Assembly (NCBI GenBank): GCA_043737915.1
Contig: JAYSZT010000001.1
Location: forward strand, 5,289 to 69,288
Reading direction: 5' to 3'
DNA: 64,000 nucleotides
Origin: Acidobacteriota bacterium
Lineage (GTDB): Bacteria; Acidobacteriota; Blastocatellia; Pyrinomonadales; Pyrinomonadaceae
Shown here: one piece after another, positions 1 to 64,000 of the stretch
Position numbering within the stretch: position 1 is the first letter of the stretch
Layout: every line of letters begins with the position of its first letter
Made by a program: the position numbers and the translations under genes
The notes under the pieces: model-generated
What the model saw: the letters and a program-made list of their open reading frames with translations, nothing else
Database searches by the model: none
What the model was told of the DNA's origin: nothing

Positions 1-319
1 GAGCGTCAGTAACCTTGTCGGGAACATCCTGGATCTTGATAGGAATACGCTTTTCGATGGCGAACTCGGCGAGGATCGTTTCGCCGTCGTCGGCATAGAT
101 CGTCGTCACCTGCGGCGGACGATAGGTGGCAAGTGCCGAAACCTCGACCGAGTAGCGCGAGTTATTGAGGTAATACGATGCCAAAACGCCCGTCATCGCA
201 CCCGCCGATAGAGCGAGTAACATCGCCATCAACATTACGGTGATAGTCGAAAGACCGGCCTTTTTCGCGGGTTGTGACTCGACCTCGGTACTTCTCAATT
301 TCCTTTCATCTCTGGCCAT
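1..319 (-). CDS. Class A penicillin-binding protein (PBP1A-type), N-terminal fragment running off the window edge
   Basis: My own minus-strand translation from the ATG at 319-317 gives MARDERKLRSTEVESQPAKKAGLSTITVMLMAMLLALSAGAMTGVLASYYL...TIYADDGETILAEFAIEKRIPIKIQDVPDKVTDA. This is a short cytoplasmic tail, one TM helix and the beginning of a glycosyltransferase-type region. It starts 10 nt after the rodA stop. It is absent from the ORF track because it is truncated. Confidence 0.7.
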   Translation of the reverse strand, partial: MARDERKLRSTEVESQPAKKAGLSTITVMLMAMLLALSAGAMTGVLASYYLNNSRYSVEVSALATYRPPQVTTIYADDGETILAEFAIEKRIPIKIQDVPDKVTDA

Positions 320-329
320 CTTAAAACTC

Positions 330-1448
330 CTAATTAACAAAACGACGTAACCTAACACTAACCACAAAGCCGATCGCGATAAATGTAGAAAGCAGGGCGG
401 AGAGTCCCGCACTCATCAGCGGCAGCGGCACACCGATGACCGGCAGCACGCCAAGAGCCATTCCGACATTCATAAATATCTGGAACACCATTCCGCATAC
501 GACCGACATTATAACAAGCATTCCCGCCCGGTCAGAAGCCTGACGGGCACCGGCGATCATCCTCGAAAGTAAGATCGCGTACGCCAACAGAAGTGACACA
601 CAACCGATAAATCCTGTGTTCTCAGCTGTTACCGCAAAAATAAAGTCGGTCTGCGGCTCAGGCAAAAATTTCAGAACGCTCTGCGAAGTCTCGGTATCGC
701 CCTTGATGCCGGACAATTCGCCCTTGCCGACCGTGATAGTCGATTGGATCGTGTGATATCCATAACCTCGCGGATCTACCTGATCGGGGTTCGTGATGGC
801 GAGAATACGTTCCTGCTGATATTTCTTGATCTTACCCGACTGGACGCCCACGTACCACGCGGCCGGTACCATCACCGCCGCGGCGACCAAAGCCAGCACG
901 ACGTAACGAACCTTGATGCCCGAAAGGAAAAACATCGCCGCTAAGATCGGAAAATATGTGATCGCCTGACCGGCATCCGGTTCGAGCATGATCAGGCCGA
1001 CGGGTCCGGCGAAGATCGCACAGCCCACCAGGATCTCTTTTAGCTTGAGCGAATTGCCCTTCTTGTTGCCAAAGTATTTGGCGAGCATCAGAACGGTCGG
1101 GATCTTAACGAATTCGGACGGCTGAAACTGACCAACGATCGGTAATCTGACCCACGCCTTTTGCCCGTTCACCTGCACCCCAAGCGGTGTGAGCACGAGA
1201 ATAAGTAGTACGAGTCCGAAAATATAAAATAGGGGAGCCGAATCGATCAACCGCCGGTAATCAGTGAAACTGACGACGATAAATGCCACCAGCGCAATAA
1301 AGATACCAACTATTTGCTTCGTCCAGACGCTCTCGGTCGGCAGCGCATTGTGGATCTGCCAGACCCCGAACGCCGCAATAGCGATCGCCAGCAGAGCGGT
1401 CTGCCAGTCGAAATCGCGAAGGTCTTTTTTATCGAAGATTGCTGCCAC
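330..1448 (-). CDS. rodA: Peptidoglycan glycosyltransferase RodA (FtsW/RodA/SpoVE family)
   Basis: The 372-aa polytopic membrane protein has SEDS-like motifs (FQPSEFVKI, PEPQTDFIFA, PLPLMSAGLSA). It lies immediately downstream of PBP2, with a 1-nt overlap (TAGTG, GTG start). Confidence 0.9.
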   Translation of the reverse strand: MAAIFDKKDLRDFDWQTALLAIAIAAFGVWQIHNALPTESVWTKQIVGIFIALVAFIVVSFTDYRRLIDSAPLFYIFGLVLLILVLTPLGVQVNGQKAWVRLPIVGQFQPSEFVKIPTVLMLAKYFGNKKGNSLKLKEILVGCAIFAGPVGLIMLEPDAGQAITYFPILAAMFFLSGIKVRYVVLALVAAAVMVPAAWYVGVQSGKIKKYQQERILAITNPDQVDPRGYGYHTIQSTITVGKGELSGIKGDTETSQSVLKFLPEPQTDFIFAVTAENTGFIGCVSLLLAYAILLSRMIAGARQASDRAGMLVIMSVVCGMVFQIFMNVGMALGVLPVIGVPLPLMSAGLSALLSTFIAIGFVVSVRLRRFVN

Positions 1449-3340
1449 TACCTTACAGCGACCTCCTGCCCTTCGGCCTTCGGCGGCACTCGTTTTGCCA
1501 GATAGGTTTCGTACATTGCCTTAGCGACGGGAGCCGCATTCGAACCGCCGAATCCGGAGTTTTCGATCAAAACGATCACTGAAATTTCAGGTTTATACGC
1601 CGGTGCAAATGAAACGAACCACGCATGATCCTTGTCGTCTCCTGTATCCTTGCCGAGCGATGCGACCTGAGCGGTTCCGGTCTTACCGGCAATATCAAAA
1701 TCGGAAATCTTGATCGAACCGGCCGTACCGCCGCCGTTGACGACGCCCCACATTCCTTTCACCACGACGTCATATTGCTCGTCGGTCATCGGGATGATCT
1801 TCGGCTCGGGATGGTCAAAGCCGAACGACGGCCGGGCGGCAATAAAGTTCGCGTCGTCTTCAGGTCCGACGGCTCCGATCGATCTGAATTCACGCAGGAA
1901 ATGCGGCGTGTACATCTTCCCGTGAACACCAATGCTCGCGACCGCCCGAAGCATCGAGATCGGCGTGACGACAACCGTGTCCTGTCCGATCGATGCGTAA
2001 ACGGTACGAATATCGCTCCATTTGCCTTCGTTTTTGAGTATGTACGGCATCCAGGTTTTGGGCGTTTGCGGCACTTTTTCGTTCGGCAGATCGACGCCCG
2101 AGCGTTTATCGAAGCCATACGTCTCGATCATCTTTATCATTCCCTCGATGCCCATTTTTAGTCCCAGCCGGTAATAATAGCCGTCGCAGGATTTGGTGAT
2201 CGCAAAACTAAGCGGAGGCGAACCGTGGCTGCCCATGCAGCGGGTGAACTTATTTCCTATCGTGATTCCGCCGCCGCAAACGAGGTTTGAACGGGCGACC
2301 GTGATCGCTCCCTGTTCGAGGCCGGCCATCGATTCAGGTATTTTCCACGTGGATCCCGGCGGATAGCGGCCCTGGATCGCTCGGTTATAAAGCGGGCGTT
2401 TCTCGTCCTGCCAGTACGCCGCGATCTGTTTGCGTCCCTCGGGTGTCGAACTGCCGCGAACAAAAACGTTCGGGTCGAACGACGGGGCCGATGCCATCGC
2501 CATTATTTCTCCGTTATTCGGGTCCATCGCGATGACAGTTCCGCGTTTGGTCGACGAATTGGCGAGTTGCTCCTCGGCCTTCATCTGCAGGTCGTAGTCG
2601 ATGGTCGAAACGAGATCTTGCCCTGATTGCGGATCGACCTTTTCAACCTCTGCCTGAACGCGGCCGCGACTGTCGACGATCACTTTTCGGTATCCGGGCT
2701 TTCCGCGGAGAAATTCATCATAATATTGCTCGAGCCCGCCTTTGCCGACAACGTCGCCGGGACGGAAGCCCTTGGCTTTGACCTCAGGATCTTCGAGCTG
2801 TTTCGGGCTTATCTCACCGACATATCCGAGCACGTGAGCTAGCGATTCGCCGAGTGGATAGAATCGTTGCGGTTGCAGCTCGACGCGGAGCTCGGGAAAC
2901 TCGAGCGAATGCGATTCAACCCAAGATATATCCTGCATCCCGACATTTTCCTTCAGTACCATCGTCTCGAACTCGTTCTGCTTTTTGATCAAATTAAGGC
3001 GTTCGACGACAAACTGACGGTCCAGGCTGAGGCCATTGGCGTATTCGTCGACGCGCTCGTTCACCTTGATCGCTTTGAATCCCTCGTTCGATAGGACAAC
3101 GTTGTACGTCGGACGCGAATCGACGAGCAGTTTTCCGTTGCGGTCGAAGATCGCACCGCGCGGTGCCGGAATTGGAATCAAGCGAATGCGTTGGTTCTCG
3201 GCTCGTTCCGCGTAATAGTCGCCCTTGACGATCTGCAGGTAATAAAGCCGCGCACCCAAGAGAGCGAGCAGAAGAAACGCGAGTATTTGGATCGTTCCGA
3301 CGCGGGCACCCAGGTTTTGAACGTGATCGTTGATTTTCAT
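1448..3340 (-). CDS. mrdA: Penicillin-binding protein 2 (elongation transpeptidase)
   Basis: The 630-aa protein has an N-terminal TM helix and a PBP dimerisation region, plus transpeptidase motifs STWK (PGSTWKI), a plausible SxN-equivalent, and KTGT (AGKTGTAQV). It sits between mreD and rodA. Confidence 0.92.
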   Translation of the reverse strand: MKINDHVQNLGARVGTIQILAFLLLALLGARLYYLQIVKGDYYAERAENQRIRLIPIPAPRGAIFDRNGKLLVDSRPTYNVVLSNEGFKAIKVNERVDEYANGLSLDRQFVVERLNLIKKQNEFETMVLKENVGMQDISWVESHSLEFPELRVELQPQRFYPLGESLAHVLGYVGEISPKQLEDPEVKAKGFRPGDVVGKGGLEQYYDEFLRGKPGYRKVIVDSRGRVQAEVEKVDPQSGQDLVSTIDYDLQMKAEEQLANSSTKRGTVIAMDPNNGEIMAMASAPSFDPNVFVRGSSTPEGRKQIAAYWQDEKRPLYNRAIQGRYPPGSTWKIPESMAGLEQGAITVARSNLVCGGGITIGNKFTRCMGSHGSPPLSFAITKSCDGYYYRLGLKMGIEGMIKMIETYGFDKRSGVDLPNEKVPQTPKTWMPYILKNEGKWSDIRTVYASIGQDTVVVTPISMLRAVASIGVHGKMYTPHFLREFRSIGAVGPEDDANFIAARPSFGFDHPEPKIIPMTDEQYDVVVKGMWGVVNGGGTAGSIKISDFDIAGKTGTAQVASLGKDTGDDKDHAWFVSFAPAYKPEISVIVLIENSGFGGSNAAPVAKAMYETYLAKRVPPKAEGQEVAVR

Positions 3341-3349
3341 ACAGACTTT

Positions 3350-3895
3350 TTATTTGTTCAATCGAATAGGGTTGCGGCGGCGTGTCTGCCGTCGAGGGGA
3401 AAACATATCGCGTTTTTTTGGCTTCACGCGGCCGCCCGAAAAACTGTCGAGCACTAGGTAGATCAACGTGCCGCAGATCGTCGTACCGATGAGCGAGTAA
3501 GCCCCCACCACTATCAGGTCGCCTGACGGCGGCTGCCCGAGCAGACGATGAAGGCCAAAATAGATAAGACCGTTAAGCGCACTGGCACCAGCTATGACGG
3601 GTATCCTGAGCAATAAGTTGTCCAGGTAGACGCGCCGGGCGATCTCTGATACCGCAAAGGCGATGATCGTTTTTGTAAAGCCGTTCGCACCGAGCAGTCC
3701 GCCGCTCAAAGCGTCGACCGCGAGTCCGCCGATCGTGCCAAACAGAATCGCCCGTATTGAGTTTCGTTGCAGTGCGGCATAAACGACGATGATCAGCGGA
3801 AAGTCGATATACGCCAACGGCTCAAACGCGTTCCGCAGCGTCCATTGCAGCAGAATCGCGATGATCAGAGCTATTGTAAGTTTTACGCCTTCCAT
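3350..3895 (-). CDS. mreD: Rod shape-determining protein MreD
   Basis: This is a small polytopic membrane protein between mreC and mrdA. I use the internal ATG at 3895 (MEGVKLTIALII...). The longer track ORF (to 4039) would overlap the mreC 3' end and reads through a repeat-rich spacer as an Arg/Ser/Lys-rich segment. Confidence 0.75.
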   Translation of the reverse strand: MEGVKLTIALIIAILLQWTLRNAFEPLAYIDFPLIIVVYAALQRNSIRAILFGTIGGLAVDALSGGLLGANGFTKTIIAFAVSEIARRVYLDNLLLRIPVIAGASALNGLIYFGLHRLLGQPPSGDLIVVGAYSLIGTTICGTLIYLVLDSFSGGRVKPKKRDMFSPRRQTRRRNPIRLNK

Positions 3896-3902
3896 TAATA
3901 CC

Positions 3903-3950
3903 GTTTCGAGTTTCTGGTTTCTGGTTTCTACCTTCTGACTTCTACCTTCT
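3903..3950. repeat. Tandem heptamers (gtttcga gtttctg gtttctg gtttcta) followed by a duplicated 11-mer ttctaccttct, in the mreC-mreD spacer
   Basis: By direct reading, there are four GTTTCNN units at 3903-3930. The 11-mer TTCTACCTTCT occurs at 3926-3936 and 3940-3950. Confidence 0.8.
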
Positions 3951-3968
3951 CCCTTTTCCCTTGTGGAC

Positions 3969-4859
3969 CTACTTCTTGACCGCGTTCGGCAGCTTTTGTT
4001 CGAATACGGCTTTTGGCGGAGGTTCGTATAGGAGAACACCGACCTCCTGCATCGAATTCAGCCTCGCGGCCGGACGTATCTGGATCTGGTGCGGAGTCGT
4101 CGCCGAACCGGTCACGATGCTAACGATCTCGCCGACCTTTAAGCCCGGCGGAAAAATGCCGTCCTGCCCGGTGGTGAAAACCGTTTGCCCGACCTGCACG
4201 TCGATGCTGCCGGGAACGTATTTCATCTCCAGCAGATCTTTTTTGCTCGTGCCGACAATGACGCCGAGAGCACTCGATTCGCCGATCTCGCCGATGATGC
4301 CGCCGAGGCCCGATTTGCTGTAAGTGATCAGATCGACCTGAGCCGTCAGCGGACTGACCGCTGTCACACGGCCGACGAGGCCGCCGTCGGTCACGATCGG
4401 CATATTGAGCTGAACGCCGTCGAGGCTGCCGCGATTAATGATCGACGAATCGAACCAGACCGACGGATCACGGCCAATGATGCGGGCTGTCAGGATCTTG
4501 TATTTGCTGGTTTCTTTAAGCTGGAGCAGCGATTTTAGCCGCTCGTTTTCGTTTGCAAGATCAGATTTTAGCTTGACCTCGACCTCGAGCTCCTGTACCC
4601 GCTGGGTAAGCATGTCATTATCGGTCTTGGCCGATCGGAGAGACGAGATCGATGAGAAATAATTCGACACCGACGCAGCGATCGACGTCACCGGCGACTG
4701 CACAAAATCTGCTCCAGTCTGCGTCCACGTCCTGACGATGCGCTGTCCGGATGTACTGTCCCTGGCATCGAACGCCATCAGGATAAAGTTCATCAGGAGC
4801 AACGCGATCATCAACCACGGGGTCAATCGCCAAACTTCTTTTTGACTACGCTCAACCAT
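3969..4859 (-). CDS. mreC: Rod shape-determining protein MreC
   Basis: The 296-aa protein has an N-terminal TM helix, a coiled-coil segment (LTQRVQELEVEVKLKSDLANENERLKSLLQLKE) and a beta-rich C-terminal domain (GLVGRVTAVSP..., FPPGLKVGEIV). It sits between mreB and mreD. Confidence 0.9.
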   Translation of the reverse strand: MVERSQKEVWRLTPWLMIALLLMNFILMAFDARDSTSGQRIVRTWTQTGADFVQSPVTSIAASVSNYFSSISSLRSAKTDNDMLTQRVQELEVEVKLKSDLANENERLKSLLQLKETSKYKILTARIIGRDPSVWFDSSIINRGSLDGVQLNMPIVTDGGLVGRVTAVSPLTAQVDLITYSKSGLGGIIGEIGESSALGVIVGTSKKDLLEMKYVPGSIDVQVGQTVFTTGQDGIFPPGLKVGEIVSIVTGSATTPHQIQIRPAARLNSMQEVGVLLYEPPPKAVFEQKLPNAVKK

Positions 4860-4922
4860 TGTCGGTGGTCAGTTGTCGGTGGTCAGTTGCCGATATTGTC
4901 TTTTCTGACAAATGACCACCGA
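4860..4922. repeat. Two tandem copies of the 14-mer tgtcggtggtcagt plus one inverted partial copy (tgaccaccga), filling the mreB-mreC spacer
   Basis: By direct reading, the tandem copies are at 4860-4873 and 4874-4887. The inverted 10-mer at 4913-4922 is the exact reverse complement of tcggtggtca. Confidence 0.85.
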
Positions 4923-4931
4923 TTCGCTGTT

Positions 4932-5978
4932 CTAACTTCCTGTCATTAGTGAATTATCCCAACGAACGCGTTTGAGGAGTTCGAAATCAGACAACATTTT
5001 TCCGGTGCCGAGCACAACGGATGAGAGCGGATCGTCGGCGATGACGACCGGCAGCCCGGTTTCGATCATCAGACGTTTGTCGAGATTCTTGAGCAGTGCT
5101 CCGCCGCCGGTGAGAACGATCCCGCGTTCAATAATATCGGCGGAGAGTTCAGGCGGTGTGCGTTCGAGGGCGACGCGAACGGCATTGATGATCGTCGAGA
5201 TCGCGTCAGACAGTGCCTCGCGAACTTCCTCGTCGGTCATAGTGATGGTCTTGGGGATGCCCTCGATGAGGTTTCGGCCGCGAACGTCCATCGACAGCGG
5301 CTCTTCGAGCGGGAAGGCACTTCCAAGGGCGATCTTGATCGCCTCGGCGGTGCGTTCGCCGATCAGGAGATTATATTTGCGTTTGATGTATTGCGTGATC
5401 GCGTCGTCCATTTCGTTACCCGCGACCCGAACGGCTCGCGAATAAACTATGCCCGATAGCGAAATAACGGCGATATCGGTCGTGCCGCCGCCGATATCAA
5501 CGATCATATTGCCGTGCGGTTCGGTGATCGGCAGGCCGGCACCGATCGCAGCAGCCATCGCTTCCTCGACCAGATAAACCTCCGACGCTTTCGCACGATA
5601 TGCCGAATCCTCGACCGCTCGCCGCTCGACCTGTGTGATCTCGGACGGAATTCCAATGACCACTCGCGGCCGAACCCACGATTTACCGTTGTGAGCCTTG
5701 CGGATAAAATGCTGGAGCATTTTCTCCGTAACTTCGAAATTAGCGATAACGCCGTCCTTCATCGGACGGATCGCGACAATGTTGCCCGGCGTACGCCCCA
5801 GCATTTCCTTTGCGTCGCGGCCGACGGCCTCGACCTGATTTGTAATGCGGTTGATAGCGACGATCGACGGTTCCGAAACGACGATTCCGCGGCCTTTCGC
5901 ATATACCAGCGTATTCGCCGTACCGAGATCGATCGCCAGATCGCTTGAAAATAAACTAAATAAAGACTTAAATGCCAT
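4932..5978 (-). CDS. mreB: Rod shape-determining actin homologue MreB
   Basis: The 348-aa protein has canonical MreB sequence throughout ([43 protein letters not shown]). Confidence 0.97.
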
Positions 5979-6295
5979 TTTAATAAAAAACCCTAGCTAA
6001 TATTTATGTAATATAGAAATCATGCCGAACGGCCCGAAAATCGATCCGGTGAAAGTAAAACCAAACCAGCAAATAGGGATGCCGCAGACCAAAACGTCTA
6101 ACTTATAAGCATACACCTATCCAAAGCCAATTTTCTACTGTAAAAATGGATATTTAGCGGATTGTGGTGAATTTATTTCAAAGACCAAGATCGAGGTTCC
6201 GGAACGAGGTCAAGGCTAGCGTCAAACCTTGCTCCAGCCGATCTCTTCGTACACAGAATCACGATAAAACCGCGCCAAAATTGAGACCCGGAAAT

Positions 6296-7117
6296 ATGCT
6301 AATGAAAACACGACGCAAACTGATCTACGCAGGACTAATAGTACTCATCGCGGCCGTCAATAGCATCGCTCAGCAACGACTCTTGGTTGTTGGCGGTGGC
6401 AAGCGACCACCTGACGCAGTTAAGAAATTCGTTGAATGGGCGGGCGGTGAAAAGGCTCGGATCCTGGTAATAACGTGGGCAAGTGGCGTTCCGGATGAGA
6501 GCTTTGACGCGTTGAAGAAGGAGTTCAGGTCGCAAATGCCGTTTTCCGTCGACCATGCCGCGACGAGCCGGCTTGATACCGAAAAGCGAAAGCAATTTAT
6601 CGAACAGCTCAAACAAGCTAAAGCGATCTTCTTTGCCGGCGGCGATCAGAATCGAATAATGGATGTGCTCGCCGACGAAGAACTGCTAAAACTGCTTCGC
6701 GACAAATACGCATTCGGAACCCCGTTCGGCGGCACAAGCGCCGGTGCGGCCGTAATGTCCGATCCAATGATGACCGGCGAAGCCGATCTCAAAATACTGG
6801 ACGGAAAGCAGGTCGGCGTCCGCAAAGGTCTCGGACTCATCCAGAAAGTAATGTTCGATCAGCACTTTCTTGTTCGCCAACGGCACAATCGCCTATTCGG
6901 ATACATTATTGAAAACCCAACATATCTAGGCATCGGCATCGACGAAGACAACGCCGTCCTCATCGAAGACAACCGCAAACTGACCGTCACCGGAACAACT
7001 CAAGTAATGTTTGTTGATGCGAAAGATCGAAAGGGAGCGATGCTAGTTAATTTTCTAAAAGCAGGAGAACTTTTTGATCTGCACAAGCGGAAAAGGTCGA
7101 AGGTTTCATCAAACTGA
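6296..7117 (+). CDS. Secreted cyanophycinase-like peptidase (family S51)
   Basis: The sequence contains [32 protein letters not shown] and the nucleophile motif [18 protein letters not shown] signal-like N-terminus ([27 protein letters not shown]) follows if the ATG at 6296 is used. The track start at 6164 (GTG) would add an unlikely basic extension. Confidence 0.7.
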
Positions 7118-8116
7118 CCGTTTCCTCGCCTGCGACTGGACAGCCGTGATCGCGATCGCATCGACTATATCGTCGGCCTTGCAACCGCGGGAGAGGTCGT
7201 TGCACGGGCGATCTAATCCTTGGAGGATCGGGCCGATGGCGGTGCCGCCGGTGAGGCGTTCGGTGAGTTTGTAGGCGATATTTCCGGCGTTGAGATCCGG
7301 GAAAATGAGAACGTTGGCGCGTCCGGCGACGGGTGAACCGGGAGCTTTTAAGTCGGCGATTGATTGAACGAGAGCAGCGTCGGCTTGGAGTTCGCCGTCG
7401 ATGTTGAGATCCGGCATCCGAACGCGAACGGTTTTAGTGGCCTCGATGATCTTGTCTAAAGATGGGTGTTTTGCACTTCCCTTCGTAGAAAAAGAGAGCA
7501 TCGCGACGCACGCTTCGACCTGCAATAAGGCCTTGCAAGAATCCGCCGATGCGATGGCGATCTCAGCGAGTTCGCCGGCGTCGGGATCGATGACGACACC
7601 GCAATCCGCGTAGATCATCGCTCCGCCGGCCCCAAACTTCTTATCCGGCACGACCATCAGAAAAAAGCTGGAAACGGTCTTCAGCCCTTCGCGAACGCCG
7701 ATACATCGCAGTGCCGCGGCGACGGTATGCGAAGTCGTATTCGTCGCACCTGCTACCGAACCGTCAGCCTTCCCTTCGCGAACCATCAAATTTCCAAAAT
7801 ATAGCGGATCTTTGACCGCCTGTTCCGCTTCCTCGAGCGTCACGCCTTTTGCTCGACGAATCTGATGATAGAGCGTTGCGAGTTTGCCAAATTCGCTTGA
7901 TCGCAGATGATCGAGCACTTCGACGCCGTTGAGATTCGCACCGGCATCTGACGCGATCGAACGCACCTTTTCCTCATTACCGAGGATCGTGATCTTCGCG
8001 ATACGCTCCGCGGAACAGATCGCCGCTGCCTGAACGGTCCGAATGTCTTCGCCCTCGGGCAAAATTATATGTTGAAGGTCCGCCGCCGCCCGCTGTCTGA
8101 TCTGCTGCAAAATCAT
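7109..8116 (-). CDS. pta: Phosphate acetyltransferase (short form)
   Basis: From the internal ATG at 8116 the protein begins [31 protein letters not shown], which is Pta-like. It also contains [30 protein letters not shown] and GPILQGL. Its 3' end overlaps the cyanophycinase-like gene by 9 nt (convergent). Confidence 0.88.
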
Positions 8117-8123
8117 ATTTCTG

Positions 8124-8183
8124 TTGTCGGTTGTCAGTCGCCGGCTTGTTTTGAATCCAACAACTGACTTCTGACTACTGAAG
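8124..8183. repeat. Spacer upstream of pta carrying a 13/14 copy of the mreC-spacer 14-mer (tgtcggttgtcagt) and CTGAC-type heptamer words (caactgac ttctgac tactgaa)
   Basis: By direct reading, ttgtcggttgtcagt is at 8124-8138 and caactgacttctgactactgaag is at 8161-8183. The word cttctgac is also present at 3933-3940. Confidence 0.75.
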
Positions 8184-8264
8184 TTACCATACAACCAAGT
8201 TACGCGAAACTTGCTCTAATAACGGCTATTCAATACACTTTGAAAACACGAGCGAGGTAAAACT

Positions 8265-8786
8265 ATGAACGAGTCAAAAGCAAAACTGAAACGCCGCGAA
8301 AAATCGGAGATGAAAGGCCGAATGCACAACTTTCTGATGTTTCTGCCGAACATGGTGATGCTGCTCGGACGCCTGCTTAAGGATAATCGCGTCCCGATCG
8401 CCGAAAGGGCACTATTCGCCGCCGCGATCGTTTACGTCATCTCGCCGCTTGATTTTATTCCCGACATTTTCCCGTTCATTGGCCAGGTCGATGATCTGTA
8501 CGTGGTCGCACTCGTTTTGCTGAGGCTCGTTAACCGCTCCGACGAAACCGTCGTCCGCGAACACTGGTCCGGCGGCGGCGATATTATTGCCCTCGCCGAT
8601 TCGATCGCCGGGCTCGCTCCAAAGATCCTCCCAAAACGCATCTCCCGCGTCCTCACGGCCCGAGTCGAACTGGCCCCGGCCGGCCAAATTCTACGCAGCC
8701 TCTCAAACAAGAACGAAGCTATTGTTCAAGAAGTACCTGGCAGCGGCCGGATCGACCTCGACCCGATATCAACCTTGCCGAACTAA
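8265..8786 (+). CDS. DUF1232 (YkvA-like) membrane protein
   Basis: The motif AAIVYVISPLDFIPDIFPFIGQVDDLYVVALVL is characteristic of the DUF1232 family. Confidence 0.7.
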   Translation: MNESKAKLKRREKSEMKGRMHNFLMFLPNMVMLLGRLLKDNRVPIAERALFAAAIVYVISPLDFIPDIFPFIGQVDDLYVVALVLLRLVNRSDETVVREHWSGGGDIIALADSIAGLAPKILPKRISRVLTARVELAPAGQILRSLSNKNEAIVQEVPGSGRIDLDPISTLPN

Positions 8787-8946
8787 CCTGACGAAAAGAG
8801 GCAAAGATAATTACTTCTGGATTTCGAGCGGCTTTGCGAGTTTACTTGGCTGGTTCATTCGAAAATAATCTTGTATAAGTTAACGCCTCGTAACGGATTT
8901 TCGATATGATTACATTGTTCGGTCGATTCCGTTGGTCAGATAATCT

Positions 8947-11340
8947 ATGTTCGAACGCTATACCGAGAGGTCACGCCGGGTAATTTTTTTCGCTCGATAC
9001 GAAGCGCTCCAGTATGGGTCGCAGGTCATCGCGCCGGAACACATACTGCTCGGGCTAATGCGCGAGGATAAGAATCTTTCAGCCCGGTTTTTTCCTTTCC
9101 GCCATGGCCTGACGGTCGAAACGATCCGGAAGGATGTCGAGGAACGCATCGTCCTGCGTGACCGCATCCCGCAATCATCTGAGCTTCACCTGTCGGCGAT
9201 CACAAAACGAATACTTTTTTACGCCAACGAAGAAAGCCGACAACTCAAGAATCGTCATATCGGCCCCGAACATCTGCTGCTGGGTCTCGTTCGCGAAGAA
9301 AAATCGATCGCCGCGGAGATCCTTTTCGGCTACGGCCTCCGTCTGCACGATGTCCGCGACGAAATGACGCGGCAGGCAGGCGTGCCCGGTATTTTTTCTC
9401 CGGCGAAAGATACTAGCAAGACGCCGAGCCTCGCCGAATTCACACGCGACCTAACCGTCGAGGCTGCCGAGGGAAGACTCGACCCGCTGATCGGCCGCGA
9501 ACCTGAGATCGAACGCCTGATCGAAATTCTATGCCGCCGCACTAAAAATAATCCGGTTCTGATCGGCGAATCCGGCGTCGGCAAAACCGCCATCATCGAG
9601 GGTCTTGCGCAGCGGATCGTGGAGAAGAACGTACCGAGCTTTCTCGATAGCAAACGCATTTTATCTCTCGACCTTTCACTCGTTGTTGCGGGAACCAAAT
9701 ATCGCGGTCAGTTCGAAGAACGCCTGAAGAAGATAATGGTCGAGCTTCGCGAGAGCGAAGACTGCATCGTTTTCATCGACGAACTCCACACGCTCGTCGG
9801 TGCTGGATCGGCCGAGGGAACGCTCGATGCCGCTAATATTCTCAAACCCGCACTTTCACGCGGCGAGATCCAGTGCATCGGGGCGACAACTCCTACCGAA
9901 TACCGTAAAACCATCGAAAAAGATCGGGCTCTCGAACGCCGGTTTCAATCGGTCAAGGTCGATCCGCCAAATGAGACTGACGCCCTTACCATCATCGAGG
10001 GCATCGTCGAACGCTACGAAGCATTTCATCAGATCCGTTATACAAAAGACGCTTTGGCCGCCGCCGTTCAGCAATCCAACCGATATATCGCGGACAGATT
10101 TTTGCCGGATAAGGCGATCGACGTTTTAGACGAAGCCGGAGCGAGAGCGAAATTGCGGTATCATCACGAGAATCGCGGCGAGCCCTCGTGGAAGGAAACG
10201 GTCGAAAACTGGAAACGCGTCGCCGCGAACGAAGATCAGCTGATCTCATACGAACTGCAGACACTCGAAGATTCGTTCTTCGCCGTCGAGGTCACCCGCG
10301 ACGACGTTGAGGACGTGATCGCCCGCTGGACCGGCATTCCGGTCGCGTCGATCAAGCTCGAAGAAGCCGAAAAATTGATGAAGATCGAGTCAGCTCTGCA
10401 CGAACGTATAGTTTCGCAGCGGCCGGCGATCTCCGCCCTCGCGAGAGCCATTCGCCGTTCGCGTGCCGGGCTCAAAAATCCAAACCGCCCGGTTGGATCG
10501 TTCCTTTTTCTCGGCCCGACCGGTGTCGGTAAAACCGAGGTCGCCCGCGGCCTGGCGGAATATTTATTCGGCTCCGAACGCTCGCTGATTCGTTTTGACA
10601 TGAGCGAATTCATGGAAAAACATTCGGTTTCGAAGTTCATCGGCTCGCCTCCGGGATACGTCGGCCATGAGGAAGGCGGGCAGTTGACGGAGAAACTTCG
10701 CCGTTCGCCATACGCTGTTGTGCTCTTCGACGAGGTTGAAAAGGCTCACCCGGATCTGTTCAACGTCTTGCTCCAAGTTTTCGAGGACGGCGTTTTGACC
10801 GATGCGATGGGCCAGACTGTCGATTGCAAACACGCTATCTTCATAATGACGTCGAATCTCGGTGCCCGCGTGATCCAAAAAAGCGGCACGCTTGGTTTTC
10901 AGGCAAACGCTGCTACCTCGCGGGACAAGCTCGAGGAGCAGGTGTTGTCGATCGTTCGCCAGACATTCGCTCCGGAATTCATCAATCGTCTCGACGAGAT
11001 CGTTCTATTCGACGAACTCGCCGATGCCGACCTGCTGGAGATCATCGATCTGCAGGTCACTCGTCTGAACGCACTGCTTGACGGACGTCAACTTAAAATA
11101 AGTTTGACCGACGATGCGAAGCAATGGTTGATCGACAAGACCTGCGGCGATCGCAGGTATGGTGCGAGACCGCTCAAACGTGCTCTGCAAAAATACATCG
11201 AGGATGAACTGTCAGAAGCTCTGCTTCAGGGTCAGATCGCGGAATCGAGCTCAGTTGAGATATTTTGCAATGATGACGGCCTCTCATTCCGAACGCTGGA
11301 CACCATCACCCCTAAACAGGAGCTTTCGAAAAAAGGCTGA
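8947..11340 (+). CDS. clpC: ClpC-type AAA+ unfoldase (Clp ATP-binding subunit)
   Basis: The 797-aa protein has a double Clp_N repeat ([16 protein letters not shown]..., ...[11 protein letters not shown]) and two Walker A motifs ([18 protein letters not shown]). It has a short middle domain, an LGF tripeptide (GTLGFQ) of the ClpP-docking loop type, and a D2-small domain ([16 protein letters not shown]). Confidence 0.9.
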
Positions 11341-11352
11341 TGCCGCCACAAA

Positions 11353-11565
11353 ATGTACCGCCGATCTAAATTTATCGAAATACTGCTCGAGATCCGCAAA
11401 GAAATGGCCGCCGAGGCCGATTTCGATGTGGATCTGTTTGCCGAAATGGCCCGCTCCGGCAGCACAACCGTCGCCGCAAAGGAACGCAAGAATATGCGCA
11501 CAGAGAACGTCGAGTTAAAACACGAAGACGAGATCTCACGCATGTTAGGGCAGACCGATCGATGA
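11353..11565 (+). CDS. Small hypothetical protein (70 aa), translationally coupled to the downstream SLT gene
   Basis: The ORF fills the clpC-SLT gap exactly. Its stop overlaps the next start as ATGA (11562-11565). The sequence is acidic and helical with no recognisable domain. Confidence 0.45.
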   Translation: MYRRSKFIEILLEIRKEMAAEADFDVDLFAEMARSGSTTVAAKERKNMRTENVELKHEDEISRMLGQTDR

Positions 11566-12134
11566 TCCGTTACCTTATTTCAATAGTGTTTGTTTTCGCC
11601 GTCATCGCCGGTTCAGGCGCGATATATTTCCCCTCGTATTGGCTTCACCGTTACGATGATCTGATCGATCGGCAGGCAAAGGTCTATCGACTCGACGAAA
11701 AGCTGGTCTGGAGCCTGATATATCAAGAGACGTATTTTCGCGCCTGGAAGGTCGGTGCCGCCGAGGAAGTTGGTCTAATGCAGGTGACGCCGACCGTCGC
11801 TCGCGAATGGGCAAAGGAAACCGGTTTCAAAGAATTTGAAAAGCAGATGTCCGGTAACGTCAACGTATTTCTAGCCGACCCGGAACGCAACATTCAGGTC
11901 GGTTGCTGGTATCTAGAAAAGCTTCGCGAAAAATACCGTGAACGTCCCGCCGAGACAGCGATGACGCTCGCTGCTTTCAACGCCGGTCCGAGCCGCGTCG
12001 AAGAATGGACCAAAGACACCGACACCGCAACACTCACCGAAACCGATTTCGTCTCGCGGATCGGCATCCCATCCACCCGGGCCTACGTCACCTCGATTCT
12101 CGACCGCTACCGGACCTCTACAAACCCAAAATAG
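11562..12134 (+). CDS. Membrane-anchored lytic transglycosylase (SLT domain)
   Basis: It has an N-terminal TM helix and an SLT catalytic region (LVWSLIYQETYFRAW..., GLMQVTPTVAREW, AAFNAGPSRVEEW). Confidence 0.85.
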   Translation: MIRYLISIVFVFAVIAGSGAIYFPSYWLHRYDDLIDRQAKVYRLDEKLVWSLIYQETYFRAWKVGAAEEVGLMQVTPTVAREWAKETGFKEFEKQMSGNVNVFLADPERNIQVGCWYLEKLREKYRERPAETAMTLAAFNAGPSRVEEWTKDTDTATLTETDFVSRIGIPSTRAYVTSILDRYRTSTNPK

Positions 12135-12221
12135 GATCAGTGGGAGATCATTCTGGCTTCGTGCCAAAAGCCGGCACTGTCGATATTTTGTTTTCGTTGC
12201 TCTTTTGTTTTAATTCAAGCT

Positions 12222-13550
12222 ATGAAAATCCTTGCCGCCAACTACGTCCTGCCGATCTCTTCTCCGCCGATAGAGGGCGGAGCCGTTGTTATTGACGGTG
12301 ACAAGATCGTGGCAGTCGGTGCAAGAGCCGATATTGCCGGGCAATATCCGAATGCGGAAGTGCAAGATTTCGGCGAGGCCGCGATCATTCCCGGTTTTGT
12401 AAATTGCCATTCGCATCTTGAGATCACGTCGATGCGAGGTGCCCTCGACGATGTCGAACACGATTTCTCGTCGTGGCTGCTCAAGCTCACGGACATAAGG
12501 GCGAAGCTTTCGGATGAGGACATCATTGCTGCGGCGGTCGATGGTGCGACCGAAGGTGCCCGCTCCGGCGTCACGTGTTTCGGCGATATCGGCCGGATGG
12601 GACCCGCCGGAGTACACGCCCTAAAAACGGTCGGCCTTCGCGGGATCGTTTTTCAGGAGACCGAGTTTTCGCCGGACAATCGAACCGCCGACGAAGACTT
12701 TCTAAGGCTGGCAACTAAATACGAAGGCCTAAAGGCAGAAGAAACTGAACTCGTCAAAGTCGGACTGTCGCCGCATTCGCCATACACCGTTGGGTCGCGG
12801 CTGTTTGAGCTGATCGCTCAATACGCGATTCTAAATCGCGTACCGCTCTCGATCCACGCCGCCGAATCAGGCCACGAGCACGAGCTACTGACACAAGGGA
12901 CGGGTTTTTTCACCTCGGTCTATGAAAAATTCGGCGTCGAATGGGAAAGTCCGCATTGCACTCCGATCGAGTACCTGACGCGTCTCGGCGTGCTTTCGAC
13001 CCAACCGCTACTCGCTCACTGCGTGACCGTCTCCGACAGCGACATCAAGAAAATTGCCGCAAACGGAGCAAAGATCGCTCATTGCCCTAAATCAAACGCC
13101 AAGTTCGGCCACGGCTACGCTCCTTTCGAAGCGTTTTTAGATGCCGGTATCGCCGTAGGGTTCGGTAGCGATTCGGTCGCGAGCAACAACACCTGCGACC
13201 TCATCGAAGAATCACGATTCGCAGCCCTCGTCGCCCGCAATCGCGATTTTGGCACAAGGCCGCACGAAGTAAGGGCGTCCTCTTCACGGAATTTCATCTC
13301 CGCCAGACAAATGCTGGAAACCGCCACGATCGGCGGAGCAAAAGCCCTCGGCCTTGATGAGATGACCGGCACGCTAGACGCCGGAAAACAAGCCGACATC
13401 GCCGTCATCTCACTCGCCGACATCGCTCAGCAACCGATAAATGACGTCCACACGGCAATCATCTTCGCGTCGAATGCGAGAGATGTTATTTCTACAATTG
13501 TTAATGGGAACGAGGTCTACTCCACGGATCTTTCCAGTAGAAGGGGGTAA
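12222..13550 (+). CDS. Metal-dependent amidohydrolase (nucleoside/base deaminase-like, chlorohydrolase family)
   Basis: It shows the HxH metal motif (GFVNCHSHLE), HAAES, AHC..., and GFGSDS (the Asp of the amidohydrolase fold). The substrate cannot be assigned from sequence reading alone. Confidence 0.75.
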   Translation: MKILAANYVLPISSPPIEGGAVVIDGDKIVAVGARADIAGQYPNAEVQDFGEAAIIPGFVNCHSHLEITSMRGALDDVEHDFSSWLLKLTDIRAKLSDEDIIAAAVDGATEGARSGVTCFGDIGRMGPAGVHALKTVGLRGIVFQETEFSPDNRTADEDFLRLATKYEGLKAEETELVKVGLSPHSPYTVGSRLFELIAQYAILNRVPLSIHAAESGHEHELLTQGTGFFTSVYEKFGVEWESPHCTPIEYLTRLGVLSTQPLLAHCVTVSDSDIKKIAANGAKIAHCPKSNAKFGHGYAPFEAFLDAGIAVGFGSDSVASNNTCDLIEESRFAALVARNRDFGTRPHEVRASSSRNFISARQMLETATIGGAKALGLDEMTGTLDAGKQADIAVISLADIAQQPINDVHTAIIFASNARDVISTIVNGNEVYSTDLSSRRG

Positions 13551-13679
13551 AGCTTTTCAGCCAGACGCACACGTTCATCGACCGGCATCGAGATTGCGAA
13601 ATCAGAAACATTCACGATTGAGATGCACATATCCTAAACATACTTCAACAAACGGATATCAACAACGAAAATTTACCCG

Positions 13680-14573
13680 CTATTTGACTTTTACGGATGC
13701 CGCCTCCAGTTCCTTTAACAATTCCGCGGGCGTCCACTCATTGCCGGGCAGGATCTTGTGGACGTTGCCGTCGGGGGCTATGATGGCGGTTCGGAGGGAG
13801 TGATTAAAATTGGTTTTGTCGTTCGGGTCGATCTCGTAACGAAGGCCGAAGAAGTCGGCGATCTTTCGAACCTCTGCGTCCTTGCCGACAGCGAGTTGCC
13901 AGACGGAGAAATCGGGTTTCGCTCCTTTTCCGAGATATCCGAGACCGTACGAACGCAGTTTTTCGGGCGTGTCATTGGCCGGGTCGAATGAGATACTCAG
14001 CAGGCGATATTTGTCTTTCATTTCCAGATCCGCCATTACCTGATTGGCAACATCACTGAAATTTGTTGACATCCTGATGCAGTATTCCGGAAGCGGGCAT
14101 TTAGCGTAGATAAACGTGATCGCCAGAGCCTTGCCCTTGAAATCATTGAACGATACGGGTTTTCCGTCCTGATTTGTGAGCGTGAAATTTGGCACCGGTT
14201 TGCCGAGCTGGGCGAAGTTATCGTCGACCGGCAATGCCTTGCCCGGTATCGGGGCGGCGAGAATGCCGATCTTCTCGAGCCAGAACTCGCCCTTTGCGTT
14301 ATCGACGACGAGTTCGGCACGGATATCCGATCCGGGAAGCAGATCTTCCCAGACCCAATCTTCGCGGATCGGAAAGTCCATCGTCATTTTGGCCATGTAT
14401 CCGGGGATTTCCTCGTGATCAATGTTAGCTTTTTTCGCGGCTTTATCGACCGAGACAACCTTGCCTCTAATTGGATAACGCTTTGCGTCCGCACTTGCAT
14501 TCTCTGCTTTCGGAGCGGAGCCGCAGGCGGTTAATAAAAAAATGGCAATAAAAGCAATCAAAAAATATCGCAT
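13680..14573 (-). CDS. Lipoprotein fusing a CusF-like copper-binding domain to an SCO1/SenC thioredoxin-fold domain
   Basis: It has a lipobox (LLTACGS) and a CusF-like segment (YPIRGKVVSVDKAAKKANIDHEEIPGYMAKMTMDFPI). A SCO-like domain follows with a CxxxxxC motif (FIYAKCPLPEYC) and FDPANDTPE. Confidence 0.7.
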   Translation of the reverse strand: MRYFLIAFIAIFLLTACGSAPKAENASADAKRYPIRGKVVSVDKAAKKANIDHEEIPGYMAKMTMDFPIREDWVWEDLLPGSDIRAELVVDNAKGEFWLEKIGILAAPIPGKALPVDDNFAQLGKPVPNFTLTNQDGKPVSFNDFKGKALAITFIYAKCPLPEYCIRMSTNFSDVANQVMADLEMKDKYRLLSISFDPANDTPEKLRSYGLGYLGKGAKPDFSVWQLAVGKDAEVRKIADFFGLRYEIDPNDKTNFNHSLRTAIIAPDGNVHKILPGNEWTPAELLKELEAASVKVK

Positions 14574-14604
14574 ATTCTGATGATGAATTAGAGAGGCAAA
14601 AATG

Positions 14605-17016
14605 TCATCTCGCCCGCAGATTTTCGTCGTAGATAAACTGGTAAATCCGGTAGCTCGCCATTACTTTATGGACGTAATCTTTCGATTGCGAATAGGCGAT
14701 CTCGGGTACGTATAGATCAGGCAGGTTCGATTCCGAGCGGGCGAGCCAGCGTTTCATGTTGTCGTCACCGCCATTGTAGCTCGCCGCAACGGCCTCGCTC
14801 TGATCCGGAAAAACCTTGAACAGATCGGCCAGATATTGACTGCCGAACAGGATCGCAGTCGGCGGATAGTAAAGCTCGTCCTGCCTGAAACTATCCCGGT
14901 CGAGTTCGCCCGCGATCTTTGCAGCGGTGGTTGAGATAAACTGCATCAGTCCGCGTGCCGCCGCGTACGATTTCGCGTCCGGCTGAAAGCGCGATTCCTG
15001 TCGCATTATCGCGAGCAACAAACGCGGATCGACCTTTCGTGGAACGGCGTATTTCAAGAGTTCGCCCATATACGGGGCCGGGTAAAGCATCTGTAATTGA
15101 TCTCGCGGAATGATCTCGATCGGGTAATCCGCCGGAACTTTTTTCCACAGCGGCTCAACAAACGCAACCGCTCGGTCTGCCCTGTTGCCCAGCTTGTAGG
15201 TTATTGCGAGGTTGTAGGCGTAGTCATTCGAAATCGGCTTTCCCGGCACCTGCTCAAGCTGCAGAGCAGCCTCATCATAGAGACCGAGAAACAGCAATTC
15301 GTCAGCACCGGTCCGCGGCAGATCTTCCGAATTTGCATCCAGGATCTGCTTGCGTCCGGTCTCGAGCGTTTTGAAAGCCGAGATTCCCTGATACATCGGC
15401 AACGTTTTGACCGCGACCTTGAGAGTTTCGATAGCACTTTTTTGAAGCTCAGGTGCCTCGGTCAGCCGAAGAACGGCCTGTGCGTTTCGCCGACGCTCAT
15501 CGGCATCTTTCGCCTTGAGGCCGCCGGTGTAGACGCCAAGCCGCTGGAGGATGAAAGACTTGGCGCTCTCGTCCACCGCCAGAGCTTTAAGCCTTGCAGT
15601 CGCCCGCCAGCCGTAGTATTCGCTACGCCCGTCGGGAATCGAAAGATACGTATCGATCGCTTCGCCGAAACGCATGGATTGTTCGAGAACGAAGCCTTTC
15701 AGGAATTTAACCTCTTCCGTCGAGGCGCTGCCCGGAACAGTTGATCCGCCGAGATCAGGCATCGCGGCTAGAACTTCTAGATCTTTCAAAACTTCCGGAT
15801 ATTCTTTGCGGTTAATTCGGATGCGGATCTGGGCGAATAATGCAGTTGCCTCGGCAACCTTACCTTTGTAGATCCCTTGGGTTTTCGCCGCCCATTTCAA
15901 CGCGTCGCTGTCGTCGCCCTGATCACGCAGAATATCGACAATATTCAAATATGCACGGTGAAGCTTTTCATCCGATGGATATTGTTCGATGAACTTTTGA
16001 TAGCGTGTTATTGCCTCTTTATGTTTGGCGACACGAGCATAGGCTCCGGCAGCCTGCAGCAGAGCGTCTTTCGCCGAAGGGCTACCGGGATACTGTTCCT
16101 GCACCCGCTCGAACCACCGTAGGGCTTCGGCGTAATCGGCCTGCTGAGCATATCCGCGGCCTATCTGAAAGACGGCGTCGGGAGCGATCGCCCCGCTGCC
16201 AAATCTGCCGATGATCGCCTCGAAATGCAGTTTGGCATTCGCGAAGTCGCGGTTAAATTGAAAGATATTCGCCCGCTGTAAATGTTCGAGTTCGTTAAGT
16301 TCGCTAACTTTTTTGCCTGCGTTCTCGGCCCCGACCTCGATCACATCGAGAGTTTTCGCGGCGGTCAGTGCGACGTCGTCCGGCTGGGAAGGATTAGGCA
16401 TTTCGCTGAGGAGCCGGGCGAAAATGTCGCGTGCCTTATCCGTGTTGCCGTTCCTCGCAAGAGATTCGGCGAGTAAGGCCGTGTCTTCGCGAATGAATCG
16501 GACGCTGTCGGAACGTAGTTGTCCGTTCGCCCGCTTGGTATTTGGTGAGGTAAGTATCCGAACCGTTTCATCATAATCGCCGCTCTCAAAAAAGCTTTTT
16601 GCCAGCCTTTCGCGAGCGGCACCAGCGATGAGACTATTCGGCGACATCAGCAGAAGTTGCTGCAGGTACATGCGTTCTAGCCCTAGGTTCCCGGCTTCCC
16701 TGACGATTCGTGAAATATGAAACAGTGCGTATGCTTTTAGGATCGAGTCTCTGGCGACCACCGCCTGGTAATTGACCATTGCCGTGGCGTTATCGTCAAC
16801 TTCGTCGGCCATTCTCGCTAACAGGTAATCGTAATTGTTGAGGCCGAACGCCTTCGCGTCACCGTTCTGCAGATCTCGCAATTCCGCGACCGCGACCGAA
16901 TATTCGCGCGAATCAACGGCTGCTCTGATACGCGTATGGGTTTCGACGGTGCCTTGCGAAAAAATGGGTGAGATCAAGACTGAGAGAAGCAGAGTGATAC
17001 TAAAAATACGGTACAT
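14605..17016 (-). CDS. Soluble lytic murein transglycosylase (Slt70-like, TPR/superhelical N-domain plus SLT domain)
   Basis: The 803-aa protein has a signal peptide and a long TPR-like region. The C-terminal SLT catalytic motifs are LLLAIMRQESRFQPDAKSYAAARGLMQFI and ASYNGGDDNMKRW. Confidence 0.88.
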   Translation of the reverse strand: MYRIFSITLLLSVLISPIFSQGTVETHTRIRAAVDSREYSVAVAELRDLQNGDAKAFGLNNYDYLLARMADEVDDNATAMVNYQAVVARDSILKAYALFHISRIVREAGNLGLERMYLQQLLLMSPNSLIAGAARERLAKSFFESGDYDETVRILTSPNTKRANGQLRSDSVRFIREDTALLAESLARNGNTDKARDIFARLLSEMPNPSQPDDVALTAAKTLDVIEVGAENAGKKVSELNELEHLQRANIFQFNRDFANAKLHFEAIIGRFGSGAIAPDAVFQIGRGYAQQADYAEALRWFERVQEQYPGSPSAKDALLQAAGAYARVAKHKEAITRYQKFIEQYPSDEKLHRAYLNIVDILRDQGDDSDALKWAAKTQGIYKGKVAEATALFAQIRIRINRKEYPEVLKDLEVLAAMPDLGGSTVPGSASTEEVKFLKGFVLEQSMRFGEAIDTYLSIPDGRSEYYGWRATARLKALAVDESAKSFILQRLGVYTGGLKAKDADERRRNAQAVLRLTEAPELQKSAIETLKVAVKTLPMYQGISAFKTLETGRKQILDANSEDLPRTGADELLFLGLYDEAALQLEQVPGKPISNDYAYNLAITYKLGNRADRAVAFVEPLWKKVPADYPIEIIPRDQLQMLYPAPYMGELLKYAVPRKVDPRLLLAIMRQESRFQPDAKSYAAARGLMQFISTTAAKIAGELDRDSFRQDELYYPPTAILFGSQYLADLFKVFPDQSEAVAASYNGGDDNMKRWLARSESNLPDLYVPEIAYSQSKDYVHKVMASYRIYQFIYDENLRAR

Positions 17017-17071
17017 CTACGCTATTTTAGCAAAGTTTGGCAGTTTCCTGTAAAATCAGCTCAAAGTAACT

Positions 17072-18010
17072 ATGACAGCCAAAATATTGAGCGGGAAGGT
17101 GTTCGCAGACGCGATAAAGGCCGAAACTGGTGCTGAGATCGACGCACTGTTGAAGGATCACGGTTTTCGTCCGTGCCTGGTCGTTGTGCGGGTCGGCCTC
17201 GATCCGGCGTCCGAGGTTTATGTCACGAACAAGGTCAAAACTGCCGCCGAACTAGGCATTATCTCTAAACATCATCACCTGAGCGTCGAGACGACGAGTG
17301 AGGAATTACTAGAACTCGTTCGCACACTAAACGCAGATGACGATGTCGACGGCATTTTAGTTCAACTGCCGTTGCCGAGGCACATCGACGAACGCGAGGT
17401 TCTTGAGACGATCGGCCCTGAAAAAGACGTCGACGGTTTTCATCCGGTAAATGTAGGCAAATTGTCGCTCGGCTATCCGGCGCTCGCTCCCTGTACGCCC
17501 GCCGGCGTGATCGAGATATTAAAACGCTCGAATATCGAGATCGCCGGCAAACACGCAGTCGTCGTCGGCCGCAGCAACATCGTCGGCAAGCCGATGGCTT
17601 CGCTTTTATTAAAAGAAAACGCTACCGTGACGATCTGTCATTCACGAACAGCAGACCTGCCAGCCATCACGCGGCAAGCCGACATTCTCGTCGCCGCGAT
17701 CGGTCGCGCCGGGTTTATTCGAGGGGAACACATTCGCGAAGGCTCGACCGTGATCGACGTCGGCATTAATAACTTGAGCGACCCAAGCTTAGCAAGCGAG
17801 TATTTTCCCGCCGAAGATATTGAAAAACGTTCGAAGGCGATCGAAACTCGCGGCTTCACGCTCGTCGGCGATGTAAATCCGAAAGAGGCGGTGGAAAAAG
17901 CGGCATTTTTTACACCCGTACCCGGAGGCGTCGGCCTCCTGACAGTCGCCATGCTGATGAAAAATACCGTAGACGCCGCGAAGGCGAGACGCCCAAAGGT
18001 GAAAAGGTGA
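17072..18010 (+). CDS. folD: Bifunctional methylenetetrahydrofolate dehydrogenase/methenyl-THF cyclohydrolase
   Basis: The sequence contains VVRVGLDPASEVYVTNKVK, DGILVQLPLP, DVDGFHPVN, VVVGRSNIVGKPM and TPVPGGVGLLTVAML. Confidence 0.95.
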   Translation: MTAKILSGKVFADAIKAETGAEIDALLKDHGFRPCLVVVRVGLDPASEVYVTNKVKTAAELGIISKHHHLSVETTSEELLELVRTLNADDDVDGILVQLPLPRHIDEREVLETIGPEKDVDGFHPVNVGKLSLGYPALAPCTPAGVIEILKRSNIEIAGKHAVVVGRSNIVGKPMASLLLKENATVTICHSRTADLPAITRQADILVAAIGRAGFIRGEHIREGSTVIDVGINNLSDPSLASEYFPAEDIEKRSKAIETRGFTLVGDVNPKEAVEKAAFFTPVPGGVGLLTVAMLMKNTVDAAKARRPKVKR

Positions 18011-18136
18011 AAAAAATCGCAAATAAAAATAAATCGATCAACCATGAATTTCCATGTTTTCACGACTCACCATTAAACTTTTCCATTCTTCACTTTTTTC
18101 CCGTTCACCTATTTAACTTTTTCCATTTTTAACACT

Positions 18137-18442
18137 ATGAACTTTGAAGAATATCAGGCAGAAGCCCGTCAGACGGCTCTTTACCCGCGGCGGATGGCGA
18201 ATCTTGAGTATCCGACGCTCGGTCTCGCGGGCGAGGCAGGCGAGGTTGCGAACATCGTCAAAAAGATCCAACGCGATAGCGGCGGCGTCATAACCGAAGA
18301 CACTCGCGGCAAACTGCTCGACGAACTAGGCGACGTCCTCTGGTACATCTCCGCCTGCGCCGACGAACTCGGCCTGACACTCACGCAGGTCGCCGATTAC
18401 AATGTCGCGAAACTTGCGAAGCGCCACAATCGCGTCAAATAA
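18137..18442 (+). CDS. MazG-like nucleoside triphosphate pyrophosphohydrolase (single-domain)
   Basis: The 101-aa protein has the EExxE/D-type helices of the all-alpha NTP-PPase fold (GLAGEAGEVANIVKK, LLDELGDVLWYI). Confidence 0.75.
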   Translation: MNFEEYQAEARQTALYPRRMANLEYPTLGLAGEAGEVANIVKKIQRDSGGVITEDTRGKLLDELGDVLWYISACADELGLTLTQVADYNVAKLAKRHNRVK

Positions 18443-18461
18443 CGACGATTCTATTTTTGTC

Positions 18462-19064
18462 ATGCTAAAGGTCGGTCTCACAGGCTCCATCGCGGTTGGT
18501 AAGACATTTGTTTGCGGCATTTTGCGTGAGCTTGGGTGTCACGTGCTCGATGCTGATCTGACGGCGAGAGAAGTGGTGGCGAAAGGTTCTGCCGGATTGT
18601 CTGCGGTTGTCAGTGCGTTTGGAGAAGACATCTTGACCCCGACGGGCGATCTCGATCGGAAAAAGATGGGTTCGATCGTTTTCGGTGACGAGACGAAACG
18701 ATTACTGCTCAACTCGATCATTCATCCGCTTGTTTTCGAAACGCAGGATCGATGGCTACGTTCGGTCGAATCGAGCGACCCCGACGCTATCGCGGTGATC
18801 GATGCCGCTCTAATGATCGAGTCCGGAGGTTACAAACGCTTTAACAAAATAATTGTCGTCTGGTGCGAACCTGAGGTACAATTAGCTCGGTTAATGGAGA
18901 GAGACGGTCTGAATGAGGCAGACGCCAGGCTGCGGATCGCCGCACAGATGCCACAGGAAGAAAAAAAGCGAGTCGCCGATTACCTCATTGATACGTCTCC
19001 GAGTGGCGAATCGGCCCGCGATCAGACCGCAGCGATTGTGCGTCAGCTAAAATTATTTTTCTAG
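18462..19064 (+). CDS. coaE: Dephospho-CoA kinase
   Basis: From the ATG at 18462 the protein begins MLKVGLTGSIAVGKTFV (P-loop), followed by DADLTAREVV and IIHPLV. The track start at 18402 would overlap the mazG-like gene. Confidence 0.88.
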   Translation: MLKVGLTGSIAVGKTFVCGILRELGCHVLDADLTAREVVAKGSAGLSAVVSAFGEDILTPTGDLDRKKMGSIVFGDETKRLLLNSIIHPLVFETQDRWLRSVESSDPDAIAVIDAALMIESGGYKRFNKIIVVWCEPEVQLARLMERDGLNEADARLRIAAQMPQEEKKRVADYLIDTSPSGESARDQTAAIVRQLKLFF

Positions 19065-19071
19065 GTAGATT

Positions 19072-20994
19072 ATGCCCGGTGACCGACACGAACAGACAGG
19101 CGTTACGATGAGATCCTACGGGTCTTTTTTTGTCTACGCCTTAATATTGTCTGTAGCCGTCGTTTCGTCCTGCACCCAGATCCAATCGCCTAAAACCGAG
19201 GCTTTTTTCGCCGAAACGCCCCCGCCAAAGATACAGGAGTTTCGCTGGAGCAACGGCAAATCTCCCAAGACCTTCGATCCCGCTCGGAGTTCGGCGGCAC
19301 CCGAGACCGACATCGTCCGGGCAATTTTTGAGGGACTGACCGAAATCGACGCTAAAACCTTGAAAGAAAAACCGGCGGTCGCCGAGAAGTGGTCCAGTTC
19401 TGACGACCAACGGATATGGACGTTTCAACTTCGAAAAGATGCCCGTTGGTCGAACGGCAAACGCGTGACCGCCAATGATTTCGTCATTTCGTGGAAGCGC
19501 CTAGGCGACCTCGGCGACAAGGCCGTTCACCGCGATCTATTCCGAAACATCGTCGGAATGAACGGGGCGAAACCTGGCTCGGAATTACCGTCCGGCGACT
19601 CGGTCGATTTTGGTAACACATCAACGGAATCTGAAATGCATCAGCGCACTTCAGGTTTGAATTCAAACTCCGCCCTAAAATTTCAGAAATCCCAGGCTGC
19701 GAGTCAGTCGCAACCGACTGCAACTACACCGCCGGCGACTAGTCAACCTCCAAAGTCCCCGGAAAATGCCCCCGCAAAATTAGGTGTCGTAGCGATCAAC
19801 GAGACGACGCTCCGGGTTACGCTTGAGCGTCCCGACAAAGACCTTCCAAAACTCGTCGCTAACCCTTTATTTCGTCCGATCTATGGCGACGGCTCCGTTT
19901 TTGAGGCTGAGTCGATGCCGAAAGCTTTGATAACAAACGGCTCATTCGTCATTTCAAGCTCGGGAAAGGACGGCACCATTCTCGAACGTTCTGATACTTA
20001 CTGGAACAAATCGGCAGTCAATCTCGAACGGATCCGGCTCGTGCCGATGGACTCCGCCGAAGCTGCTCTCGATGCCTATAAAAAAGGCGAGATCGACGCT
20101 GTGACGAACGCCGATTTTGCACCGCTTGCGCTTAAACTGCTCACACCTTACGAAGATTTCCGGCGAACGACCCATAGTGCACTTAATTTTTATGAGATCA
20201 ATACAAAAAATGCTCCCTTCACTGACCGCCGCGTCCGCGAAGCATTAGCGATATCGATCGACCGCGACCGTGTGACCGAGGGCGAACTCGACGGGTCGAC
20301 GCAGCCCGCGACGTCATTCCTTCCGCTCGGCAGCAAGGAGAAATCAAAGATCTCGTTCGACGTCGAACGTGCGAGGCAATTGCTCGAAAGTGCCGGCTTT
20401 CCAAATGGCGAAAACTTTCCAAAGATCAGGCTTCTCATAAACCGCAACGATACCCAGCAACGCGTCGCCCGCACCGTCGCGAAAATGTGGAAGCAAAACC
20501 TAAACCTTGAAACGGAAACTATCGTAAAAGACTCGTTGGAACTTGAAATGGCGAGGACCTCCGGCGAATACGACCTCGTTCGTCGAGGTATCGTGTTACC
20601 CACGATCGACGAAACGGTCAGTCTCGAAGCGATCTTCGGACGTGGCAAAACGCCTACTGTTTCGGCGACAGTTTTCCCGAGAGATGTCGGGAAGAAAGAC
20701 GCTCTGACCCCGACCCCTTTGCCGTTGATACTACCATCCACAGAGGGCGGGCCATCGAACGATATTTTAGCTTACGACGACGCAGAAACTCGGGAGACTG
20801 CAGCAGTCGAGACATTTAGCGAGGAGGACGCGATCTACGAGCTAACCTCGATCCCGCTATACTTTCCCACCTCATATTCGCTCGTTAAGCCTTACGTGAG
20901 GGGCTTTGAGATCAACGGTCTGGACGCACCACTGATGAAAGATATCAGCATCGACAACGATTGGCAGCCAAATGCCGCAAAGCCCGACCTCTAA
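19072..20994 (+). CDS. Peptide/nickel ABC transporter substrate-binding lipoprotein (SBP family 5), copy 1
   Basis: It has a lipobox (VVSSC) and a family-5 SBP core (AEKWSSSDDQRIWTFQLRKDARWSNGKRVTANDF). An internal low-complexity Ser/Thr/Pro/Gln insert is present (QAASQSQPTATTPPATSQPPKSPENAP). An alternative start exists at 19108. Confidence 0.8.
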   Translation: MPGDRHEQTGVTMRSYGSFFVYALILSVAVVSSCTQIQSPKTEAFFAETPPPKIQEFRWSNGKSPKTFDPARSSAAPETDIVRAIFEGLTEIDAKTLKEKPAVAEKWSSSDDQRIWTFQLRKDARWSNGKRVTANDFVISWKRLGDLGDKAVHRDLFRNIVGMNGAKPGSELPSGDSVDFGNTSTESEMHQRTSGLNSNSALKFQKSQAASQSQPTATTPPATSQPPKSPENAPAKLGVVAINETTLRVTLERPDKDLPKLVANPLFRPIYGDGSVFEAESMPKALITNGSFVISSSGKDGTILERSDTYWNKSAVNLERIRLVPMDSAEAALDAYKKGEIDAVTNADFAPLALKLLTPYEDFRRTTHSALNFYEINTKNAPFTDRRVREALAISIDRDRVTEGELDGSTQPATSFLPLGSKEKSKISFDVERARQLLESAGFPNGENFPKIRLLINRNDTQQRVARTVAKMWKQNLNLETETIVKDSLELEMARTSGEYDLVRRGIVLPTIDETVSLEAIFGRGKTPTVSATVFPRDVGKKDALTPTPLPLILPSTEGGPSNDILAYDDAETRETAAVETFSEEDAIYELTSIPLYFPTSYSLVKPYVRGFEINGLDAPLMKDISIDNDWQPNAAKPDL

Positions 20995-21032
20995 ATCGGG
21001 CCTTCATTTAGTTTATTTTCGGGGTTCAAAAT

Positions 21033-23069
21033 ATGGCAGGAAAACAATTCGGCCGGGTCCAAACCCTACTTGCGATGCTCGTCGTGTCCTCATTTTTTGC
21101 CGGATGCACGACATCGGCCAGAGGAAAGTATTTCGGTAAAACATCGCCGCCGAAAGAGAACATTCTTAGATACATCTCAGGTTCCGAATCAGAGACGCTT
21201 GACCCGCAACTTCCCGACGGGCAACCTGAATCACGCATTTTTATGGCCCTGTACGAAGGCCTTGTCGAGTACGACCCGAAAGACTTGCAGCCGATACCGT
21301 CTATCGCGAAGAGCTGGGAGATTAATCCGAATGTCGACGAATTTGTCTTTCACCTCCGCGATAATGCCAAATGGAGCGACGGCAAAGCGATAAACGCTCA
21401 TGATTTCGTTTATAGCCTCCGTCGCGGATTTTCGCCCAACACGATCTCGCGGACCGCCGGCCTCGGATATTTCATTAAGTACGCCGAAGCCTTCAATGGC
21501 GAAAAGGTATTCGTAAAGAAAAGTGATAAATTCTTGACCGCAAGCGATCTCGACGGCTCGCCGGCGAAGATATCTGCAACCTTGGGAGCTGAGACGGAAT
21601 TCAGCCGATCGCTCCATGCCGGCGACCGCATCACGCTCGACGGCGACGAAAAAAAACGTGCTAAAGAGATCGATGCCGACCCAAAGCTGAAATCTCTGGT
21701 GGTTGATGCTGAGTTTGTTCCGATCAAAGCTGAGGATATCGGCGTCGAGGCGATCGATGACTACACTTTGCGGCTCACGTTGCGGCAAAGTGCACCGTTT
21801 TTCTTAGGATTGCTCGCCCATCAGTTTTTTCGCCTTGTGCCTCGGCAGGCGATCGAGGCACACGGTAAGGACTGGACGCGGACGCAGAACATCGTTACCT
21901 GCGGGCCATTTCGCATCAAGAGTCACCGCCCATACGACTCCCTGATCGTCGAGCGCGACCCGAACTACTGGGACGCCGCCAATGTTCATCTGGACGGCAT
22001 CGAATTCTATCCGGTCGAGGAACTTTCGACCATGATGAATCTCTACAAATCAGGCTCGGTCGATGCGATGCTTAACCACTCGGTGCCGTCGTCATGGATC
22101 GGCGAAATGCGGGAGTTCAAGGATGAATATCTGAACCTCCCGGAAAATTCGACATCGTATTACGCGATGAATATGACAAAGCCTCCCTTCAATGATGCCC
22201 GTGTTCGAAAGGCGTTCAATCTCGGCCTCGATCACGAGGCGCTTTCGACATTTCGAAAGGTGACCAAGCCGCTATTCGATTTTTCTCCAGGCGGCATCTT
22301 CCCGGCTTATGACAAAGCTCGTGAAAAGATCAGCGAAGAAATGCGTAACGAACGTGGCGTGCCACCCGAGGTCTGGGCTAAAAATAAATTCTTCGACGCC
22401 GACCAGGCTCGCAAGCTATTGGCTGACGCCGGTTTTCCGGTAATTAAGAACGGCGACGCTTATACGTGTCCAACCTTTCCGGCCGACAAGATTTCCCTCA
22501 CGTTTAATACCAACGAAAACAACCGCTCCGTTGCCGAATACGTTCAGGCCCAGTGGAAACAGAACCTCGGCATTACCGTTCCGCTAAAAACGATGGAGTT
22601 CAAAACTTTTCTCCCCTATTTCAAATCGCTCCAATACGAGGGTTTTGCTCAATTTCTTTGGTCGGGAGATTATATGGACCCGTACACTTTTCTCGGTCTG
22701 CAATACGGCAAAGAAAATGAGGGCGGAGCAGGATTTTATGATCCGAAGTATGACAAAATGCTCGACGAGGCAAACGCAGAGCTAAGCGTCGAAAAGCGGT
22801 ACGAAAAACTCGCCCGGGCGGAGTTCTACCTGATGGAGCAACTTCCGGCCGTGCCGCTCACCATCAACGCCACGAACTGGATCAAAAAGCCGTACGTGAA
22901 AGGGATGTACCCAAACCCGGGCACGCTGATCCCGTGGAAATTCGTCTATATCGAACGCGATCAGGCGAAATGGGACGAAAATGTAGATAACGTAATGAAG
23001 GCCGTCGACCCGCAGGTCGATCGGCAATTGCAAGAACTCGTCAGTACCCAAAAGGCAGTCGCGAAATAG
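21033..23069 (+). CDS. Peptide/nickel ABC transporter substrate-binding lipoprotein (SBP family 5), copy 2
   Basis: It has a lipobox (FFAGC) and the family-5 SBP motif (AKSWEINPNVDEFVFHLRDNAKWSDGKAINAHDF). Confidence 0.85.
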   Translation: MAGKQFGRVQTLLAMLVVSSFFAGCTTSARGKYFGKTSPPKENILRYISGSESETLDPQLPDGQPESRIFMALYEGLVEYDPKDLQPIPSIAKSWEINPNVDEFVFHLRDNAKWSDGKAINAHDFVYSLRRGFSPNTISRTAGLGYFIKYAEAFNGEKVFVKKSDKFLTASDLDGSPAKISATLGAETEFSRSLHAGDRITLDGDEKKRAKEIDADPKLKSLVVDAEFVPIKAEDIGVEAIDDYTLRLTLRQSAPFFLGLLAHQFFRLVPRQAIEAHGKDWTRTQNIVTCGPFRIKSHRPYDSLIVERDPNYWDAANVHLDGIEFYPVEELSTMMNLYKSGSVDAMLNHSVPSSWIGEMREFKDEYLNLPENSTSYYAMNMTKPPFNDARVRKAFNLGLDHEALSTFRKVTKPLFDFSPGGIFPAYDKAREKISEEMRNERGVPPEVWAKNKFFDADQARKLLADAGFPVIKNGDAYTCPTFPADKISLTFNTNENNRSVAEYVQAQWKQNLGITVPLKTMEFKTFLPYFKSLQYEGFAQFLWSGDYMDPYTFLGLQYGKENEGGAGFYDPKYDKMLDEANAELSVEKRYEKLARAEFYLMEQLPAVPLTINATNWIKKPYVKGMYPNPGTLIPWKFVYIERDQAKWDENVDNVMKAVDPQVDRQLQELVSTQKAVAK

Positions 23070-23074
23070 ATACG

Positions 23075-23992
23075 ATGCTTAGTTTCATCATCCGCCGATT
23101 ACTGATAATCATCCCGATGGCTCTGCTCGTCGTGACTTTGACGTGGGGATTGATCCGCATCGCTCCGGGCAATTTTTATACTAGCGAGAAGAAGCTGCCG
23201 CCCGCGATCGAGGCAACGATCCGCAAGAAATACGGCCTAGATCTACCATGGTATCAACAGTACGGGATGATGATCTCAAATGTCGCCCGCGGTGATTTTG
23301 GAGATTCTCTAAAATATCAGGGTCAATCGGTCAATGAGATAATCTGGCGGCATCTGCCGTATTCAGCGACGATCGGAATATTAGCCTATTTGCTCGCCCT
23401 CGCGATCGGCTTAACTGCCGGTACGGTCGCGGCCTTGCGGCAAAACTCCGCGTTCGACTATGGATCGATGTCGCTGGCGATGCTTGGGCTCTCGGTGCCG
23501 AACTTCGTTCTGGGCCCGCTGCTGGTCCTCGTTTTCGCGTTTTGGCTTTATTTGTTCCCGGCAGCCCGATGGGGCGGCGTTTCGAGTCTTGTTTTACCGG
23601 TCGTGACCCTCGCCGCGATCTACTCAGCATACATCGCCCGCCTCACGCGAGCCGGAATGCTTGAGGTCATGCGTTCCGATTACATTCGAACCGCCCGGGC
23701 AAAAGGGCTTAGCGAACGGACAGTTTTGCTTCGCCATGCGATCCGCGGCGGAATAATTCCGGTGCTGTCATTCACCGGTCCGGCACTCGCCGCCCTGCTT
23801 GCGGGAACTGTCGTCGTCGAAAAGGTCTTCGCCCTGCCCGGTCTCGGCGACATTTTTATCAAATCTGTGCTCAACCGCGACGAACCGTTGACACTCGGAA
23901 TCGTCGCCTTTCTCTCGATCCTGATAATGATCTTTAATCTTTTGGTCGATATCGCTTACGGATATTTGGATCCGCGGATCAGATATGAATAA
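23075..23992 (+). CDS. Peptide ABC transporter permease (DppB/OppB-type)
   Basis: The 305-aa protein has about 6 TM helices and an EAA-like loop (YIRTARAKGLSERTVLLRHAIRGG). Confidence 0.9.
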   Translation: MLSFIIRRLLIIIPMALLVVTLTWGLIRIAPGNFYTSEKKLPPAIEATIRKKYGLDLPWYQQYGMMISNVARGDFGDSLKYQGQSVNEIIWRHLPYSATIGILAYLLALAIGLTAGTVAALRQNSAFDYGSMSLAMLGLSVPNFVLGPLLVLVFAFWLYLFPAARWGGVSSLVLPVVTLAAIYSAYIARLTRAGMLEVMRSDYIRTARAKGLSERTVLLRHAIRGGIIPVLSFTGPALAALLAGTVVVEKVFALPGLGDIFIKSVLNRDEPLTLGIVAFLSILIMIFNLLVDIAYGYLDPRIRYE

Positions 23993-23994
23993 GA

Positions 23995-25149
23995 ATGGCT
24001 ATCAAGATACGAAATAAAAAAAATTTAACACCGGAGAATGGTAGTTCATCATGGTCTCTTCCCGTTGCCATCGCTTTTATATTTCAGGTTCTAATGAATG
24101 CGATTTTACAAGTTTTTGATTGGCCGGAAAGTTGGGACGGGGTTCTGATTTTGAACCTGGACTTTTTTTTATTTTATTTCATTCTCATACTTTTTTATTT
24201 ATCAGGGAACAAAACATCCTCACTCTGGTCAGACGCGTTGAAACGATTGGTGAGAAATCGACTCGCATTCGTCGGTTTAGTGACCATCTTTCTGATTATT
24301 GTCGCGGTGATCAATGGACCGCCTCTTCTCGAATCGCTTACCGGATATTCTTATGATTCGACGCCAGCTGAAATTGCCCTTCAAAACTCGTTTCCGCCGT
24401 CGTGGCAGCATCTGATGGGCACCGACGATCAGGGCCGCGACATGCTCGCCCGCGTTTTGCAGGGCGGGCGAATATCGCTGATGGTCGGCATCATTTCGAC
24501 GCTCGTCTCGCTGATCGTCGGCGTCTCGTACGGAGCGATCGCCGGTTTTCTCGGGGGCCGCATCGACAATATAATGATGCGCATCGTCGACGTGCTTTAT
24601 TCGATACCGTTCCTACTGATCGTCATCGTTTTGCTGAACGTTTTCGGCGGCCCCGGCACACCGGAATGGATAAAATGGCTATCTACCAATATCGGCGGAG
24701 CCCAAAATCAGGGCTTGAGTCAAATCTTTCTGCTGTTTTTTGCACTCGGACTGGTTTCTTGGCTGACGATGGCACGCGTCGTTCGCGGACAGGTCTTGTC
24801 GCTAAAGAATCAGGAATTCGTCCTCGCCGCGAAAGCCACAGGCGTTTCGACGCTGGGAATCGTCTTTCGCCATCTTGTCCCGAATACGCTCGGCCCAGTG
24901 ATCATCTACGCGACGCTCACCGTTCCCAGCGTGATGCTCACCGAGGCGTTCCTGTCGTTCCTCGGCCTCGGCGTCCAGGCCCCGTATGCATCGTGGGGCA
25001 GCCTCGCCGATGCGGGAATCAAGAACCTTGCGATCTTTCCGTGGCAACTTATCTTTCCCGGTATAACGATGGCACTGACCCTATTTTCGCTGAATTTTCT
25101 AGGCGACGGCATCCGCGACGCACTTGATCCGCAGACGAGGAAGTTTTGA
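23995..25149 (+). CDS. Peptide ABC transporter permease (DppC/OppC-type) with an unusual AT-rich N-terminal extension
   Basis: The core runs from about LWSDALKRLVRNRLAFVGL onward and contains GTDDQGRDMLARV and an EAA loop (EFVLAAKATGVSTLGIVFRHLVPN). The first ~80 codons are markedly AT-rich, and the true start is uncertain. Confidence 0.8.
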   Translation: MAIKIRNKKNLTPENGSSSWSLPVAIAFIFQVLMNAILQVFDWPESWDGVLILNLDFFLFYFILILFYLSGNKTSSLWSDALKRLVRNRLAFVGLVTIFLIIVAVINGPPLLESLTGYSYDSTPAEIALQNSFPPSWQHLMGTDDQGRDMLARVLQGGRISLMVGIISTLVSLIVGVSYGAIAGFLGGRIDNIMMRIVDVLYSIPFLLIVIVLLNVFGGPGTPEWIKWLSTNIGGAQNQGLSQIFLLFFALGLVSWLTMARVVRGQVLSLKNQEFVLAAKATGVSTLGIVFRHLVPNTLGPVIIYATLTVPSVMLTEAFLSFLGLGVQAPYASWGSLADAGIKNLAIFPWQLIFPGITMALTLFSLNFLGDGIRDALDPQTRKF

Positions 25150-25152
25150 TCG

Positions 25153-26175
25153 ATGGGTAACAACAGCACAATTCTTTCGGTCGACGGTCTGAAGACTTAT
25201 TTTCAGACCGAGGACGGCGTCGTCAAGGCCGTTGACGGAATCTCGTTCGAATTGAAAAAGGGCGAGACCCTTGGCATAGTCGGTGAATCGGGCTCCGGCA
25301 AATCCGTGACGAATCTGTCGGTTATGCGCCTTATCCAAGAGCCGCCGGGCAAGATCGTGGACGGTAAGGTTGTTTTTGACGGGATCGACGTGCTCGGCCT
25401 GCCGATCGCCGAAGTGCGAAAGATCCGCGGGAAACGCATCGCGATGATCTTCCAGGACCCGATGACCTCGCTGAATCCGTTCCTGAAGATCTCGAAACAG
25501 CTAACGGAGGTGACCCAACTTCATCTCGGCCACACTAAAAAACAGGCTCGCGAACATGCCATAAAAATGCTGAAACTGGTCGGGATTTCCGATGCAGAGC
25601 AGCGGATCGACAGCTACCCGCACGAATTCTCAGGCGGTATGCGGCAGCGTGTGATGATCGCGATGGCTCTCAGCTGCGACCCCGAACTTCTTATCGCGGA
25701 TGAACCGACGACCGCACTGGACGTGACAATTCAGGCTCAAATTCTCGAACTCATCAAAGACCTGAAAAAAAGAATGGGGACAAGCGTCATCCTCATCACG
25801 CACGACCTCGGCGTCGTCGCCGGAATGACCGACAAGATCATCGTCATGTACGCCGGCAAAGTTTTCGAGCAGGCTCCGACGCATGCACTATTCGCAACAC
25901 CGGCCAATCCGTACACGAAAGGTTTGCTGAAAAGCGTCCCCGACCCGGAACACGAACAAGGTACCGAACTTTATCAAATTCCCGGCCTGCCGCCCGATGT
26001 CGCCCATCTGCCGCCCGGATGCCCGTTCGCCGAGCGGTGCGACCGTGCCGAAGATATTTGCCGCAAAGACTTTCCTCCATTCGTCGAGGTCAGCCCGGGC
26101 CATCGGTCGCTCTGTCATTTCGCACGCGAAGTTTATGCCGAAAGTTCTAAAGATCTGTCGACGGAGGAACAATGA
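25153..26175 (+). CDS. Peptide ABC transporter ATPase (OppD/DppD-type)
   Basis: It has Walker A (GESGSGKSV), the signature (FSGGMRQRV), Walker B ([12 protein letters not shown]) and a C-terminal Cys-containing oligopeptide-transporter tail (PGCPFAERC...IC...LCHF). Confidence 0.92.
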
Positions 26176-26852
26176 AAAAACTATCGCTCGTTTTATTTGT
26201 CGTCTTATTCGCAACGCTTGGCTGCAAGTTCCTTGATTCGATAAAGGGCGGCTCGGGTTCAGGCAGTGGATCGGGCGGCGGTTCAGGGGCTTCGTCCGGG
26301 GGCGACCCGACGGTTGAACTAAAAGCGTCCGCGAAAAAGTTTATGGATCTCAAATCGTTCTCCGCAAAGATGGAGGGAATGGGCCAAACCGAGATCAAGT
26401 CGCAGGTAGATTTCGTCGCTCCTGACAAATTCCACGTCACATATCTTGGCGGGACCGGCGCCGGAATGGAGCTGATCTACATTGGCGGCGATTCGTATAT
26501 GAAATCGAGCGGATCAGGCGGTTGGATGAAGATGCAGAGCGATGCAAAGGCGATACCGAACCTCCGCGATTCCTTCACCGAAGAAGGTCTGAAATCACTG
26601 ACCGATGTAAAATTTGAGGGAGAAGAAACTGTCGATGGTAAACCAGCTTTCGTTTACACTTACAAAAACGTCACGCCGGTCGGCAATTATCCATTCACCT
26701 CAAAAAGCTGGATCAGTAAGAGCACTGGCCTTCCGATCAAGATCTACGTCGAATATTCTAACGGCATGCTCAAGAATATGACCGTCAATTACGATACAGA
26801 ATCGCCGATAACGATCGAGCCGCCGACAAAATCAGTGCCGATGGCTGGCTGA
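26172..26852 (+). CDS. Lipoprotein of unknown function (possibly LolA/LppX-like fold) embedded between the two ABC ATPase genes
   Basis: It has a lipobox (LFATLGC), a Gly/Ser linker (GGSGSGSGSGGGSGASSGG) and then a beta-rich domain. Its start overlaps the oppD-like stop as ATGA. The fold assignment is a guess. Confidence 0.6.
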   Translation: MKKLSLVLFVVLFATLGCKFLDSIKGGSGSGSGSGGGSGASSGGDPTVELKASAKKFMDLKSFSAKMEGMGQTEIKSQVDFVAPDKFHVTYLGGTGAGMELIYIGGDSYMKSSGSGGWMKMQSDAKAIPNLRDSFTEEGLKSLTDVKFEGEETVDGKPAFVYTYKNVTPVGNYPFTSKSWISKSTGLPIKIYVEYSNGMLKNMTVNYDTESPITIEPPTKSVPMAG

Positions 26853-26866
26853 TCAATAATTTCGTT

Positions 26867-28051
26867 ATGCTTAAATCCCTAAGCTGCCCAAAATGCGGCG
26901 CAAACCTGAGCGTCAGCGACGGTGAAAAGTCTATTAAGTGCCAATTCTGCGGCGCAACGTCGATGCTTGACATCAAGAACGACGAGCTGATATTGCCCGT
27001 GAAATTTCCTGCCTTCGAGCCTGAAAGAAGCTCTCAGAATGGCCTCATATCGCTGCGAGATCTGCAGGTTTACTATCGCTCGGGCGGTGGATTATTCACG
27101 CCTTCGAAAACTGTCAAAGCGGTTGACGGCGTTTCGCTTGAAATAAAAAAAGGCGAGACATTAGGCCTCGTCGGAGAATCTGGCTGCGGCAAATCGACGC
27201 TCGGCAAGGCAATTCTGAGATTGACCGAACCGACCGGCGGTAGCGTCTTTTATAATGGTAAAGACCTGGCGAAACTGCCGTTATCGGCAATGCGCGAACA
27301 GCGGAAGCACTTGCAAATGATATTTCAGGATCCGTACGCAAGCCTCAATCCGCGAATGACCGTCGGCGATATCATCGGCGAACCGATCCGAACCTTCCGC
27401 CTTGGCGGCGGCGGCGCCCGCGTACAGGAATTGATGGAGACCGTCGGCCTCAGCCGCCGCTTTGTAAAGCGTTACCCGCACGAATTTTCGGGCGGGCAGC
27501 GGCAACGTATCGGCATCGCCCGGGCACTCGCCGTCGATCCGGAATTCATTGTCGCCGACGAACCGATCTCCGCTCTCGACGTATCGATACAGGCTCAAAT
27601 AATGAACCTAATGGAGCGGCTACAGGCTGAAAAAGAACTAACTTATTTGTTTATTTCACACGATCTACGTGCAGTTCGCCATTTGGCAGATAGAGTTGCG
27701 GTTATGTACCTCGGCCGGATCGTCGAACTTGCCGATAGCAAGGAGATCTACAAAGACGCACTAATGCCTTACACACAGGCATTGATTTCGGCCGTACCGG
27801 TTCCCAACCCTGAGATCGAGTCTAAACGCGAGCGAATTATTTTGAAGGGTGACGTTCCTTCACCGATCGATCCACCGAAAGGCTGTCATTTTCATACCCG
27901 ATGTCAGTTCGCGATTCCTGAGTGCAAAACCGTGTCGCCGAGCCTCGTCGAGATAAAACCGCTCCATTACGCCGCATGTATACGCATCAATCCGAGCTAT
28001 CCGCATATCGCGGAGAATGAAACCTTTGGTCTCGGTGCGATCGGCATTTAA
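26867..28051 (+). CDS. Peptide ABC transporter ATPase (OppF/DppF-type), possibly with an N-terminal Cys4 zinc-ribbon extension
   Basis: It has Walker A (GESGCGKST), the signature (FSGGQRQRI), Walker B ([12 protein letters not shown]) and a C-terminal tail ([16 protein letters not shown]). N-terminal residues 1-33 read [33 protein letters not shown]. The next in-frame Met is M33 (26963), so inclusion of the ribbon depends on start choice. Confidence 0.85.
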
Positions 28052-28052
28052 A

Positions 28053-28088
28053 ACGATCGAGGCCTTGGAAAACCAAGGCCTCGATCGT
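28053..28088. terminator. Perfect 16-bp hairpin between convergent genes (likely bidirectional terminator)
   Basis: The sequence acgatcgaggccttgg-aaaa-ccaaggcctcgatcgt was read directly. It lies 2 nt after the oppF-like stop and 22 nt from the stop of the minus-strand gene. There is no long U-tract on either side. Confidence 0.7.
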
Positions 28089-28110
28089 AATTCATGATTA
28101 GCGTAGTCGA

Positions 28111-28602
28111 CTAATTAGTTGCCGTCTTCGCGTTCTCTTCGTTTCTCAATGACTTGATACGGTTATGTGCCGCAAGAATAGCATGTGACTGCTGGCTTAC
28201 AATATCAGCGATATTCGCCGGCAAATTGGTCTCGAGTGCTTTGGCGTACGCGTCTTTGGCATAATCTTCGCCCCGTTCGCATTCGTTGAGGATCGCGCCT
28301 TCGTCTTTGCCCGTGATCGCCGATTTCAGGTCGATCCAACCGCGATGTACTGCCGCCGTCAACGATCCTGATGTTTCCGGATCACCGCCGAGTGAACGAA
28401 CAGTTTGCTGCAGAACGCCGACAAATTCAGACCGTTGTTGCGAAAATTCATAGAAAATAGTTTTCAGGTCTGATCTTTCGATCCCTTCTGCGGCATCCTT
28501 AAATCCGTCCTGGCCGTCTTTACAGATCTCGATCAACCCATTGAGAGTTGAGATCACATCGTCGTTGTTGATCGTCTTTGTTCCTTCGAATTCGTTGCTC
28601 AT
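28111..28602 (-). CDS. PA2169/DUF2383-like four-helix-bundle (ferritin-like) protein
   Basis: From the ATG at 28602 (GGAGG lies 8 nt upstream) the protein begins MSNEFEGTKTINNDDVISTLNGLIEICKDGQDGFKDAAEG, followed by a repeat of similar helices (AVHRGWIDLK..., CERGEDYAKDAYAKALE). Confidence 0.6.
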   Translation of the reverse strand: MSNEFEGTKTINNDDVISTLNGLIEICKDGQDGFKDAAEGIERSDLKTIFYEFSQQRSEFVGVLQQTVRSLGGDPETSGSLTAAVHRGWIDLKSAITGKDEGAILNECERGEDYAKDAYAKALETNLPANIADIVSQQSHAILAAHNRIKSLRNEENAKTATN

Positions 28603-28835
28603 AATAAATGCCTCCGTGAAGTTTATAAAGTATTCTGAACGCGAGTATGTTCGCATTTCTAAGGATAATTTTGTTTTGACGAACTTACTGTACGGTGGCG
28701 AACACTTCGATGAGATTCCTCGTTTAGAGGGCTTTTATGTGCATTCTAATAGTATTATTAATTGAAATGCTGTCGGCATTAGCCGTTTTAGCTGTTACAT
28801 ATTAGTTCAGCTGACGGCGTATTATTTGATCTTAA

Positions 28836-30914
28836 ATGGGAGTGCAACGAAAATTACCGGGAAAATTAGTTCTGGACCGGCTGGCCGATGAGAGCGGTCT
28901 AGCGATCGTAATTATCGACCGCGGCTCGGTAGAACTTTCCGTTTCCAACAACAATTCCATCTGCCGGAGCCTAAATCCCGGCGGCGAAATTTCGGCTGCG
29001 TGCAAGGCATTTTGTGGAAAAGCTCTCGAAAATGCGACCGATGCTGGTGAAACAATTTCGTACACCTGTCACGCCGGGCTCGATTGCCGAGCGATCTCAA
29101 TGGTTAATGAAGGCAAGCAAGTAGTGGCGATCGTCGGGCGTCTATTTACAAAAGCCAACAACTACCGCAAAGCGACTGAGCGTGCGATCAACGGCGACTG
29201 GCAACATTTTCCACCGTCAGAATTCTTCGAAAACGTTCTCCTTACAGGTTCGTCTGAATTGCTTGATGAGACCGTCAAACAATTGACCGATCTGGCCCCC
29301 GCGATCGAAGTCTTTGCCCCGGACACTCCGCCGACCAATGTCGAATCTTCTGCTGACGAGATCGCACGGCGAGCGGCTGAGCTTAATCAACCGGCGCCGG
29401 ACGAACCCGCGTTTCCCGATCCTCAACCGAGCGGACGCGTCCCGGAGGTCGAGGCATGGCATTCGTTCTTCGGCTCGCTGCTCGATCAGCATTACAAACC
29501 GGCGTGCGACGCGATGCTGGAATTTATCGCTCGGCAATATGGGTTTAGATCGCTTGTTTGGCTTGAACGCCGATATAATCGGTTCGAAGTGCTTTCAAGC
29601 TTGGGGAATGCGGAAAACGGTAATATCCGGCTTGGCATCGCGACGGATGACATGCGCCTGCTCGATGCCGCAGCCAACGAGATGCCGCTTGAACTCGGCG
29701 AAAGATCGAGCGAGAAAGGAAATGGCGGAATTGGCCGTTCAATGTATCTTTTTCCATTTCCGGTCGGAACGGAGATCCCGTCAGCTCTAGCCGTACTAGA
29801 TCATATTGGGAACGAAAAGGTTAAGCACCGGATCGCCCGTTTTTGCCATTCAGTCGCCTCAGAGATGGAGATTCTTCGTCTTCGCAGCGAGGTTTCACAA
29901 CGCGACTCACTCGCCCGGGCAGTGAGAAAGTTCGGTGACAGCCTCAAAACTATCGACAACGAGGATTTTTGGATGCAACTCACGCTGACCTCAGCAGAGC
30001 TGCTCCAATCGGAGAGGGCGTCGCTGATGGTTCTCGACGAAAAGTCGGGTTTACTTGAAATGAAAGCTGCAGTCGGGGCGAAAAATGACATTTACGGTGC
30101 GAGCATGCCTGGTGAACGCGTGTCTCAGATAGTCTTTAATAAAGGAAAAGCAGCGATCGTCGCCGACGTTTCGGTCTCAGGACTTTTGCCGGCTCCCGAC
30201 GATAGGCGATACAAGACCTCTTCGTTCATTAGCAGTCCCGTTTCTCTAGGCAACCGAAATATAGCGGTCATCAACTTTACCGATAAGGCGAACGGAGCCA
30301 ATTTTGATAAACACGATCTCGACCTGATCGAGGCTATTAGTCCGCAGATAGCAGTTGCCATTGACCGTGCCGGGTTAAAGGAAAAGGCGGGCGAGTTTCG
30401 ACAGCTGTCGGTCACAGACGCTCTTACCGGATTGCTAAATCGTCGTTATATCGAGGAACGCCTGATCGAGGAGGTCAAACGATCGAACCGCCACGGGTAT
30501 CCGATGAGTTTTATGATGCTCGACGTTGACCAATTTAAGTCGTACAACGATGAATTCGGACATCCGGCGGGAGATGAGGCTCTTAAAATGGTCAGCAATC
30601 TACTAAAAGAGACCTTGCGCGGTGCTGATGTCGCGGCCCGATACGGCGGCGAAGAATTTGCGATACTACTTCCTCAGACCACCGATGACGAAGCTGTCAC
30701 AATCGCTGAACGAATACGTGTAAATATTGAAGCCGCAAAATTTCCCTATCGAAAGATAACTGTAAGCATCGGCGTGGCAAGCTGTTCGGGCGAACTTTGC
30801 TCTGCAAAGGTATTGGTTTCTACGGCGGATCGGGCACTCTACGATGCCAAACGATGCGGCCGCAACAGTGTACGTTTGTTTGCTGACATGGAAAAGTCAT
30901 TGAGCGAGAATTAG
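28836..30914 (+). CDS. Diguanylate cyclase with a PocR-like Cys/His sensory N-terminus and GAF-like domains (PocR-GAF-GGDEF)
   Basis: The N-terminus reads ...NNNSICRSLNPGGEISAACKAFCGKALENATDAGETISYTCHAGLDCRAISMVNEGKQVVAIVG, which is PocR-like. The GAF-like middle contains SERASLMVLDEKSGLLEM...NIAVINFTDK. The GGDEF domain contains DALTGLLNRRY, DVDQFKSYNDEFGHPAGDEAL and RGADVAARYGGEEFAILL, so the RxxD I-site is 5 residues before GGEEF. Confidence 0.85.
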   Translation: MGVQRKLPGKLVLDRLADESGLAIVIIDRGSVELSVSNNNSICRSLNPGGEISAACKAFCGKALENATDAGETISYTCHAGLDCRAISMVNEGKQVVAIVGRLFTKANNYRKATERAINGDWQHFPPSEFFENVLLTGSSELLDETVKQLTDLAPAIEVFAPDTPPTNVESSADEIARRAAELNQPAPDEPAFPDPQPSGRVPEVEAWHSFFGSLLDQHYKPACDAMLEFIARQYGFRSLVWLERRYNRFEVLSSLGNAENGNIRLGIATDDMRLLDAAANEMPLELGERSSEKGNGGIGRSMYLFPFPVGTEIPSALAVLDHIGNEKVKHRIARFCHSVASEMEILRLRSEVSQRDSLARAVRKFGDSLKTIDNEDFWMQLTLTSAELLQSERASLMVLDEKSGLLEMKAAVGAKNDIYGASMPGERVSQIVFNKGKAAIVADVSVSGLLPAPDDRRYKTSSFISSPVSLGNRNIAVINFTDKANGANFDKHDLDLIEAISPQIAVAIDRAGLKEKAGEFRQLSVTDALTGLLNRRYIEERLIEEVKRSNRHGYPMSFMMLDVDQFKSYNDEFGHPAGDEALKMVSNLLKETLRGADVAARYGGEEFAILLPQTTDDEAVTIAERIRVNIEAAKFPYRKITVSIGVASCSGELCSAKVLVSTADRALYDAKRCGRNSVRLFADMEKSLSEN

Positions 30915-30919
30915 GACCG

Positions 30920-33127
30920 ATGAAACGATTTTCTGATCAAAGAACATTAGTAAAGAAGCCGAACGGCGAGTTCATCGGCCACACGGAGGAACTGAATCTG
31001 CTGATGACGCACGCTCGTTCAGGACGCTCTGACGGCTTGACCTTGCTCGCAGCACCCAATTCCGGAGCTTCGACACTACTCAGGCAAGTGTTCGACCGGC
31101 TTTTTGCCGAGCAGGAAGAGATAATTCCAGTCTATTTTTGCGTTAAAAAAAGCGACGGTTCGGCGTTGCAATCGGCTCGTCGATTCTTGCGTGAGTTTTT
31201 GGTACAGACGGTCGCATTTCGCCGACGCAACACATTCGTCCTCGACGCGTCTCCCGACATTAACGAGATCGCAGAACTTGCCGTTCCGGCAGATGGAGTA
31301 TGGATCGACCGATTGATCGAGACCGCGAGTGAATACGGAAATGATGACGACCCCTCACGCCTGCGTAGCTTTCTGAGTTCGCCGATTCGAGCGACAGCAA
31401 GCGGCGCGAACCTTTTTGTGATGATCGACGATCTCCACGAGATCGCGACTTTGACAGACGGCGAAGCATTTCTCGAAACCCTTTCGAACGTATTCGCCCG
31501 GACAGATATGCCGTTCGTTCTCAGTGGGCGACGCCGTTTTCTTTATGGAAAAACACCTTTCAGATCGATGTCGCTCGAACGCCGATCATTCTCCGAGACT
31601 GGTGAGTTGGTCGATTCCATAGCCGCGCAAAATAGGGTGCCGATCAACGAAGAAACTCGCGACCTGATCGCTGTGCAGTTGCAGGGTGACCCTCTTTTTA
31701 TAAACAACGTTTTTTCAGCCGCCGCGGAAAACGGACAGACCTTCGATAGCTTTCAGCAATTTGAGAACGTTTATTCGGACGAGCTGTTCGGCGGTCGTAT
31801 TAGCCGTTATTTCGATGCAATGTTCGACGAGCTGCTTCCCGATTCGGCTGCCCAAAGCAGGATCGTCGCGATGATCGCCGACCTTTTGGGCGATCGCTCG
31901 AACAAGGCGACGCTTGAGTTTTGGAAGACCCACGCACAACTTTCGCCTGCCCAATTCCGTTCGGTGACGACCGGTTTAAACGATCGCGAATTCATTACAC
32001 TCGATGCAAATTCGATCGAGGCCTTCCCTGATAACATAGTTTTTACCGACTACATTAACGCTCGCCTCCGGCTCGAAACCAGTAGGAACGGACGCTCAAG
32101 AATAGTCGGCGACGAGCTTACCAAGTATGTAAAAAGAGCTCCGCGCTTGATGGCCCGGCATTACCGTCAGCTCTCCGCGGTCGGCTTGCGTGGAGTGATG
32201 CAGGGATTCGACGGACGCAAGATCGCGAGGTCGCTGCTTGATTACGCTGTCTTCAAGTCCGACCTGAGAGGTTTGAGTGAGGCAGAAATGCAGCAGGCCA
32301 TAGCAACATCTGACGAAAAAATAAGACTGCCGCAGGTCATCTACGCAGCTCACAGCGTGGCTTTCTACCGTCAGATCGGAGAACTTATCGAGGCCGGACG
32401 ATCGGCTATCGCTGTAGGTTTCGAGCGTGGTGACCTGGAAACCGATGACGAAGACATCGTCTGGATCGCCGCTGAGATCGATTCAAAACTCGAGGCCGCA
32501 GCAGATGTCGTCGAGTTCTGGTGCGACCGCCTCGAAATGGTGGCCGCGAACTGCGACTTTAAGTCATTCAAAATATGGTTGGTTGCTCCAGAAGGATTTT
32601 CCGTTGAGGCTCTGCAGGTACTCAGCGACCGAAACGCTTTTGGTTCAAGCCGCAAACAGGTCGATCTGCTTGTTCAGAGCCTCAAAGGTTCGGCCTCTGA
32701 AGCCGTTGACGCTTCGGATGAATACGAGATCGTTATTCCGATGGGCGACGATACCGAAATGATCGCCGCTCACACCATCGAGGAGATCGCCAAACGTCAC
32801 AATTTTCCGGCAAAGGCGATCAATCAGATCAAAACGGCGCTGGTCGAGGCATGCATCAATGCGTCGGAACACTCACTCAGCCCGGATCGCAAGATCTATC
32901 TAAAATTTGCCGTAACCGACGATAAAATTACGATCGATATCTCAAATCGCGGTCTGCGTCTATTAGATAAACCCGTCAGACTCATCACAACTCAAGAAGG
33001 TCGCCGAGGCTGGGGACTCAAACTGATCCAAGGTTTGATGGACGAGGTTAAAGTAGAGCAGACCGACGATGGAACCCAGATCCTGATGGCGAAGTTCATA
33101 ACCAGAAATAAATCTCAGGCTGTTTAA
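30920..33127 (+). CDS. Large fusion protein: STAND/AAA_16-like NTPase module with degenerate Walker A, helical middle region, and a C-terminal RsbW/SpoIIAB-type serine kinase (HATPase_c_2) domain
   Basis: The N-terminus reads FIGHTEELNLLMTHARS...LTLLAAPNSGASTLLRQVF, which sits at the P-loop position but lacks the GK[ST] lysine. A Walker-B-like LFVMIDDLHEI follows. The C-terminus has AAHTIEEIAKRHNFPAKAINQIKTALVEACINASEHS (N-box) and GRRGWGLKLIQGLMDEVKVEQTDDGTQILMAKF (G-box region). It starts 5 nt after the cyclase stop. Confidence 0.7.
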   Translation: MKRFSDQRTLVKKPNGEFIGHTEELNLLMTHARSGRSDGLTLLAAPNSGASTLLRQVFDRLFAEQEEIIPVYFCVKKSDGSALQSARRFLREFLVQTVAFRRRNTFVLDASPDINEIAELAVPADGVWIDRLIETASEYGNDDDPSRLRSFLSSPIRATASGANLFVMIDDLHEIATLTDGEAFLETLSNVFARTDMPFVLSGRRRFLYGKTPFRSMSLERRSFSETGELVDSIAAQNRVPINEETRDLIAVQLQGDPLFINNVFSAAAENGQTFDSFQQFENVYSDELFGGRISRYFDAMFDELLPDSAAQSRIVAMIADLLGDRSNKATLEFWKTHAQLSPAQFRSVTTGLNDREFITLDANSIEAFPDNIVFTDYINARLRLETSRNGRSRIVGDELTKYVKRAPRLMARHYRQLSAVGLRGVMQGFDGRKIARSLLDYAVFKSDLRGLSEAEMQQAIATSDEKIRLPQVIYAAHSVAFYRQIGELIEAGRSAIAVGFERGDLETDDEDIVWIAAEIDSKLEAAADVVEFWCDRLEMVAANCDFKSFKIWLVAPEGFSVEALQVLSDRNAFGSSRKQVDLLVQSLKGSASEAVDASDEYEIVIPMGDDTEMIAAHTIEEIAKRHNFPAKAINQIKTALVEACINASEHSLSPDRKIYLKFAVTDDKITIDISNRGLRLLDKPVRLITTQEGRRGWGLKLIQGLMDEVKVEQTDDGTQILMAKFITRNKSQAV

Positions 33128-33226
33128 CACGTTTCTATTGTATTTAAGCCCCTGTATGTGCTAAAAATACGGTTCAAGTAGTTTCTACGTTTATAAGTTC
33201 TAAATTAAGCAGAGGAATATAATTAG

Positions 33227-33547
33227 GTGATCATAGAAAATCTGTTTGAGGCCGCGCAATTGGACAATTCGAAAACGGCAGTTGTGCTTGCGGGTGACTA
33301 TTTGAATAAGCTCGCCGGCGAAAAGATCGAGCGCGAGTGCAAAACTAAGCTCGACCAAGGCTGCAAACAGCTGATCGTCGATTTTTCGCAGACTGAGATC
33401 ATAAATAGTATCGGCATCTCGATCCTGCTCGGCGTTATCGATTCCGCCGAGAATTCAGGTGCGAAAGTTGTATTTTCCGATCTAAACCAGGACTCGGTTG
33501 AGCTTTTTGAAACGCTCGGACTGACAAAACACGTAACAATTGCGTAA
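33227..33547 (+). CDS. STAS-domain anti-sigma-factor antagonist-like protein (SpoIIAA/RsbV family)
   Basis: The 106-aa protein uses a GTG start with GAGGA upstream. It contains QLIVDFSQTEIINSIGISILLGVI, with a serine at the DSxG-equivalent phospho-acceptor position, and VVFSDLNQDSVELFETLGL. Confidence 0.8.
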   Translation: MIIENLFEAAQLDNSKTAVVLAGDYLNKLAGEKIERECKTKLDQGCKQLIVDFSQTEIINSIGISILLGVIDSAENSGAKVVFSDLNQDSVELFETLGLTKHVTIA

Positions 33548-33628
33548 ATAACTGATCGTAAATCGTTCTTAGCAAACACGGGGCGGAATTATGGCTCCCA
33601 ACCATCGCGGTGCAAGGCTTATTTACGA

Positions 33629-34936
33629 TTGACCATTCACAAATCTATGATCGAGAACAGGCACAAGTTGATCCACGCATTTGGCGCATTGGCCGAATTG
33701 GGACAGGAGGTTGCGAATAAGAATAGCTTTCAGGAGACGATCCGCACCTCGCTTCACTTGATCTCAGGCGCCCTTGGAATAATGCGTGGCGGCGTCGCTA
33801 GGTATTCGCGGTTCGGTCATGAACTGAACATGCTCGCCGTTCGCGGGCTCGGCGATGATTTTCCTTTGAGTTTAACGCTTTGCATGGAGGATGAACGCCA
33901 GTTCCTGACCAACGGCCTTAATGCTATCGAGATCGCAAACGCTCGAGTCCTGCCCTTCTTTCAGGTTTACGACGCGAGCTTTGAGCGGAAACGCATCGAA
34001 CTTCTGCTGCCGCTGATCGTTCGCGACGAAATTGTAGGAGCCGTATTTCTTGGTGAAAAAGCAACTGCTGAACCTTACACGACCTACGAAAAAGAAATTG
34101 TGTGTGCTATGGGCCGCCATATCGGCGTTGCGATCGCGCAGCGAAATCTGATGGCCGAGATCGAGCGCCACTCGGAGGAAAATCGCCGCCTTGTCGACGA
34201 TATGCGAACGACCTACAACGACACTGTCAAGGCATTCGCCACGGCGATCGATTGTAAAGACAAATATACCGAGGGGCACTCGGTACGCGTTGGTAAATAT
34301 TCTGAGATCATTGCAATGGAACTCGACTGGGGCACGCCAGAGATCGAAGGTGCCGCGGTCGCCGGGTATCTGCACGATGTCGGCAAGTTAACAGTCGAAC
34401 GCAAGATCATCAACGCTCCGTACCGCATCAACGCTAAGGAATCGGCCGAACTCAACAAACATCCGGGTGTCGGCTACGAGATCCTAATGCCGATTCATCA
34501 TCCCTACGCCAATGTGCCGCTGGCGGCCAAATATCACCACGAACGCCTCGACGGCCGCGGTTATCCCGACGGCCTCTATGATCGGGAAATACCGTACATT
34601 GCAAAGCTAGTGAATTTGGCTGATTCATTCGACGCGATGACTACCGATCGGCCGTACAAAGCCCGCCGCCCTGCCGCAGATGTCGTCCTGGATCTCCAGC
34701 GAAACTCCGGAAAGCAGTTCGCACCGGAAATAGTGACCGCATTTTTGAAGGGAATGTTGAAAGAATTGAACGGCGAGAACAAAGATAAGCGTTTTCGCCG
34801 TCTGCTAGGCCGCGAATATATGGAGGCGGAGGCAATCGTGCCGGTTATTCGCCAAACGCTTAACGACATGGCACCGACCTCGCCGCTGACTTATATCCAC
34901 CCCGATCCACAGATCGGAGATCAGCCGATCATTTAG
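33629..34936 (+). CDS. GAF-domain HD-GYP c-di-GMP phosphodiesterase
   Basis: The GAF-like N-terminal half contains LLLPLIVRDEIVGAVFLGEK. The HD-GYP motifs are HSVRVGKYS, GYLHDVGKL, HPGVGYEIL and KYHHERLDGRGYPDGL. The start is TTG at 33629 or ATG at 33647. Confidence 0.88.
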   Translation: MTIHKSMIENRHKLIHAFGALAELGQEVANKNSFQETIRTSLHLISGALGIMRGGVARYSRFGHELNMLAVRGLGDDFPLSLTLCMEDERQFLTNGLNAIEIANARVLPFFQVYDASFERKRIELLLPLIVRDEIVGAVFLGEKATAEPYTTYEKEIVCAMGRHIGVAIAQRNLMAEIERHSEENRRLVDDMRTTYNDTVKAFATAIDCKDKYTEGHSVRVGKYSEIIAMELDWGTPEIEGAAVAGYLHDVGKLTVERKIINAPYRINAKESAELNKHPGVGYEILMPIHHPYANVPLAAKYHHERLDGRGYPDGLYDREIPYIAKLVNLADSFDAMTTDRPYKARRPAADVVLDLQRNSGKQFAPEIVTAFLKGMLKELNGENKDKRFRRLLGREYMEAEAIVPVIRQTLNDMAPTSPLTYIHPDPQIGDQPII

Positions 34937-35816
34937 GAATTTCAAGTAATTGAACGAATTTCTTGGCCGCCAGCGAAAGGTTGCGATCGCTGCGGTAAAT
35001 GACGCCAACCGTACGGACCCAATATTTTTCAGCCAATTCGACCACTGAAAGTGTGCCCGTACGCTTGGCTTCCGACACCGACGTTTCGGGAACTATCGCC
35101 AGGCCGAACCCGACCTCGACCGCCCGTTTTATCGTTTCGATGTTATCAAATTCGGCTACCTTTTTTACCTCGACCCCATTTTCCTTCAAGATCCTGTCCA
35201 TTGCTTTGCGGGTCGGGACATCACGTTCAAACAGGACAAATGGCTCGCCGTTTAGGTCGTTGACCTTCACTTTTTTACGCTTCGCATATTTATGATCGGG
35301 AGGCGTGATCAGCACAAGACGATTATTCGGCATCGGCGTGATGGTCAGACCGCGTCGCGGTTCGGGAAACGCGACGACACCGAGTTCGACCGCCCCGCTC
35401 AAAACGTCTCGAACAACGCGGGTCGTACGCGAGTATTCGAGATCGATCTTGGCGGTCGGAAATTTGGTCATAAACTCGCGCACCTTACTTGGTAGTTCAT
35501 GAAGGCCAACACTATAAACCGTAGCGACCTTGATCGTCCCGCCGATCTTACCGACGACCCCGCGAAGACTTTCCTGGAGTTCGTCGTAGGCAACTAGGAC
35601 GTGCTGCGATTCTTTATAAAAGACGTCGCCTGCCGGGGTTAGTTTTACCTCACGCCGTCCGCGGACGCGCTCGAGCAAGCGGCGCTTGAATTTTTCTTCG
35701 AGAGTTCGAATTTGCTGGCTGACCGCCGACTGCGTAATAAAATTTCGCTCAGCGGCAAGTGAAAAACTCTCTAGATCAACGAGATCGCAAAATACTTTTA
35801 GGGTTTCTATATGCAT
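34929..35816 (-). CDS. LysR-family transcriptional regulator
   Basis: It has an N-terminal wHTH (MHIETLKVFCDLVDLESFSLAAERNFITQSAVSQQIRTLEEKF) and a LysR substrate-binding domain. It is divergent from sdhCAB, and its 3' end overlaps the HD-GYP gene by 8 nt. Confidence 0.9.
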   Translation of the reverse strand: MHIETLKVFCDLVDLESFSLAAERNFITQSAVSQQIRTLEEKFKRRLLERVRGRREVKLTPAGDVFYKESQHVLVAYDELQESLRGVVGKIGGTIKVATVYSVGLHELPSKVREFMTKFPTAKIDLEYSRTTRVVRDVLSGAVELGVVAFPEPRRGLTITPMPNNRLVLITPPDHKYAKRKKVKVNDLNGEPFVLFERDVPTRKAMDRILKENGVEVKKVAEFDNIETIKRAVEVGFGLAIVPETSVSEAKRTGTLSVVELAEKYWVRTVGVIYRSDRNLSLAAKKFVQLLEIPK

Positions 35817-36037
35817 ATTCGTCAGCCGTCCTCTCGCAAATTAATCAAATGGCGAGCTTATAACCAAAATATATATTAGCGTTTCTGCACAGCCGCCGCA
35901 AACGAATTCATTTTCCCTAATAATTAAATTCGCGTACTATTGGAAAGTATCGTGTTGTGATTGCCGATTTTGAGATTTACATCTAAAATTCCTAATTACG
36001 GAAATCTATAACAGCATGCGACAGAGCGACTGAATAA

Positions 36038-36754
36038 ATGTCTATAAAGTTCAGCAACACCTTTTTATTACGCAAACTACACCAGATCACCGGCATCGTG
36101 CCGCTGGGAATGTTTTATTTCGTTCATTTATGGACAAACTCGGCCGCTCTCAATGGGTCGGCGGTCTATAACGAACACGTTCAGAAGATCCACGATTTTC
36201 CTTATCTACTCTTCATTGAAATATTCGGCATATTTTTGCCGCTTATTTTTCACTCCGTCTACGGGATCATCATCTCGTCCGAGGGCAAATCGAATGTGCT
36301 CAATTACGGTTACGGACGAAACTGGTTCTACATGTTTCAGCGGGCGACGGGCATTTTCCTGTTCGTATTTCTGCTGTTCCACGTACTAAATTTCAGGTTC
36401 GGCCTCATCCCGGGATTAAACCTGACGCCGGTCGCTGGAAATGCCGATCAGGCATACACGATCGTTGCCAACGAATTCCGGATCGGCTGGGTGTTGGCGA
36501 TCTACATACTCGGCGTGACCGCGACCGCGTGGCACCTTGCGTACGGATTCTTTTTATTCGCGGTCGATTGGGGCATCGTTATTGGCGAAAAAGCCCAGCG
36601 AATGGTTCTTTACGGCTGTCTCAGCCTGGCTTTGTTTTTATCGTTGCTCGGGATTAACATGGCGTTCGCGTTCGTTCGGCCATGCGGCCTTTTGCCACAG
36701 GCGTTGTGCGAAACGGTCCAAAAACCGGTATCCGGGCCAGCTACTAAGTTTTAA
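36038..36754 (+). CDS. sdhC: Succinate dehydrogenase/fumarate reductase cytochrome b subunit (b558-type, five TM)
   Basis: This is a polytopic membrane protein with conserved His residues in TM helices (FVHLW, FHSVYG, FHVLNF, AWHLAYG). It lies directly upstream of sdhA. Confidence 0.8.
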   Translation: MSIKFSNTFLLRKLHQITGIVPLGMFYFVHLWTNSAALNGSAVYNEHVQKIHDFPYLLFIEIFGIFLPLIFHSVYGIIISSEGKSNVLNYGYGRNWFYMFQRATGIFLFVFLLFHVLNFRFGLIPGLNLTPVAGNADQAYTIVANEFRIGWVLAIYILGVTATAWHLAYGFFLFAVDWGIVIGEKAQRMVLYGCLSLALFLSLLGINMAFAFVRPCGLLPQALCETVQKPVSGPATKF

Positions 36755-36758
36755 AATT

Positions 36759-38549
36759 ATGGCTTCAAGTTCATTAAAAATTGCGATCGTTGGCGGTGGT
36801 CTAGCGGGCCTTGCGGCGGCGATGAAGATCGCTGAGGCGGGACACGAGGTAGATATTATCTCGGTCGTTCCGGTTAAACGTTCACACTCTGTTTGTGCCC
36901 AAGGCGGGATCAACGGAGCCGTCAATACCAAGGGCGAAGGCGATTCGCCGACCAAGCATCTCGACGACACCGTCTATGGCGGCGACTTTTTAGCGAATCA
37001 ACCGCCGGTAAAACGGATGACCGACATGGCTCCTGAGATCATCAACCTATTCGACCGCATGGGCGTCCCGTTCTCAAGAACGAAAGAGGGTTTGATGGAT
37101 TTCCGCCGCTTTGGCGGCACCCTACATCACCGCACGGCTTTCTCCGGTGCGTCGACCGGCCAGCAGTTGCTATATGCCCTCGACGAACAGGTCCGGCGTT
37201 GGGAAACTGAAAACAAGGTCACCAAATGGGAAGGCTGGGAAATGCTTTCGCTCATAATGGACGATCATCAGGTTTGCCGCGGGCTAGTCGCGATGAATTT
37301 GCAGACGCTCGAACTTAAATCTTTCGCGGCCGATGCCGTCATCATGGCGACCGGTGGACCGGGAATGGTGTTTGGAAAGTCCACGAACTCCCAAACCTGC
37401 ACCGGCAGTGCGGTCGGTGCGTGCTATGAACAAGGTGCACAATATGCCAACGGCGAATTTATTCAAGTCCACCCGACCTCGATACCGGGCGAAGACAAAC
37501 TTCGGCTGATGAGTGAATCGGCCCGCGGCGAAGGTGGTCGTGTTTGGGTTCCGCGCGATCCGATGGACGCACGCAAACCGAAAGACATTCCTGATGGTGA
37601 GCGATGGTATTTTCTCGAGGAGAAATATCCGGCATACGGCAACCTCGTTCCTCGCGACATCGCAACCCGTGAGATCTTCCAGGTCTGTCTTGAGGGCCAC
37701 GGCGTCGGTGGTGAAAACCAGGTTTATCTCGATCTCACACACATTCCGGCCGAAACGCTTACCCGTAAACTCGGAGCGATCCTCGAGATCTACGAGATGT
37801 TCGTCGGCGACGATCCGCGATATGTCCCAATGCGAATTTTCCCGGGAGTTCACTACTCGATGGGCGGCCTCTGGGTCGATTTCGAACAGCGGACCAACGT
37901 TCCGGGATTGTACGCAGCGGGCGAATGTGACTACTCGATCCACGGCGCAAACCGGCTCGGCGCAAACTCTTTGCTGTCCTGTGTTTACGGCGGCTTCACC
38001 GCAGCCCCGGCGGCGATCGAATACGCCAAGAACGTCGAACGCGGCGAGACCGAATCGAATGGCATTTATGAAGCCGAGCTCAAGAAACAGCAAGCGATCA
38101 ACGACGGTATCGTTGCTAGCACCGGTGGCGAGAATCAGTATAAGTTGCACGAAGAAATGGGCAAGATAATGACTGAGAACGTCACCGTCGTTCGTTACAA
38201 CGACCGCCTCAAGGCAACAGACGAAAAGCTTGTGGAACTGCAGGATCGATTCAAGAATATTTCGATCAACGACTCAAATCTTTGGGCGACCCAGGCCGTG
38301 CCGCACGCCCGTCAACTCCACAACATGCTCAATCTCGCCCGCGTCATCACGCTCGGGGCACTCAATCGCGACGAATCCCGCGGAGCACATTACAAACCCG
38401 ACTTCCCCGAACGCGACGATGAGAATTTCATGAAATCGACGATCGCCGAGTTCTCGGAAGAGTCGCCGATATTCAGCTACCAGGCAATAGACGTTTCGCT
38501 GGTCGAACCGCGAAAGAGAGATTATTCGTCGAAGAAAAAGGCAGCTTAA
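36759..38549 (+). CDS. sdhA: Succinate dehydrogenase flavoprotein subunit
   Basis: From the ATG at 36759 the protein begins MASSSLKIAIVGGGLAGLAAA (FAD dinucleotide fold). It also contains RSHSVCAQGGING (covalent FAD His region), HPTSIPGEDKLRLMSESARGEGG and HGANRLGANSLL. The track ORF start at 36537 overlaps sdhC and is rejected. Confidence 0.93.
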   Translation: MASSSLKIAIVGGGLAGLAAAMKIAEAGHEVDIISVVPVKRSHSVCAQGGINGAVNTKGEGDSPTKHLDDTVYGGDFLANQPPVKRMTDMAPEIINLFDRMGVPFSRTKEGLMDFRRFGGTLHHRTAFSGASTGQQLLYALDEQVRRWETENKVTKWEGWEMLSLIMDDHQVCRGLVAMNLQTLELKSFAADAVIMATGGPGMVFGKSTNSQTCTGSAVGACYEQGAQYANGEFIQVHPTSIPGEDKLRLMSESARGEGGRVWVPRDPMDARKPKDIPDGERWYFLEEKYPAYGNLVPRDIATREIFQVCLEGHGVGGENQVYLDLTHIPAETLTRKLGAILEIYEMFVGDDPRYVPMRIFPGVHYSMGGLWVDFEQRTNVPGLYAAGECDYSIHGANRLGANSLLSCVYGGFTAAPAAIEYAKNVERGETESNGIYEAELKKQQAINDGIVASTGGENQYKLHEEMGKIMTENVTVVRYNDRLKATDEKLVELQDRFKNISINDSNLWATQAVPHARQLHNMLNLARVITLGALNRDESRGAHYKPDFPERDDENFMKSTIAEFSEESPIFSYQAIDVSLVEPRKRDYSSKKKAA

Positions 38550-38596
38550 GAAAGGCGGTCACGTGCCGTTAGCTACCGATTACTTTTATTGATGTT

Positions 38597-39397
38597 ATGA
38601 CCACCAACGCACACATTGAAAAGAAACGCCTTGAGAATCCGCCGGCCACGATTAAGATCAAGGTCCAGCGGCGCGAGAAGGTCGGAGCAAAGGCAAGCTG
38701 GGAAACGTTTGAACTGCAGTACCGACGAAACCTTAACGTCATCTCGGCACTGATGGAGATCCGTAAAAATCCGGTGACCATCGAGGGGAAACAGACGACG
38801 CCGCCCGTTTGGGATATGAGCTGTTTAGAGCAGGTTTGCGGCACGTGCACGATGGTTATCGACGGCCGGGTCCGCCAGTCATGTTCGGCGTTGATAGACG
38901 ATCTCTTGTTGGCCTCAGGCGGCGATACCGTTTCGCTCGCACCGATGTCAAAATTTCCGAACGTACGAGACCTGAAGGTGGACCGCTCGAAAATGTTCGA
39001 ACATCTCAAACAGGTCAACGCCTGGATCGAACTCGACGGCACCTATGATCTCGGCCCCGGCCCGCATATTGCCAACGAACTCGCTCAGGACAGGTACGCC
39101 TTGTCCCGCTGTATGACCTGTGGCTGTTGCCTCGAGGCTTGTCCACAGTACGGCGATGACAACTATATCGGTCCGCAGGCCATAGCACAGGCTCGGCTGT
39201 TTAATATGCATCCGACTGGCAAAACAAATATGGACGATCGGTTGAACGGCTTGCTCGGCGAAGACGGCATCGAGAACTGCGGCAACGCACAGAATTGCAT
39301 CCAAGTCTGCCCAATGTCGTTACCGCTTACGACGGCGATATACGAAACCAACCGCGACATTACGGTCAATGCATTGTTCGGTTGGCTAAAGAAATAA
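38597..39397 (+). CDS. sdhB: Succinate dehydrogenase iron-sulfur subunit
   Basis: It has Cys clusters CLEQVCGTC...C (2Fe-2S), CMTCGCCLEACP and CGNAQNCIQVCP (4Fe-4S/3Fe-4S). Confidence 0.92.
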   Translation: MTTNAHIEKKRLENPPATIKIKVQRREKVGAKASWETFELQYRRNLNVISALMEIRKNPVTIEGKQTTPPVWDMSCLEQVCGTCTMVIDGRVRQSCSALIDDLLLASGGDTVSLAPMSKFPNVRDLKVDRSKMFEHLKQVNAWIELDGTYDLGPGPHIANELAQDRYALSRCMTCGCCLEACPQYGDDNYIGPQAIAQARLFNMHPTGKTNMDDRLNGLLGEDGIENCGNAQNCIQVCPMSLPLTTAIYETNRDITVNALFGWLKK

Positions 39398-39618
39398 GAC
39401 GAAACACATTGATCCGCGAATAAGATCGAGAGTCTTTTCGATCGTGACTTCCGGATCGGCGATATCGACGTTTAATGTCGGCGAAACGCCTGGACTGATG
39501 TGGAGTTCACCGATTTGTCACGAATTTTTCAACCCGCCTCATCCTTTTTTCGCAGTTTTTCTTGGACAATAAATTCATTCACCGCAGCTCTAGCGTTTAT
39601 TTTTCGTAACTTTGCCTG

Positions 39619-39788
39619 TATAATTCGAAAGTTTGTTGTATCGGTAGCTGAGGGCAACCTGTCGGGTAAGGCGCGAATCCAAGATAGCGTAAAATCCGAC
39701 ATAGAAATGCCGGTTTTGTTCTATTGTTTTTAGCGTTTCGAACAAAACGTGTCGGCATACCAGAGCTTTTCGAAGCTCTTTAATTTGC
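39619..39788 (+). ncRNA. Candidate small RNA or transcribed leader upstream of bamA (promoter-like TATAAT, three hairpins, terminal hairpin plus U-rich tail)
   Basis: TATAAT is at 39619-39624. One hairpin pairs gtcgg (39661-65) with ccgac (39696-700). A composite hairpin pairs atgccg-gttttgttc (39707-39721) with gaacaaaac-gtgt-cggcat (39740-39758). A third hairpin reads agagctt-ttcg-aagctct (39762-39779) followed by tttaatttg. The bamA ATG is at 39812. No experimental or covariation support is available to me. Confidence 0.35.
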
Positions 39789-39811
39789 ACTTATAAAGGA
39801 TACTCGGTTTT

Positions 39812-42800
39812 ATGCATAATCTTCGCGCACTAGGGTTTGTCGGTTTGGCACTGATCGCATTGGCGATCCCGACCGTCGCCAATGCTGACAACACTGCGAA
39901 AAGCCCCTCGATCACCTCTGCCGTAAAAGAAAGCGTTACCAAACCTCAACAGGTGGTTGAAAGCGTTGATATTCAGGGCAACCGCCGCCTTCGTGACGAA
40001 GACCTTTTGTATTACATCAAAACCCGTCCGGGCGATGTTTACGACCCGGCCTCACTAGAACGCGACCTCAAAGAACTGCTTTCGCTCAACTTTTTTGACA
40101 AAACAGCAACACGAGTCTTGACTGAGGAAGGTGTCCGCGGCGGCGTGAATGTAATTTTTGAGGTTCGTGAACTCGCAATCATCCGCGATCTACAATTCAA
40201 GGGTTCGAAGGCAATTACTGAGGCTGACATTCTGAAAGAGTTTCGCGAGAAACGCGTCGGCATCTCGAAAGAGGCGGTTTACGATCCGGTCAAGGCGAGG
40301 AACGCAGTGCGCATCCTTCGCGAAATGCTTGCCTCGAAGGGATATCCCAATGCGAAGGTGACGGTGCAGGAAGATGAGGTCTCGGCAACGTCGATCGCGG
40401 TCACGTTCAACGTCGAGCAGGGCTACCGCTCGCGTATCGTTGATATTGAATTCGAGGGCAACGAGAATTTTAAGGACGGCGAACTCCGCGGAGCTCTTGT
40501 GCTGGTCAAAGAAACTGGGGTGATAACTCGTTTCAAAGGGATGGACATCCTCGACCTGAAAAAGCTCGAATACGATCTGCAAAAGAACGTTAAGTCGTAC
40601 ATGTTTTCGAAAGGTTATTTTCAGGCTCGCATCGGCGACCCGGAGGTAGTCGGTCTCGGATACAAACGCACCGGTTTGCCCATAGTCAAGAATTTCCCGA
40701 TCCCGATCCTGACGTCTAAGGACGACACGCTGAAGATCGTGGTTCCAGTTACCGAAGGCCGCATTTTCCGCGTTGGCGATCTTAAGGTCGAGGGCAATTC
40801 GATCTTTTCTGAGCAGCAAATACTTGGTTATGTCGGTTTGAAGAAAGGCGAGATCGCTGACGGCAAGCGTTTGCAGGATGCGGTTTACGAAGATCTAAAA
40901 AAGGTATACGGCGGCCAGGGATTTGTTCAGTATAACGCCGAGTTCGAGCCTGATTTCAAAGACAATCCGACTAACGCAAAAGAAGGCATTGTTGACATCG
41001 TGATCAGGATCGACGAGGGCAAACAGTTTTCGCTTCGCCGCCTTGAGTTTACGGGTAACACGTTTACCCGCGACCGTGTGATGCGTCGTGAATTCCTGAT
41101 CAACGAAGGTGATATCTATAATCAGAACTACCTAGATATATCTGTTTCCCGTATCAACCAAACACAGTATTTCGATCCGGTCGATAAAGATCAGGATGTT
41201 GAGATCCGAACCGATGAAGAAGCCGGAAACGTTGACCTGATCGTTAAGGTCAAAGAAAAAGGCCGACAGCAAATATCGTTCAATGGCGGACTGTCAGGGA
41301 TCGGCGGAACGTTCTTCGGTCTCGAATATTCAACCAACAATCTAGCGGGTCGCGGCGAGATCCTTTCGTTCAACCTCGGTGCGGGAAATCGTCAGCAAAG
41401 CTTGCAGTTCACTTATCAGGAACCGTATTTCCGCAACCGTCCGATCTCCGTCGGATTCTCGCTATTTGCCAGCCGTTACCGCTTTTTCGGTGAAGGAACA
41501 TTCCTCACCCAGAACGTCGACGTTCTGAACTCACTGTACGACCCGAATGGTCAAGTAACGACCGACTCGAGCAACCTCTTTACTCAGAGCACGTACGGCG
41601 CGAATATTTTTGCTACCGCCCCGTTGTCGGAGCTATTTTTTAAGAAACGTCGCTTCACGACATTTAGTCGCGTCGGCTTTACCTATCAGGCTTCACTGAC
41701 GAATATCAGCGATCCGCCGATCAATGATCTGGCCGATCCGGCATCGACGATCCCGGTCATCTATCGTCAGCCGAACATCCTGACCAGCCGCATCACGGCA
41801 ACATTCGCCTACGATACTCGCCAACCGGCCCAGAACGGCATTGACACCCTTAGCGGTAGTCAACTTTCGGTTTCGGTTGGGCTTGCAGGTCTTGGGGGCG
41901 ATGTTCGAACGTACCAGCCGAGTGTGACGTATTCGAGCTTTATCCCGATCCGCAGGAAGAAGTCAAAGAATCCGGAAGTACTTGCATTCCGCATTACGGC
42001 GGGCACGATCGGCTCGTACGGCATCACCGAAAAGATCCGCAACGCAAATTCGATCTCGTTCGTCGGCGGCGTTCCGGCCTATGAAAGATATTATCTTGGC
42101 AGCGAAAATGACATTCGCGGTTACGACTCGCGTTCCATCGGCCCGGTTTCGCCATTCGACACGTTTATTACCAGTCGCAACGTACAGCTTGCGACAAACG
42201 GTTCAGGCACCGTCGACACGGGACACAACCTCGACAGCCGCACGGCAGGAGAACTTGCATCGATCGGCCTCTTGACCGGCCCATCAGGTTCTAACCCGGC
42301 GTTGTTTTCCCGAAACTACCGTTTCATTGGCGGAGATTCGCAAATACTCGGCAATCTCGAGTATCGCATTCCGTTATTTGGACCTGCGACGATGGCTCTT
42401 TTCGCCGACGTCGGCTCGGTCTTCAATCTACGAAAGACCGGAACTCAGACGATCAACAGTGAGTTTCTTAAGGACGACACGTTTTTAGGACCGGGCCGTT
42501 TGACTGCTCTGGGATTGATCAATACGCCGGTGCTCGAAAGCAGCTTTGGTAGCATTCTCTTCTACCGTGGACGAGTTTTGACGAAGACCGATTACATCAC
42601 CGAGTTTTGCCGCGGCAACCGTTTTGGCTGCCCGACGGCTCTTTCACCTCAGATACAGCAGTTCTTTTTGCGAGGTGAGGTCCAGCAGAATTCGCAGCTA
42701 AGAGTCGACGAAAGTGCGTTTTCGGGTCTTAAAGACTATAAAGCCAGCGTCGGTATAGAACTTCGCGTACAGGTGCCGATCGTCAATGTGCCGTTCCGCT

Positions 42801-42913
42801 TGATCTATTACTATAATCCGAACGCCAAGATCGGGTTCACCGACGAATTGCCGGGTATTTTTCTGCCGGGTAAACGAAATGGATTTAGGTTCTCGGTAGG
42901 ACGTACATTCTAG
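39812..42913 (+). CDS. bamA: Outer membrane protein assembly factor BamA (Omp85 family), long form
   Basis: The protein has a signal peptide and repeated POTRA-like units (VESVDIQGNRRL..., IRDLQFKGSKAI..., IVDIEFEGNENF..., RVGDLKVEGNSIF..., LRRLEFTGNTFTRDRVMRRE). The C-terminal beta-barrel ends ...RFSVGRTF (terminal aromatic). It is 1033 aa long. Confidence 0.9.
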   Translation: MHNLRALGFVGLALIALAIPTVANADNTAKSPSITSAVKESVTKPQQVVESVDIQGNRRLRDEDLLYYIKTRPGDVYDPASLERDLKELLSLNFFDKTATRVLTEEGVRGGVNVIFEVRELAIIRDLQFKGSKAITEADILKEFREKRVGISKEAVYDPVKARNAVRILREMLASKGYPNAKVTVQEDEVSATSIAVTFNVEQGYRSRIVDIEFEGNENFKDGELRGALVLVKETGVITRFKGMDILDLKKLEYDLQKNVKSYMFSKGYFQARIGDPEVVGLGYKRTGLPIVKNFPIPILTSKDDTLKIVVPVTEGRIFRVGDLKVEGNSIFSEQQILGYVGLKKGEIADGKRLQDAVYEDLKKVYGGQGFVQYNAEFEPDFKDNPTNAKEGIVDIVIRIDEGKQFSLRRLEFTGNTFTRDRVMRREFLINEGDIYNQNYLDISVSRINQTQYFDPVDKDQDVEIRTDEEAGNVDLIVKVKEKGRQQISFNGGLSGIGGTFFGLEYSTNNLAGRGEILSFNLGAGNRQQSLQFTYQEPYFRNRPISVGFSLFASRYRFFGEGTFLTQNVDVLNSLYDPNGQVTTDSSNLFTQSTYGANIFATAPLSELFFKKRRFTTFSRVGFTYQASLTNISDPPINDLADPASTIPVIYRQPNILTSRITATFAYDTRQPAQNGIDTLSGSQLSVSVGLAGLGGDVRTYQPSVTYSSFIPIRRKKSKNPEVLAFRITAGTIGSYGITEKIRNANSISFVGGVPAYERYYLGSENDIRGYDSRSIGPVSPFDTFITSRNVQLATNGSGTVDTGHNLDSRTAGELASIGLLTGPSGSNPALFSRNYRFIGGDSQILGNLEYRIPLFGPATMALFADVGSVFNLRKTGTQTINSEFLKDDTFLGPGRLTALGLINTPVLESSFGSILFYRGRVLTKTDYITEFCRGNRFGCPTALSPQIQQFFLRGEVQQNSQLRVDESAFSGLKDYKASVGIELRVQVPIVNVPFRLIYYYNPNAKIGFTDELPGIFLPGKRNGFRFSVGRTF

Positions 42914-43075
42914 CCGGGCCAACGAAATTGACTTTAGTTTTGCGGAATATTGATATTACGCTTCTTTTTTGAAACGGCAAGCAACAATTTACGTAGAATT
43001 AGTTTCAAAGTATTGTCATAGAATAAAGATAGAGGCCGATCAAGCCTTTCAAAAGTTTAAGGAGTTCATACGATA

Positions 43076-43672
43076 ATGAAAAGATTTAGTACGGTTGCCG
43101 TCAGCCTTGTTTTTGCGGCGATTTTTGCAGTCTCGGCATCTGCCCAGACTGGAGTTTTGAAGGTTGTTGTCATCAATACCCTCGCGTTTGACGGTAAAGA
43201 CGGTATCGTTAAGTATACCAATGCGATGACGGCTCTCGATAAAGAAGTGGCTCCTCTCGAAGCGGAACTACAAGGTTTGACGACCAAGTACACAAATCTT
43301 GGTAAAGAACTTCAAGCCCTGCAGACACAGATCGCAGCGGGAAAAGTTCCGGTTGATCAATCAAGCGCCCAGGCAAAGGCTGAGGAATATGCAAGTCTAG
43401 AGCTAACGATCAAACGGAAGCAGGAAGACGGTAAAAAGATGTACGAACGTCGCCAGGCCGCAGTGATGGCTCCGCTTCTGCAGGATATCGGCAAAGCAAT
43501 GCAGGATTTCTCCACCGCGAAAGGCTATGATCTGATCCTCGACGCTTCGAAAATGGACCAAGCTCAGCTCTTGCTCGCGTTCAACCCGGTAAAAGTTGAC
43601 GTTACAAAGGAATTTATCACCTACTACAACGCACTTCCTGCCAGAACTGCTTCGACTACAACGCCGAAGTAG
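43076..43672 (+). CDS. skp: Periplasmic chaperone Skp/OmpH
   Basis: It has a signal peptide (AVSASAQ) and a long coiled-coil with OmpH-like ends (VVVINTLAF..., DFSTAKGYDLILDAS). It sits after bamA. Confidence 0.85.
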   Translation: MKRFSTVAVSLVFAAIFAVSASAQTGVLKVVVINTLAFDGKDGIVKYTNAMTALDKEVAPLEAELQGLTTKYTNLGKELQALQTQIAAGKVPVDQSSAQAKAEEYASLELTIKRKQEDGKKMYERRQAAVMAPLLQDIGKAMQDFSTAKGYDLILDASKMDQAQLLLAFNPVKVDVTKEFITYYNALPARTASTTTPK

Positions 43673-43701
43673 TCAAGGTTTTCAGGTAGTCTCGAATGAC
43701 G

Positions 43702-43745
43702 GCCAAAAGCCGGCGAAATTGCATTTTGCCGGCTTTTGGCTTATA
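43702..43745 (+). terminator. Rho-independent terminator after skp
   Basis: A 13-bp stem gccaaaagccggc (43702-14) pairs with gccggcttttggc (43728-40), followed by ttatatatttt. Confidence 0.75.
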
Positions 43746-43789
43746 TATTTTGTAGCCGCCTGTTTTACCGTTTTTTGCGTCATCGTTTT

Positions 43790-44236
43790 ATGCCAATACT
43801 CGACTCAGTCGCGATCCAGCAAATATTGCCCCATCGATACCCGTTTTTGTTGGTCGACAAGATCATCGAACTCGAACCGCGCATCCGTATCGTCGGCGTT
43901 AAACAGGTGACGATCAACGAACATTTTTTCATCGGTCACTTTCCCCAGTCGCCCGTGATGCCCGGCGTTCTGCAGATCGAGGCACTGGCACAGGTCGGGG
44001 CGATACTCGCCCTGCGTGAATTCGAGGACCGGGAAAGCAAGATCCCGTTCTTTACCGGTATCGAAGACGCTAAATTTCGCCGTCCGGTCGTTCCGGGAGA
44101 CACGCTGATACTCGAGGTGACGGCGTTGCGGATCGGCAGCAAGGTTCAAAAAATGCGTGGTGTCGCCACCGTCGATGGTCAGGTAACCGCCGAGGCGACC
44201 ATCGTTTCGATCATCGCCGACCGGCCTAAGGTTTAA
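43790..44236 (+). CDS. fabZ: 3-hydroxyacyl-ACP dehydratase FabZ
   Basis: From the ATG at 43790 the protein begins MPILDSVAIQQILPHRYPFLLVDKIIELEP, followed by NEHFFIGHFPQSPVMPGVLQIEALAQ. Confidence 0.93.
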   Translation: MPILDSVAIQQILPHRYPFLLVDKIIELEPRIRIVGVKQVTINEHFFIGHFPQSPVMPGVLQIEALAQVGAILALREFEDRESKIPFFTGIEDAKFRRPVVPGDTLILEVTALRIGSKVQKMRGVATVDGQVTAEATIVSIIADRPKV

Positions 44237-44240
44237 TTTT

Positions 44241-44519
44241 ATGGAACCAATTCAACTCTCAACTCGCGAAGCCATCTTTTATTTCGCACTCGTTAATTCG
44301 GCTATTGGGTTTGCCCTCGGCATGATCCCGCTTTTGTTCGGATATTTTAATAAGCAGCTTCGCACCGGACTTCTGGGGATAGTGGTAGCGACCGTCGGCG
44401 CAGCGATCATCGGAATTTTTGCGTCTATTCCCGCGACCATCTTCTTCACTTGGCTGGTCATACGCCGTTCAAGAGCTGCCGCTGCTCCAAAATCGACGAT
44501 TGACCCTGACGAATCATAA
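44241..44519 (+). CDS. Small hydrophobic membrane protein (92 aa) inserted between fabZ and lpxA
   Basis: It has two to three predicted TM helices (AIFYFALVNSAIGFALGMIPLLFGYF; LLGIVVATVGAAIIGIFASIPATIFFTWLVI). It is tightly packed, 4 nt after fabZ and 8 nt before lpxA. There is no recognisable family. Confidence 0.5.
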   Translation: MEPIQLSTREAIFYFALVNSAIGFALGMIPLLFGYFNKQLRTGLLGIVVATVGAAIIGIFASIPATIFFTWLVIRRSRAAAAPKSTIDPDES

Positions 44520-44527
44520 TTTCTAAA

Positions 44528-45307
44528 ATGTCGGCCTTTATTCATCAAACAGCTATTGTCGGCTCAGGTGCGCAGATCGGGGACGATTGCCACATCGGGC
44601 CGTTTTGCACGATCGGTGACGAGGTCGTGCTCGGCCGCGGTGTCCGCCTGGAATCGAATATCGTGGTCGACGGCATCACGACGATCGGCGACGAAACGCA
44701 TATATTCCCATTCGTCTCGATCGGTCTCGCTCCGCAGGACCTGAAATACGGCGGTGAACCAACCTCAACGGAAATCGGCAAGCGCAATCAAATTCGCGAA
44801 TTCGTGACGATCCATCGCGGCACTGTCGGCGGCGGCGGCGTAACGCGGATCGGGGACGGCAACTTGCTTATGGCACAGTCGCACGTTGCCCACGATTGCC
44901 AACTCGGCAACGAGATCATCATGGCAAATGCCGCAACGCTCGCCGGTCACGTCGAGATCGCCGACCGGGCAAGCGTCGGAGCTTACTCGGGAGTTCATCA
45001 GTTCTGCCGCGTCGGATTAGAGGCGTTTATCGGTGGGTATTCCGTTGTCGTTAAAGACGCATTACCATTCGCCACGATCCAGGGCAACCACGCCAAATGC
45101 TACGGCCTCAACAGCGTTGGAATGCGTCGCCGCGGGTATTCACGGGAAACGATCAAGCTTCTCGATCACGCCTTTCACCTGCTGCTCTCCGCGAGGCTAA
45201 ACACTACACAAGCGGTCGAGCGAATCCTTGCCGAGATCGTTGGCTGCGAACAGGTGGATCTGCTAGTCGATTTTATCGAGAGTTCGAAACGGGGCGTCGT
45301 AAAATAA
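44528..45307 (+). CDS. lpxA: Acyl-ACP--UDP-N-acetylglucosamine O-acyltransferase
   Basis: It has left-handed beta-helix hexapeptide repeats (IHQTAIVGSGAQIGDDCHIGPFCTIGDEVVLG...), the catalytic region MAQSHVAHDCQLGN, and a C-terminal helical domain (GLNSVGMRRRGYS). Confidence 0.92.
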   Translation: MSAFIHQTAIVGSGAQIGDDCHIGPFCTIGDEVVLGRGVRLESNIVVDGITTIGDETHIFPFVSIGLAPQDLKYGGEPTSTEIGKRNQIREFVTIHRGTVGGGGVTRIGDGNLLMAQSHVAHDCQLGNEIIMANAATLAGHVEIADRASVGAYSGVHQFCRVGLEAFIGGYSVVVKDALPFATIQGNHAKCYGLNSVGMRRRGYSRETIKLLDHAFHLLLSARLNTTQAVERILAEIVGCEQVDLLVDFIESSKRGVVK

Positions 45308-45323
45308 TTACTCGGCCTTTGGG

Positions 45324-45926
45324 CTATTTGCGCCGAGCTTCTAAAACACTCAGGACATCGTTGATCGAGACGTCTTTCGCTCTCAGCAAGATCAGATAGT
45401 GAAACAGCAGGTCGGCCGCCTCCGATTTGAAGGCGTCGATATCATCATCCTTGGCCTCGATCACTAACTCGACCGCCTCTTCACCGACCTTTTGGGCGAT
45501 CTTGTTGATCCCCTTTTCAAAAAGGCTGGCGACGTATGACCCCTCGGTCTTTTTATTTCGCCGGCGATCAATTACGTTTTCAAGCTCTATTAATAGATCC
45601 GTCGGCTGCTGTTCAACGATCGCGTCCCCAAAACAAGTCGCCGTCCCCGTGTGACAAACCGGTCCGCTCGGCCGAGCGGTGATCAGCAGCGTGTCTTCGT
45701 CACAATCGGCCTTGATGGATACAAGCTCAAGATAATTCCCACTCGTCTCGCCCTTCGTCCACAGCTTCTGCCGCGAACGCGAATAGAACGTCACGCGACC
45801 GGTTTCGAGAGTTGCGGAGACCGCCTCTTCGTTCACAAAACCGAGCATCAATACAGTTCCCGTTTCAGCATCCTGTACGATCACAGGAACGAGTCCGTCG
45901 GCGTATTTGTCGTAATTTAGCTTCAT
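45324..45926 (-). CDS. hisI: Bifunctional phosphoribosyl-AMP cyclohydrolase / phosphoribosyl-ATP pyrophosphatase
   Basis: The HisI part contains [50 protein letters not shown] and CHTGTATCF. The HisE part contains GSYVASLF...[13 protein letters not shown]. Confidence 0.93.
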
Positions 45927-46678
45927 ACCCTCACCTCGATGCCGCGCATTTGCAAAAACAATTTCAGGTCGCGAATTCCGATCTCACCGTAGTGAAAAAC
46001 GCTCGCCGCAAGAGCCGCATCGGCCTGGCCACGGACGAAAACCTCGGCGAAATCGTCCATACTTCCCGCTCCACCCGATGCGATCACCGGAACGGCGACC
46101 GCCGTTGAAACCTGACGCGTCAATCCGTTCTCGAAACCGTCCTTGGTGCCGTCAGCATTCATCGAGGTCAATAATATTTCCCCTGCACCGAGTTCGACGC
46201 CCCGTTTTGCCCACTCGATAGAATCTATCTCGGTCGCCACACGTCCGCCATTCAAAAATACACGCCAGCCGTCATCTGTAGATTTCGCATCGATCGCCAG
46301 TACAATGCACTGTGAACCAAAATTACGGGCCGCCTCAGCAATGATCTCGGGGCGGACGACTGCCGCCGTATTGATCGAAACCTTATCAGCCCCCGAATCT
46401 AGCAACGCCCCAATATCGTCCACCGTCGAAATACCGCCCCCGACGGTGAATGGAATGTTCACTTCGAATGCGACCCGCCGAACCAACTCAGCTAGTGTTT
46501 TACGCTTTTCGTTGGTTGCCGAAATATCGAGCAGAACGAGCTCGTCCGCACCGGCCTCACAGTATTTCGCCGCCAATTCGACCGGATCTCCGGCATCGCG
46601 AAGCTCCAGAAAATTCGTTCCCTTGACAGTCCGTCCATCTTTAACATCGAGGCACGGCACGATACGTTTAGCCAACAT
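45923..46678 (-). CDS. hisF: Imidazole glycerol phosphate synthase cyclase subunit
   Basis: The protein begins [23 protein letters not shown] and also contains [16 protein letters not shown] and [11 protein letters not shown]. Confidence 0.96.
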
Positions 46679-47390
46679 ATTTAGCGAGCTCCTCTAGTTT
46701 GATCGTCTTTTCATACAGCGACTTGCCGACAATAACTCCACTACAGCCTATCTGTGCAAGTTCGTCGATATCCTCGATCGACCTCACGCCGCCGCTCGCG
46801 ATCAGCCTGATCTCGCCAACCGCCGACTTGATCCGTCGGTAGAGTTGAAACGATGGGCCATTCATCGCCCCGTCGAGTTCGATGTCGGTTACGAACGCGT
46901 TTGTTACGCCTTTTGACGCAAATTTTAATAGCAGTGCGAGAATTGGAACTTCGGTATCGGTCTGCCAGCCGTCGATCGAGACCTTGCCGTCCCGACTATC
47001 GGCACCGAGCAATATCCTGTCTCCGCCAAAACGTTTGACGATCTCGAAAAATGTTTCCGGCTCCTTCACCGCGAGACTGCCGATGTTTACGATCGACGCA
47101 CCGGCCGCAAAAACAGCTTCGGCGTCGCTTCCCGTTTTTATCCCACCGCCAAAATCGATCGTCAGCTTTGTGGCATTTGCGATGCTTTCGAGAACTGCGA
47201 GATTCGCCGGCGTACCGGTTCGTGCCCCGTCGAGATCGACGATATGCAACCTCTTCAAACCGGCATTTTCGAACTCCCTCGCCACCTCGACCGGGTCGCC
47301 GGAATATATCGTCTTTTGATTAAAATCGCCCTGCCTCAGCCTGACGCACTTGCCGTCGATGAGATCTATCGCTGGAATAATTTCGATCAT
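46668..47390 (-). CDS. hisA: ProFAR isomerase
   Basis: The protein begins [23 protein letters not shown] and also contains [15 protein letters not shown] and [12 protein letters not shown]. Confidence 0.95.
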
Positions 47391-47971
47391 ATTTTTAGGA
47401 AGTTCTCTAATATCAGATGCCCTGCGTTGCCGGATCTTTCGGGGTGAAACTGAACGCCGTAAAAATTGCGATACTCGAACGCGGCACTAAACTTCTCCAC
47501 ATAAGTGCACGTCGCCGTCGCTTGTTCCCCAGTTTCGACGTAGTATCCGTGAACAAAATAGACGTGCTCGCCGCCCGTTATACCGTCGAAAAGCGTTGAG
47601 CCAAGGTCTTCGACGGTATTCCAGCCAACGTGTGGAATTTTTAGACTCGTCGACTGAAACTTTCGGACCTGATACGGCATTACTCCGAGGCACTCCGTGT
47701 CGTTTTCCTGAGAACTGGTACAGAGCAACTGCATTCCGAGGCATATTCCGAGTACGGGTTGAGAAAGCGATTTAATGACGCCATCGAGTCCGCGATCACG
47801 AAGGTGTCGCATCGCTGTCGAGGCCTCGCCGACTCCGGGAAAAATAACTTTGTCTGCACCGGTCAGCACCGCGGCGTCATCCGTTATCAGCGGCTCGATA
47901 CCTAAGCGGCCCAACGCATTGGCGACCGAGGCGGTGTTTCCCGCATTGTATTTGACGATCGCAACCTTCAT
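47387..47971 (-). CDS. hisH: Imidazole glycerol phosphate synthase glutamine amidotransferase subunit
   Basis: The protein begins [16 protein letters not shown] and also contains [17 protein letters not shown] (catalytic Cys) and VQFHPERSG. Confidence 0.95.
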
Positions 47972-49071
47972 AGAACTCCCTTCGTCGTCGGCAGACCGGA
48001 GCCCTGACGGCGGACGGCCATTTTTATGGACCTCGCAAAAGCCTTGAAGATCGCCTCGATCTTGTGATGTTCGTTCGTTCCCTCAGCTTTGATATTCAGG
48101 TTGCATAACGCTTTATCAGTAAACGACTTAAAGAAGTGCGGAAACATCTCGGTCGGCATCTCTCCGATCTTCTCGCGTTTGAATTCCGTCTCCCAAACAA
48201 GCCAATTCCGGCCGCCAAAATCCAATACGACCTGTGCCAAACAATCGTCCATCGGAATGCTGAAGCCGTATCGCTCAAGCCCGCGTTTATCCGCCAGTGC
48301 GATCGCGAACGCCTCACCAAGCGTGATCGCAACGTCCTCGATCGTATGGTGCTCATCGATATGCAGGTCGCCCGTCGCCTTAAGATCCAGATCGAGGCCG
48401 CCGTGCCGGGCGAGTTGCTCGAGCATGTGATCAAAAAAGGAAATGCCGGTCGAGATATCAGATCTACCGCTGCCATCGAGATTCAACTCGAGCGAAATGT
48501 CCGTCTCAAGTGTTGTTCGGCGGTGTGAGATAAGGCGATCAGGCAATCGTAATGCCTCATAGATCGCGTCCCAATTCGTGACGCTGAGAACATTCAAGCC
48601 CTCGATCTCGTCGAGCTTAAAGTTCGGGTTCTCGATGTATATCGCTTTCGCTCCAATGTTTTTCGCGAGCTGAACATCGGTCGGTCGGTCGCCAATGACG
48701 TACGAGTTCGCAAGGTCGAAGTCACCGCCCATATATTTGGTCAGCATCGCCGTGCCGGGCTTTCGCGTCGGAGCATTTTCATGTTCGAAGGTCCGGTCGA
48801 CAAAAACGTCTGCAAATTCGACGCCTTCGTCCGCAAGTGCTTGCAGCACGAAACTCTGCGCCGGATGAAACGCCGTTTCCGGAAAACCTTCTGTCCCGAG
48901 TCCGTCCTGATTCGTCACCATCACGAGTACATAGTCGGTCTCGCGAGCGACCTTCGCGAGATTCGTTATGACGCCCGGCAAAAATCTCAGCTTTTCCAGG
49001 AGATCGACCTGAAAATCGTCGGGTTCGCGAATGATCGTGCCGTCGCGGTCAATAAATAAAACTTTCTTCAT
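47968..49071 (-). CDS. hisB: Bifunctional histidinol-phosphatase / imidazoleglycerol-phosphate dehydratase
   Basis: The N-terminal HAD phosphatase contains [14 protein letters not shown] and VTNQDGLG. The C-terminal IGPD contains [18 protein letters not shown] and [16 protein letters not shown] favour the ATG at 49071, which has AAGGAG about 10 nt upstream, over the TTG at 49080. Confidence 0.93.
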
Positions 49072-49076
49072 AATCT

Positions 49077-50147
49077 TCAAACTCCTTCGCCTGCCATCTT
49101 TTCAAACTGCCCGAGAGCTTGAATTAGCAGCACATTTTCGTCCGGCGTGCCGACCGTTATCCGCAGGCAACCGCCGCATAATTCAACGTTATTGCGGTTG
49201 CGAACGACAATATGAGAATCGAGCAAAAATCGATAAACAGTCTCGGCGTCCGCAACCTTAACCAATAAAAAATTCGCGTCCGACCCGTAGATCTTTTCGA
49301 CAAAGGCGAGAGCCTCCAGATCGCCTGACAGGACGGAACGCTCGACAAGCACCGCTGCGGTCCACTGATCGATCTTCCCGCGATCAGCGAACGCATCGAT
49401 CACCGTCTGTTGAGCGATGCCGCTGACGTTGTACGGAGGCTTGACGCGATTCATCAGATCGATGATCGCGGTACCCGCAAAAGCCATTCCAACCCGCAGT
49501 CCGGCCATTCCCCAAGCTTTGGAAAAAGTTTGTAGGACAACGATATTCGGGTATCTATCGAGTTCACCTATAAACGACGGTTCGGCCGAAAAATCGATAT
49601 ATGCCTCATCAACGACGACAATTCCGTCGAGTTTCGTGGCGATGTCCACGATCGACTCACGCCTCATGGAATTGCCTGTCGGGTTGTTTGGGGAGCAGAT
49701 GAATATTAGTTTTGTCCGCTCCGAGATCGCAGCTAGGATCGCAGAAGTATCAAGCTCGAAGTCTATCGTCAGCGGCACTTCCGTGACCGCGACGTCGTTG
49801 ATCTCGGCCGACACACGGTACATTCCATAGGTCGGTGGGCAAACTATCACAGCGTCGACGTCGGGTTTACAAAAAATGCGAAACAACAGATCGATCGCCT
49901 CGTCACTGCCGTTGCCGACGAAAATATTGTCCGCCGCGACACCTTTCGCCTCAGAGATCAGGCTCTTTAATTCAAGTTGGAGCGGATCGGGATAACGGTT
50001 ATAACCTTCTCCCGCCGGCGAGCCGAACGCGTTCTCGTTCGCGTCGAGAAACACCTCAGCAGTTCCCGTAAACTCGGATCGAGCCGATGAATACGGCTTG
50101 AGTCGCTTGATGTTCTCACGCACGAGACGTGAAAGTTCAAATGCCAT
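49077..50147 (-). CDS. hisC: Histidinol-phosphate aminotransferase
   Basis: The sequence contains [21 protein letters not shown] and [14 protein letters not shown] (PLP lysine). I favour the ATG at 50147 ([19 protein letters not shown]), which overlaps the hisD end by 11 nt. The track start is 50198. Confidence 0.92.
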
Positions 50148-51435
50148 CGAGCCCTCCGCCCCATTCGCGTCTGATCGAAACGGCGTTTTTGTGAGCATCG
50201 AGTCCCTCTGCCGCCGCCATCATCTCGATCGACGGTCCGAGGTTGCGAATGCCCTCGCTCGACAGGTTTTGAAACGTGATCGTCTTGGTAAAACTCGCGA
50301 CCGACACGCCACTGTAAGCTCGAGCCGCGCCGCCGGTCGGCAGCGTGTGGTTCGTTCCCGATGCGTAATCTCCCGCACTCTCGCACGAATAATTGCCGAT
50401 GAATACAGAGCCGGCGTTCGTGATCGACTCCGCAATCTCACCTGCGTTTTCCGTCGCAATGATGAGGTGCTCGGCGGCGTATTCGTTGAGCAGTTCGACT
50501 CCCGCCTCGATCGATCTCACGAGGATCGCTTTCGAATTTTCGAGTGCCGTCAGTGCCGTCGCCTTCCGAGGGAGCGTTTCTATCTGCCGCTCGATCTCAG
50601 CGATCGTCTCGGCCATCGATTCCTCAGACGTCGAGACGAAAATGACCTGACTGTCCGGTCCGTGCTCGGCCTGCGACAGCAGATCGGCGGCGACAAATGC
50701 GGGCACGCACGTTTCGTCGGTCAATATCGCGACCTCAGAAGGCCCGGCCGGCATGTCGATTGCGACGCCGGTTCGCATTATTTGCAATTTTGCCTCGGTC
50801 ACGAACTGATTGCCCGGGCCGAATATTTTATAAACCGCCGGAACCGTTTCGGTGCCGTACGCCATCGCCCCGACGGCCTGTGCCCCGCCGATCTTGTAAA
50901 CCTTTGTCACACCGCAAAGCCTGGCCGTGTAGAGCGTCGTAGGATCGACTTTACCTTGCTGATTCGGCGGCGAACAAAGGACGATCTCGGAGCAGCCGGC
51001 GATCCTGGCAGGGATCGCAAGCATCAGCACGGTCGAAAAAAGCGGTGCGCTTCCCGCCGGAACATAAAGCCCGACGCGTTCGATCGGCGTTACTTTTTTC
51101 CAGCATCGAACGCCGCTGATCGTCTCGATTATTTCGGGCAAGGCGTCAGTCACAGCGTGAAACTTCTCTATATTTGCCTTTGCCACCGCGATCGCGTCCT
51201 TCAATTCTTGCGGTACTAGGGCGTCGGCATCGAGAAATTCGTCTTCGCTGACGAGAAACTCATCGAGCTCGACCTTGTCGAAATGCCGTGAGCAGTGCCG
51301 AAGTGCCGTGTCGCCATTATCACGCACATCAGCAAGGATATTTGCGACTGTGCGTTCAAGAAATTTCGTGTCGAGCGCAGGGCGTTTTAGCATTTCGCCC
51401 CAGGTTTCTTTTTCCGGATATTTGATAATTTGCAT
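50137..51435 (-). CDS. hisD: Histidinol dehydrogenase
   Basis: The 432-aa protein contains YVPAGSAPLFSTVLM, GGAQAVGAMAYGT, FGPGNQFV, LLSQAEHGPDSQV and DYASGTNHTLPT. Confidence 0.96.
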   Translation of the reverse strand: MQIIKYPEKETWGEMLKRPALDTKFLERTVANILADVRDNGDTALRHCSRHFDKVELDEFLVSEDEFLDADALVPQELKDAIAVAKANIEKFHAVTDALPEIIETISGVRCWKKVTPIERVGLYVPAGSAPLFSTVLMLAIPARIAGCSEIVLCSPPNQQGKVDPTTLYTARLCGVTKVYKIGGAQAVGAMAYGTETVPAVYKIFGPGNQFVTEAKLQIMRTGVAIDMPAGPSEVAILTDETCVPAFVAADLLSQAEHGPDSQVIFVSTSEESMAETIAEIERQIETLPRKATALTALENSKAILVRSIEAGVELLNEYAAEHLIIATENAGEIAESITNAGSVFIGNYSCESAGDYASGTNHTLPTGGAARAYSGVSVASFTKTITFQNLSSEGIRNLGPSIEMMAAAEGLDAHKNAVSIRREWGGGLDGI

Positions 51436-51440
51436 TGTTT

Positions 51441-52295
51441 TTACCTGATCAATTGATCGATCGACAGCACCAGAATTCCCTCGGCCCCGGCTTGTTTCAG
51501 GTTATCGACGACCTCCCAAAAATCTCGTTCATTTATGACCGAATGGATCGAAACCCAGCCGGGTTCCGCCAGCGGCATCGTCGTTGGGCTTTTGATACCG
51601 GGCAGGATCTTTGAGATCTCATCCACCTTGTCGATCGGGGCGTTAAGCAAAATATATTTATTCTGCGCCGCCGCCATGACGCTGCGAATGCGGAACAGAA
51701 GTTTGTCGAGGATCGCGATCTGCTCCTGATTCAAATTCTGCTGCGCGATCAGAACAGCCTCCGACATCATCACCGTCTCGACCTCACGCAAACCGTTAGA
51801 GAACAGCGTGCTTCCTGAGCTAACAAGATCGCAAACCGCATCCGCAAGGCCGATCGACGGGGCGATCTCGACCGAACCGCTGATCTCGTGAATATCAGCG
51901 GAGATCGAATGTGACGCAAAATATTGAGCCAAAATGTTTGGATAACTCGTCGCGATCCGCACAGACGCAAGGTCCTTGAGGTCTCGATACTCAAACGCCT
52001 TTGGCACGGCAAGCGACAAACGACACTGTCCGAAACCGAGTTTCTCGACCGTCTTCACGGCCTTCGGATGCTCAGCCAAAATATTCTCGCCGACGATGCC
52101 GATATCGGCCACGCCATCGGCTACATAGTCCGGAATATCGTCGTCCCTTAAGAAAAATATCTCGAGCGGAAAGTCGAACGACTCCGTCCGGAGTTTGCCC
52201 TCACCATTCGAAAAACTGATCCCGCACTTCTTTAAAAGCTCGGATGAACCATCCGCCAATCTTCCTTTTTTTTGTAAAGCGATCTTTAATTTCAT
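51441..52295 (-). CDS. hisG: ATP phosphoribosyltransferase, long form
   Basis: From the ATG at 52295 the protein begins MKLKIALQKKGRL and also contains DIPDYVADGVADIGIVGEN and DLVSSGSTL. A C-terminal regulatory domain is present (about 285 aa in total). Confidence 0.93.
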   Translation of the reverse strand: MKLKIALQKKGRLADGSSELLKKCGISFSNGEGKLRTESFDFPLEIFFLRDDDIPDYVADGVADIGIVGENILAEHPKAVKTVEKLGFGQCRLSLAVPKAFEYRDLKDLASVRIATSYPNILAQYFASHSISADIHEISGSVEIAPSIGLADAVCDLVSSGSTLFSNGLREVETVMMSEAVLIAQQNLNQEQIAILDKLLFRIRSVMAAAQNKYILLNAPIDKVDEISKILPGIKSPTTMPLAEPGWVSIHSVINERDFWEVVDNLKQAGAEGILVLSIDQLIR

Positions 52296-52391
52296 ATAGC
52301 AACAAAACGACAAAGCAACGCCGCTTGAACGTAATGTTCAAGTTCGCGTCGCTGAATAAAAACTGTATTCGTGTTATCTAAAAAACGAGAT
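52296..52391 (-). promoter_or_regulatory. Putative his attenuator: terminator hairpin plus U-rich tract between the leader ORF and hisG
   Basis: The minus-strand RNA reads ...ACGCGAA-CUUGAAC-AUUAC-GUUCAAG-CG(G)CGU-UGCUUUGUCGUUUUGUUGCUAU-AUG(hisG). The core 7-bp stem corresponds to 52324-52342 on the plus strand, and the extended stem to 52318-52349. The 5' arm (CGCGAA) is complementary to UUCGCG at the end of the leader ORF (52402-52407). Confidence 0.5.
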
Positions 52392-52460
52392 TCAATTCAC
52401 GCGCGAATTTGTATGCGCATGATGGTGGAGATGATGGATGTGAAGGGCTGTCGCTAACAT
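52392..52460 (-). CDS. hisL: Histidine-rich leader peptide (22 codons): MLATALHIHHLHHHAHTNSRVN
   Basis: My own minus-strand translation is ATG TTA GCG ACA GCC CTT CAC ATC CAT CAT CTC CAC CAT CAT GCG CAT ACA AAT TCG CGC GTG AAT TGA. Codons 7-16 contain 7 His codons. It lies about 100 nt upstream of hisG on the same strand. It is below the length cutoff of the ORF track. Confidence 0.6.
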   Translation of the reverse strand: MLATALHIHHLHHHAHTNSRVN

Positions 52461-52726
52461 CGTATTTCTATTAAAAACACATCAGGAAATGAATTGCAAA
52501 CGTTTTCGACTTTTCTTCTTGTTTTCTTTACGGGATCACCCTCGTAAAGTGAAAGTCAAAAGAGCTCTAATGCAAAGCCGCCGAGCCGCCGAGGACGCCA
52601 TGAAGAAAACGGTAACTATTTGATGCAAAGCTTTCTGCTTATCTACCTTTGCTTCCTTTTTGCGGCTTTGCGACTTCGCGGGAAAACGGTTTCATCTTAG
52701 ATCGATGCAAAACTCGACCGACCATT

Positions 52727-52827
52727 TAACCGCTGATGACGCAGATAAAGCATATTTGCAGGAATTTTCTACAGGAAGCACCTAAAACTTCATTTCTGAT
52801 CTCTCAGATCCGCTTCATCTGCGGTTA
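52727..52827. repeat. MITE/REP-like element: 20-nt imperfect terminal inverted repeats (17/20) flanking about 60 nt
   Basis: The left arm is taaccgctgatgacgcagat (52727-52746). The right arm is atccgcttcatctgcggtta (52808-52827), whose reverse complement is taaccgcagatgaagcggat. It lies in the 580-bp noncoding gap between the his leader and the FHA operon. Confidence 0.5.
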
Positions 52828-52898
52828 GGTCTTCCTTCAGTCTTTGCACGATCCTGTTTGCCAAAATACTTGTATGCTAAAATTTAGATTTTAAGATC

Positions 52899-53126
52899 AT
52901 GGAAACTGTTATTACCGACGAAGTTCTGGCCGAGTTCGGCAAGCGTATTCAGCGTTGTTACGGGTGTTTTATTGCTTATCATCTTAAAGACATGTTCCTT
53001 GGCGAGGACGTGACATTTTACTGCGACTACTGCAAAGACGAGACAATGTTTCACTTTGATGAGTTTGCCCGGCTGCTCGACATGTCCAAATTGAAAGAGG
53101 TCGCGGACGACGATCACCACCATTAA
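52899..53126 (+). CDS. Small Cys4 (zinc-ribbon-like) protein with an acidic/His C-terminal tail
   Basis: The 75-aa protein has two CxxC pairs (CYGC and CDYC, 18 residues apart) and ends ...EVADDDHHH. Its stop overlaps the FHA gene start (TAATG). Confidence 0.55.
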   Translation: METVITDEVLAEFGKRIQRCYGCFIAYHLKDMFLGEDVTFYCDYCKDETMFHFDEFARLLDMSKLKEVADDDHHH

Positions 53127-54652
53127 TGAAGCCAGTAGTTCTTCACATCAAGTCGCCGGACGGCGAACTCAACTTAACGCTCGACGGCGAACTGACCATC
53201 GGCCGCACCGATCTTTCCACTCTCGCGATCAATGACAGTGGCCTCTCGCGTAAAAATACTACGTTTTTCATCGACGGCGAAGATGTACTCGTCGTTGACG
53301 AAGAATCGTTGAACGGCACATTTCTGAATGGTAGCCAGATCACCGGGCCTCCGCGAATTCTAAAAAACGGGGATGAGTTGAAGATCGGCAGTTCGACGCT
53401 TATACGTATCGCGTTCGGAGAAGGCAACACCGGGCATCGAAGCGAGGATCCGCCGACAACAAAGATAGACGCTCCGCCTAAGGCCTACTCGATCGGACAA
53501 GTACCACTCCAGCCGGCTCCCGCTGTAACTCCGCCGCCAAGATCGTTAACAAACCGCCCGCAGATGCTCTTGATCGCGGCGGGAGTGATGACGTTTTTGA
53601 TCATTTTTGTCGCCCTGATCGCTATTCTTATTGTTTCGCGCAATCCGAGTTCCGCAGCTGTACCGGGCAAGACTCCGCTTCCGATCAATCCTTCGAGCGT
53701 CATTCCGCGCCGTGTTATCGACCCGCTGGGCGGTGAGGACGAGGATAATCTCGACGACCTTATCGCGTCTTGGGAAACCGAAGAAAAAGAGATCGACGCG
53801 GCCACGATTTCTGATGTCGCAGTTGAGCCCGCCAACACCGAGGAAGCCGATCTAAATGTCACCGCTGCCTTCCTCGCCGAACGCCAGAAAAAGGCATTTG
53901 AGCCGCGAACCGGCGACACCGGCATCCGGCCTGCCGGGCTAAATCCGCCGAAGGAACTCTTTGGGGATGGAGTTATCAAACAGAAGGCAAAGCTCCGCGA
54001 GATGAACACCGGCGGATACAAACAGCCGCTCGATTTTGCCGAATTGGCGGAGAAGCGTATCAAAAAAGAGCTGCTCGAGATGCCGATGGCGAGCAAGAGT
54101 TTCTACCTCGACGTCGGCGGTAGCGCGAGCGACGGACCTTTCTCATCGTTTAGTTTTGGCAGCGGCAATACCGAGATACCTCAGGGTTCGGCGAAATATC
54201 AAACACTCTCGACGCTCGCGGCAAATTTCGCGGGGCAAAAATACGACCTGGGGAACGCCAGCGATCGCAAACAAATGCGCATTCGGCTCCTCAGAATGTT
54301 CAACCCTCGAGCGAAGCCGATCTTGCAAGAGCTAGCCGACGCCTACTTCGGCAAGTTCGGCCGACCGCTGCGCGTGACTTCGCTGACGCGTTCGATGGAT
54401 TACCAGATAAGCCTCAACGCGACCAACGCCAACTCCTTCAAGGTTCGCGGGGAAGGATCGCTGCCGCCGCACACCTCGGGTTGTGCATTCGACCTCGCCC
54501 GCAAACACATGACCGCCGACGAGCAAAATTTCGTAATGAATAAACTCGCCGAAATGGAAAACGCCAACAAACTCGACGCTCTCATCGAATATGGCGAAAA
54601 TGCCTGCTTTCACGTCTTTATCTATTCGGACGGTCTGCCGCCAAAGATGTAG
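53126..54652 (+). CDS. FHA-domain protein with a single TM helix and a C-terminal LAS/M15-like (VanY/YcbK-type) peptidase-like domain
   Basis: The FHA domain reads LTIGRTDLSTLAINDSGLSRKNTTFFIDGEDVLVVDEESLNGTFLNGSQI. A Pro-rich linker precedes the TM helix MLLIAAGVMTFLIIFVALIAILIV. The C-terminus has LRVTSLTRSMDYQISL...GEGSLPPHTSGCAFDL...ENACFHVFIY, an HxxGxAxD ... xH pattern as in LAS zinc peptidases. Confidence 0.7.
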   Translation: MKPVVLHIKSPDGELNLTLDGELTIGRTDLSTLAINDSGLSRKNTTFFIDGEDVLVVDEESLNGTFLNGSQITGPPRILKNGDELKIGSSTLIRIAFGEGNTGHRSEDPPTTKIDAPPKAYSIGQVPLQPAPAVTPPPRSLTNRPQMLLIAAGVMTFLIIFVALIAILIVSRNPSSAAVPGKTPLPINPSSVIPRRVIDPLGGEDEDNLDDLIASWETEEKEIDAATISDVAVEPANTEEADLNVTAAFLAERQKKAFEPRTGDTGIRPAGLNPPKELFGDGVIKQKAKLREMNTGGYKQPLDFAELAEKRIKKELLEMPMASKSFYLDVGGSASDGPFSSFSFGSGNTEIPQGSAKYQTLSTLAANFAGQKYDLGNASDRKQMRIRLLRMFNPRAKPILQELADAYFGKFGRPLRVTSLTRSMDYQISLNATNANSFKVRGEGSLPPHTSGCAFDLARKHMTADEQNFVMNKLAEMENANKLDALIEYGENACFHVFIYSDGLPPKM

Positions 54653-54666
54653 AATAGTTTCTAAAG

Positions 54667-57600
54667 ATGGCAGATACTGACGAAAACCTTTCGAAAAAAC
54701 CTACGATAACCGGTCTTGCCCGACGACTCGGTAAACTCTCGCCCGATAAAAAGCGTGCGGCCCTCGAAATAAGTGCGGCGCTCGCCGGCGTGTCTTTGCG
54801 GGTTAGCCGCGAGTTCGTCGAAGCTGTACCGAAAGCGGCGAAGATCCTTTCAGCGGATGATTTGCGGCAATGGGGCGAAATGGGTCGGCGGCTCGCGATG
54901 GGCAATGTCGAAACGGGCACTCAGTTTTTTGCGGACGGAGTGGAGGGATTAAAAAACGTCCCTGAGGCTGCCCGAAGTTTCATGTTTCAGGCCTGCACGC
55001 GACAACTCGTACTGTCGAGTTCGATCTCTCTCGAGACATTCAAGCTCATTCCGGGTCTCGCGCGAGACGTCGCCGACGATGAGCTTTTGACCAGCATTCT
55101 CGGCCTCGCCGTCGAGATCGCTCAGCGTTCGGCAAAGCATAGCGCCGAGTTTCTTCAGCGGACGCCTGAGGTCGCGGCTATTTTAGCCAAATATGGAAAC
55201 GACAAACCGGCCGTTTCAGAATCGATATTAAAGCTCGCCTCGCAATTTGCCGATCGTACGGGCGGGATGACGGCGGATCTATGGGCGAACCTGCCGGAGG
55301 CGATAGAGAAAATAACCGCACGGGACGCCGTAATTTTGATGGAACGCTCGGGCGAATTCCTCGAATTTGGCGGCAGCGTCACACTTCATTTCGTATCGGC
55401 GGGAAGCACCGTGTTAGCGGCCGGTGGGGATACTTTCGAAGATTGGTGCGATTTGGCAAAGATCATTGCCCGTCACGGAAATGCCGTCCTGATCTCATTC
55501 CTAAGAGCAACGCCCAAATTCTTCGGCCAAGCGAAGACGAACAAAAAAGCCGGAAATGGCGACGCGATCCGCCGCATTCTCCAATTGACCGCCAAGATCG
55601 CCGAGACTGACGCCGAAAGTGCCCTCGCCGCCTTCAAATCTAGCTCCGGTGCCCTGAAAACGGTGTCGATCGAGCAATTTGAAGAATGGGTCGAGACCGG
55701 CATCCGCGAACGTGCGGACGATTCGACGAAGGTACGCCGCAGCTATTTCGCGTTAGAAACACGTGAATCGAACGCAAAGCTGCAAAAAACACGTCAAGGC
55801 CTGGCGCTCGAACGCATCCAGGGCGTTTTGCGAATGTATATCGAGGCATTGACGGGAAAAGAGATAGAGGTAGCACCCATCACCGCGATGCCGCAGGAAT
55901 CGCGGATCGGTGACGGCAAAACGATCTTTCTACCTGCGACCGTCGCCGAATTTGAAGACGACGAGATGGATTTTCGCCTCTACAAAGTCCTCGCCGCCCA
56001 CGGTGCGGGGCAGATCGAATTCGGCACCTTTGAGCAGGACACGAACGGCCTGAAAGCCGCCTTCGCCGACCTCTCTGATCTCTATTCCGCGACCGCCGAC
56101 CAACTCGACGCCTTCTCGCTCGCCGGATATATCGAGGACGTTCAAACCGGCGAAAAAGCTTTGTCAGAAAGGGAGTTAAGCGAACAGACCAAAGCTAAAA
56201 AACTCCCAAAAAACTCAGATTATCGAGCGGTTATCACGGCGTTCCCAGAGCCGAGACTCGCTCGAAAGGTCTTCTCGACGATGGAGAATGCCCGCATCGA
56301 CAATCGGCTTCGACACGCGTATCGCGGCCTGCGAAAAGACCTCGATCTGATGAAGTCGCACTTGGGAGCGAACCGCCCGTACATATTCGACCTGCCGATG
56401 TATCAAGTGCCGTTCGAATTGCTGTTTCAGATCACGCTCTGCGGCGGAGCGACCGACGACGCAAAAAAATTTTACGGGCAGATTGTCAGCGAGATCGAAA
56501 CCGTCGTCGAAAAATACCTGGCGATGACTGATGCGACCGTCGCCGATTCGCTCATGGCGACCAGTCGCGTTTACAACCTTTTTCAGAACATCACGCCTGA
56601 GCAAACGCAGGAGGCCGAGACCGATAACACCGAGGACAAGAGCGAATTTGCCTACGACGACAAAGACGCCGCCGAGGCCGTGACCGAGGACAAGGTAAAA
56701 CGTGAACGCCAAAAGAACGCCGAGGACATCCGCGACCTATTCAACGCCTGGAACAGTCTCGACGACGAAGGCGAGCCCGACGACCTGCAGGGTGCCGAGG
56801 CGTGGTCGCAGAGCGAAATGCCCGAGCAGCCGCTTGAGGCCGACGACGTTGCCTTTGCGTACGACGAGTGGGATCGCGATCTCAACGATTACCGCGTCGG
56901 CTGGAGCCGCGTCATCGAGAAAAAGATCAAACAGGGCGACCGCACGTTCGTCGAGATCGCCCGTTCGCGATATCGCGGCGTGATCTCTTCCATTCGCCAT
57001 CAATTCCAACTGATGAAGCCTGAAAACCTGACCCGCGTCAACCGCGAGCTTGACGGCGAGGACTACGACCTGAACGCGCTAGTCGATTTCGTCGTCGACC
57101 GCAAAGCCGATGGCCAGCCATCCGAGAATATCTACACCAAAAAGCTTCGCCGCCAGCGTGATGTCGCGGTCTCGATTTTGCTCGACCAGTCGTCGTCGAC
57201 CGCACGCACGATCACGCGAAATCCGCTGCAGCCTTACACTCACCCCGGCCGCCGGATCATCGAGATCGAAAAAGAAGGCCTTGTTTTAATGAGCGAAGCT
57301 CTCGAGGCCGTCGGCGATGTTTACTCGATCTATGGCTTCACAAGCGAAGGCCGTCGCAATGTTAAGTTTTACATCGTCAAGGATTTTGCGGAGAAGTATT
57401 CAGCCGATATCGAACGCCGCATCGGCGGGATCACTTTCCAAAACAACACGCGTCTCGGCGCCGCCATCCGCCACGCTGCCGCGAAATTGTTAAAACAAGA
57501 AGCACGCACCAAACTGCTCATTATCCTCACCGACGGTCGCCCCTACGATCACGATTACGGTGACGCCCGCTACGCCCGCGAGGACGTCCGCGAAGCCCTG

Positions 57601-57765
57601 ACCGAGGCAAAAACGACCGGCATAACGCCGTTCTGCATCACCATCGACCGCGAATCCGAGGCCGAACTAAAAGACCTCTACGGCAACGTCGGCTACACCA
57701 TCATCGACGACGTCCTCAGCCTGCCCGAGCGAATGCCGAATATTTATCGGAGATTGACGAGTTAG
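54667..57765 (+). CDS. NorD/CbbO-like von Willebrand factor A (vWA) protein, 1032 aa
   Basis: The C-terminal vWA domain has a MIDAS motif ([12 protein letters not shown] = DxSxS; ILTDGRPYD). The upstream region contains the NorD/CbbO-type segment [20 protein letters not shown], and the N-terminus is long and helical. There is no signal peptide. Confidence 0.7.
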
Positions 57766-57769
57766 TGCA

Positions 57770-58438
57770 ATGGGAATGACAAGTTATAAATCAGAGACAG
57801 TTTTCCTCTTCGACGTCGATAATACTCTGCTCGACAATGACAGTGTGACGGCTGATCTTCGGTCGTTTCTTGAGACTGAGGTTGGTAAGGATCGGAGCGA
57901 TCATTACTGGGAAATATTTGAAAAACTCCGAAATGAACTCGGTTATGCGGACTATCTCGGAGCGTTGCAGCGGTACCGGATCGAGAATCCGTATGACTCG
58001 CACCTTTTGTCGATGTCGACTTTTCTCATAAATTATCCGTTCGCCAACCGCATTTTTCCGCAATCGCTGGACGTCATCAAACATTGCAAAAAAATGGGAA
58101 AGGTCGTGATACTGACCGACGGCGACGTCGTTTTTCAGCCGCGAAAGATCGAGCGTTCCGGCCTGTTCGAGGCCGTCGGCGGCAATATTCTGATCTACGT
58201 CCACAAAGAACACGAATTGGCCGACGTCGAGCGTCGCTATCCGGCCGATAAATACGTTCTGGTTGATGACAAAGTGCGGATCTTAACGGCGATCAAACAA
58301 ATTTGGGGCGACCGAGTTACAACAGTTTTCCCGCGTCAGGGCCACTACGCCCTCGACACCGAGCAGGTCGCCAAATATCCCGCCGCCGACATCACCATCG
58401 AACGCATCGGCGATCTGCTTGATATCGCTTCGTTCTAA
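57770..58438 (+). CDS. HAD-superfamily hydrolase
   Basis: Motif I is FLFDVDNTLL (DxDxT) and a later motif is VLVDDK. It starts 4 nt after the vWA gene stop. Confidence 0.75.
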   Translation: MGMTSYKSETVFLFDVDNTLLDNDSVTADLRSFLETEVGKDRSDHYWEIFEKLRNELGYADYLGALQRYRIENPYDSHLLSMSTFLINYPFANRIFPQSLDVIKHCKKMGKVVILTDGDVVFQPRKIERSGLFEAVGGNILIYVHKEHELADVERRYPADKYVLVDDKVRILTAIKQIWGDRVTTVFPRQGHYALDTEQVAKYPAADITIERIGDLLDIASF

Positions 58439-58455
58439 CTTAGCTAAGATTTGGG

Positions 58456-58495
58456 AACAGCTGACAGCCTTTAGCTAATAGCTATCAGCTGTTTT
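58456..58495 (+). terminator. Rho-independent terminator after the HAD gene
   Basis: The stem aacagctga(c)agc (58456-68) pairs with gct(a)tcagctgtt (58481-93), followed by tttt. The 9-bp perfect core is AACAGCTGA/TCAGCTGTT. Confidence 0.7.
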
Positions 58496-58562
58496 CAGAC
58501 CAGCTCGCTATTCCCAACAATTGGCGGCCCCATCGTTATTCTGATAACCTCAGAGGTTTAAT

Positions 58563-60458
<1,896 letters not shown>

Positions 60459-60521
60459 TTGCACCGAATCTAGCCAAAGAACTTGGTTCGGTAAGATCGA
60501 ACAGAAAAGGAAATAAAGAGT

Positions 60522-61409
60522 ATGGCGGATCAAAATCTCGGCGGCACATTTACGTTGCCCGATAGTTCTATAACGCTAAATAGAATGGGATACGGAGCGA
60601 TGCAGCTCGCCGGACCAGGTGTTTTCGGACCGCCTCGTGATGAAGATGCCGCCATCGCAGTTCTTCGCGAAGCTATCGCCTCGGGCTTGAACCATATAGA
60701 CACGAGTGATTATTACGGGCCGTACATCACAAACCAAATAATAAAAAAGGCTCTTTATCCTTATCCCGCGAATCTGACGATCGTCACAAAGCTCGGCGCG
60801 AAACGCGGAGATGACGCGTCGTGGATCATGACCCGTACGAAAGACGACCTTATCTCCGGCGTCCACGATAATCTACGAAATCTCGGGCTCGAGGCTCTCG
60901 ACGTGGTTAATCTCCGAGTCGGCAATCATTTAGGGCCATTTGAAGAGCCGATCGAGGAACCGTTAGCCGTCCTCGCTGAACTAAAAGAGCAAGGCCTGAT
61001 CCGTCATATCGGCCTCAGCAACGTCACCCCGAAGCAATATTCCGATTCGCTTTCGATCACGCCGATTGTCTGCGTGCAAAATTTTTACAACGTGGCTCAT
61101 CGTTGCGACGACCAGTTTATCGACGATTTACTAAAAGATGGCGTTGCGTATGTTCCATTCTTTCCGCTAGGTGGATTCACGCCGCTGCAATCGTCAACGC
61201 TCGACGTCGCGTCCGCATCCCTCAGCGCAACACCGATGCAGGTTGCACTTGCTTGGCTGCTGCAACGCTCACCGAATATACTTTCGATCCCTGGAACTTC
61301 TTCGGTCGGACATCTTCGCGAAAACCTCGCAGCCGCGGCACTGGAACTGCCACCGGAAACGGTCGGCGCACTGAACTCGATCGCCGGTGTCACCGCCGGA
61401 CAGATCTAA
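60522..61409 (+). CDS. Aldo/keto reductase
   Basis: The sequence contains NRMGYGAMQLAGPG, NHIDTSDYYGP, LIRHIGLSN and VQNFYNV. Confidence 0.88.
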   Translation: MADQNLGGTFTLPDSSITLNRMGYGAMQLAGPGVFGPPRDEDAAIAVLREAIASGLNHIDTSDYYGPYITNQIIKKALYPYPANLTIVTKLGAKRGDDASWIMTRTKDDLISGVHDNLRNLGLEALDVVNLRVGNHLGPFEEPIEEPLAVLAELKEQGLIRHIGLSNVTPKQYSDSLSITPIVCVQNFYNVAHRCDDQFIDDLLKDGVAYVPFFPLGGFTPLQSSTLDVASASLSATPMQVALAWLLQRSPNILSIPGTSSVGHLRENLAAAALELPPETVGALNSIAGVTAGQI

Positions 61410-61458
61410 TTCACAAACTTTATTCGCGACGGACCTCGCTCACGCTCGATCATATGCT

Positions 61459-62325
61459 CTATTCGCTTTCGAGTATCTTTTTCGCTTCGAGCAGATCGGC
61501 TTTTTGGGCTTCCGATACGACCGGATATTTTAGATCGAGCGACTCCATTTTTTGAACAATGATCTCGGATACGGCGAGACGGGTGAACCATTTCTTGTCG
61601 GCGGGAATAATGTACCACGGGGCGTTTTCGGTCGAGGTCGCTTCCATTGCCTCTTTGTAAGCGTTCATATAGTCGTCCCACAGAGCTCGTTCCTTTGAAT
61701 CGCCGGCATTGAATTTCCAATTTTTTTCGGGCTGTTCGATGCGTTCAAGAAATCGTTTTTTCTGCTCGTCCCTCGATACGTTAAGAAAAAACTTCAAGAT
61801 GTGAGTGCCGTTTTCGGTGAGCATTTGCTCCCAATCCCTGATGTGCTTAAATCGGGTCTTCCAGATATTTTTGTCATTCTTTGTACTATCAGGCAGCAAT
61901 GAACCCTGAATAATTCCCGGATGGATACGCACCACCAGAACCTCTTCGTAATGTGACCGGTTAAAAATTCCGATGCGCCCGCGTTCCGGCAATGCCTTTT
62001 GATGACGCCAGAGATAATCATGTTCAAGCTCCTCGGATGACGGTTGTTTGAACGAAGTGACCTGACATCCCTGCGGATTTATCCCGCTCATAACATGTTT
62101 TATTAAGCTGTCCTTACCAGCGGCGTCCATCGCTTGAATAATTATGAGTAATGAGTGAACATTCTCGGCGTAGAGTGTGTCCTGAAGTTTGGTCAGCTTT
62201 TCAATGTTGATTACAAGATCGCTCGCCGCCACTTTTTTGTCCTTGTAGTCGCCCGTAAAATCAGTCGGATGCTTCTTGAGATCAACTTTGGAACCTTCGC
62301 CAACGCGGAATTTTTCAGTTTTCAT
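61459..62325 (-). CDS. ppk2: Polyphosphate kinase 2 family (polyphosphate:nucleotide phosphotransferase)
   Basis: The sequence contains LLIIIQAMDAAGKDS (Walker A-like), IGIFNRSHYEEVLVVRIHP, RFLERIEQPEKNWKF and APWYIIPADKKW. I favour the ATG at 62325 (MKTEKFRV...). Confidence 0.88.
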   Translation of the reverse strand: MKTEKFRVGEGSKVDLKKHPTDFTGDYKDKKVAASDLVINIEKLTKLQDTLYAENVHSLLIIIQAMDAAGKDSLIKHVMSGINPQGCQVTSFKQPSSEELEHDYLWRHQKALPERGRIGIFNRSHYEEVLVVRIHPGIIQGSLLPDSTKNDKNIWKTRFKHIRDWEQMLTENGTHILKFFLNVSRDEQKKRFLERIEQPEKNWKFNAGDSKERALWDDYMNAYKEAMEATSTENAPWYIIPADKKWFTRLAVSEIIVQKMESLDLKYPVVSEAQKADLLEAKKILESE

Positions 62326-62348
62326 AATTAAGCGAAAGATTAACACAA

Positions 62349-63698
62349 ATGTACACAGACTTATTAAAGCTCCTAGTTTTTTCAACCTTCATATGTTTCG
62401 TCTTTGCAGGCCTTAGCCTCGCCCAGCCGAAGCTTGTAGCGAATAAGATCACGCTCAAAAACGGAAAGTCCTTTAGTCTGAATCTCGCCTCCGATTACGA
62501 AATTATCCCGGCCCTCGAGGGCCTAAAACGCGTCCGCTTTTTTGCAAAAGCTCCGGACGGACGGATATTCGTCACCGATATGTACAATCTGGCGGACGGT
62601 TCGCTCGGAACGGTCTATATTTTGGATGGATGGAACGGCAGGACCGGTAAATTCACCCGTGCTTTGCCATACATGACGAATTTACGGAATCCGAACAGTG
62701 TTCAGTTTTACAAAGATTCGAGCGGTCAGGATTGGATTTACTTGGCCGAGACAGATAAGCTCACGCGTCGAAAGTTTACTAACGGCGAGACGAAGCCGAC
62801 CGATACTAAACCGCAGACACTTGCGACGTTCCCTGATTACGGCCTGAGCTATAAGTACGGCGGTTGGCACCTGACGCGAACCATCGCCTTCTCGCCCGGC
62901 GGGAAGCTTTACGTTTCCGTTGGGTCGAGCTGCAATTCATGCGTTGAAAAAGAGAAAATTCGGGCGAGCATCGTTGAGATGAATCCTGATGGAAGCGATC
63001 AACGCGAGTTTGCGAAAGGCTTGCGAAATGCTGTCGGAATGCGTGCCATCGGCAATTCCGTATTCGCTACAAATCAGGGCAGCGACCATCTCGGGCTGCA
63101 AAAACCTGACGAAACCTTCTATGCTCTGAAGGAAGGTGCGGATTACGGCTGGCCATACTGCCACTCGTCGAACGGCAAGGTTTTCGCGGATCCGAAGATC
63201 AAGCGTCCGTCTGCCTGTACAAACGTTACCGCTCCGTACGGATTCTTCCCCGCACGTGCATCAGCTCTTGGCTTTGATTATTTTGACGATGCCGATTCGG
63301 ATCCAGTGATAAAAGATTCGTTTCTCGTCTCGCTCCACGGTTCTACGAATAAGGCGATCGGCCACGGCTACAAGGTCGTGATCATGCGCAAAGGTGAGAA
63401 ACTACAAGACTTTATGAACGGCTTTCTTCAGGGCTCGAAAGTCTGGGGACGACCGTGCGACATCATGAAGCTCGACGCCAATTCGTTTCTGCTGACCGAC
63501 GATTTCTCCGGCGTTGTTTATTTGATCCGAAAAAAGGGAACGACGACTGAGATCGCTGAAAAGGTTCCGGTTGCAAATGACCCCATCGCTCGTGTAACTG
63601 AGTCAGAACCGCTGTCAGCGGGACCAACGTCGAAACCGAAAGCTTGCCTCTCAGTCGTTATCGTTCTCGCCGGGGCACTCCTTCGCTCACTGGTATAA
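62349..63698 (+). CDS. Secreted beta-propeller, PQQ-dependent sugar (sorbosone) dehydrogenase-like
   Basis: It has a signal peptide and the motifs GLRNAVGM, GADYGWPYCH and FLLTDDFSGVVYLI. A C-terminal hydrophobic tail is present (CLSVVIVLAGALLRSLV). Confidence 0.6.
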   Translation: MYTDLLKLLVFSTFICFVFAGLSLAQPKLVANKITLKNGKSFSLNLASDYEIIPALEGLKRVRFFAKAPDGRIFVTDMYNLADGSLGTVYILDGWNGRTGKFTRALPYMTNLRNPNSVQFYKDSSGQDWIYLAETDKLTRRKFTNGETKPTDTKPQTLATFPDYGLSYKYGGWHLTRTIAFSPGGKLYVSVGSSCNSCVEKEKIRASIVEMNPDGSDQREFAKGLRNAVGMRAIGNSVFATNQGSDHLGLQKPDETFYALKEGADYGWPYCHSSNGKVFADPKIKRPSACTNVTAPYGFFPARASALGFDYFDDADSDPVIKDSFLVSLHGSTNKAIGHGYKVVIMRKGEKLQDFMNGFLQGSKVWGRPCDIMKLDANSFLLTDDFSGVVYLIRKKGTTTEIAEKVPVANDPIARVTESEPLSAGPTSKPKACLSVVIVLAGALLRSLV

Positions 63699-63750
63699 CT
63701 TAGTCGTGATGACATCTGCGTGATACGATGTAGGTTCGGAATTAGATCGT

Positions 63751-64000
63751 ATGAACATCGGTATCACGGTTTATCCAACTTATGGCGGCAGCGGAATTGT
63801 CGGTTCTGAACTTGGACTCGAACTCGCTGAACGCGGCCATAACGTGCATTTTATCTCATCCATAATGCCGATGCGCCTGACCGAAAATCACGAGCGTATT
63901 CATTTTCACGAGGTCGAGATGATGTCGTATCCGCTGTTTGAACATCAACCGTACGACCTTGCTCTCGCGACCAAAATGGCCACTGTCGCTCGTGCCGAGA
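63751..64000 (+). CDS. bshA: N-acetyl-alpha-D-glucosaminyl L-malate synthase (bacillithiol biosynthesis glycosyltransferase), N-terminal fragment
   Basis: My own translation from the ATG at 63751 is MNIGITVYPTYGGSGIVGSELGLELAERGHNVHFISSIMPMRLTENHERIHFHEVEMMSYPLFEHQPYDLALATKMATVARAE. It closely follows the BshA N-terminal pattern (ITCYPxxGGSGxVxTELGxxLAxRGHxxHFI...YPPYDLALAxKMAxV). It is truncated by the window end. Confidence 0.75.
   Translation, partial: MNIGITVYPTYGGSGIVGSELGLELAERGHNVHFISSIMPMRLTENHERIHFHEVEMMSYPLFEHQPYDLALATKMATVARAE

Follow-up and report, generated by a model that had tools for sequence, protein, structure and literature searches.

A degenerate AAA+/STAND-like module fused to an RsbW-like GHKL domain in a c-di-GMP gene cassette of Acidobacteria

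Introduction

What could be the function of a protein that begins with a P-loop module devoid of the Walker-A lysine and ends with a domain of the RsbW type? The question is raised by a gene in the 64,000-nucleotide stretch of acidobacterial DNA analyzed here (the window). An initial annotation described its product as a STAND/AAA-like module fused to an anti-sigma-type serine kinase. Partner-switching modules, to which RsbW belongs, and c-di-GMP networks are among the most widespread bacterial signaling schemes; to our knowledge, direct links between the two are limited to a handful of proteobacterial examples, HsbA-HsbD among them. Here, we analyze the domains of the fusion protein, the conservation of its motifs, and its gene neighborhood.

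Results

Domain architecture

The open reading frame is real and encodes 735 residues. It contains every motif string on which the initial annotation was based, namely FIGHTEELNLLM (residues 18-29), LLAAPNSGASTLL (42-54), LFVMIDDLHEI (165-175), VEACINASEH (642-651), and GRRGWGLKLIQGLMDEV (694-710). The domain order is a degenerate AAA+/STAND-like module, a helical/winged-helix region, an α/β domain possibly resembling restriction endonucleases (REase-like), and an RsbW-like GHKL domain (Table 1). The AF2 model has a mean pLDDT of 80 and a pTM of 0.56, the placement of the domains relative to each other being uncertain. Taken together, Pfam, profile, and Foldseek comparisons confirm the proposed fusion of a P-loop module to an RsbW/SpoIIAB-like domain. 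Our literature searches found no characterized protein of this kind. The fusion is an uncharacterized acidobacterial protein whose domain architecture and operon are new and well defined.

Table 1. Coordinates of the fusion gene, its domains and motifs, and the neighboring cassette genes in the window
Feature	Position	Strand	Basis
Fusion gene, 735 aa	30920..33127	+	ATG-to-stop ORF
AAA+/P-loop core, residues 1-230	30920..31609	+	NPHP3_N 29.8 bits; Foldseek 2fna, 2qen
Degenerate Walker A AAPNSGAST, residues 44-52, Ala50 for invariant Lys	31049..31075	+	
Walker B LFVMIDD, residues 165-171	31412..31432	+	
Helical lid (G256-D-P258), winged-helix-like element (residues ~329-370), and helical region; residues 231-420	31610..32179	+	AF2 secondary structure
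α/β domain, residues 421-592, possible restriction-endonuclease-like fold	32180..32695	+	Domain model, weak Foldseek matches
RsbW/SpoIIAB-like GHKL domain, residues 599-735	32714..33124	+	HATPase_c_2, RsbW profile and fold
N-box E643/N647	32846..32872	+	GHKL domain of the fusion protein
Atypical G1 box, N676	32945..32947	+	Aligned to RsbW, SpoIIAB
G2 box RRGWG	32999..33016	+	GHKL domain of the fusion protein
PocR-GAF-GGDEF diguanylate cyclase, 692 aa	28836..30914	+	Pfam GGDEF E 1.9e-46, GAF_2, PocR
Single-domain STAS protein (anti-sigma-antagonist type), 106 aa, GTG start	33227..33547	+	Pfam STAS E 1.1e-8; NCBIfam ant_ant_sig
HD-GYP phosphodiesterase, 435 aa, weak GAF-like N-terminal region	33629..34936	+	HD_5 E 2.1e-28, HD E 1.3e-15

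The N-terminal module and its P-loop

Judged by its modeled fold, the region from residue 1 to approximately residue 420 is an AAA+ module of the ATPase_2/Orc1-Cdc6/NB-ARC-like type, in which Foldseek recognizes an AAA+ core, a helical lid, and a winged-helix fold. Two archaeal ATPases, 2fna (E 1.1e-7, target-normalized TM 0.58) and 2qen (TM 0.61), are its best PDB matches, followed by Orc1/Cdc6 and NLR NB-ARC modules, with NRC3, ZAR1, CED-4, and Apaf-1 among the matches; by fold, the region is P-loop NTPase-like, as proposed. Among Pfam models, NPHP3_N exceeds its cut-off (25.8-29.8 bits vs. 24.8), ATPase_2 falls well below (11.9 vs. 33.2 bits), and AAA_16 (21 vs. 32.6) and AAA_22 are also below theirs. 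Two distant family members, P0262 (43.4 vs. 33.2 bits) and P0400, exceed the ATPase_2 threshold.

In the model, the P-loop (strand 39-44, loop, helix 50-64) is canonical in both length and geometry, with Ala50 at the lysine position, as reported. The sequence AAPNSGAS departs from the Walker A consensus GxxxxGK[ST], while Walker B (hhhhD[DE]) is present, as had been noted, with D170-D171. In the clade alignment, D170 is invariant, and D171 is replaced by N, G, A, S, and other residues in many members. Likewise, P46, G49, and S51 of Walker A are invariant, and position 50 varies freely, being A, S, V, T, L, I, C, Q, or G in the members without the lysine. Two further motifs are assigned by position only: the invariant G203-x-R205-R206 that follows strand 199-204 and includes a candidate sensor-1 arginine, and the mostly conserved GxP-like G256-[DN]-P258 in the lid. 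Because P46, G49, S51, D170, R205, and R206 are invariant despite the loss of the lysine, the pocket may still bind something and need not be a mere scaffold.

Loss of the Walker-A lysine

Motif states were counted in 211 full-length relatives and placed on a neighbor-joining tree. Of these, 201 lack the Walker-A lysine and group in the tree in what is essentially a single nested clade; thus, the Lys-less P-loop is a conserved feature and not a sequencing artifact. The remaining ten relatives have the same overall architecture and retain GK[ST]. Nine of them are basal (P0236, P0249, P0252, P0253, P0256, P0258, P0259, P0262, and P0267) and one, P0171, is nested. An intact motif in homologs had been taken in advance as a sign of a sequencing or lineage-specific artifact. 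Such homologs do exist, but their position in the tree, together with the clade-wide absence of the lysine, indicates that a genuine P-loop family degenerated long ago in one lineage. With intact and Lys-less P-loops on the same scaffold, the family provides a natural evolutionary series for studying the contribution of a STAND/AAA+ module that has lost hydrolysis.

The middle region

The initial annotation assigned about 400 helical residues to the middle of the protein. This description holds for residues 231-420 (lid, winged-helix-like element, and helices) but not for residues 421-592, which form an α/β domain. The former segment has no Pfam match and is spanned by Foldseek alignments of approximately 420 columns to 2fna, 2qen, and NLRs. 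The α/β domain, modeled separately with a pLDDT of 85.5, matches no Pfam family or PDB sequence. Its Foldseek matches are weak (E 1.4e-3 to 0.1, none below 1e-3; query-normalized TM 0.3-0.4) and include AspBHI (E 1.4e-3), EndoMS/NucS (E 3.3e-3 for EndoMS), MspJI, the RPB5 N-domain, and AF1548. Two motifs are conserved here, FWCDRLEM and E519-I-[DE]-S522-K523-L-E525 (nt 32474-32494). The E519-x-[DE]521-S-K523 part of the latter is retained in the Lys-less clade only and is absent from the Walker-A-intact branch.

The RsbW-like GHKL domain

The identity of the C-terminal domain as RsbW/SpoIIAB-like, and not as an unrelated GHKL fold, is confirmed. HATPase_c_2 (PF13581) covers residues 616-725 (E 4.8e-18, 65.8 bits vs. 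a cut-off of 27.4), the family profile matches RsbW (6m36) at E 6e-12 and also SpoIIAB, and RsbW is the best Foldseek match of the C-terminal part with a target-normalized TM of 0.93. Scores with the NCBIfam equivalog models are too low for orthology to RsbW (57.1 and 49.2 bits vs. cut-offs of 145 and 155) or SpoIIAB (43.3 vs. 135).

Most of the nucleotide-binding site is conserved. In the N-box (E-x3-N, with the catalytic Glu and the Asn that binds Mg), neither E643 nor N647 varies within the clade, and the asparagine is found in 208 of the 211 members, down to approximately 24% identity. The G2 box R695-R696-G697-W-G699 is invariant or almost so, G718-T719 is invariant in the clade, no variation is seen at R677, R680, D683, R695, or R696, and hardly any at W698. 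The exception is the G1 box, where N676 aligns with the aspartate of RsbW (VADEG) and SpoIIAB (VRDEG; D81). Across the family, this position is Asn in 193 members, Ser in 18, and Asp in none, so that the adenine-binding Asp of DxGxG is absent throughout. The G1 aspartate forms a hydrogen bond with adenine and has been called "absolutely conserved" in HATPase domains (PMC9137472). Because Asn or Ser replaces it in 211/211 relatives, ATP binding and kinase activity of the domain may be weak, altered, or absent. Hence, of the label "anti-sigma-type serine kinase," the RsbW-like fold, N-box, and G2 box stand, and the word kinase is insecure.

Conservation nevertheless suggests that the domain is still functional. 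The arguments are the retained N-box, G2 box, and G718-T719, the invariant serine of the neighboring STAS protein (see below), and the P0258 lineage, where the N-box has decayed and no STAS gene is found downstream at the three contigs carrying that single protein. A GHKL family that universally lacks the G1 aspartate and keeps the rest of the nucleotide site offers a test of nucleotide-recognition rules.

The c-di-GMP cassette and its distribution

The fusion gene is the second of four in the order PocR-GAF-GGDEF cyclase, fusion protein, STAS, HD-GYP phosphodiesterase. The cyclase gene ends with a stop codon 5 nt ahead of the fusion gene and is found immediately upstream of it, on the same strand, in 65 of 70 species loci. 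The median gap of about 7 nt and six cases of 4-nt overlap suggest translational coupling of the two genes. The cyclase carries a GGEEF active site and an RxxD I-site; among its orthologs, GG[DE]EF is present in 73/73 and the I-site in 70/73. A STAS gene lies downstream of the fusion gene within 6 kb in 30 of 68 species loci and is followed by the HD-GYP gene in all 30; at more than half of the 68 loci, neither gene was found within this distance. Ser61 in the NSIG motif of STAS is invariant in 33 orthologs and five distant cassettes, and aligns with S58 of SpoIIAA in the comparison of the distant cassettes. Every one of the 29 phosphodiesterase orthologs has both the HD and the GYP motif. Judging from motif retention, both the cyclase and the HD-GYP enzyme look active.

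The complete set of four genes also surrounds Walker-A-intact relatives of approximately 24-30% identity (loci L084, L089, and L091); in L090, the homolog of the fusion gene, STAS, and HD-GYP are retained and the upstream gene is different. Neither a PP2C phosphatase (Pfam) nor a sigma factor gene was found in the cassettes examined or among the 24 window ORFs scanned, the PP2C search being confined to these genes.

Relatives of the fusion protein are encoded in at least 495 species-representative genomes, and the N-terminal profile matches 689 clusters (50% identity) at E<1e-3. All 80 retained loci are from Acidobacteriota-type (Pyrinomonadales/Blastocatellia) MAGs. The neighbors of the cassette are housekeeping genes in conserved synteny (FolD, CoaE, the Opp transporter, succinate dehydrogenase, BamA, and his genes), and the cassette looks vertically inherited over hundreds of species.

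Discussion

A proposed partner-switch hub

The cassette context is the strongest clue to the function of the fusion protein. Since this c-di-GMP setting is conserved, the protein probably serves as the switch or scaffold of the cassette. Our preferred reading, with a probability of roughly 0.55, makes it the central component of the four-gene unit, a partner-switch hub that couples synthesis and breakdown of c-di-GMP. From the domain folds, motif states, gene linkage, and conservation described above, we infer the physical interactions, kinase activity, oligomerization, and regulatory direction as follows. The C-terminal RsbW-like domain would engage STAS in a nucleotide-dependent partner-switch, probably phosphorylating Ser61, and STAS, either free or bound, would set the activity of HD-GYP. 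The AAA+/STAND-like module and the α/β domain would form an oligomeric platform for docking of the cyclase, whose gene appears to be translationally coupled. The outcome would be reciprocal switching of c-di-GMP synthesis and degradation. The ancestral platform would have been driven by a working P-loop; as the Walker-A lysine has been lost in the clade of the window protein, its module would now be a hydrolysis-independent structural or allosteric element. A precedent is provided by the STAS protein HsbA of P. aeruginosa, which binds and controls the diguanylate cyclase HsbD (PMC5085249). Several observations weigh against this reading: the G1 substitution in all 211 members, the existence of kinase-negative RsbW homologs, the lack of PP2C in the cassette and the 24 scanned window ORFs, the many species loci with neither STAS nor HD-GYP within 6 kb, and the invariant residues of the P-loop pocket, which may do more than serve as a scaffold.

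Alternative readings

With the G1 aspartate missing in all relatives and the Walker-A lysine in 201 of 211, both nucleotide sites could be noncatalytic. The protein would then be a pure pseudo-enzyme scaffold, whose RsbW-like domain binds STAS, the cyclase, or the phosphodiesterase without phosphorylation; in effect, it would be a kinase-negative anti-sigma-type binder that sequesters a signaling enzyme instead of a sigma factor. RsbW homologs that lack kinase activity and still bind partners exist (PMC7693655), and the lack of PP2C in the cassette and scanned window ORFs fits this explanation as well. However, invariant Glu643, Asn647, G2 glycines, and G718-T719, and the N-box asparagine in 208/211 members, are hard to square with a domain that does not bind nucleotides, and the invariant STAS serine also counts against this reading. 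We therefore consider a pure scaffold unlikely, though plausible enough to be kept in mind; it would still represent a new domain architecture and operon, of more modest interest. A different interpretation of the same G1 substitution is that the RsbW-like domain has been retuned from ATP, as in a kinase, to GTP or c-di-GMP, and feeds back on the cyclase and phosphodiesterase via STAS. Where aspartate accepts a hydrogen bond from adenine N6, the amide of an asparagine can act as the donor to guanine O6, and CckA is a known case of c-di-GMP binding by the CA domain of a GHKL protein. Retention of the Mg-binding N-box in 208/211 members with Asn or Ser at G1 in 211/211, the Arg/Trp-rich lid (N-R-G-L-R-L-x-D ... 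R-R-G-W-G) of invariant or nearly invariant residues, and the GTP-using and c-di-GMP-degrading enzymes that flank the gene in all cassettes are consistent with such retuning. The argument is purely inferential, though: in Hsp90 and GyrB, replacement of D by N simply abolishes ATP binding, and we found no precedent for a GTP-specific GHKL protein in the literature. This makes guanine recognition doubtful; if true, it would define a new class of c-di-GMP/GTP receptor on an AAA+ platform without nucleotide hydrolysis, with a feedback loop closed between the co-encoded cyclase and HD-GYP through the STAS partner-switch.

Two other explanations are less likely. The nearest profile and fold matches of the GHKL domain are the anti-sigma factors RsbW and SpoIIAB, and an anti-sigma-antagonist-type STAS adjoins the gene, so one may think of a conventional anti-sigma factor with its sigma factor encoded elsewhere, STAS as the antagonist, and c-di-GMP linked by co-regulation only. 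This is improbable given scores far under the equivalog cut-offs (57 vs. 145 bits), the lack of a sigma factor gene in the cassettes examined and the 24 scanned window ORFs, and the fact that the tightest linkage is with the cyclase, not STAS. Least credible of all is a role in anti-phage defense, with a STAND NTPase and a restriction-endonuclease-like effector signaling via a GGDEF-family cyclase. It draws on the STAND/NLR-like fold matches, the weak PD-(D/E)XK-like matches, and the conserved E-x-[DE]-S-K-x-E motif, yet this motif is absent from the Walker-A-intact branch, and the PocR/GAF sensor domains of the cyclase are ordinary ones, accompanied by an I-site. Moreover, PADLOC models match none of the four cassette proteins, except for a generic HD match, and the cassette lies in conserved housekeeping synteny, with apparent vertical inheritance over hundreds of species. 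The partner-switch hub thus remains our preferred reading.

Comparison with known systems

The N-terminal region finds its best folds in the ATPase_2 (PF01637) proteins Sso1545 (2fna) and PABY2304 (2qen), in Orc1/Cdc6, and in STAND NB-ARC proteins, with which it shares Walker B and, judged by position, perhaps an Arg pair after β4 and a GxP-like motif. It differs in the absence of the Walker-A lysine and in a score far under the ATPase_2 cut-off, and we know of no member of these families with a C-terminal RsbW-like domain. The clamp-loader δ′ and Orc2/3 are examples of AAA+ subunits that have degenerated naturally and serve as structural elements. Like the module studied here, they have kept the fold but not the catalytic residues of the P-loop, and are presumed to act as scaffolds. 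However, those subunits sit in hetero-oligomers with active ATPases, whereas this module is fused to a signaling domain and no active paralog is evident near its gene.

Over its C-terminal 137 residues, the fusion protein has the GHKL fold, profile, N-box, and G2 box in common with RsbW and SpoIIAB of Bacillus, and, as in the RsbW/RsbV and SpoIIAB/SpoIIAA pairs, a single-domain STAS protein with a conserved serine is encoded nearby. In contrast to these proteins of about 145 residues, the 735-residue fusion has some 600 additional N-terminal residues (the AAA+ module and the α/β domain) and Asn in place of the G1 Asp, and its operon contains c-di-GMP enzymes and neither a sigma factor nor PP2C. 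An RsbW-like GHKL domain within a large signaling protein is also found in Rv1364c of M. tuberculosis (sensor-PP2C-GHKL-STAS), which, going by the title of a 2008 study by Sachdeva et al. that PMC7693655 cites, has reportedly lost kinase activity. Its partner domains are PAS, PP2C, and STAS instead of AAA+ and REase-like ones, and its link is with SigF rather than with c-di-GMP enzymes.

The HsbR-HsbA-HsbD pathway of P. aeruginosa likewise ties a GGDEF cyclase genetically to a STAS protein and to an RsbW-type domain within a multidomain protein. HsbR has the architecture REC-PP2C-RsbW and thus its own phosphatase and receiver, whereas the module fused here is a degenerate AAA+/STAND-like ATPase with a REase-like domain. 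Unlike the Hsb pathway, the cassette includes HD-GYP, and its STAS gene is tied to the phosphodiesterase, not to the cyclase. It would be a compact self-contained unit in which a cyclase, a phosphodiesterase, STAS, and an RsbW-type hub are encoded together, and offers a way into second-messenger control in the Acidobacteria, a soil phylum that is abundant but has been little studied.

Domain Architecture and Predicted Fold

The 735-aa fusion protein starts with ATG, and its translation contains all strings quoted in the initial annotation at the expected positions: FIGHTEELNLLM at residues 18-29, LLAAPNSGASTLL at 42-54, LFVMIDDLHEI at 165-175, VEACINASEH at 642-651, and GRRGWGLKLIQGLMDEV at 694-710. 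The Pfam model HATPase_c_2 matches residues 616-725 (E 4.8e-18, 65.8 bits vs a cut-off of 27.4). The N-terminal 200 residues give weak P-loop matches, with NPHP3_N slightly over its cut-off and AAA_22, AAA_16, and ATPase_2 under theirs. Residues 231-598 have no Pfam match at E up to 10 and no meaningful match in PDB profile searches. Database labels for the protein read "ATP-binding protein" or "RsbW," and nothing more.

An AlphaFold2 model built from 27 homologues (mean pLDDT 80, pTM 0.56) was compared with the PDB by Foldseek. For the N-terminal ~420 residues, the best fold matches include the archaeal "Walker-type" ATPases Sso1545 (2fna, E 1e-7) and PABY2304 (2qen), as well as Orc1/Cdc6 and the NB-ARC modules of plant NLRs, CED-4, and Apaf-1. 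As modelled, the N-terminal module belongs structurally with the ATPase_2/Orc-Cdc6/STAND AAA+ proteins. The C-terminal domain superposes with a TM-score of 0.93 on Bacillus subtilis RsbW (6m36), and also on SpoIIAB; by sequence, the family profile matches RsbW at E 6e-12. Foldseek and the family profile thus bear out the P-loop module and the RsbW/SpoIIAB-like domain proposed for the two ends of the protein. Of the ~400-aa helical middle placed between them, helices stand within residues 231-420, modelled as a lid, a winged-helix-like element, and further helices, but residues 421-592 fold independently as an α/β domain (pLDDT 85.5 in a model of this part only).

The only fold matches of the α/β domain are weak and of the PD-(D/E)XK type (E 1.4e-3 to 0.1): AspBHI, EndoMS/NucS, MspJI, the RPB5 N-domain, and AF1548. 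Archaeal ATPase_2 proteins often have a C-terminal DUF234, possibly a PD-(D/E)XK domain. DUF234 has no Pfam match in the fusion protein, and a literature search for it gave only unrelated DUF2345 papers.

Loss of the Walker-A Lysine

In 27 homologues (48-74% identity) the P-loop reads L-L-[AS]-A-P-x-x-G-x-S-E-L-L-R-Q, with P46, G49, and S51 invariant and the Lys position variable; the window protein itself does not have the Walker-A pattern. When 1.84 billion cluster representatives were searched with a profile of residues 1-598, a total of 689 clusters matched at E<1e-3, almost all of them 700-840 aa in length and aligned end to end. The Walker-A Lys is missing in 201 of the 211 aligned full-length members, where A, S, V, T, L, I, C, Q, or G occupies position 50. 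It is present in the other 10 (P0171, P0236, P0249, P0252, P0253, P0256, P0258, P0259, P0262, and P0267). With the root placed between the two most divergent sequences and the rest, nine Lys-bearing sequences of a neighbor-joining (NJ) tree are basal and the Lys-less ones form essentially one nested clade, P0171 being the lone nested exception. Canonical GK[ST] and hhhhD[DE] motifs occur in the basal members, and two clusters of them score over the Pfam ATPase_2 threshold.

Because the Lys is missing so widely, the flanking residues are invariant, nine of the ten Lys-bearing members are basal, and these basal members carry GK[ST], its absence is neither a sequencing or assembly artefact nor specific to this genome. 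The Lys-less loop noted in the initial annotation is therefore conserved among homologues, and the intact GK[ST] of a few relatives (nine basal, one nested) reveals not an artefact but a lineage-specific loss. Judged from the alignment, the P-loop family is a genuine one, and the missing Lys is an old degeneration shared across a clade of it. That position 50 varies so freely argues against any continued use of its side chain, and retention of P46, G49, S51, D170, R205, and R206 shows, at the level of sequence, that some selection continues to act on the pocket.

The Lys-bearing exception inside the Lys-less clade, P0171 (715 aa, from a 3.9-kb Logan contig), reads SPPGGGKSEL; either its Lys was regained by reversal or the NJ topology is imperfect. 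Within the α/β domain, the Lys-less clade shows almost no variation in the motif E-I-[DE]-S-K-L-E (residues 519-525) or in the FWCDRLEM that follows it. Neither is conserved in the Walker-A-intact basal branch P0236-P0267 (e.g., ALINSKEPL, AVNTSPAAI), so that the P-loop and this motif vary complementarily, an intact P-loop occurring with a degenerate motif and vice versa.

Nucleotide Site of the GHKL Domain

HMMER alignments place Asn676 where RsbW (VADEG) and SpoIIAB (VRDEG) have their G1-box Asp. None of the 211 members has Asp here; 193 have Asn and 18 have Ser. Other elements of the nucleotide site are preserved: Glu643 (catalytic-type), Asn647 (Mg-binding), the G2 box (R-R-G-W-G), and G718-T719 do not vary within the clade, and the N-box Asn is retained in 208 of 211 members. 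We read the nucleotide site as retained but altered; Ser-kinase activity is plausible, although unproven. A search for stand-alone relatives of the C-terminal domain found only fragments of the same family and is uninformative on Asn at G1 in other RsbW-like proteins. One basal lineage (P0258 and P0256) combines an intact Walker A with a decayed GHKL domain, in which the N-box Asn is replaced by Ser and the G2 box is lost.

Genomic Context and Conservation of the Cassette

The fusion gene lies in a co-directional cassette that also encodes a PocR-GAF-GGDEF cyclase, a STAS protein, and an HD-GYP phosphodiesterase (see table).

Features of the cassette and its neighborhood in the window
Feature	Position	Strand	Remarks
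FolD and CoaE-like genes	17072-19064		Upstream of the cassette
Gly/Ser-rich lipoprotein-like ORF	26172-26852	+	226 aa
Second oligopeptide-type ABC ATPase	26867-28051	+	
DUF2383 (ferritin-like four-helix-bundle) gene	28111-28656	-	Divergent, upstream of the cyclase gene
PocR-GAF-GGDEF protein	28836-30914	+	Stop 5 nt before ATG of fusion gene
Fusion protein	30920-33127	+	735 aa
Motif at residues 519-525	32474-32494	+	Within fusion gene
STAS protein	33227-33547	+	106 aa
HD-GYP protein	33629-34936	+	
LysR-family regulator gene	34929-35816	-	Convergent; 8-nt overlap (34929-34936) with HD-GYP gene 3' end
FHA (N-terminal) and DUF5715 (C-terminal) protein	53126-54652	+	508 aa

When one genome per GTDB species was scanned, 495 genomes proved to encode relatives of the fusion protein. 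The 80 retained loci come from Acidobacteriota-type MAGs of the Pyrinomonadales/Blastocatellia group, with one exception, a bin labelled Actinomycetota. Of the 70 informative loci, 65 have a GGDEF gene immediately upstream, with a median gap of ~7 nt between the cyclase stop and the start of the fusion gene and six 4-nt overlaps. STAS genes lie downstream in 30 of 68 loci (22 adjacent, 8 within 0.4-6 kb), and all 30 are followed by HD-GYP. The linkage pattern is thus one of two tight pairs, cyclase with fusion gene and STAS with HD-GYP, usually joined. The enzymatic motifs are conserved as well: GG[DE]EF in 73/73 cyclase orthologues, the RxxD I-site in 70/73, and both HD-GYP motifs in 29/29. 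The STAS Ser aligned with Ser58 of SpoIIAA is invariant in 33 orthologues and five distant cassettes.

Walker-A-intact basal homologues with ~24-30% identity share the four-gene order (loci L084, L089, and L091), and the L090 lineage keeps fusion gene, STAS, and HD-GYP behind a giant TPR gene. In the P0258 lineage, with its decayed N-box, the PocR-GAF-GGDEF gene is kept upstream and neither STAS nor HD-GYP follows (L086-L088; three contigs, same protein), which hints that STAS presence may track GHKL integrity.

FolD and CoaE-like genes precede the cassette in the window, with an Opp transporter inserted between, and are directly adjacent to it in the very distant P0258 lineage (L086, 1900-3470), which suggests long-term vertical inheritance of the locus. 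Most Pyrinomonadales loci have the DUF2383 gene in the same place, upstream of the fusion gene by 2.3-3.5 kb; since it is missing from distant cassettes, it probably reflects synteny within the lineage and does not belong to the module. The second ABC ATPase has a ~60-aa N-terminal extension with a zinc-ribbon-like CPKC...CQFC motif, and the lipoprotein-like ORF separates the two ATPase genes; L001 is arranged alike, with a 221-aa ORF followed by a 431-aa ATPase. The LysR-family gene precedes succinate dehydrogenase genes. In L001 an HTH_1/LysR_substrate gene is also upstream of the Sdh genes, but three other genes separate it from HD-GYP. The FHA-DUF5715 protein is another uncharacterised signalling-type architecture. 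A promoter and terminator scan of 28000-36100 gave counts equal to the shuffled expectation and is uninformative.

Functional Interpretation

With the folds, motifs, and linkage shown here, we propose, at a probability of about 0.55, that the fusion protein is the hub of a partner switch coupling c-di-GMP synthesis and degradation. The RsbW-like domain would bind STAS and probably phosphorylate it in a nucleotide-dependent manner, STAS would control the HD-GYP enzyme, and the AAA+/α-β platform would dock or organise the cyclase. In the ancestor, nucleotide would have driven this platform, which in the Lys-less clade would operate independently of hydrolysis. We infer all of these interactions, together with kinase activity, oligomerisation, and the sign of regulation. 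A precedent for STAS control of c-di-GMP enzymes is the interaction of HsbA (STAS) with the cyclase HsbD in Pseudomonas aeruginosa (PMC5085249).

A fully non-catalytic scaffold is a possible, if doubtful, explanation: kinase-negative RsbW homologues exist (PMC7693655), and Glu643 and Asn647 are nevertheless invariant in the clade. The G1-box Asp is described as forming a hydrogen bond with adenine and as absolutely conserved among HATPase domains (PMC9137472); that its replacement by Asn or Ser makes the GHKL domain a sensor of guanine nucleotides seems unlikely. The RsbW-like fold might also indicate a conventional anti-sigma factor, which is distinctly improbable; neither a sigma factor nor a PP2C phosphatase was found in any cassette or in the 24 window ORFs scanned. 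Least credible is a defence or nuclease system, to which the weak PD-(D/E)XK matches might point. Against a defence role stand the PADLOC models, which match no cassette protein apart from a generic HD hit, and synteny with housekeeping genes, the rest of the scanned window encoding PBP2, Clp ATPase, FolD, Opp transporter, succinate dehydrogenase, BamA, his genes, and PPK2.

No account of this architecture or cassette came up in full-text literature searches. For the idea that fusion supplies a partner-switch kinase with its own platform, the underlying observation is confirmed and the interpretation partly supported. As a partner-switch component, the fusion protein is new in the module fused to it and in its output, the c-di-GMP enzymes, and its nucleotide site is atypical. 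Its C-terminal domain is homologous to RsbW and SpoIIAB and would work alike. However, it differs from them in lacking the G1 Asp, in scoring far under the equivalog cut-offs of the RsbW and SpoIIAB NCBIfam models (57 vs 145 bits), and in occurring without sigma factor and PP2C context; therefore, it should be named RsbW-like, not RsbW.

Follow-up and report, generated by a model that had tools for sequence, protein, structure and literature searches.

A histidine-rich leader peptide and a putative ribosome-mediated attenuator upstream of hisG in an acidobacterium

The his operon of a soil acidobacterium (Blastocatellia/Pyrinomonadales) is preceded by a short His-rich open reading frame (ORF) and an RNA segment with three conserved, co-evolving helices. 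Very probably, this leader makes the expression of hisGDCBHAF(IE) dependent on charged tRNA-His by classical ribosome-mediated transcription attenuation. The initial annotation of this locus had proposed His-codon-dependent transcription attenuation by the ribosome in a non-proteobacterial genome, and the comparative and folding evidence described here strongly supports the acidobacterial leader as a classical His attenuator. The window, i.e., the whole stretch of DNA that was analyzed, comprises 64,000 nt and carries the following features, listed in the direction of transcription:

52494 to 52499, minus strand: TTGCAA, −35-like hexamer of a putative promoter
52470 to 52475, minus strand: TTTAAT, −10-like hexamer of the same putative promoter, within the conserved block TGTTTTTAATAG, 18 nt past TTGCAA and 9 nt before the leader AUG
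52392 to 52460, minus strand: leader peptide ORF, ATG at 52460 and stop codon TGA at 52394-52392, 22 codons plus TGA, MLATALHIHHLHHHAHTNSRVN
52413 to 52442, minus strand: His-codon run, codons 7 to 16 with 7 His; the central HHH is codons 12 to 14 (52427 to 52419)
52415 to 52422, minus strand: region 1, UCAUGCGC, from the last base of the His13 codon through His14 and Ala15 to the first base of His16; 5′ arm of helix 1:2
52393 to 52407, minus strand: region 2, UUCGCGCGUGAAUUG, from codons 18 to 22 into the stop codon; pairs with region 1 (via GCGCGUGA) or with region 3
52367 to 52391, minus strand: small central hairpin between regions 2 and 3 (tentative), AU-C-UCGU ... ACGAAU, holding the conserved CUCGUUUU
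52343 to 52357, minus strand: region 3, AUUCAGCGACGCGAA; pairs with region 2 (antiterminator) or, via GCGACGC, with region 4 (terminator)
52315 to 52352, minus strand: predicted terminator hairpin (helix 3:4), outer stem GCGACGC/GCGUUGC, inner stem CUUGAAC/GUUCAAG, loop AUUAC
52301 to 52314, minus strand: U-rich tract UUUGUCGUUUUGUU after the hairpin, conserved in relatives as (G)UUUUGUC(A/G)UUUUU
45324 to 52295, minus strand: his operon, putatively regulated: hisG (52295 to 51441), hisD, hisC, bifunctional hisB, hisH, hisA, hisF, and hisIE

All eight genes of the his operon matched NCBIfam equivalog models with scores exceeding their cut-offs. The operon is complete, hisG is its first gene, and the leader ORF lies directly upstream. 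The elements that had been annotated here, namely the ORF of 22 codons with 7 His located 96 nt before hisG, the hairpin with a U-rich stretch between the leader stop and hisG, and the hexamers TTGCAA and TTTAAT separated by an 18-nt spacer, are all present on the minus strand. The distance between the leader stop and the hisG ATG (52295-52293) is exactly 96 nt, and position 52296 is the final base ahead of hisG. With 7 His in 22 codons (codons 7, 9, 10, 12, 13, 14, and 16), the leader is a short ORF rich in codons for the operon's own amino acid. A scan of the window for leader peptides of other amino acids gave no convincing candidate.

We compared the leader with 45 Pyrinomonadales/Blastocatellia loci for which enough upstream sequence was available, resulting in a set of 46 acidobacterial sequences including the window. 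All 45 testable related loci have a His-rich leader ORF (5-8 His) that precedes hisG by 79-111 nt, and the conservation of the His-codon run, on which the proposal had been staked beforehand, is thereby confirmed. The leader peptides of the relatives are 16-27 residues long and have variable C-termini; their amino acids are conserved in parts (LHIHHLHHHAH.HSRVN). A hairpin followed by a U-tract is found directly before hisG in each of the 46 sequences. Furthermore, folding of the leader region yielded a z score of −2.75 relative to dinucleotide shuffles. Because of the His-rich ORF at the same position in 45 of 45 related loci and this z score, the leader features in front of hisG are far above chance. 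A covariance model of the terminator (R1) matched the window at 52361 to 52301. Each of 44 acidobacterial sources, namely the window and 43 loci, contained a single R1 match, which invariably lay immediately in front of hisG; there was no second copy in the window, and the Bacteroidota loci had none.

The hairpin between leader ORF and first gene has the sequence features of an intrinsic terminator and is predicted to terminate transcription. From 52352 to 52315 it reads GCGACGC-GAA-CUUGAAC-AUUAC-GUUCAAG-CG-GCGUUGC and ends 19 nt before the hisG AUG, while the U-tract ends 5 nt before it. In the window, this tract is imperfect, being interrupted (CUUUGUCG), whereas most relatives carry a better one (GUUUUGUCAUUUUU). 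A generic promoter/terminator scanner applied to the minus strand of the window called neither the promoter nor the terminator; the simple consensus used by this scanner missed the latter because of the interrupted U-tract. In the minimum-free-energy fold of the window, leader codons 3-5 also paired over a long distance with the U-tract; by eye, this pairing does not seem to be conserved in the relatives.

The initial annotation had described a much simpler geometry of only two hairpins, and this part does not hold. Instead, the leader contains the classical set of helices 1:2, 2:3, and 3:4, including a conserved and co-varying helix 1:2 in which His/Ala codons 13-16 (UCAUGCGC) pair with GCGCGUGA (codons 19-22). 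The previously noted antiterminator pairing of UUCGCG (52407 to 52402) with CGCGAA (52348 to 52343) does exist as a complementarity, but the helix is not confined to it: the antiterminator 2:3 is a helix of 13-15 bp formed by UUCGCGCGUGAAUUG and AUUCAGCGACGCGAA. Its two arms, region 3 and region 2, also belong to the terminator and to the end of the ORF, respectively, so that it excludes the terminator and is itself predicted to be governed by the position of the ribosome. Since the layout is the classical one, termination is the expected outcome when the leader remains untranslated, and read-through should be favored by stalls at codons 12-14 (the central HHH) only. The nucleotide block of region 2 is kept in three relatives in which the ORF stops earlier (L004, L043, and L045), and region 2 therefore appears to function as RNA and not as peptide. 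With a mean of −4.5 kcal/mol, the small central hairpin between regions 2 and 3 is weak, and it showed a modest same-genome advantage in the partner-swap test described below (25 of 2000 permutations); we regard it as a real element only tentatively.

Helices 1:2, 2:3, and 3:4 each co-evolve. RNAalifold predicted no pairs from the MAFFT alignment of all 46 sequences and only five outer terminator pairs from a subfamily of 19 sequences, due to loop indels and the competing helices. In its place, we defined the helices separately for each sequence by duplex folding and used a partner-swap permutation test and a realignment based on covariance models. Pair counts in MAFFT columns served their purpose for helix 1:2 and for the outer stem of the terminator; register shifts made them poor for its inner stem and for the distal part of 2:3. 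For helix 1:2, 79% of the cells were paired in the sequence-only alignment, and changes at the third positions of His codons go along with changes in region 2, as seen for the outer pair (columns 96/124 of alignment A1; UA 28, CG 10, UG 6) and for columns 99/121 of the same alignment (CG 23, UG 16, UA 5). In the model-based alignment of the terminator, 75.8% of the cells were paired, compared to 42-61% in slid controls; changes on both sides occurred in 9 of 13 pairs, and the covariation score exceeded those of all 500 shuffles.

Mean duplex energies were −14.7, −15.5, and −13.0 kcal/mol for 1:2, 2:3, and 3:4, respectively, while duplexes with a shuffled region 2 reached −8.2 (1:2) and −9.5 kcal/mol (2:3). 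The real duplex was better than at least 95% of the shuffles in 42 of 46 sequences for 1:2 and in 36 of 46 for 2:3. In the register-free partner-swap test, arms from the same genome paired better than arms from different genomes for all three helices (0 of 2000 permutations each); no such advantage was observed for the control combinations 1:3, 2:4, and 1:4. The proximal core of 2:3 and that of 3:4 is CG-rich (CGCGCG-type, partly self-complementary) and nearly invariant. It is therefore hardly informative with regard to covariation, for which the variable flanks provide the evidence. A covariance model of helix 2:3 (seed alignment A5) was dropped, since this core hardly varies and the distal register changes between subfamilies.

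We then folded the RNA under constraints that mimic the presence of a ribosome. These folds are minimum-free-energy structures that ignore kinetics. In the window, both the free RNA and the RNA with a ribosome at the stop codon adopted the terminator fold. A stall at His codons 12-14 switched the structure to a 13-pair antiterminator, while the terminator persisted when the ribosome was placed at the first His codons (7, 9, and 10). Across the 46 sequences, a ribosome at the stop codon led to the terminator in 37; one or more of the His stalls yielded an antiterminator in 37, while no antiterminator state was obtained in the other 9, as assigned by a crude classifier.

These results are consistent with the following scheme. 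Transcription would start at the leader AUG or a few nucleotides upstream of it, and the leader RNA would be able to form three mutually exclusive helices, 1:2, the antiterminator 2:3, and the intrinsic terminator 3:4. When His-tRNA is plentiful, the ribosome should reach the UGA stop codon and cover region 2, thereby allowing 3:4 to pair and RNA polymerase to terminate before hisG. Without translation of the leader, 1:2 would form and 3:4 would again be free to terminate. Under a shortage of His-tRNA, the ribosome would stall on His codons 12-14, covering region 1 and exposing region 2, which could then capture the emerging region 3, block the base of the terminator, and permit transcription into hisG. 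Any pausing of the polymerase would likewise belong to the predicted part of this scheme.

Upstream of the leader ORF, the TTG of the −35-like hexamer is invariant in 46 of 46 sequences (alignment A1), and the motif may function as a promoter. The −10-like block is conserved as well, although the exact hexamer is ambiguous due to the lack of the canonical A at position 2. The distance between the invariant TTG and the leader AUG is 38-41 nt in 43 of 46 sequences. This constant spacing makes it plausible that the leader mRNA is near-leaderless, as predicted from the promoter-like motif. The leader ORF has no Shine-Dalgarno (SD) sequence, and its 5′ untranslated region (UTR) is probably very short. 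We rejected the argument that the lack of an SD sequence by itself indicates a leaderless mRNA: an SD-like core is present in just 14 of the 48 long ORFs of the window, and its absence is therefore uninformative in this respect. A further conserved block upstream of the leader (ATGTTTTTAATA) was considered as an N-terminal extension of the peptide (MFLI...), but this was also rejected, because it shares the reading frame of the leader in only part of the genomes and, in the window, a stop codon comes after it. A more far-reaching reading is that the leader mRNA is leaderless or near-leaderless (5′ UTR of about 5 nt or less), its promoter being fused at a fixed distance to the AUG, and couples the pioneering ribosome to RNA polymerase in a phylum with few SD sequences, and that the attenuator arose independently in the Pyrinomonadales, as a convergent re-invention of His attenuation on a his operon whose nearest relatives, in Bacteroidota, have another type of leader with the terminator hairpin placed over the stop codon. 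We put this forward as a tentative idea that falls somewhat short of an even chance.

The same leader peptide and helices could also act on the translation of hisG, with the 3:4 hairpin limiting ribosome loading on an mRNA devoid of an SD sequence and helix 2:3 relieving this limitation. Indeed, hisG lacks an SD-like sequence, hairpin and U-tract together end only 5 nt before its AUG, the imperfect tract of the window was not called by the terminator scanner, and translational variants of attenuators are known (PMC9413887). Nevertheless, control at this level seems unlikely to us, since the start codon and its immediate flank lie outside the hairpin and a U-rich tract serving as a ribosome landing site would stay single-stranded in both conformations. 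Moreover, a G+C-rich stem with a conserved run of U directly behind it, which in most relatives reads GUUUUGUCAUUUUU, is what characterizes an intrinsic terminator.

Two other explanations deny the leader peptide its role as a sensor. In one, a protein or a tRNA binds the leader RNA in a T-box-like, TRAP-like, or HisR-like manner and the His-rich ORF is incidental. While his genes of other phyla are controlled by T-boxes or by the HisR repressor (PMC9413887), no T-box or other Rfam family was convincingly matched at E ≤ 10 and the leader shows no specifier-loop/T-box architecture; in addition, every acidobacterial sequence analyzed carries the His-codon run, exactly over region 1 as sensing by a ribosome requires. 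We give this explanation very little probability. Even less credence, in fact next to none, can be given to the view that the ORF encodes a functional His-rich micropeptide, e.g., for metal binding, that is co-transcribed by chance, the hairpins being ordinary and forming no switch. The partial conservation of its amino acids (LHIHHLHHHAH.HSRVN) would fit such a function, but the conserved residues other than His (Ala15 and Ser-Arg-Val-Asn) fall precisely on the arms of 1:2 and 2:3, distant bases change in concert with the synonymous third positions of the His codons, and the nucleotide block is kept outside the ORF in L004, L043, and L045. Likewise, a micropeptide does not account for three overlapping, co-evolving helices, for an ORF that varies in length (16-27 residues) and C-terminus, or for its fixed position relative to hisG in every acidobacterial sequence analyzed. 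Transcription attenuation by a translating ribosome is thus the explanation we prefer.

Our literature searches found no description of a His attenuator in Acidobacteria, and the claim that such a leader is new for this lineage stands uncontradicted by the literature searched. The reviews of his regulation that we consulted give attenuators for Proteobacteria and some Firmicutes only (PMC9413887, PMC3766115). The leader described here extends leader-peptide attenuation to the Acidobacteriota, a major and poorly studied soil phylum, by a well-supported example. The mechanism itself is textbook knowledge and will satisfy the specialist rather than surprise. The set of 46 sequences can serve directly as the seed alignment of a new RNA family and would let annotation pipelines label the unannotated leader ORF, and the leader is a candidate for studies of transcription-translation coupling in organisms that seldom use SD sequences.

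As had been foreseen, the Rfam model of the enterobacterial leader does not recognize this element: a cmscan search of 51800 to 53200 with permissive filters listed no match to His_leader (RF00514) at E ≤ 10. At the same threshold, no T-box leader (RF00230) was found in this region, and the matches that did appear (ceN103, Gut-1, ES003, IsrM, and sR32) are at chance level. The acidobacterial leader shares with enterobacterial hisL a short ORF with a His run upstream of hisG, the same gene order hisGDCBHAFI with fused hisB and hisIE, and the alternative between terminator and antiterminator. In both, termination is predicted for untranslated RNA, and the charging of tRNA-His is sensed via the position of the ribosome, as predicted for the acidobacterial leader. 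In contrast, there is no detectable homology in sequence or structure, and the acidobacterial leader has no SD sequence and probably only a very short 5′ UTR. The leader peptide of E. coli contains seven consecutive His (MTRVQFKHHHHHHHPD), whereas the seven His found here are interspersed with Ile, Leu, and Ala. The helices of the E. coli his leader are arranged as A:B, C:D, and E:F versus B:C and D:E; the topology described here is instead trp-like, with 1:2, 2:3, and 3:4 and a small hairpin inside the 2:3 loop. As in E. coli trpL, region 1 lies over the regulatory codons and region 2 over the end of the ORF and its stop codon, helix 2:3 serves as antiterminator and helix 3:4, with a U-tract behind it, as terminator, and untranslated RNA would adopt 1:2 plus 3:4. 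The two leaders differ in amino acid and phylum and have no sequence relationship.

Outside the Pyrinomonadales, the closest relatives of the HisG protein of the window are those of Bacteroidota (59-63% identity). The his leaders of Bacteroidota (L049-L080) also have a His-containing short ORF upstream of hisG. Unlike the acidobacterial leader, they comprise 14-16 codons ending in ..HHS(K/R)*, with a hairpin of 6-7 bp (CACUCC..GGAGUG) over the last codons and the stop codon, followed by a U-rich tract; a separate long antiterminator was not evident in them. The two designs offer a natural comparison, the same regulatory logic being rebuilt around related his operons. Predicted His-leader attenuators of Firmicutes, with 3-5 consecutive His codons, occur in the Bacillus cereus group, Peptostreptococcaceae, and Erysipelotrichales (PMC9413887). 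Like the leader described here, they are lineage-specific, His-rich, located upstream of his operons, unmatched by RF00514, and derived from comparative genomics; they belong to another phylum and are compared here by their description. Also judged by description, the mycobacterial polycysteine short ORFs, which are leaderless, sense cysteine, and control a downstream operon in Actinobacteria (bioRxiv 10.1101/834739), resemble the acidobacterial leader as regulatory ORFs rich in a single amino acid and would share its mode of initiation, if its mRNA is indeed near-leaderless.

The His-codon leader peptide proposed in the initial annotation was found upstream of hisG, with exactly 96 nt between its stop codon and the hisG ATG, as were the hairpin and U-rich stretch preceding hisG. 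Since hisG is followed by seven further his genes (in the order hisD, hisC, bifunctional hisB, hisH, hisA, hisF, and hisIE, all above the NCBIfam cut-offs), this leader ORF heads a complete hisGDCBHAF(IE) operon. Its His residues occupy codons 7, 9, 10, 12, 13, 14, and 16. The features are as follows:

ATG 52460, TGA 52394-52392, minus strand: leader ORF, 22 codons, peptide MLATALHIHHLHHHAHTNSRVN
52422..52415, minus strand: region 1, UCAUGCGC, spanning codons His13-His14-Ala15-His16
52407..52393, minus strand: region 2, UUCGCGCGUGAAUUG, with region 3 as alternative partner
52404..52397, minus strand: part of region 2, GCGCGUGA, codons 19-22, partner of region 1
52357..52343, minus strand: region 3, AUUCAGCGACGCGAA, pairing with region 2 and also outer 5' arm of the terminator (3:4)
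52352..52315, minus strand: terminator hairpin seen in the sequence, GCGACGC-GAA-CUUGAAC-AUUAC-GUUCAAG-CG-GCGUUGC
52314..52301, minus strand: U-rich tract following the hairpin, UUUGUCGUUUUGUU
ATG at 52295, minus strand: hisG, 284 aa, long-form HisG (TIGR00070 and TIGR03455)
52295..45324, minus strand: hisGDCBHAF(IE) operon, NCBIfam matches above cut-off

The nearest named relatives of HisG belong to the Blastocatellia/Pyrinomonadaceae (Acidobacteriota; 76-94% identity), and the top 80 loci of a species-representative genome scan comprised 48 Pyrinomonadales-type loci followed by 32 Bacteroidota loci (59-63% identity). Conservation of the His-codon run had been named as the decisive test, and a short ORF with 5-8 His was indeed present in every one of the 45 acidobacterial loci whose upstream sequence was long enough, its stop falling 79-111 nt before the hisG ATG (consensus ..LHIHHLHHHAH.HSRVN). 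A nucleotide alignment revealed an invariant TTG within a TTGCAA-like motif, the conserved blocks TGTTTTTAATAG and GCGCGUGAaCUGA, and a conserved hairpin plus GUUUUGUC(A/G)UUUUU directly before hisG. The block GCGCGUGA is retained even where the leader ORF ends earlier (L004, L043, and L045), indicating selection on the RNA and not on the peptide.

In the fold of the window, regions 1 and 2 form a helix (1:2) that the originally proposed two-hairpin geometry lacked. The postulated UUCGCG:CGCGAA antiterminator is only the proximal part of a 13-15 bp helix that region 2 can alternatively form with region 3. Helices 1:2, 2:3, and 3:4 were all present in 46/46 sequences (the window and the 45 relatives) by per-sequence duplex folding, with mean dG values of -14.7, -15.5, and -13.0 kcal/mol, respectively (shuffled region 2 controls: -8.2 and -9.5 kcal/mol). 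Compensatory variants were frequent for 1:2 (UCACGCGC:GCGCGUGA, UCAUGCGC:GCGCAUGA, and CCAUGCGC:GCGCGUGG), for 2:3 (GUGAUGUGAA:UUCAUAUC(G)AC in L012, GUGGUC:GACCAC in L025, and GCUGCG:CGCAGC in L032), and for the inner stem of 3:4 (CUUGAAA/UUUCAAG, GGAACUU/AAGUUUCC, GAAAUUC/GAAUUUC, and ACUC/GAGU).

Helix 1:2 was paired in 79% of cells of the sequence-only alignment, and two of its pairs, located at synonymous third positions of His codons, co-vary with region 2 (UA 28/CG 10/UG 6 and CG 23/UG 16/UA 5). The named 2:3 pairs were formed in 66.5% of cells, compared to 30-40% in slid controls. Because register shifts between subfamilies blur such column-based counts, we used a register-free partner-swap test, comparing same-genome arm duplexes with arms re-paired at random between genomes (2000 permutations). 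Same-genome and re-paired means were -14.68 and -12.96 kcal/mol for 1:2, -15.49 and -13.61 for 2:3, and -12.96 and -11.50 for 3:4; for each helix, 0/2000 permutations reached the same-genome mean. The control pairings 1:3, 2:4, and 1:4 showed no same-genome advantage (1242, 1700, and 593 of 2000 permutations, respectively). A weak central hairpin between regions 2 and 3 (52391..52367, minus strand) received marginal support (25/2000).

The 178-nt region folds better than 200/200 dinucleotide shuffles (z = -2.75). A generic promoter/terminator scanner called neither the putative leader promoter nor the terminator, whose U-tract is interrupted in the window. A covariance model of the terminator hit 44 acidobacterial sources (the window plus 43 loci) exactly once each, in every case immediately ahead of hisG; it matched neither a second site in the window nor any site in the 32 Bacteroidota loci. 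In the structure-aware alignment based on this model, 75.8% of cells were paired (42-61% in slid controls), both partners had changed in 9/13 terminator pairs, and the covariation score was higher than in any of 500 shuffles. The terminator 3' end and U-tract (52301-52322, minus strand) also form a near-tandem repeat, GUCGUUUU-GUC(A/G)UUUUU, throughout the Pyrinomonadales-type loci; in the window it reads CGUUGCUUUGUCGUUUUGUU. A GUC within the U-tract is conserved.

Constrained folding of the window RNA with a 28-nt ribosome mask yielded 1:2 plus the terminator without a ribosome, and the terminator with a ribosome at the UGA stop. With the A site at His 12, 13, or 14, a 13-pair 2:3 antiterminator formed and the terminator base was disrupted; at His 7, 9, or 10, 1:2 and the terminator persisted, and at His 16 the terminator formed with 1:2 lost. 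Most relatives share this stall pattern (TT?AAA?T). The terminator was obtained in 37/46 sequences when the ribosome sat at the stop, and the antiterminator in 37/46 for one or more His stalls. The element would thus follow classical trp-type attenuator logic with histidine as the sensed amino acid, the conserved Ala of HHHAH and the SRVN tail serving as helix arms. The same switch might instead act on hisG translation, as hisG lacks an SD and the U-tract ends 5 nt before its AUG, but a G+C-rich stem leading into a stretch of U residues is what characterises an intrinsic terminator, and we regard translational control as a minor alternative. Very probably, the element is a functional ribosome-mediated His attenuator, with termination, histidine response, and any polymerase pausing as predicted properties. 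A conserved CUCGUUUU(c)UAA (within 52367-52391, minus strand) is found 8-18 nt 3' of the 1:2 hairpin; judged by position, one might speculate that it is an RNA polymerase pause site synchronising ribosome and polymerase, like the one that follows 1:2 in E. coli trpL.

The TTGCAA/18 nt/TTTAAT motif proposed as promoter is present where it had been placed, and the distance from the invariant TTG to the leader AUG is 38-41 nt in 43/46 sequences. If TTGCAA is the -35 element, the 5' UTR would span no more than about 5 nt; the candidate -10 hexamer departs from the canonical sequence. The putative promoter spacing makes a near-leaderless mRNA plausible, an arrangement known from the leaderless polycysteine attenuators of mycobacteria (bioRxiv 10.1101/834739). 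SD-like cores precede only 14/48 long ORFs in the window, mostly internal operon genes, and are missing from first genes of operons, including hisG and the leader ORF; their absence is therefore uninformative on leaderless status. Like Bacteroidota, the host seems to make little use of SD sequences. Between the promoter-like motif and a divergent FHA-domain gene (53126-54652, plus strand) lies a gap of ~625 nt (52500-53125), without an Rfam family of meaningful score, containing a 79-aa ORF (52884-53123, minus strand) without an NCBIfam match.

Outside Pyrinomonadales, the best HisG matches of the species-representative scan are all from Bacteroidota (59-63% identity); other acidobacterial classes are absent from the top 80. 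The his operon of the window has the compact order hisGDCBHAF(IE), with fused hisB and hisIE. This pattern hints at his operon transfer between the two groups, although the pattern-based search is biased. Bacteroidota leaders lie about 50-100 nt upstream of hisG (hisG itself begins near position 2501 in most loci). In many Chitinophagales, Saprospirales, and Sphingobacteriales genomes, the leader is 14-16 codons long and ends in ..(A)H.(L/F)HHS(K/R)*; a hairpin of 6-7 bp (CAUCACUCC-aag-UAGGAGUG) covers its final His/Ser codons and stop, and UAUAUCUAUUUUU follows. The leaders of Cytophagales are of the type ..FHFHHHH.., and their hairpin comes directly 3' of the stop. A separate long antiterminator was not evident in the Bacteroidota loci, and theirs may be a pared-down arrangement that relies on the ribosome itself to block the terminator. 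As this short hairpin overlapping the last codons and stop is visibly different, the acidobacterial element is not simply its copy, though the HisG proteins are mutually closest in the scan. A leaderless-type leader ORF combined with an origin independent of the Bacteroidota design is a joint reading that we put forward tentatively, at somewhat below even chances.

As anticipated, Rfam His_leader (RF00514) gave no match at E <= 10, and the element is not a member of that family. Some attenuators were reportedly mentioned in Bacteroidetes/Chlorobi by Vitreschak et al. in 2004. In the literature searched, His attenuators are reported for Proteobacteria and for a small number of Firmicutes lineages (PMC9413887; PMC3766115), and almost none of the attenuators predicted in Acidobacteria has an assigned function (PMC2965389); we found no description of such an element for Acidobacteria in that literature. 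Taken together, a real acidobacterial His attenuator with a textbook mechanism is strongly supported; it is useful for annotation and as a new RNA family, and operates as do hisL and trpL in enterobacteria.
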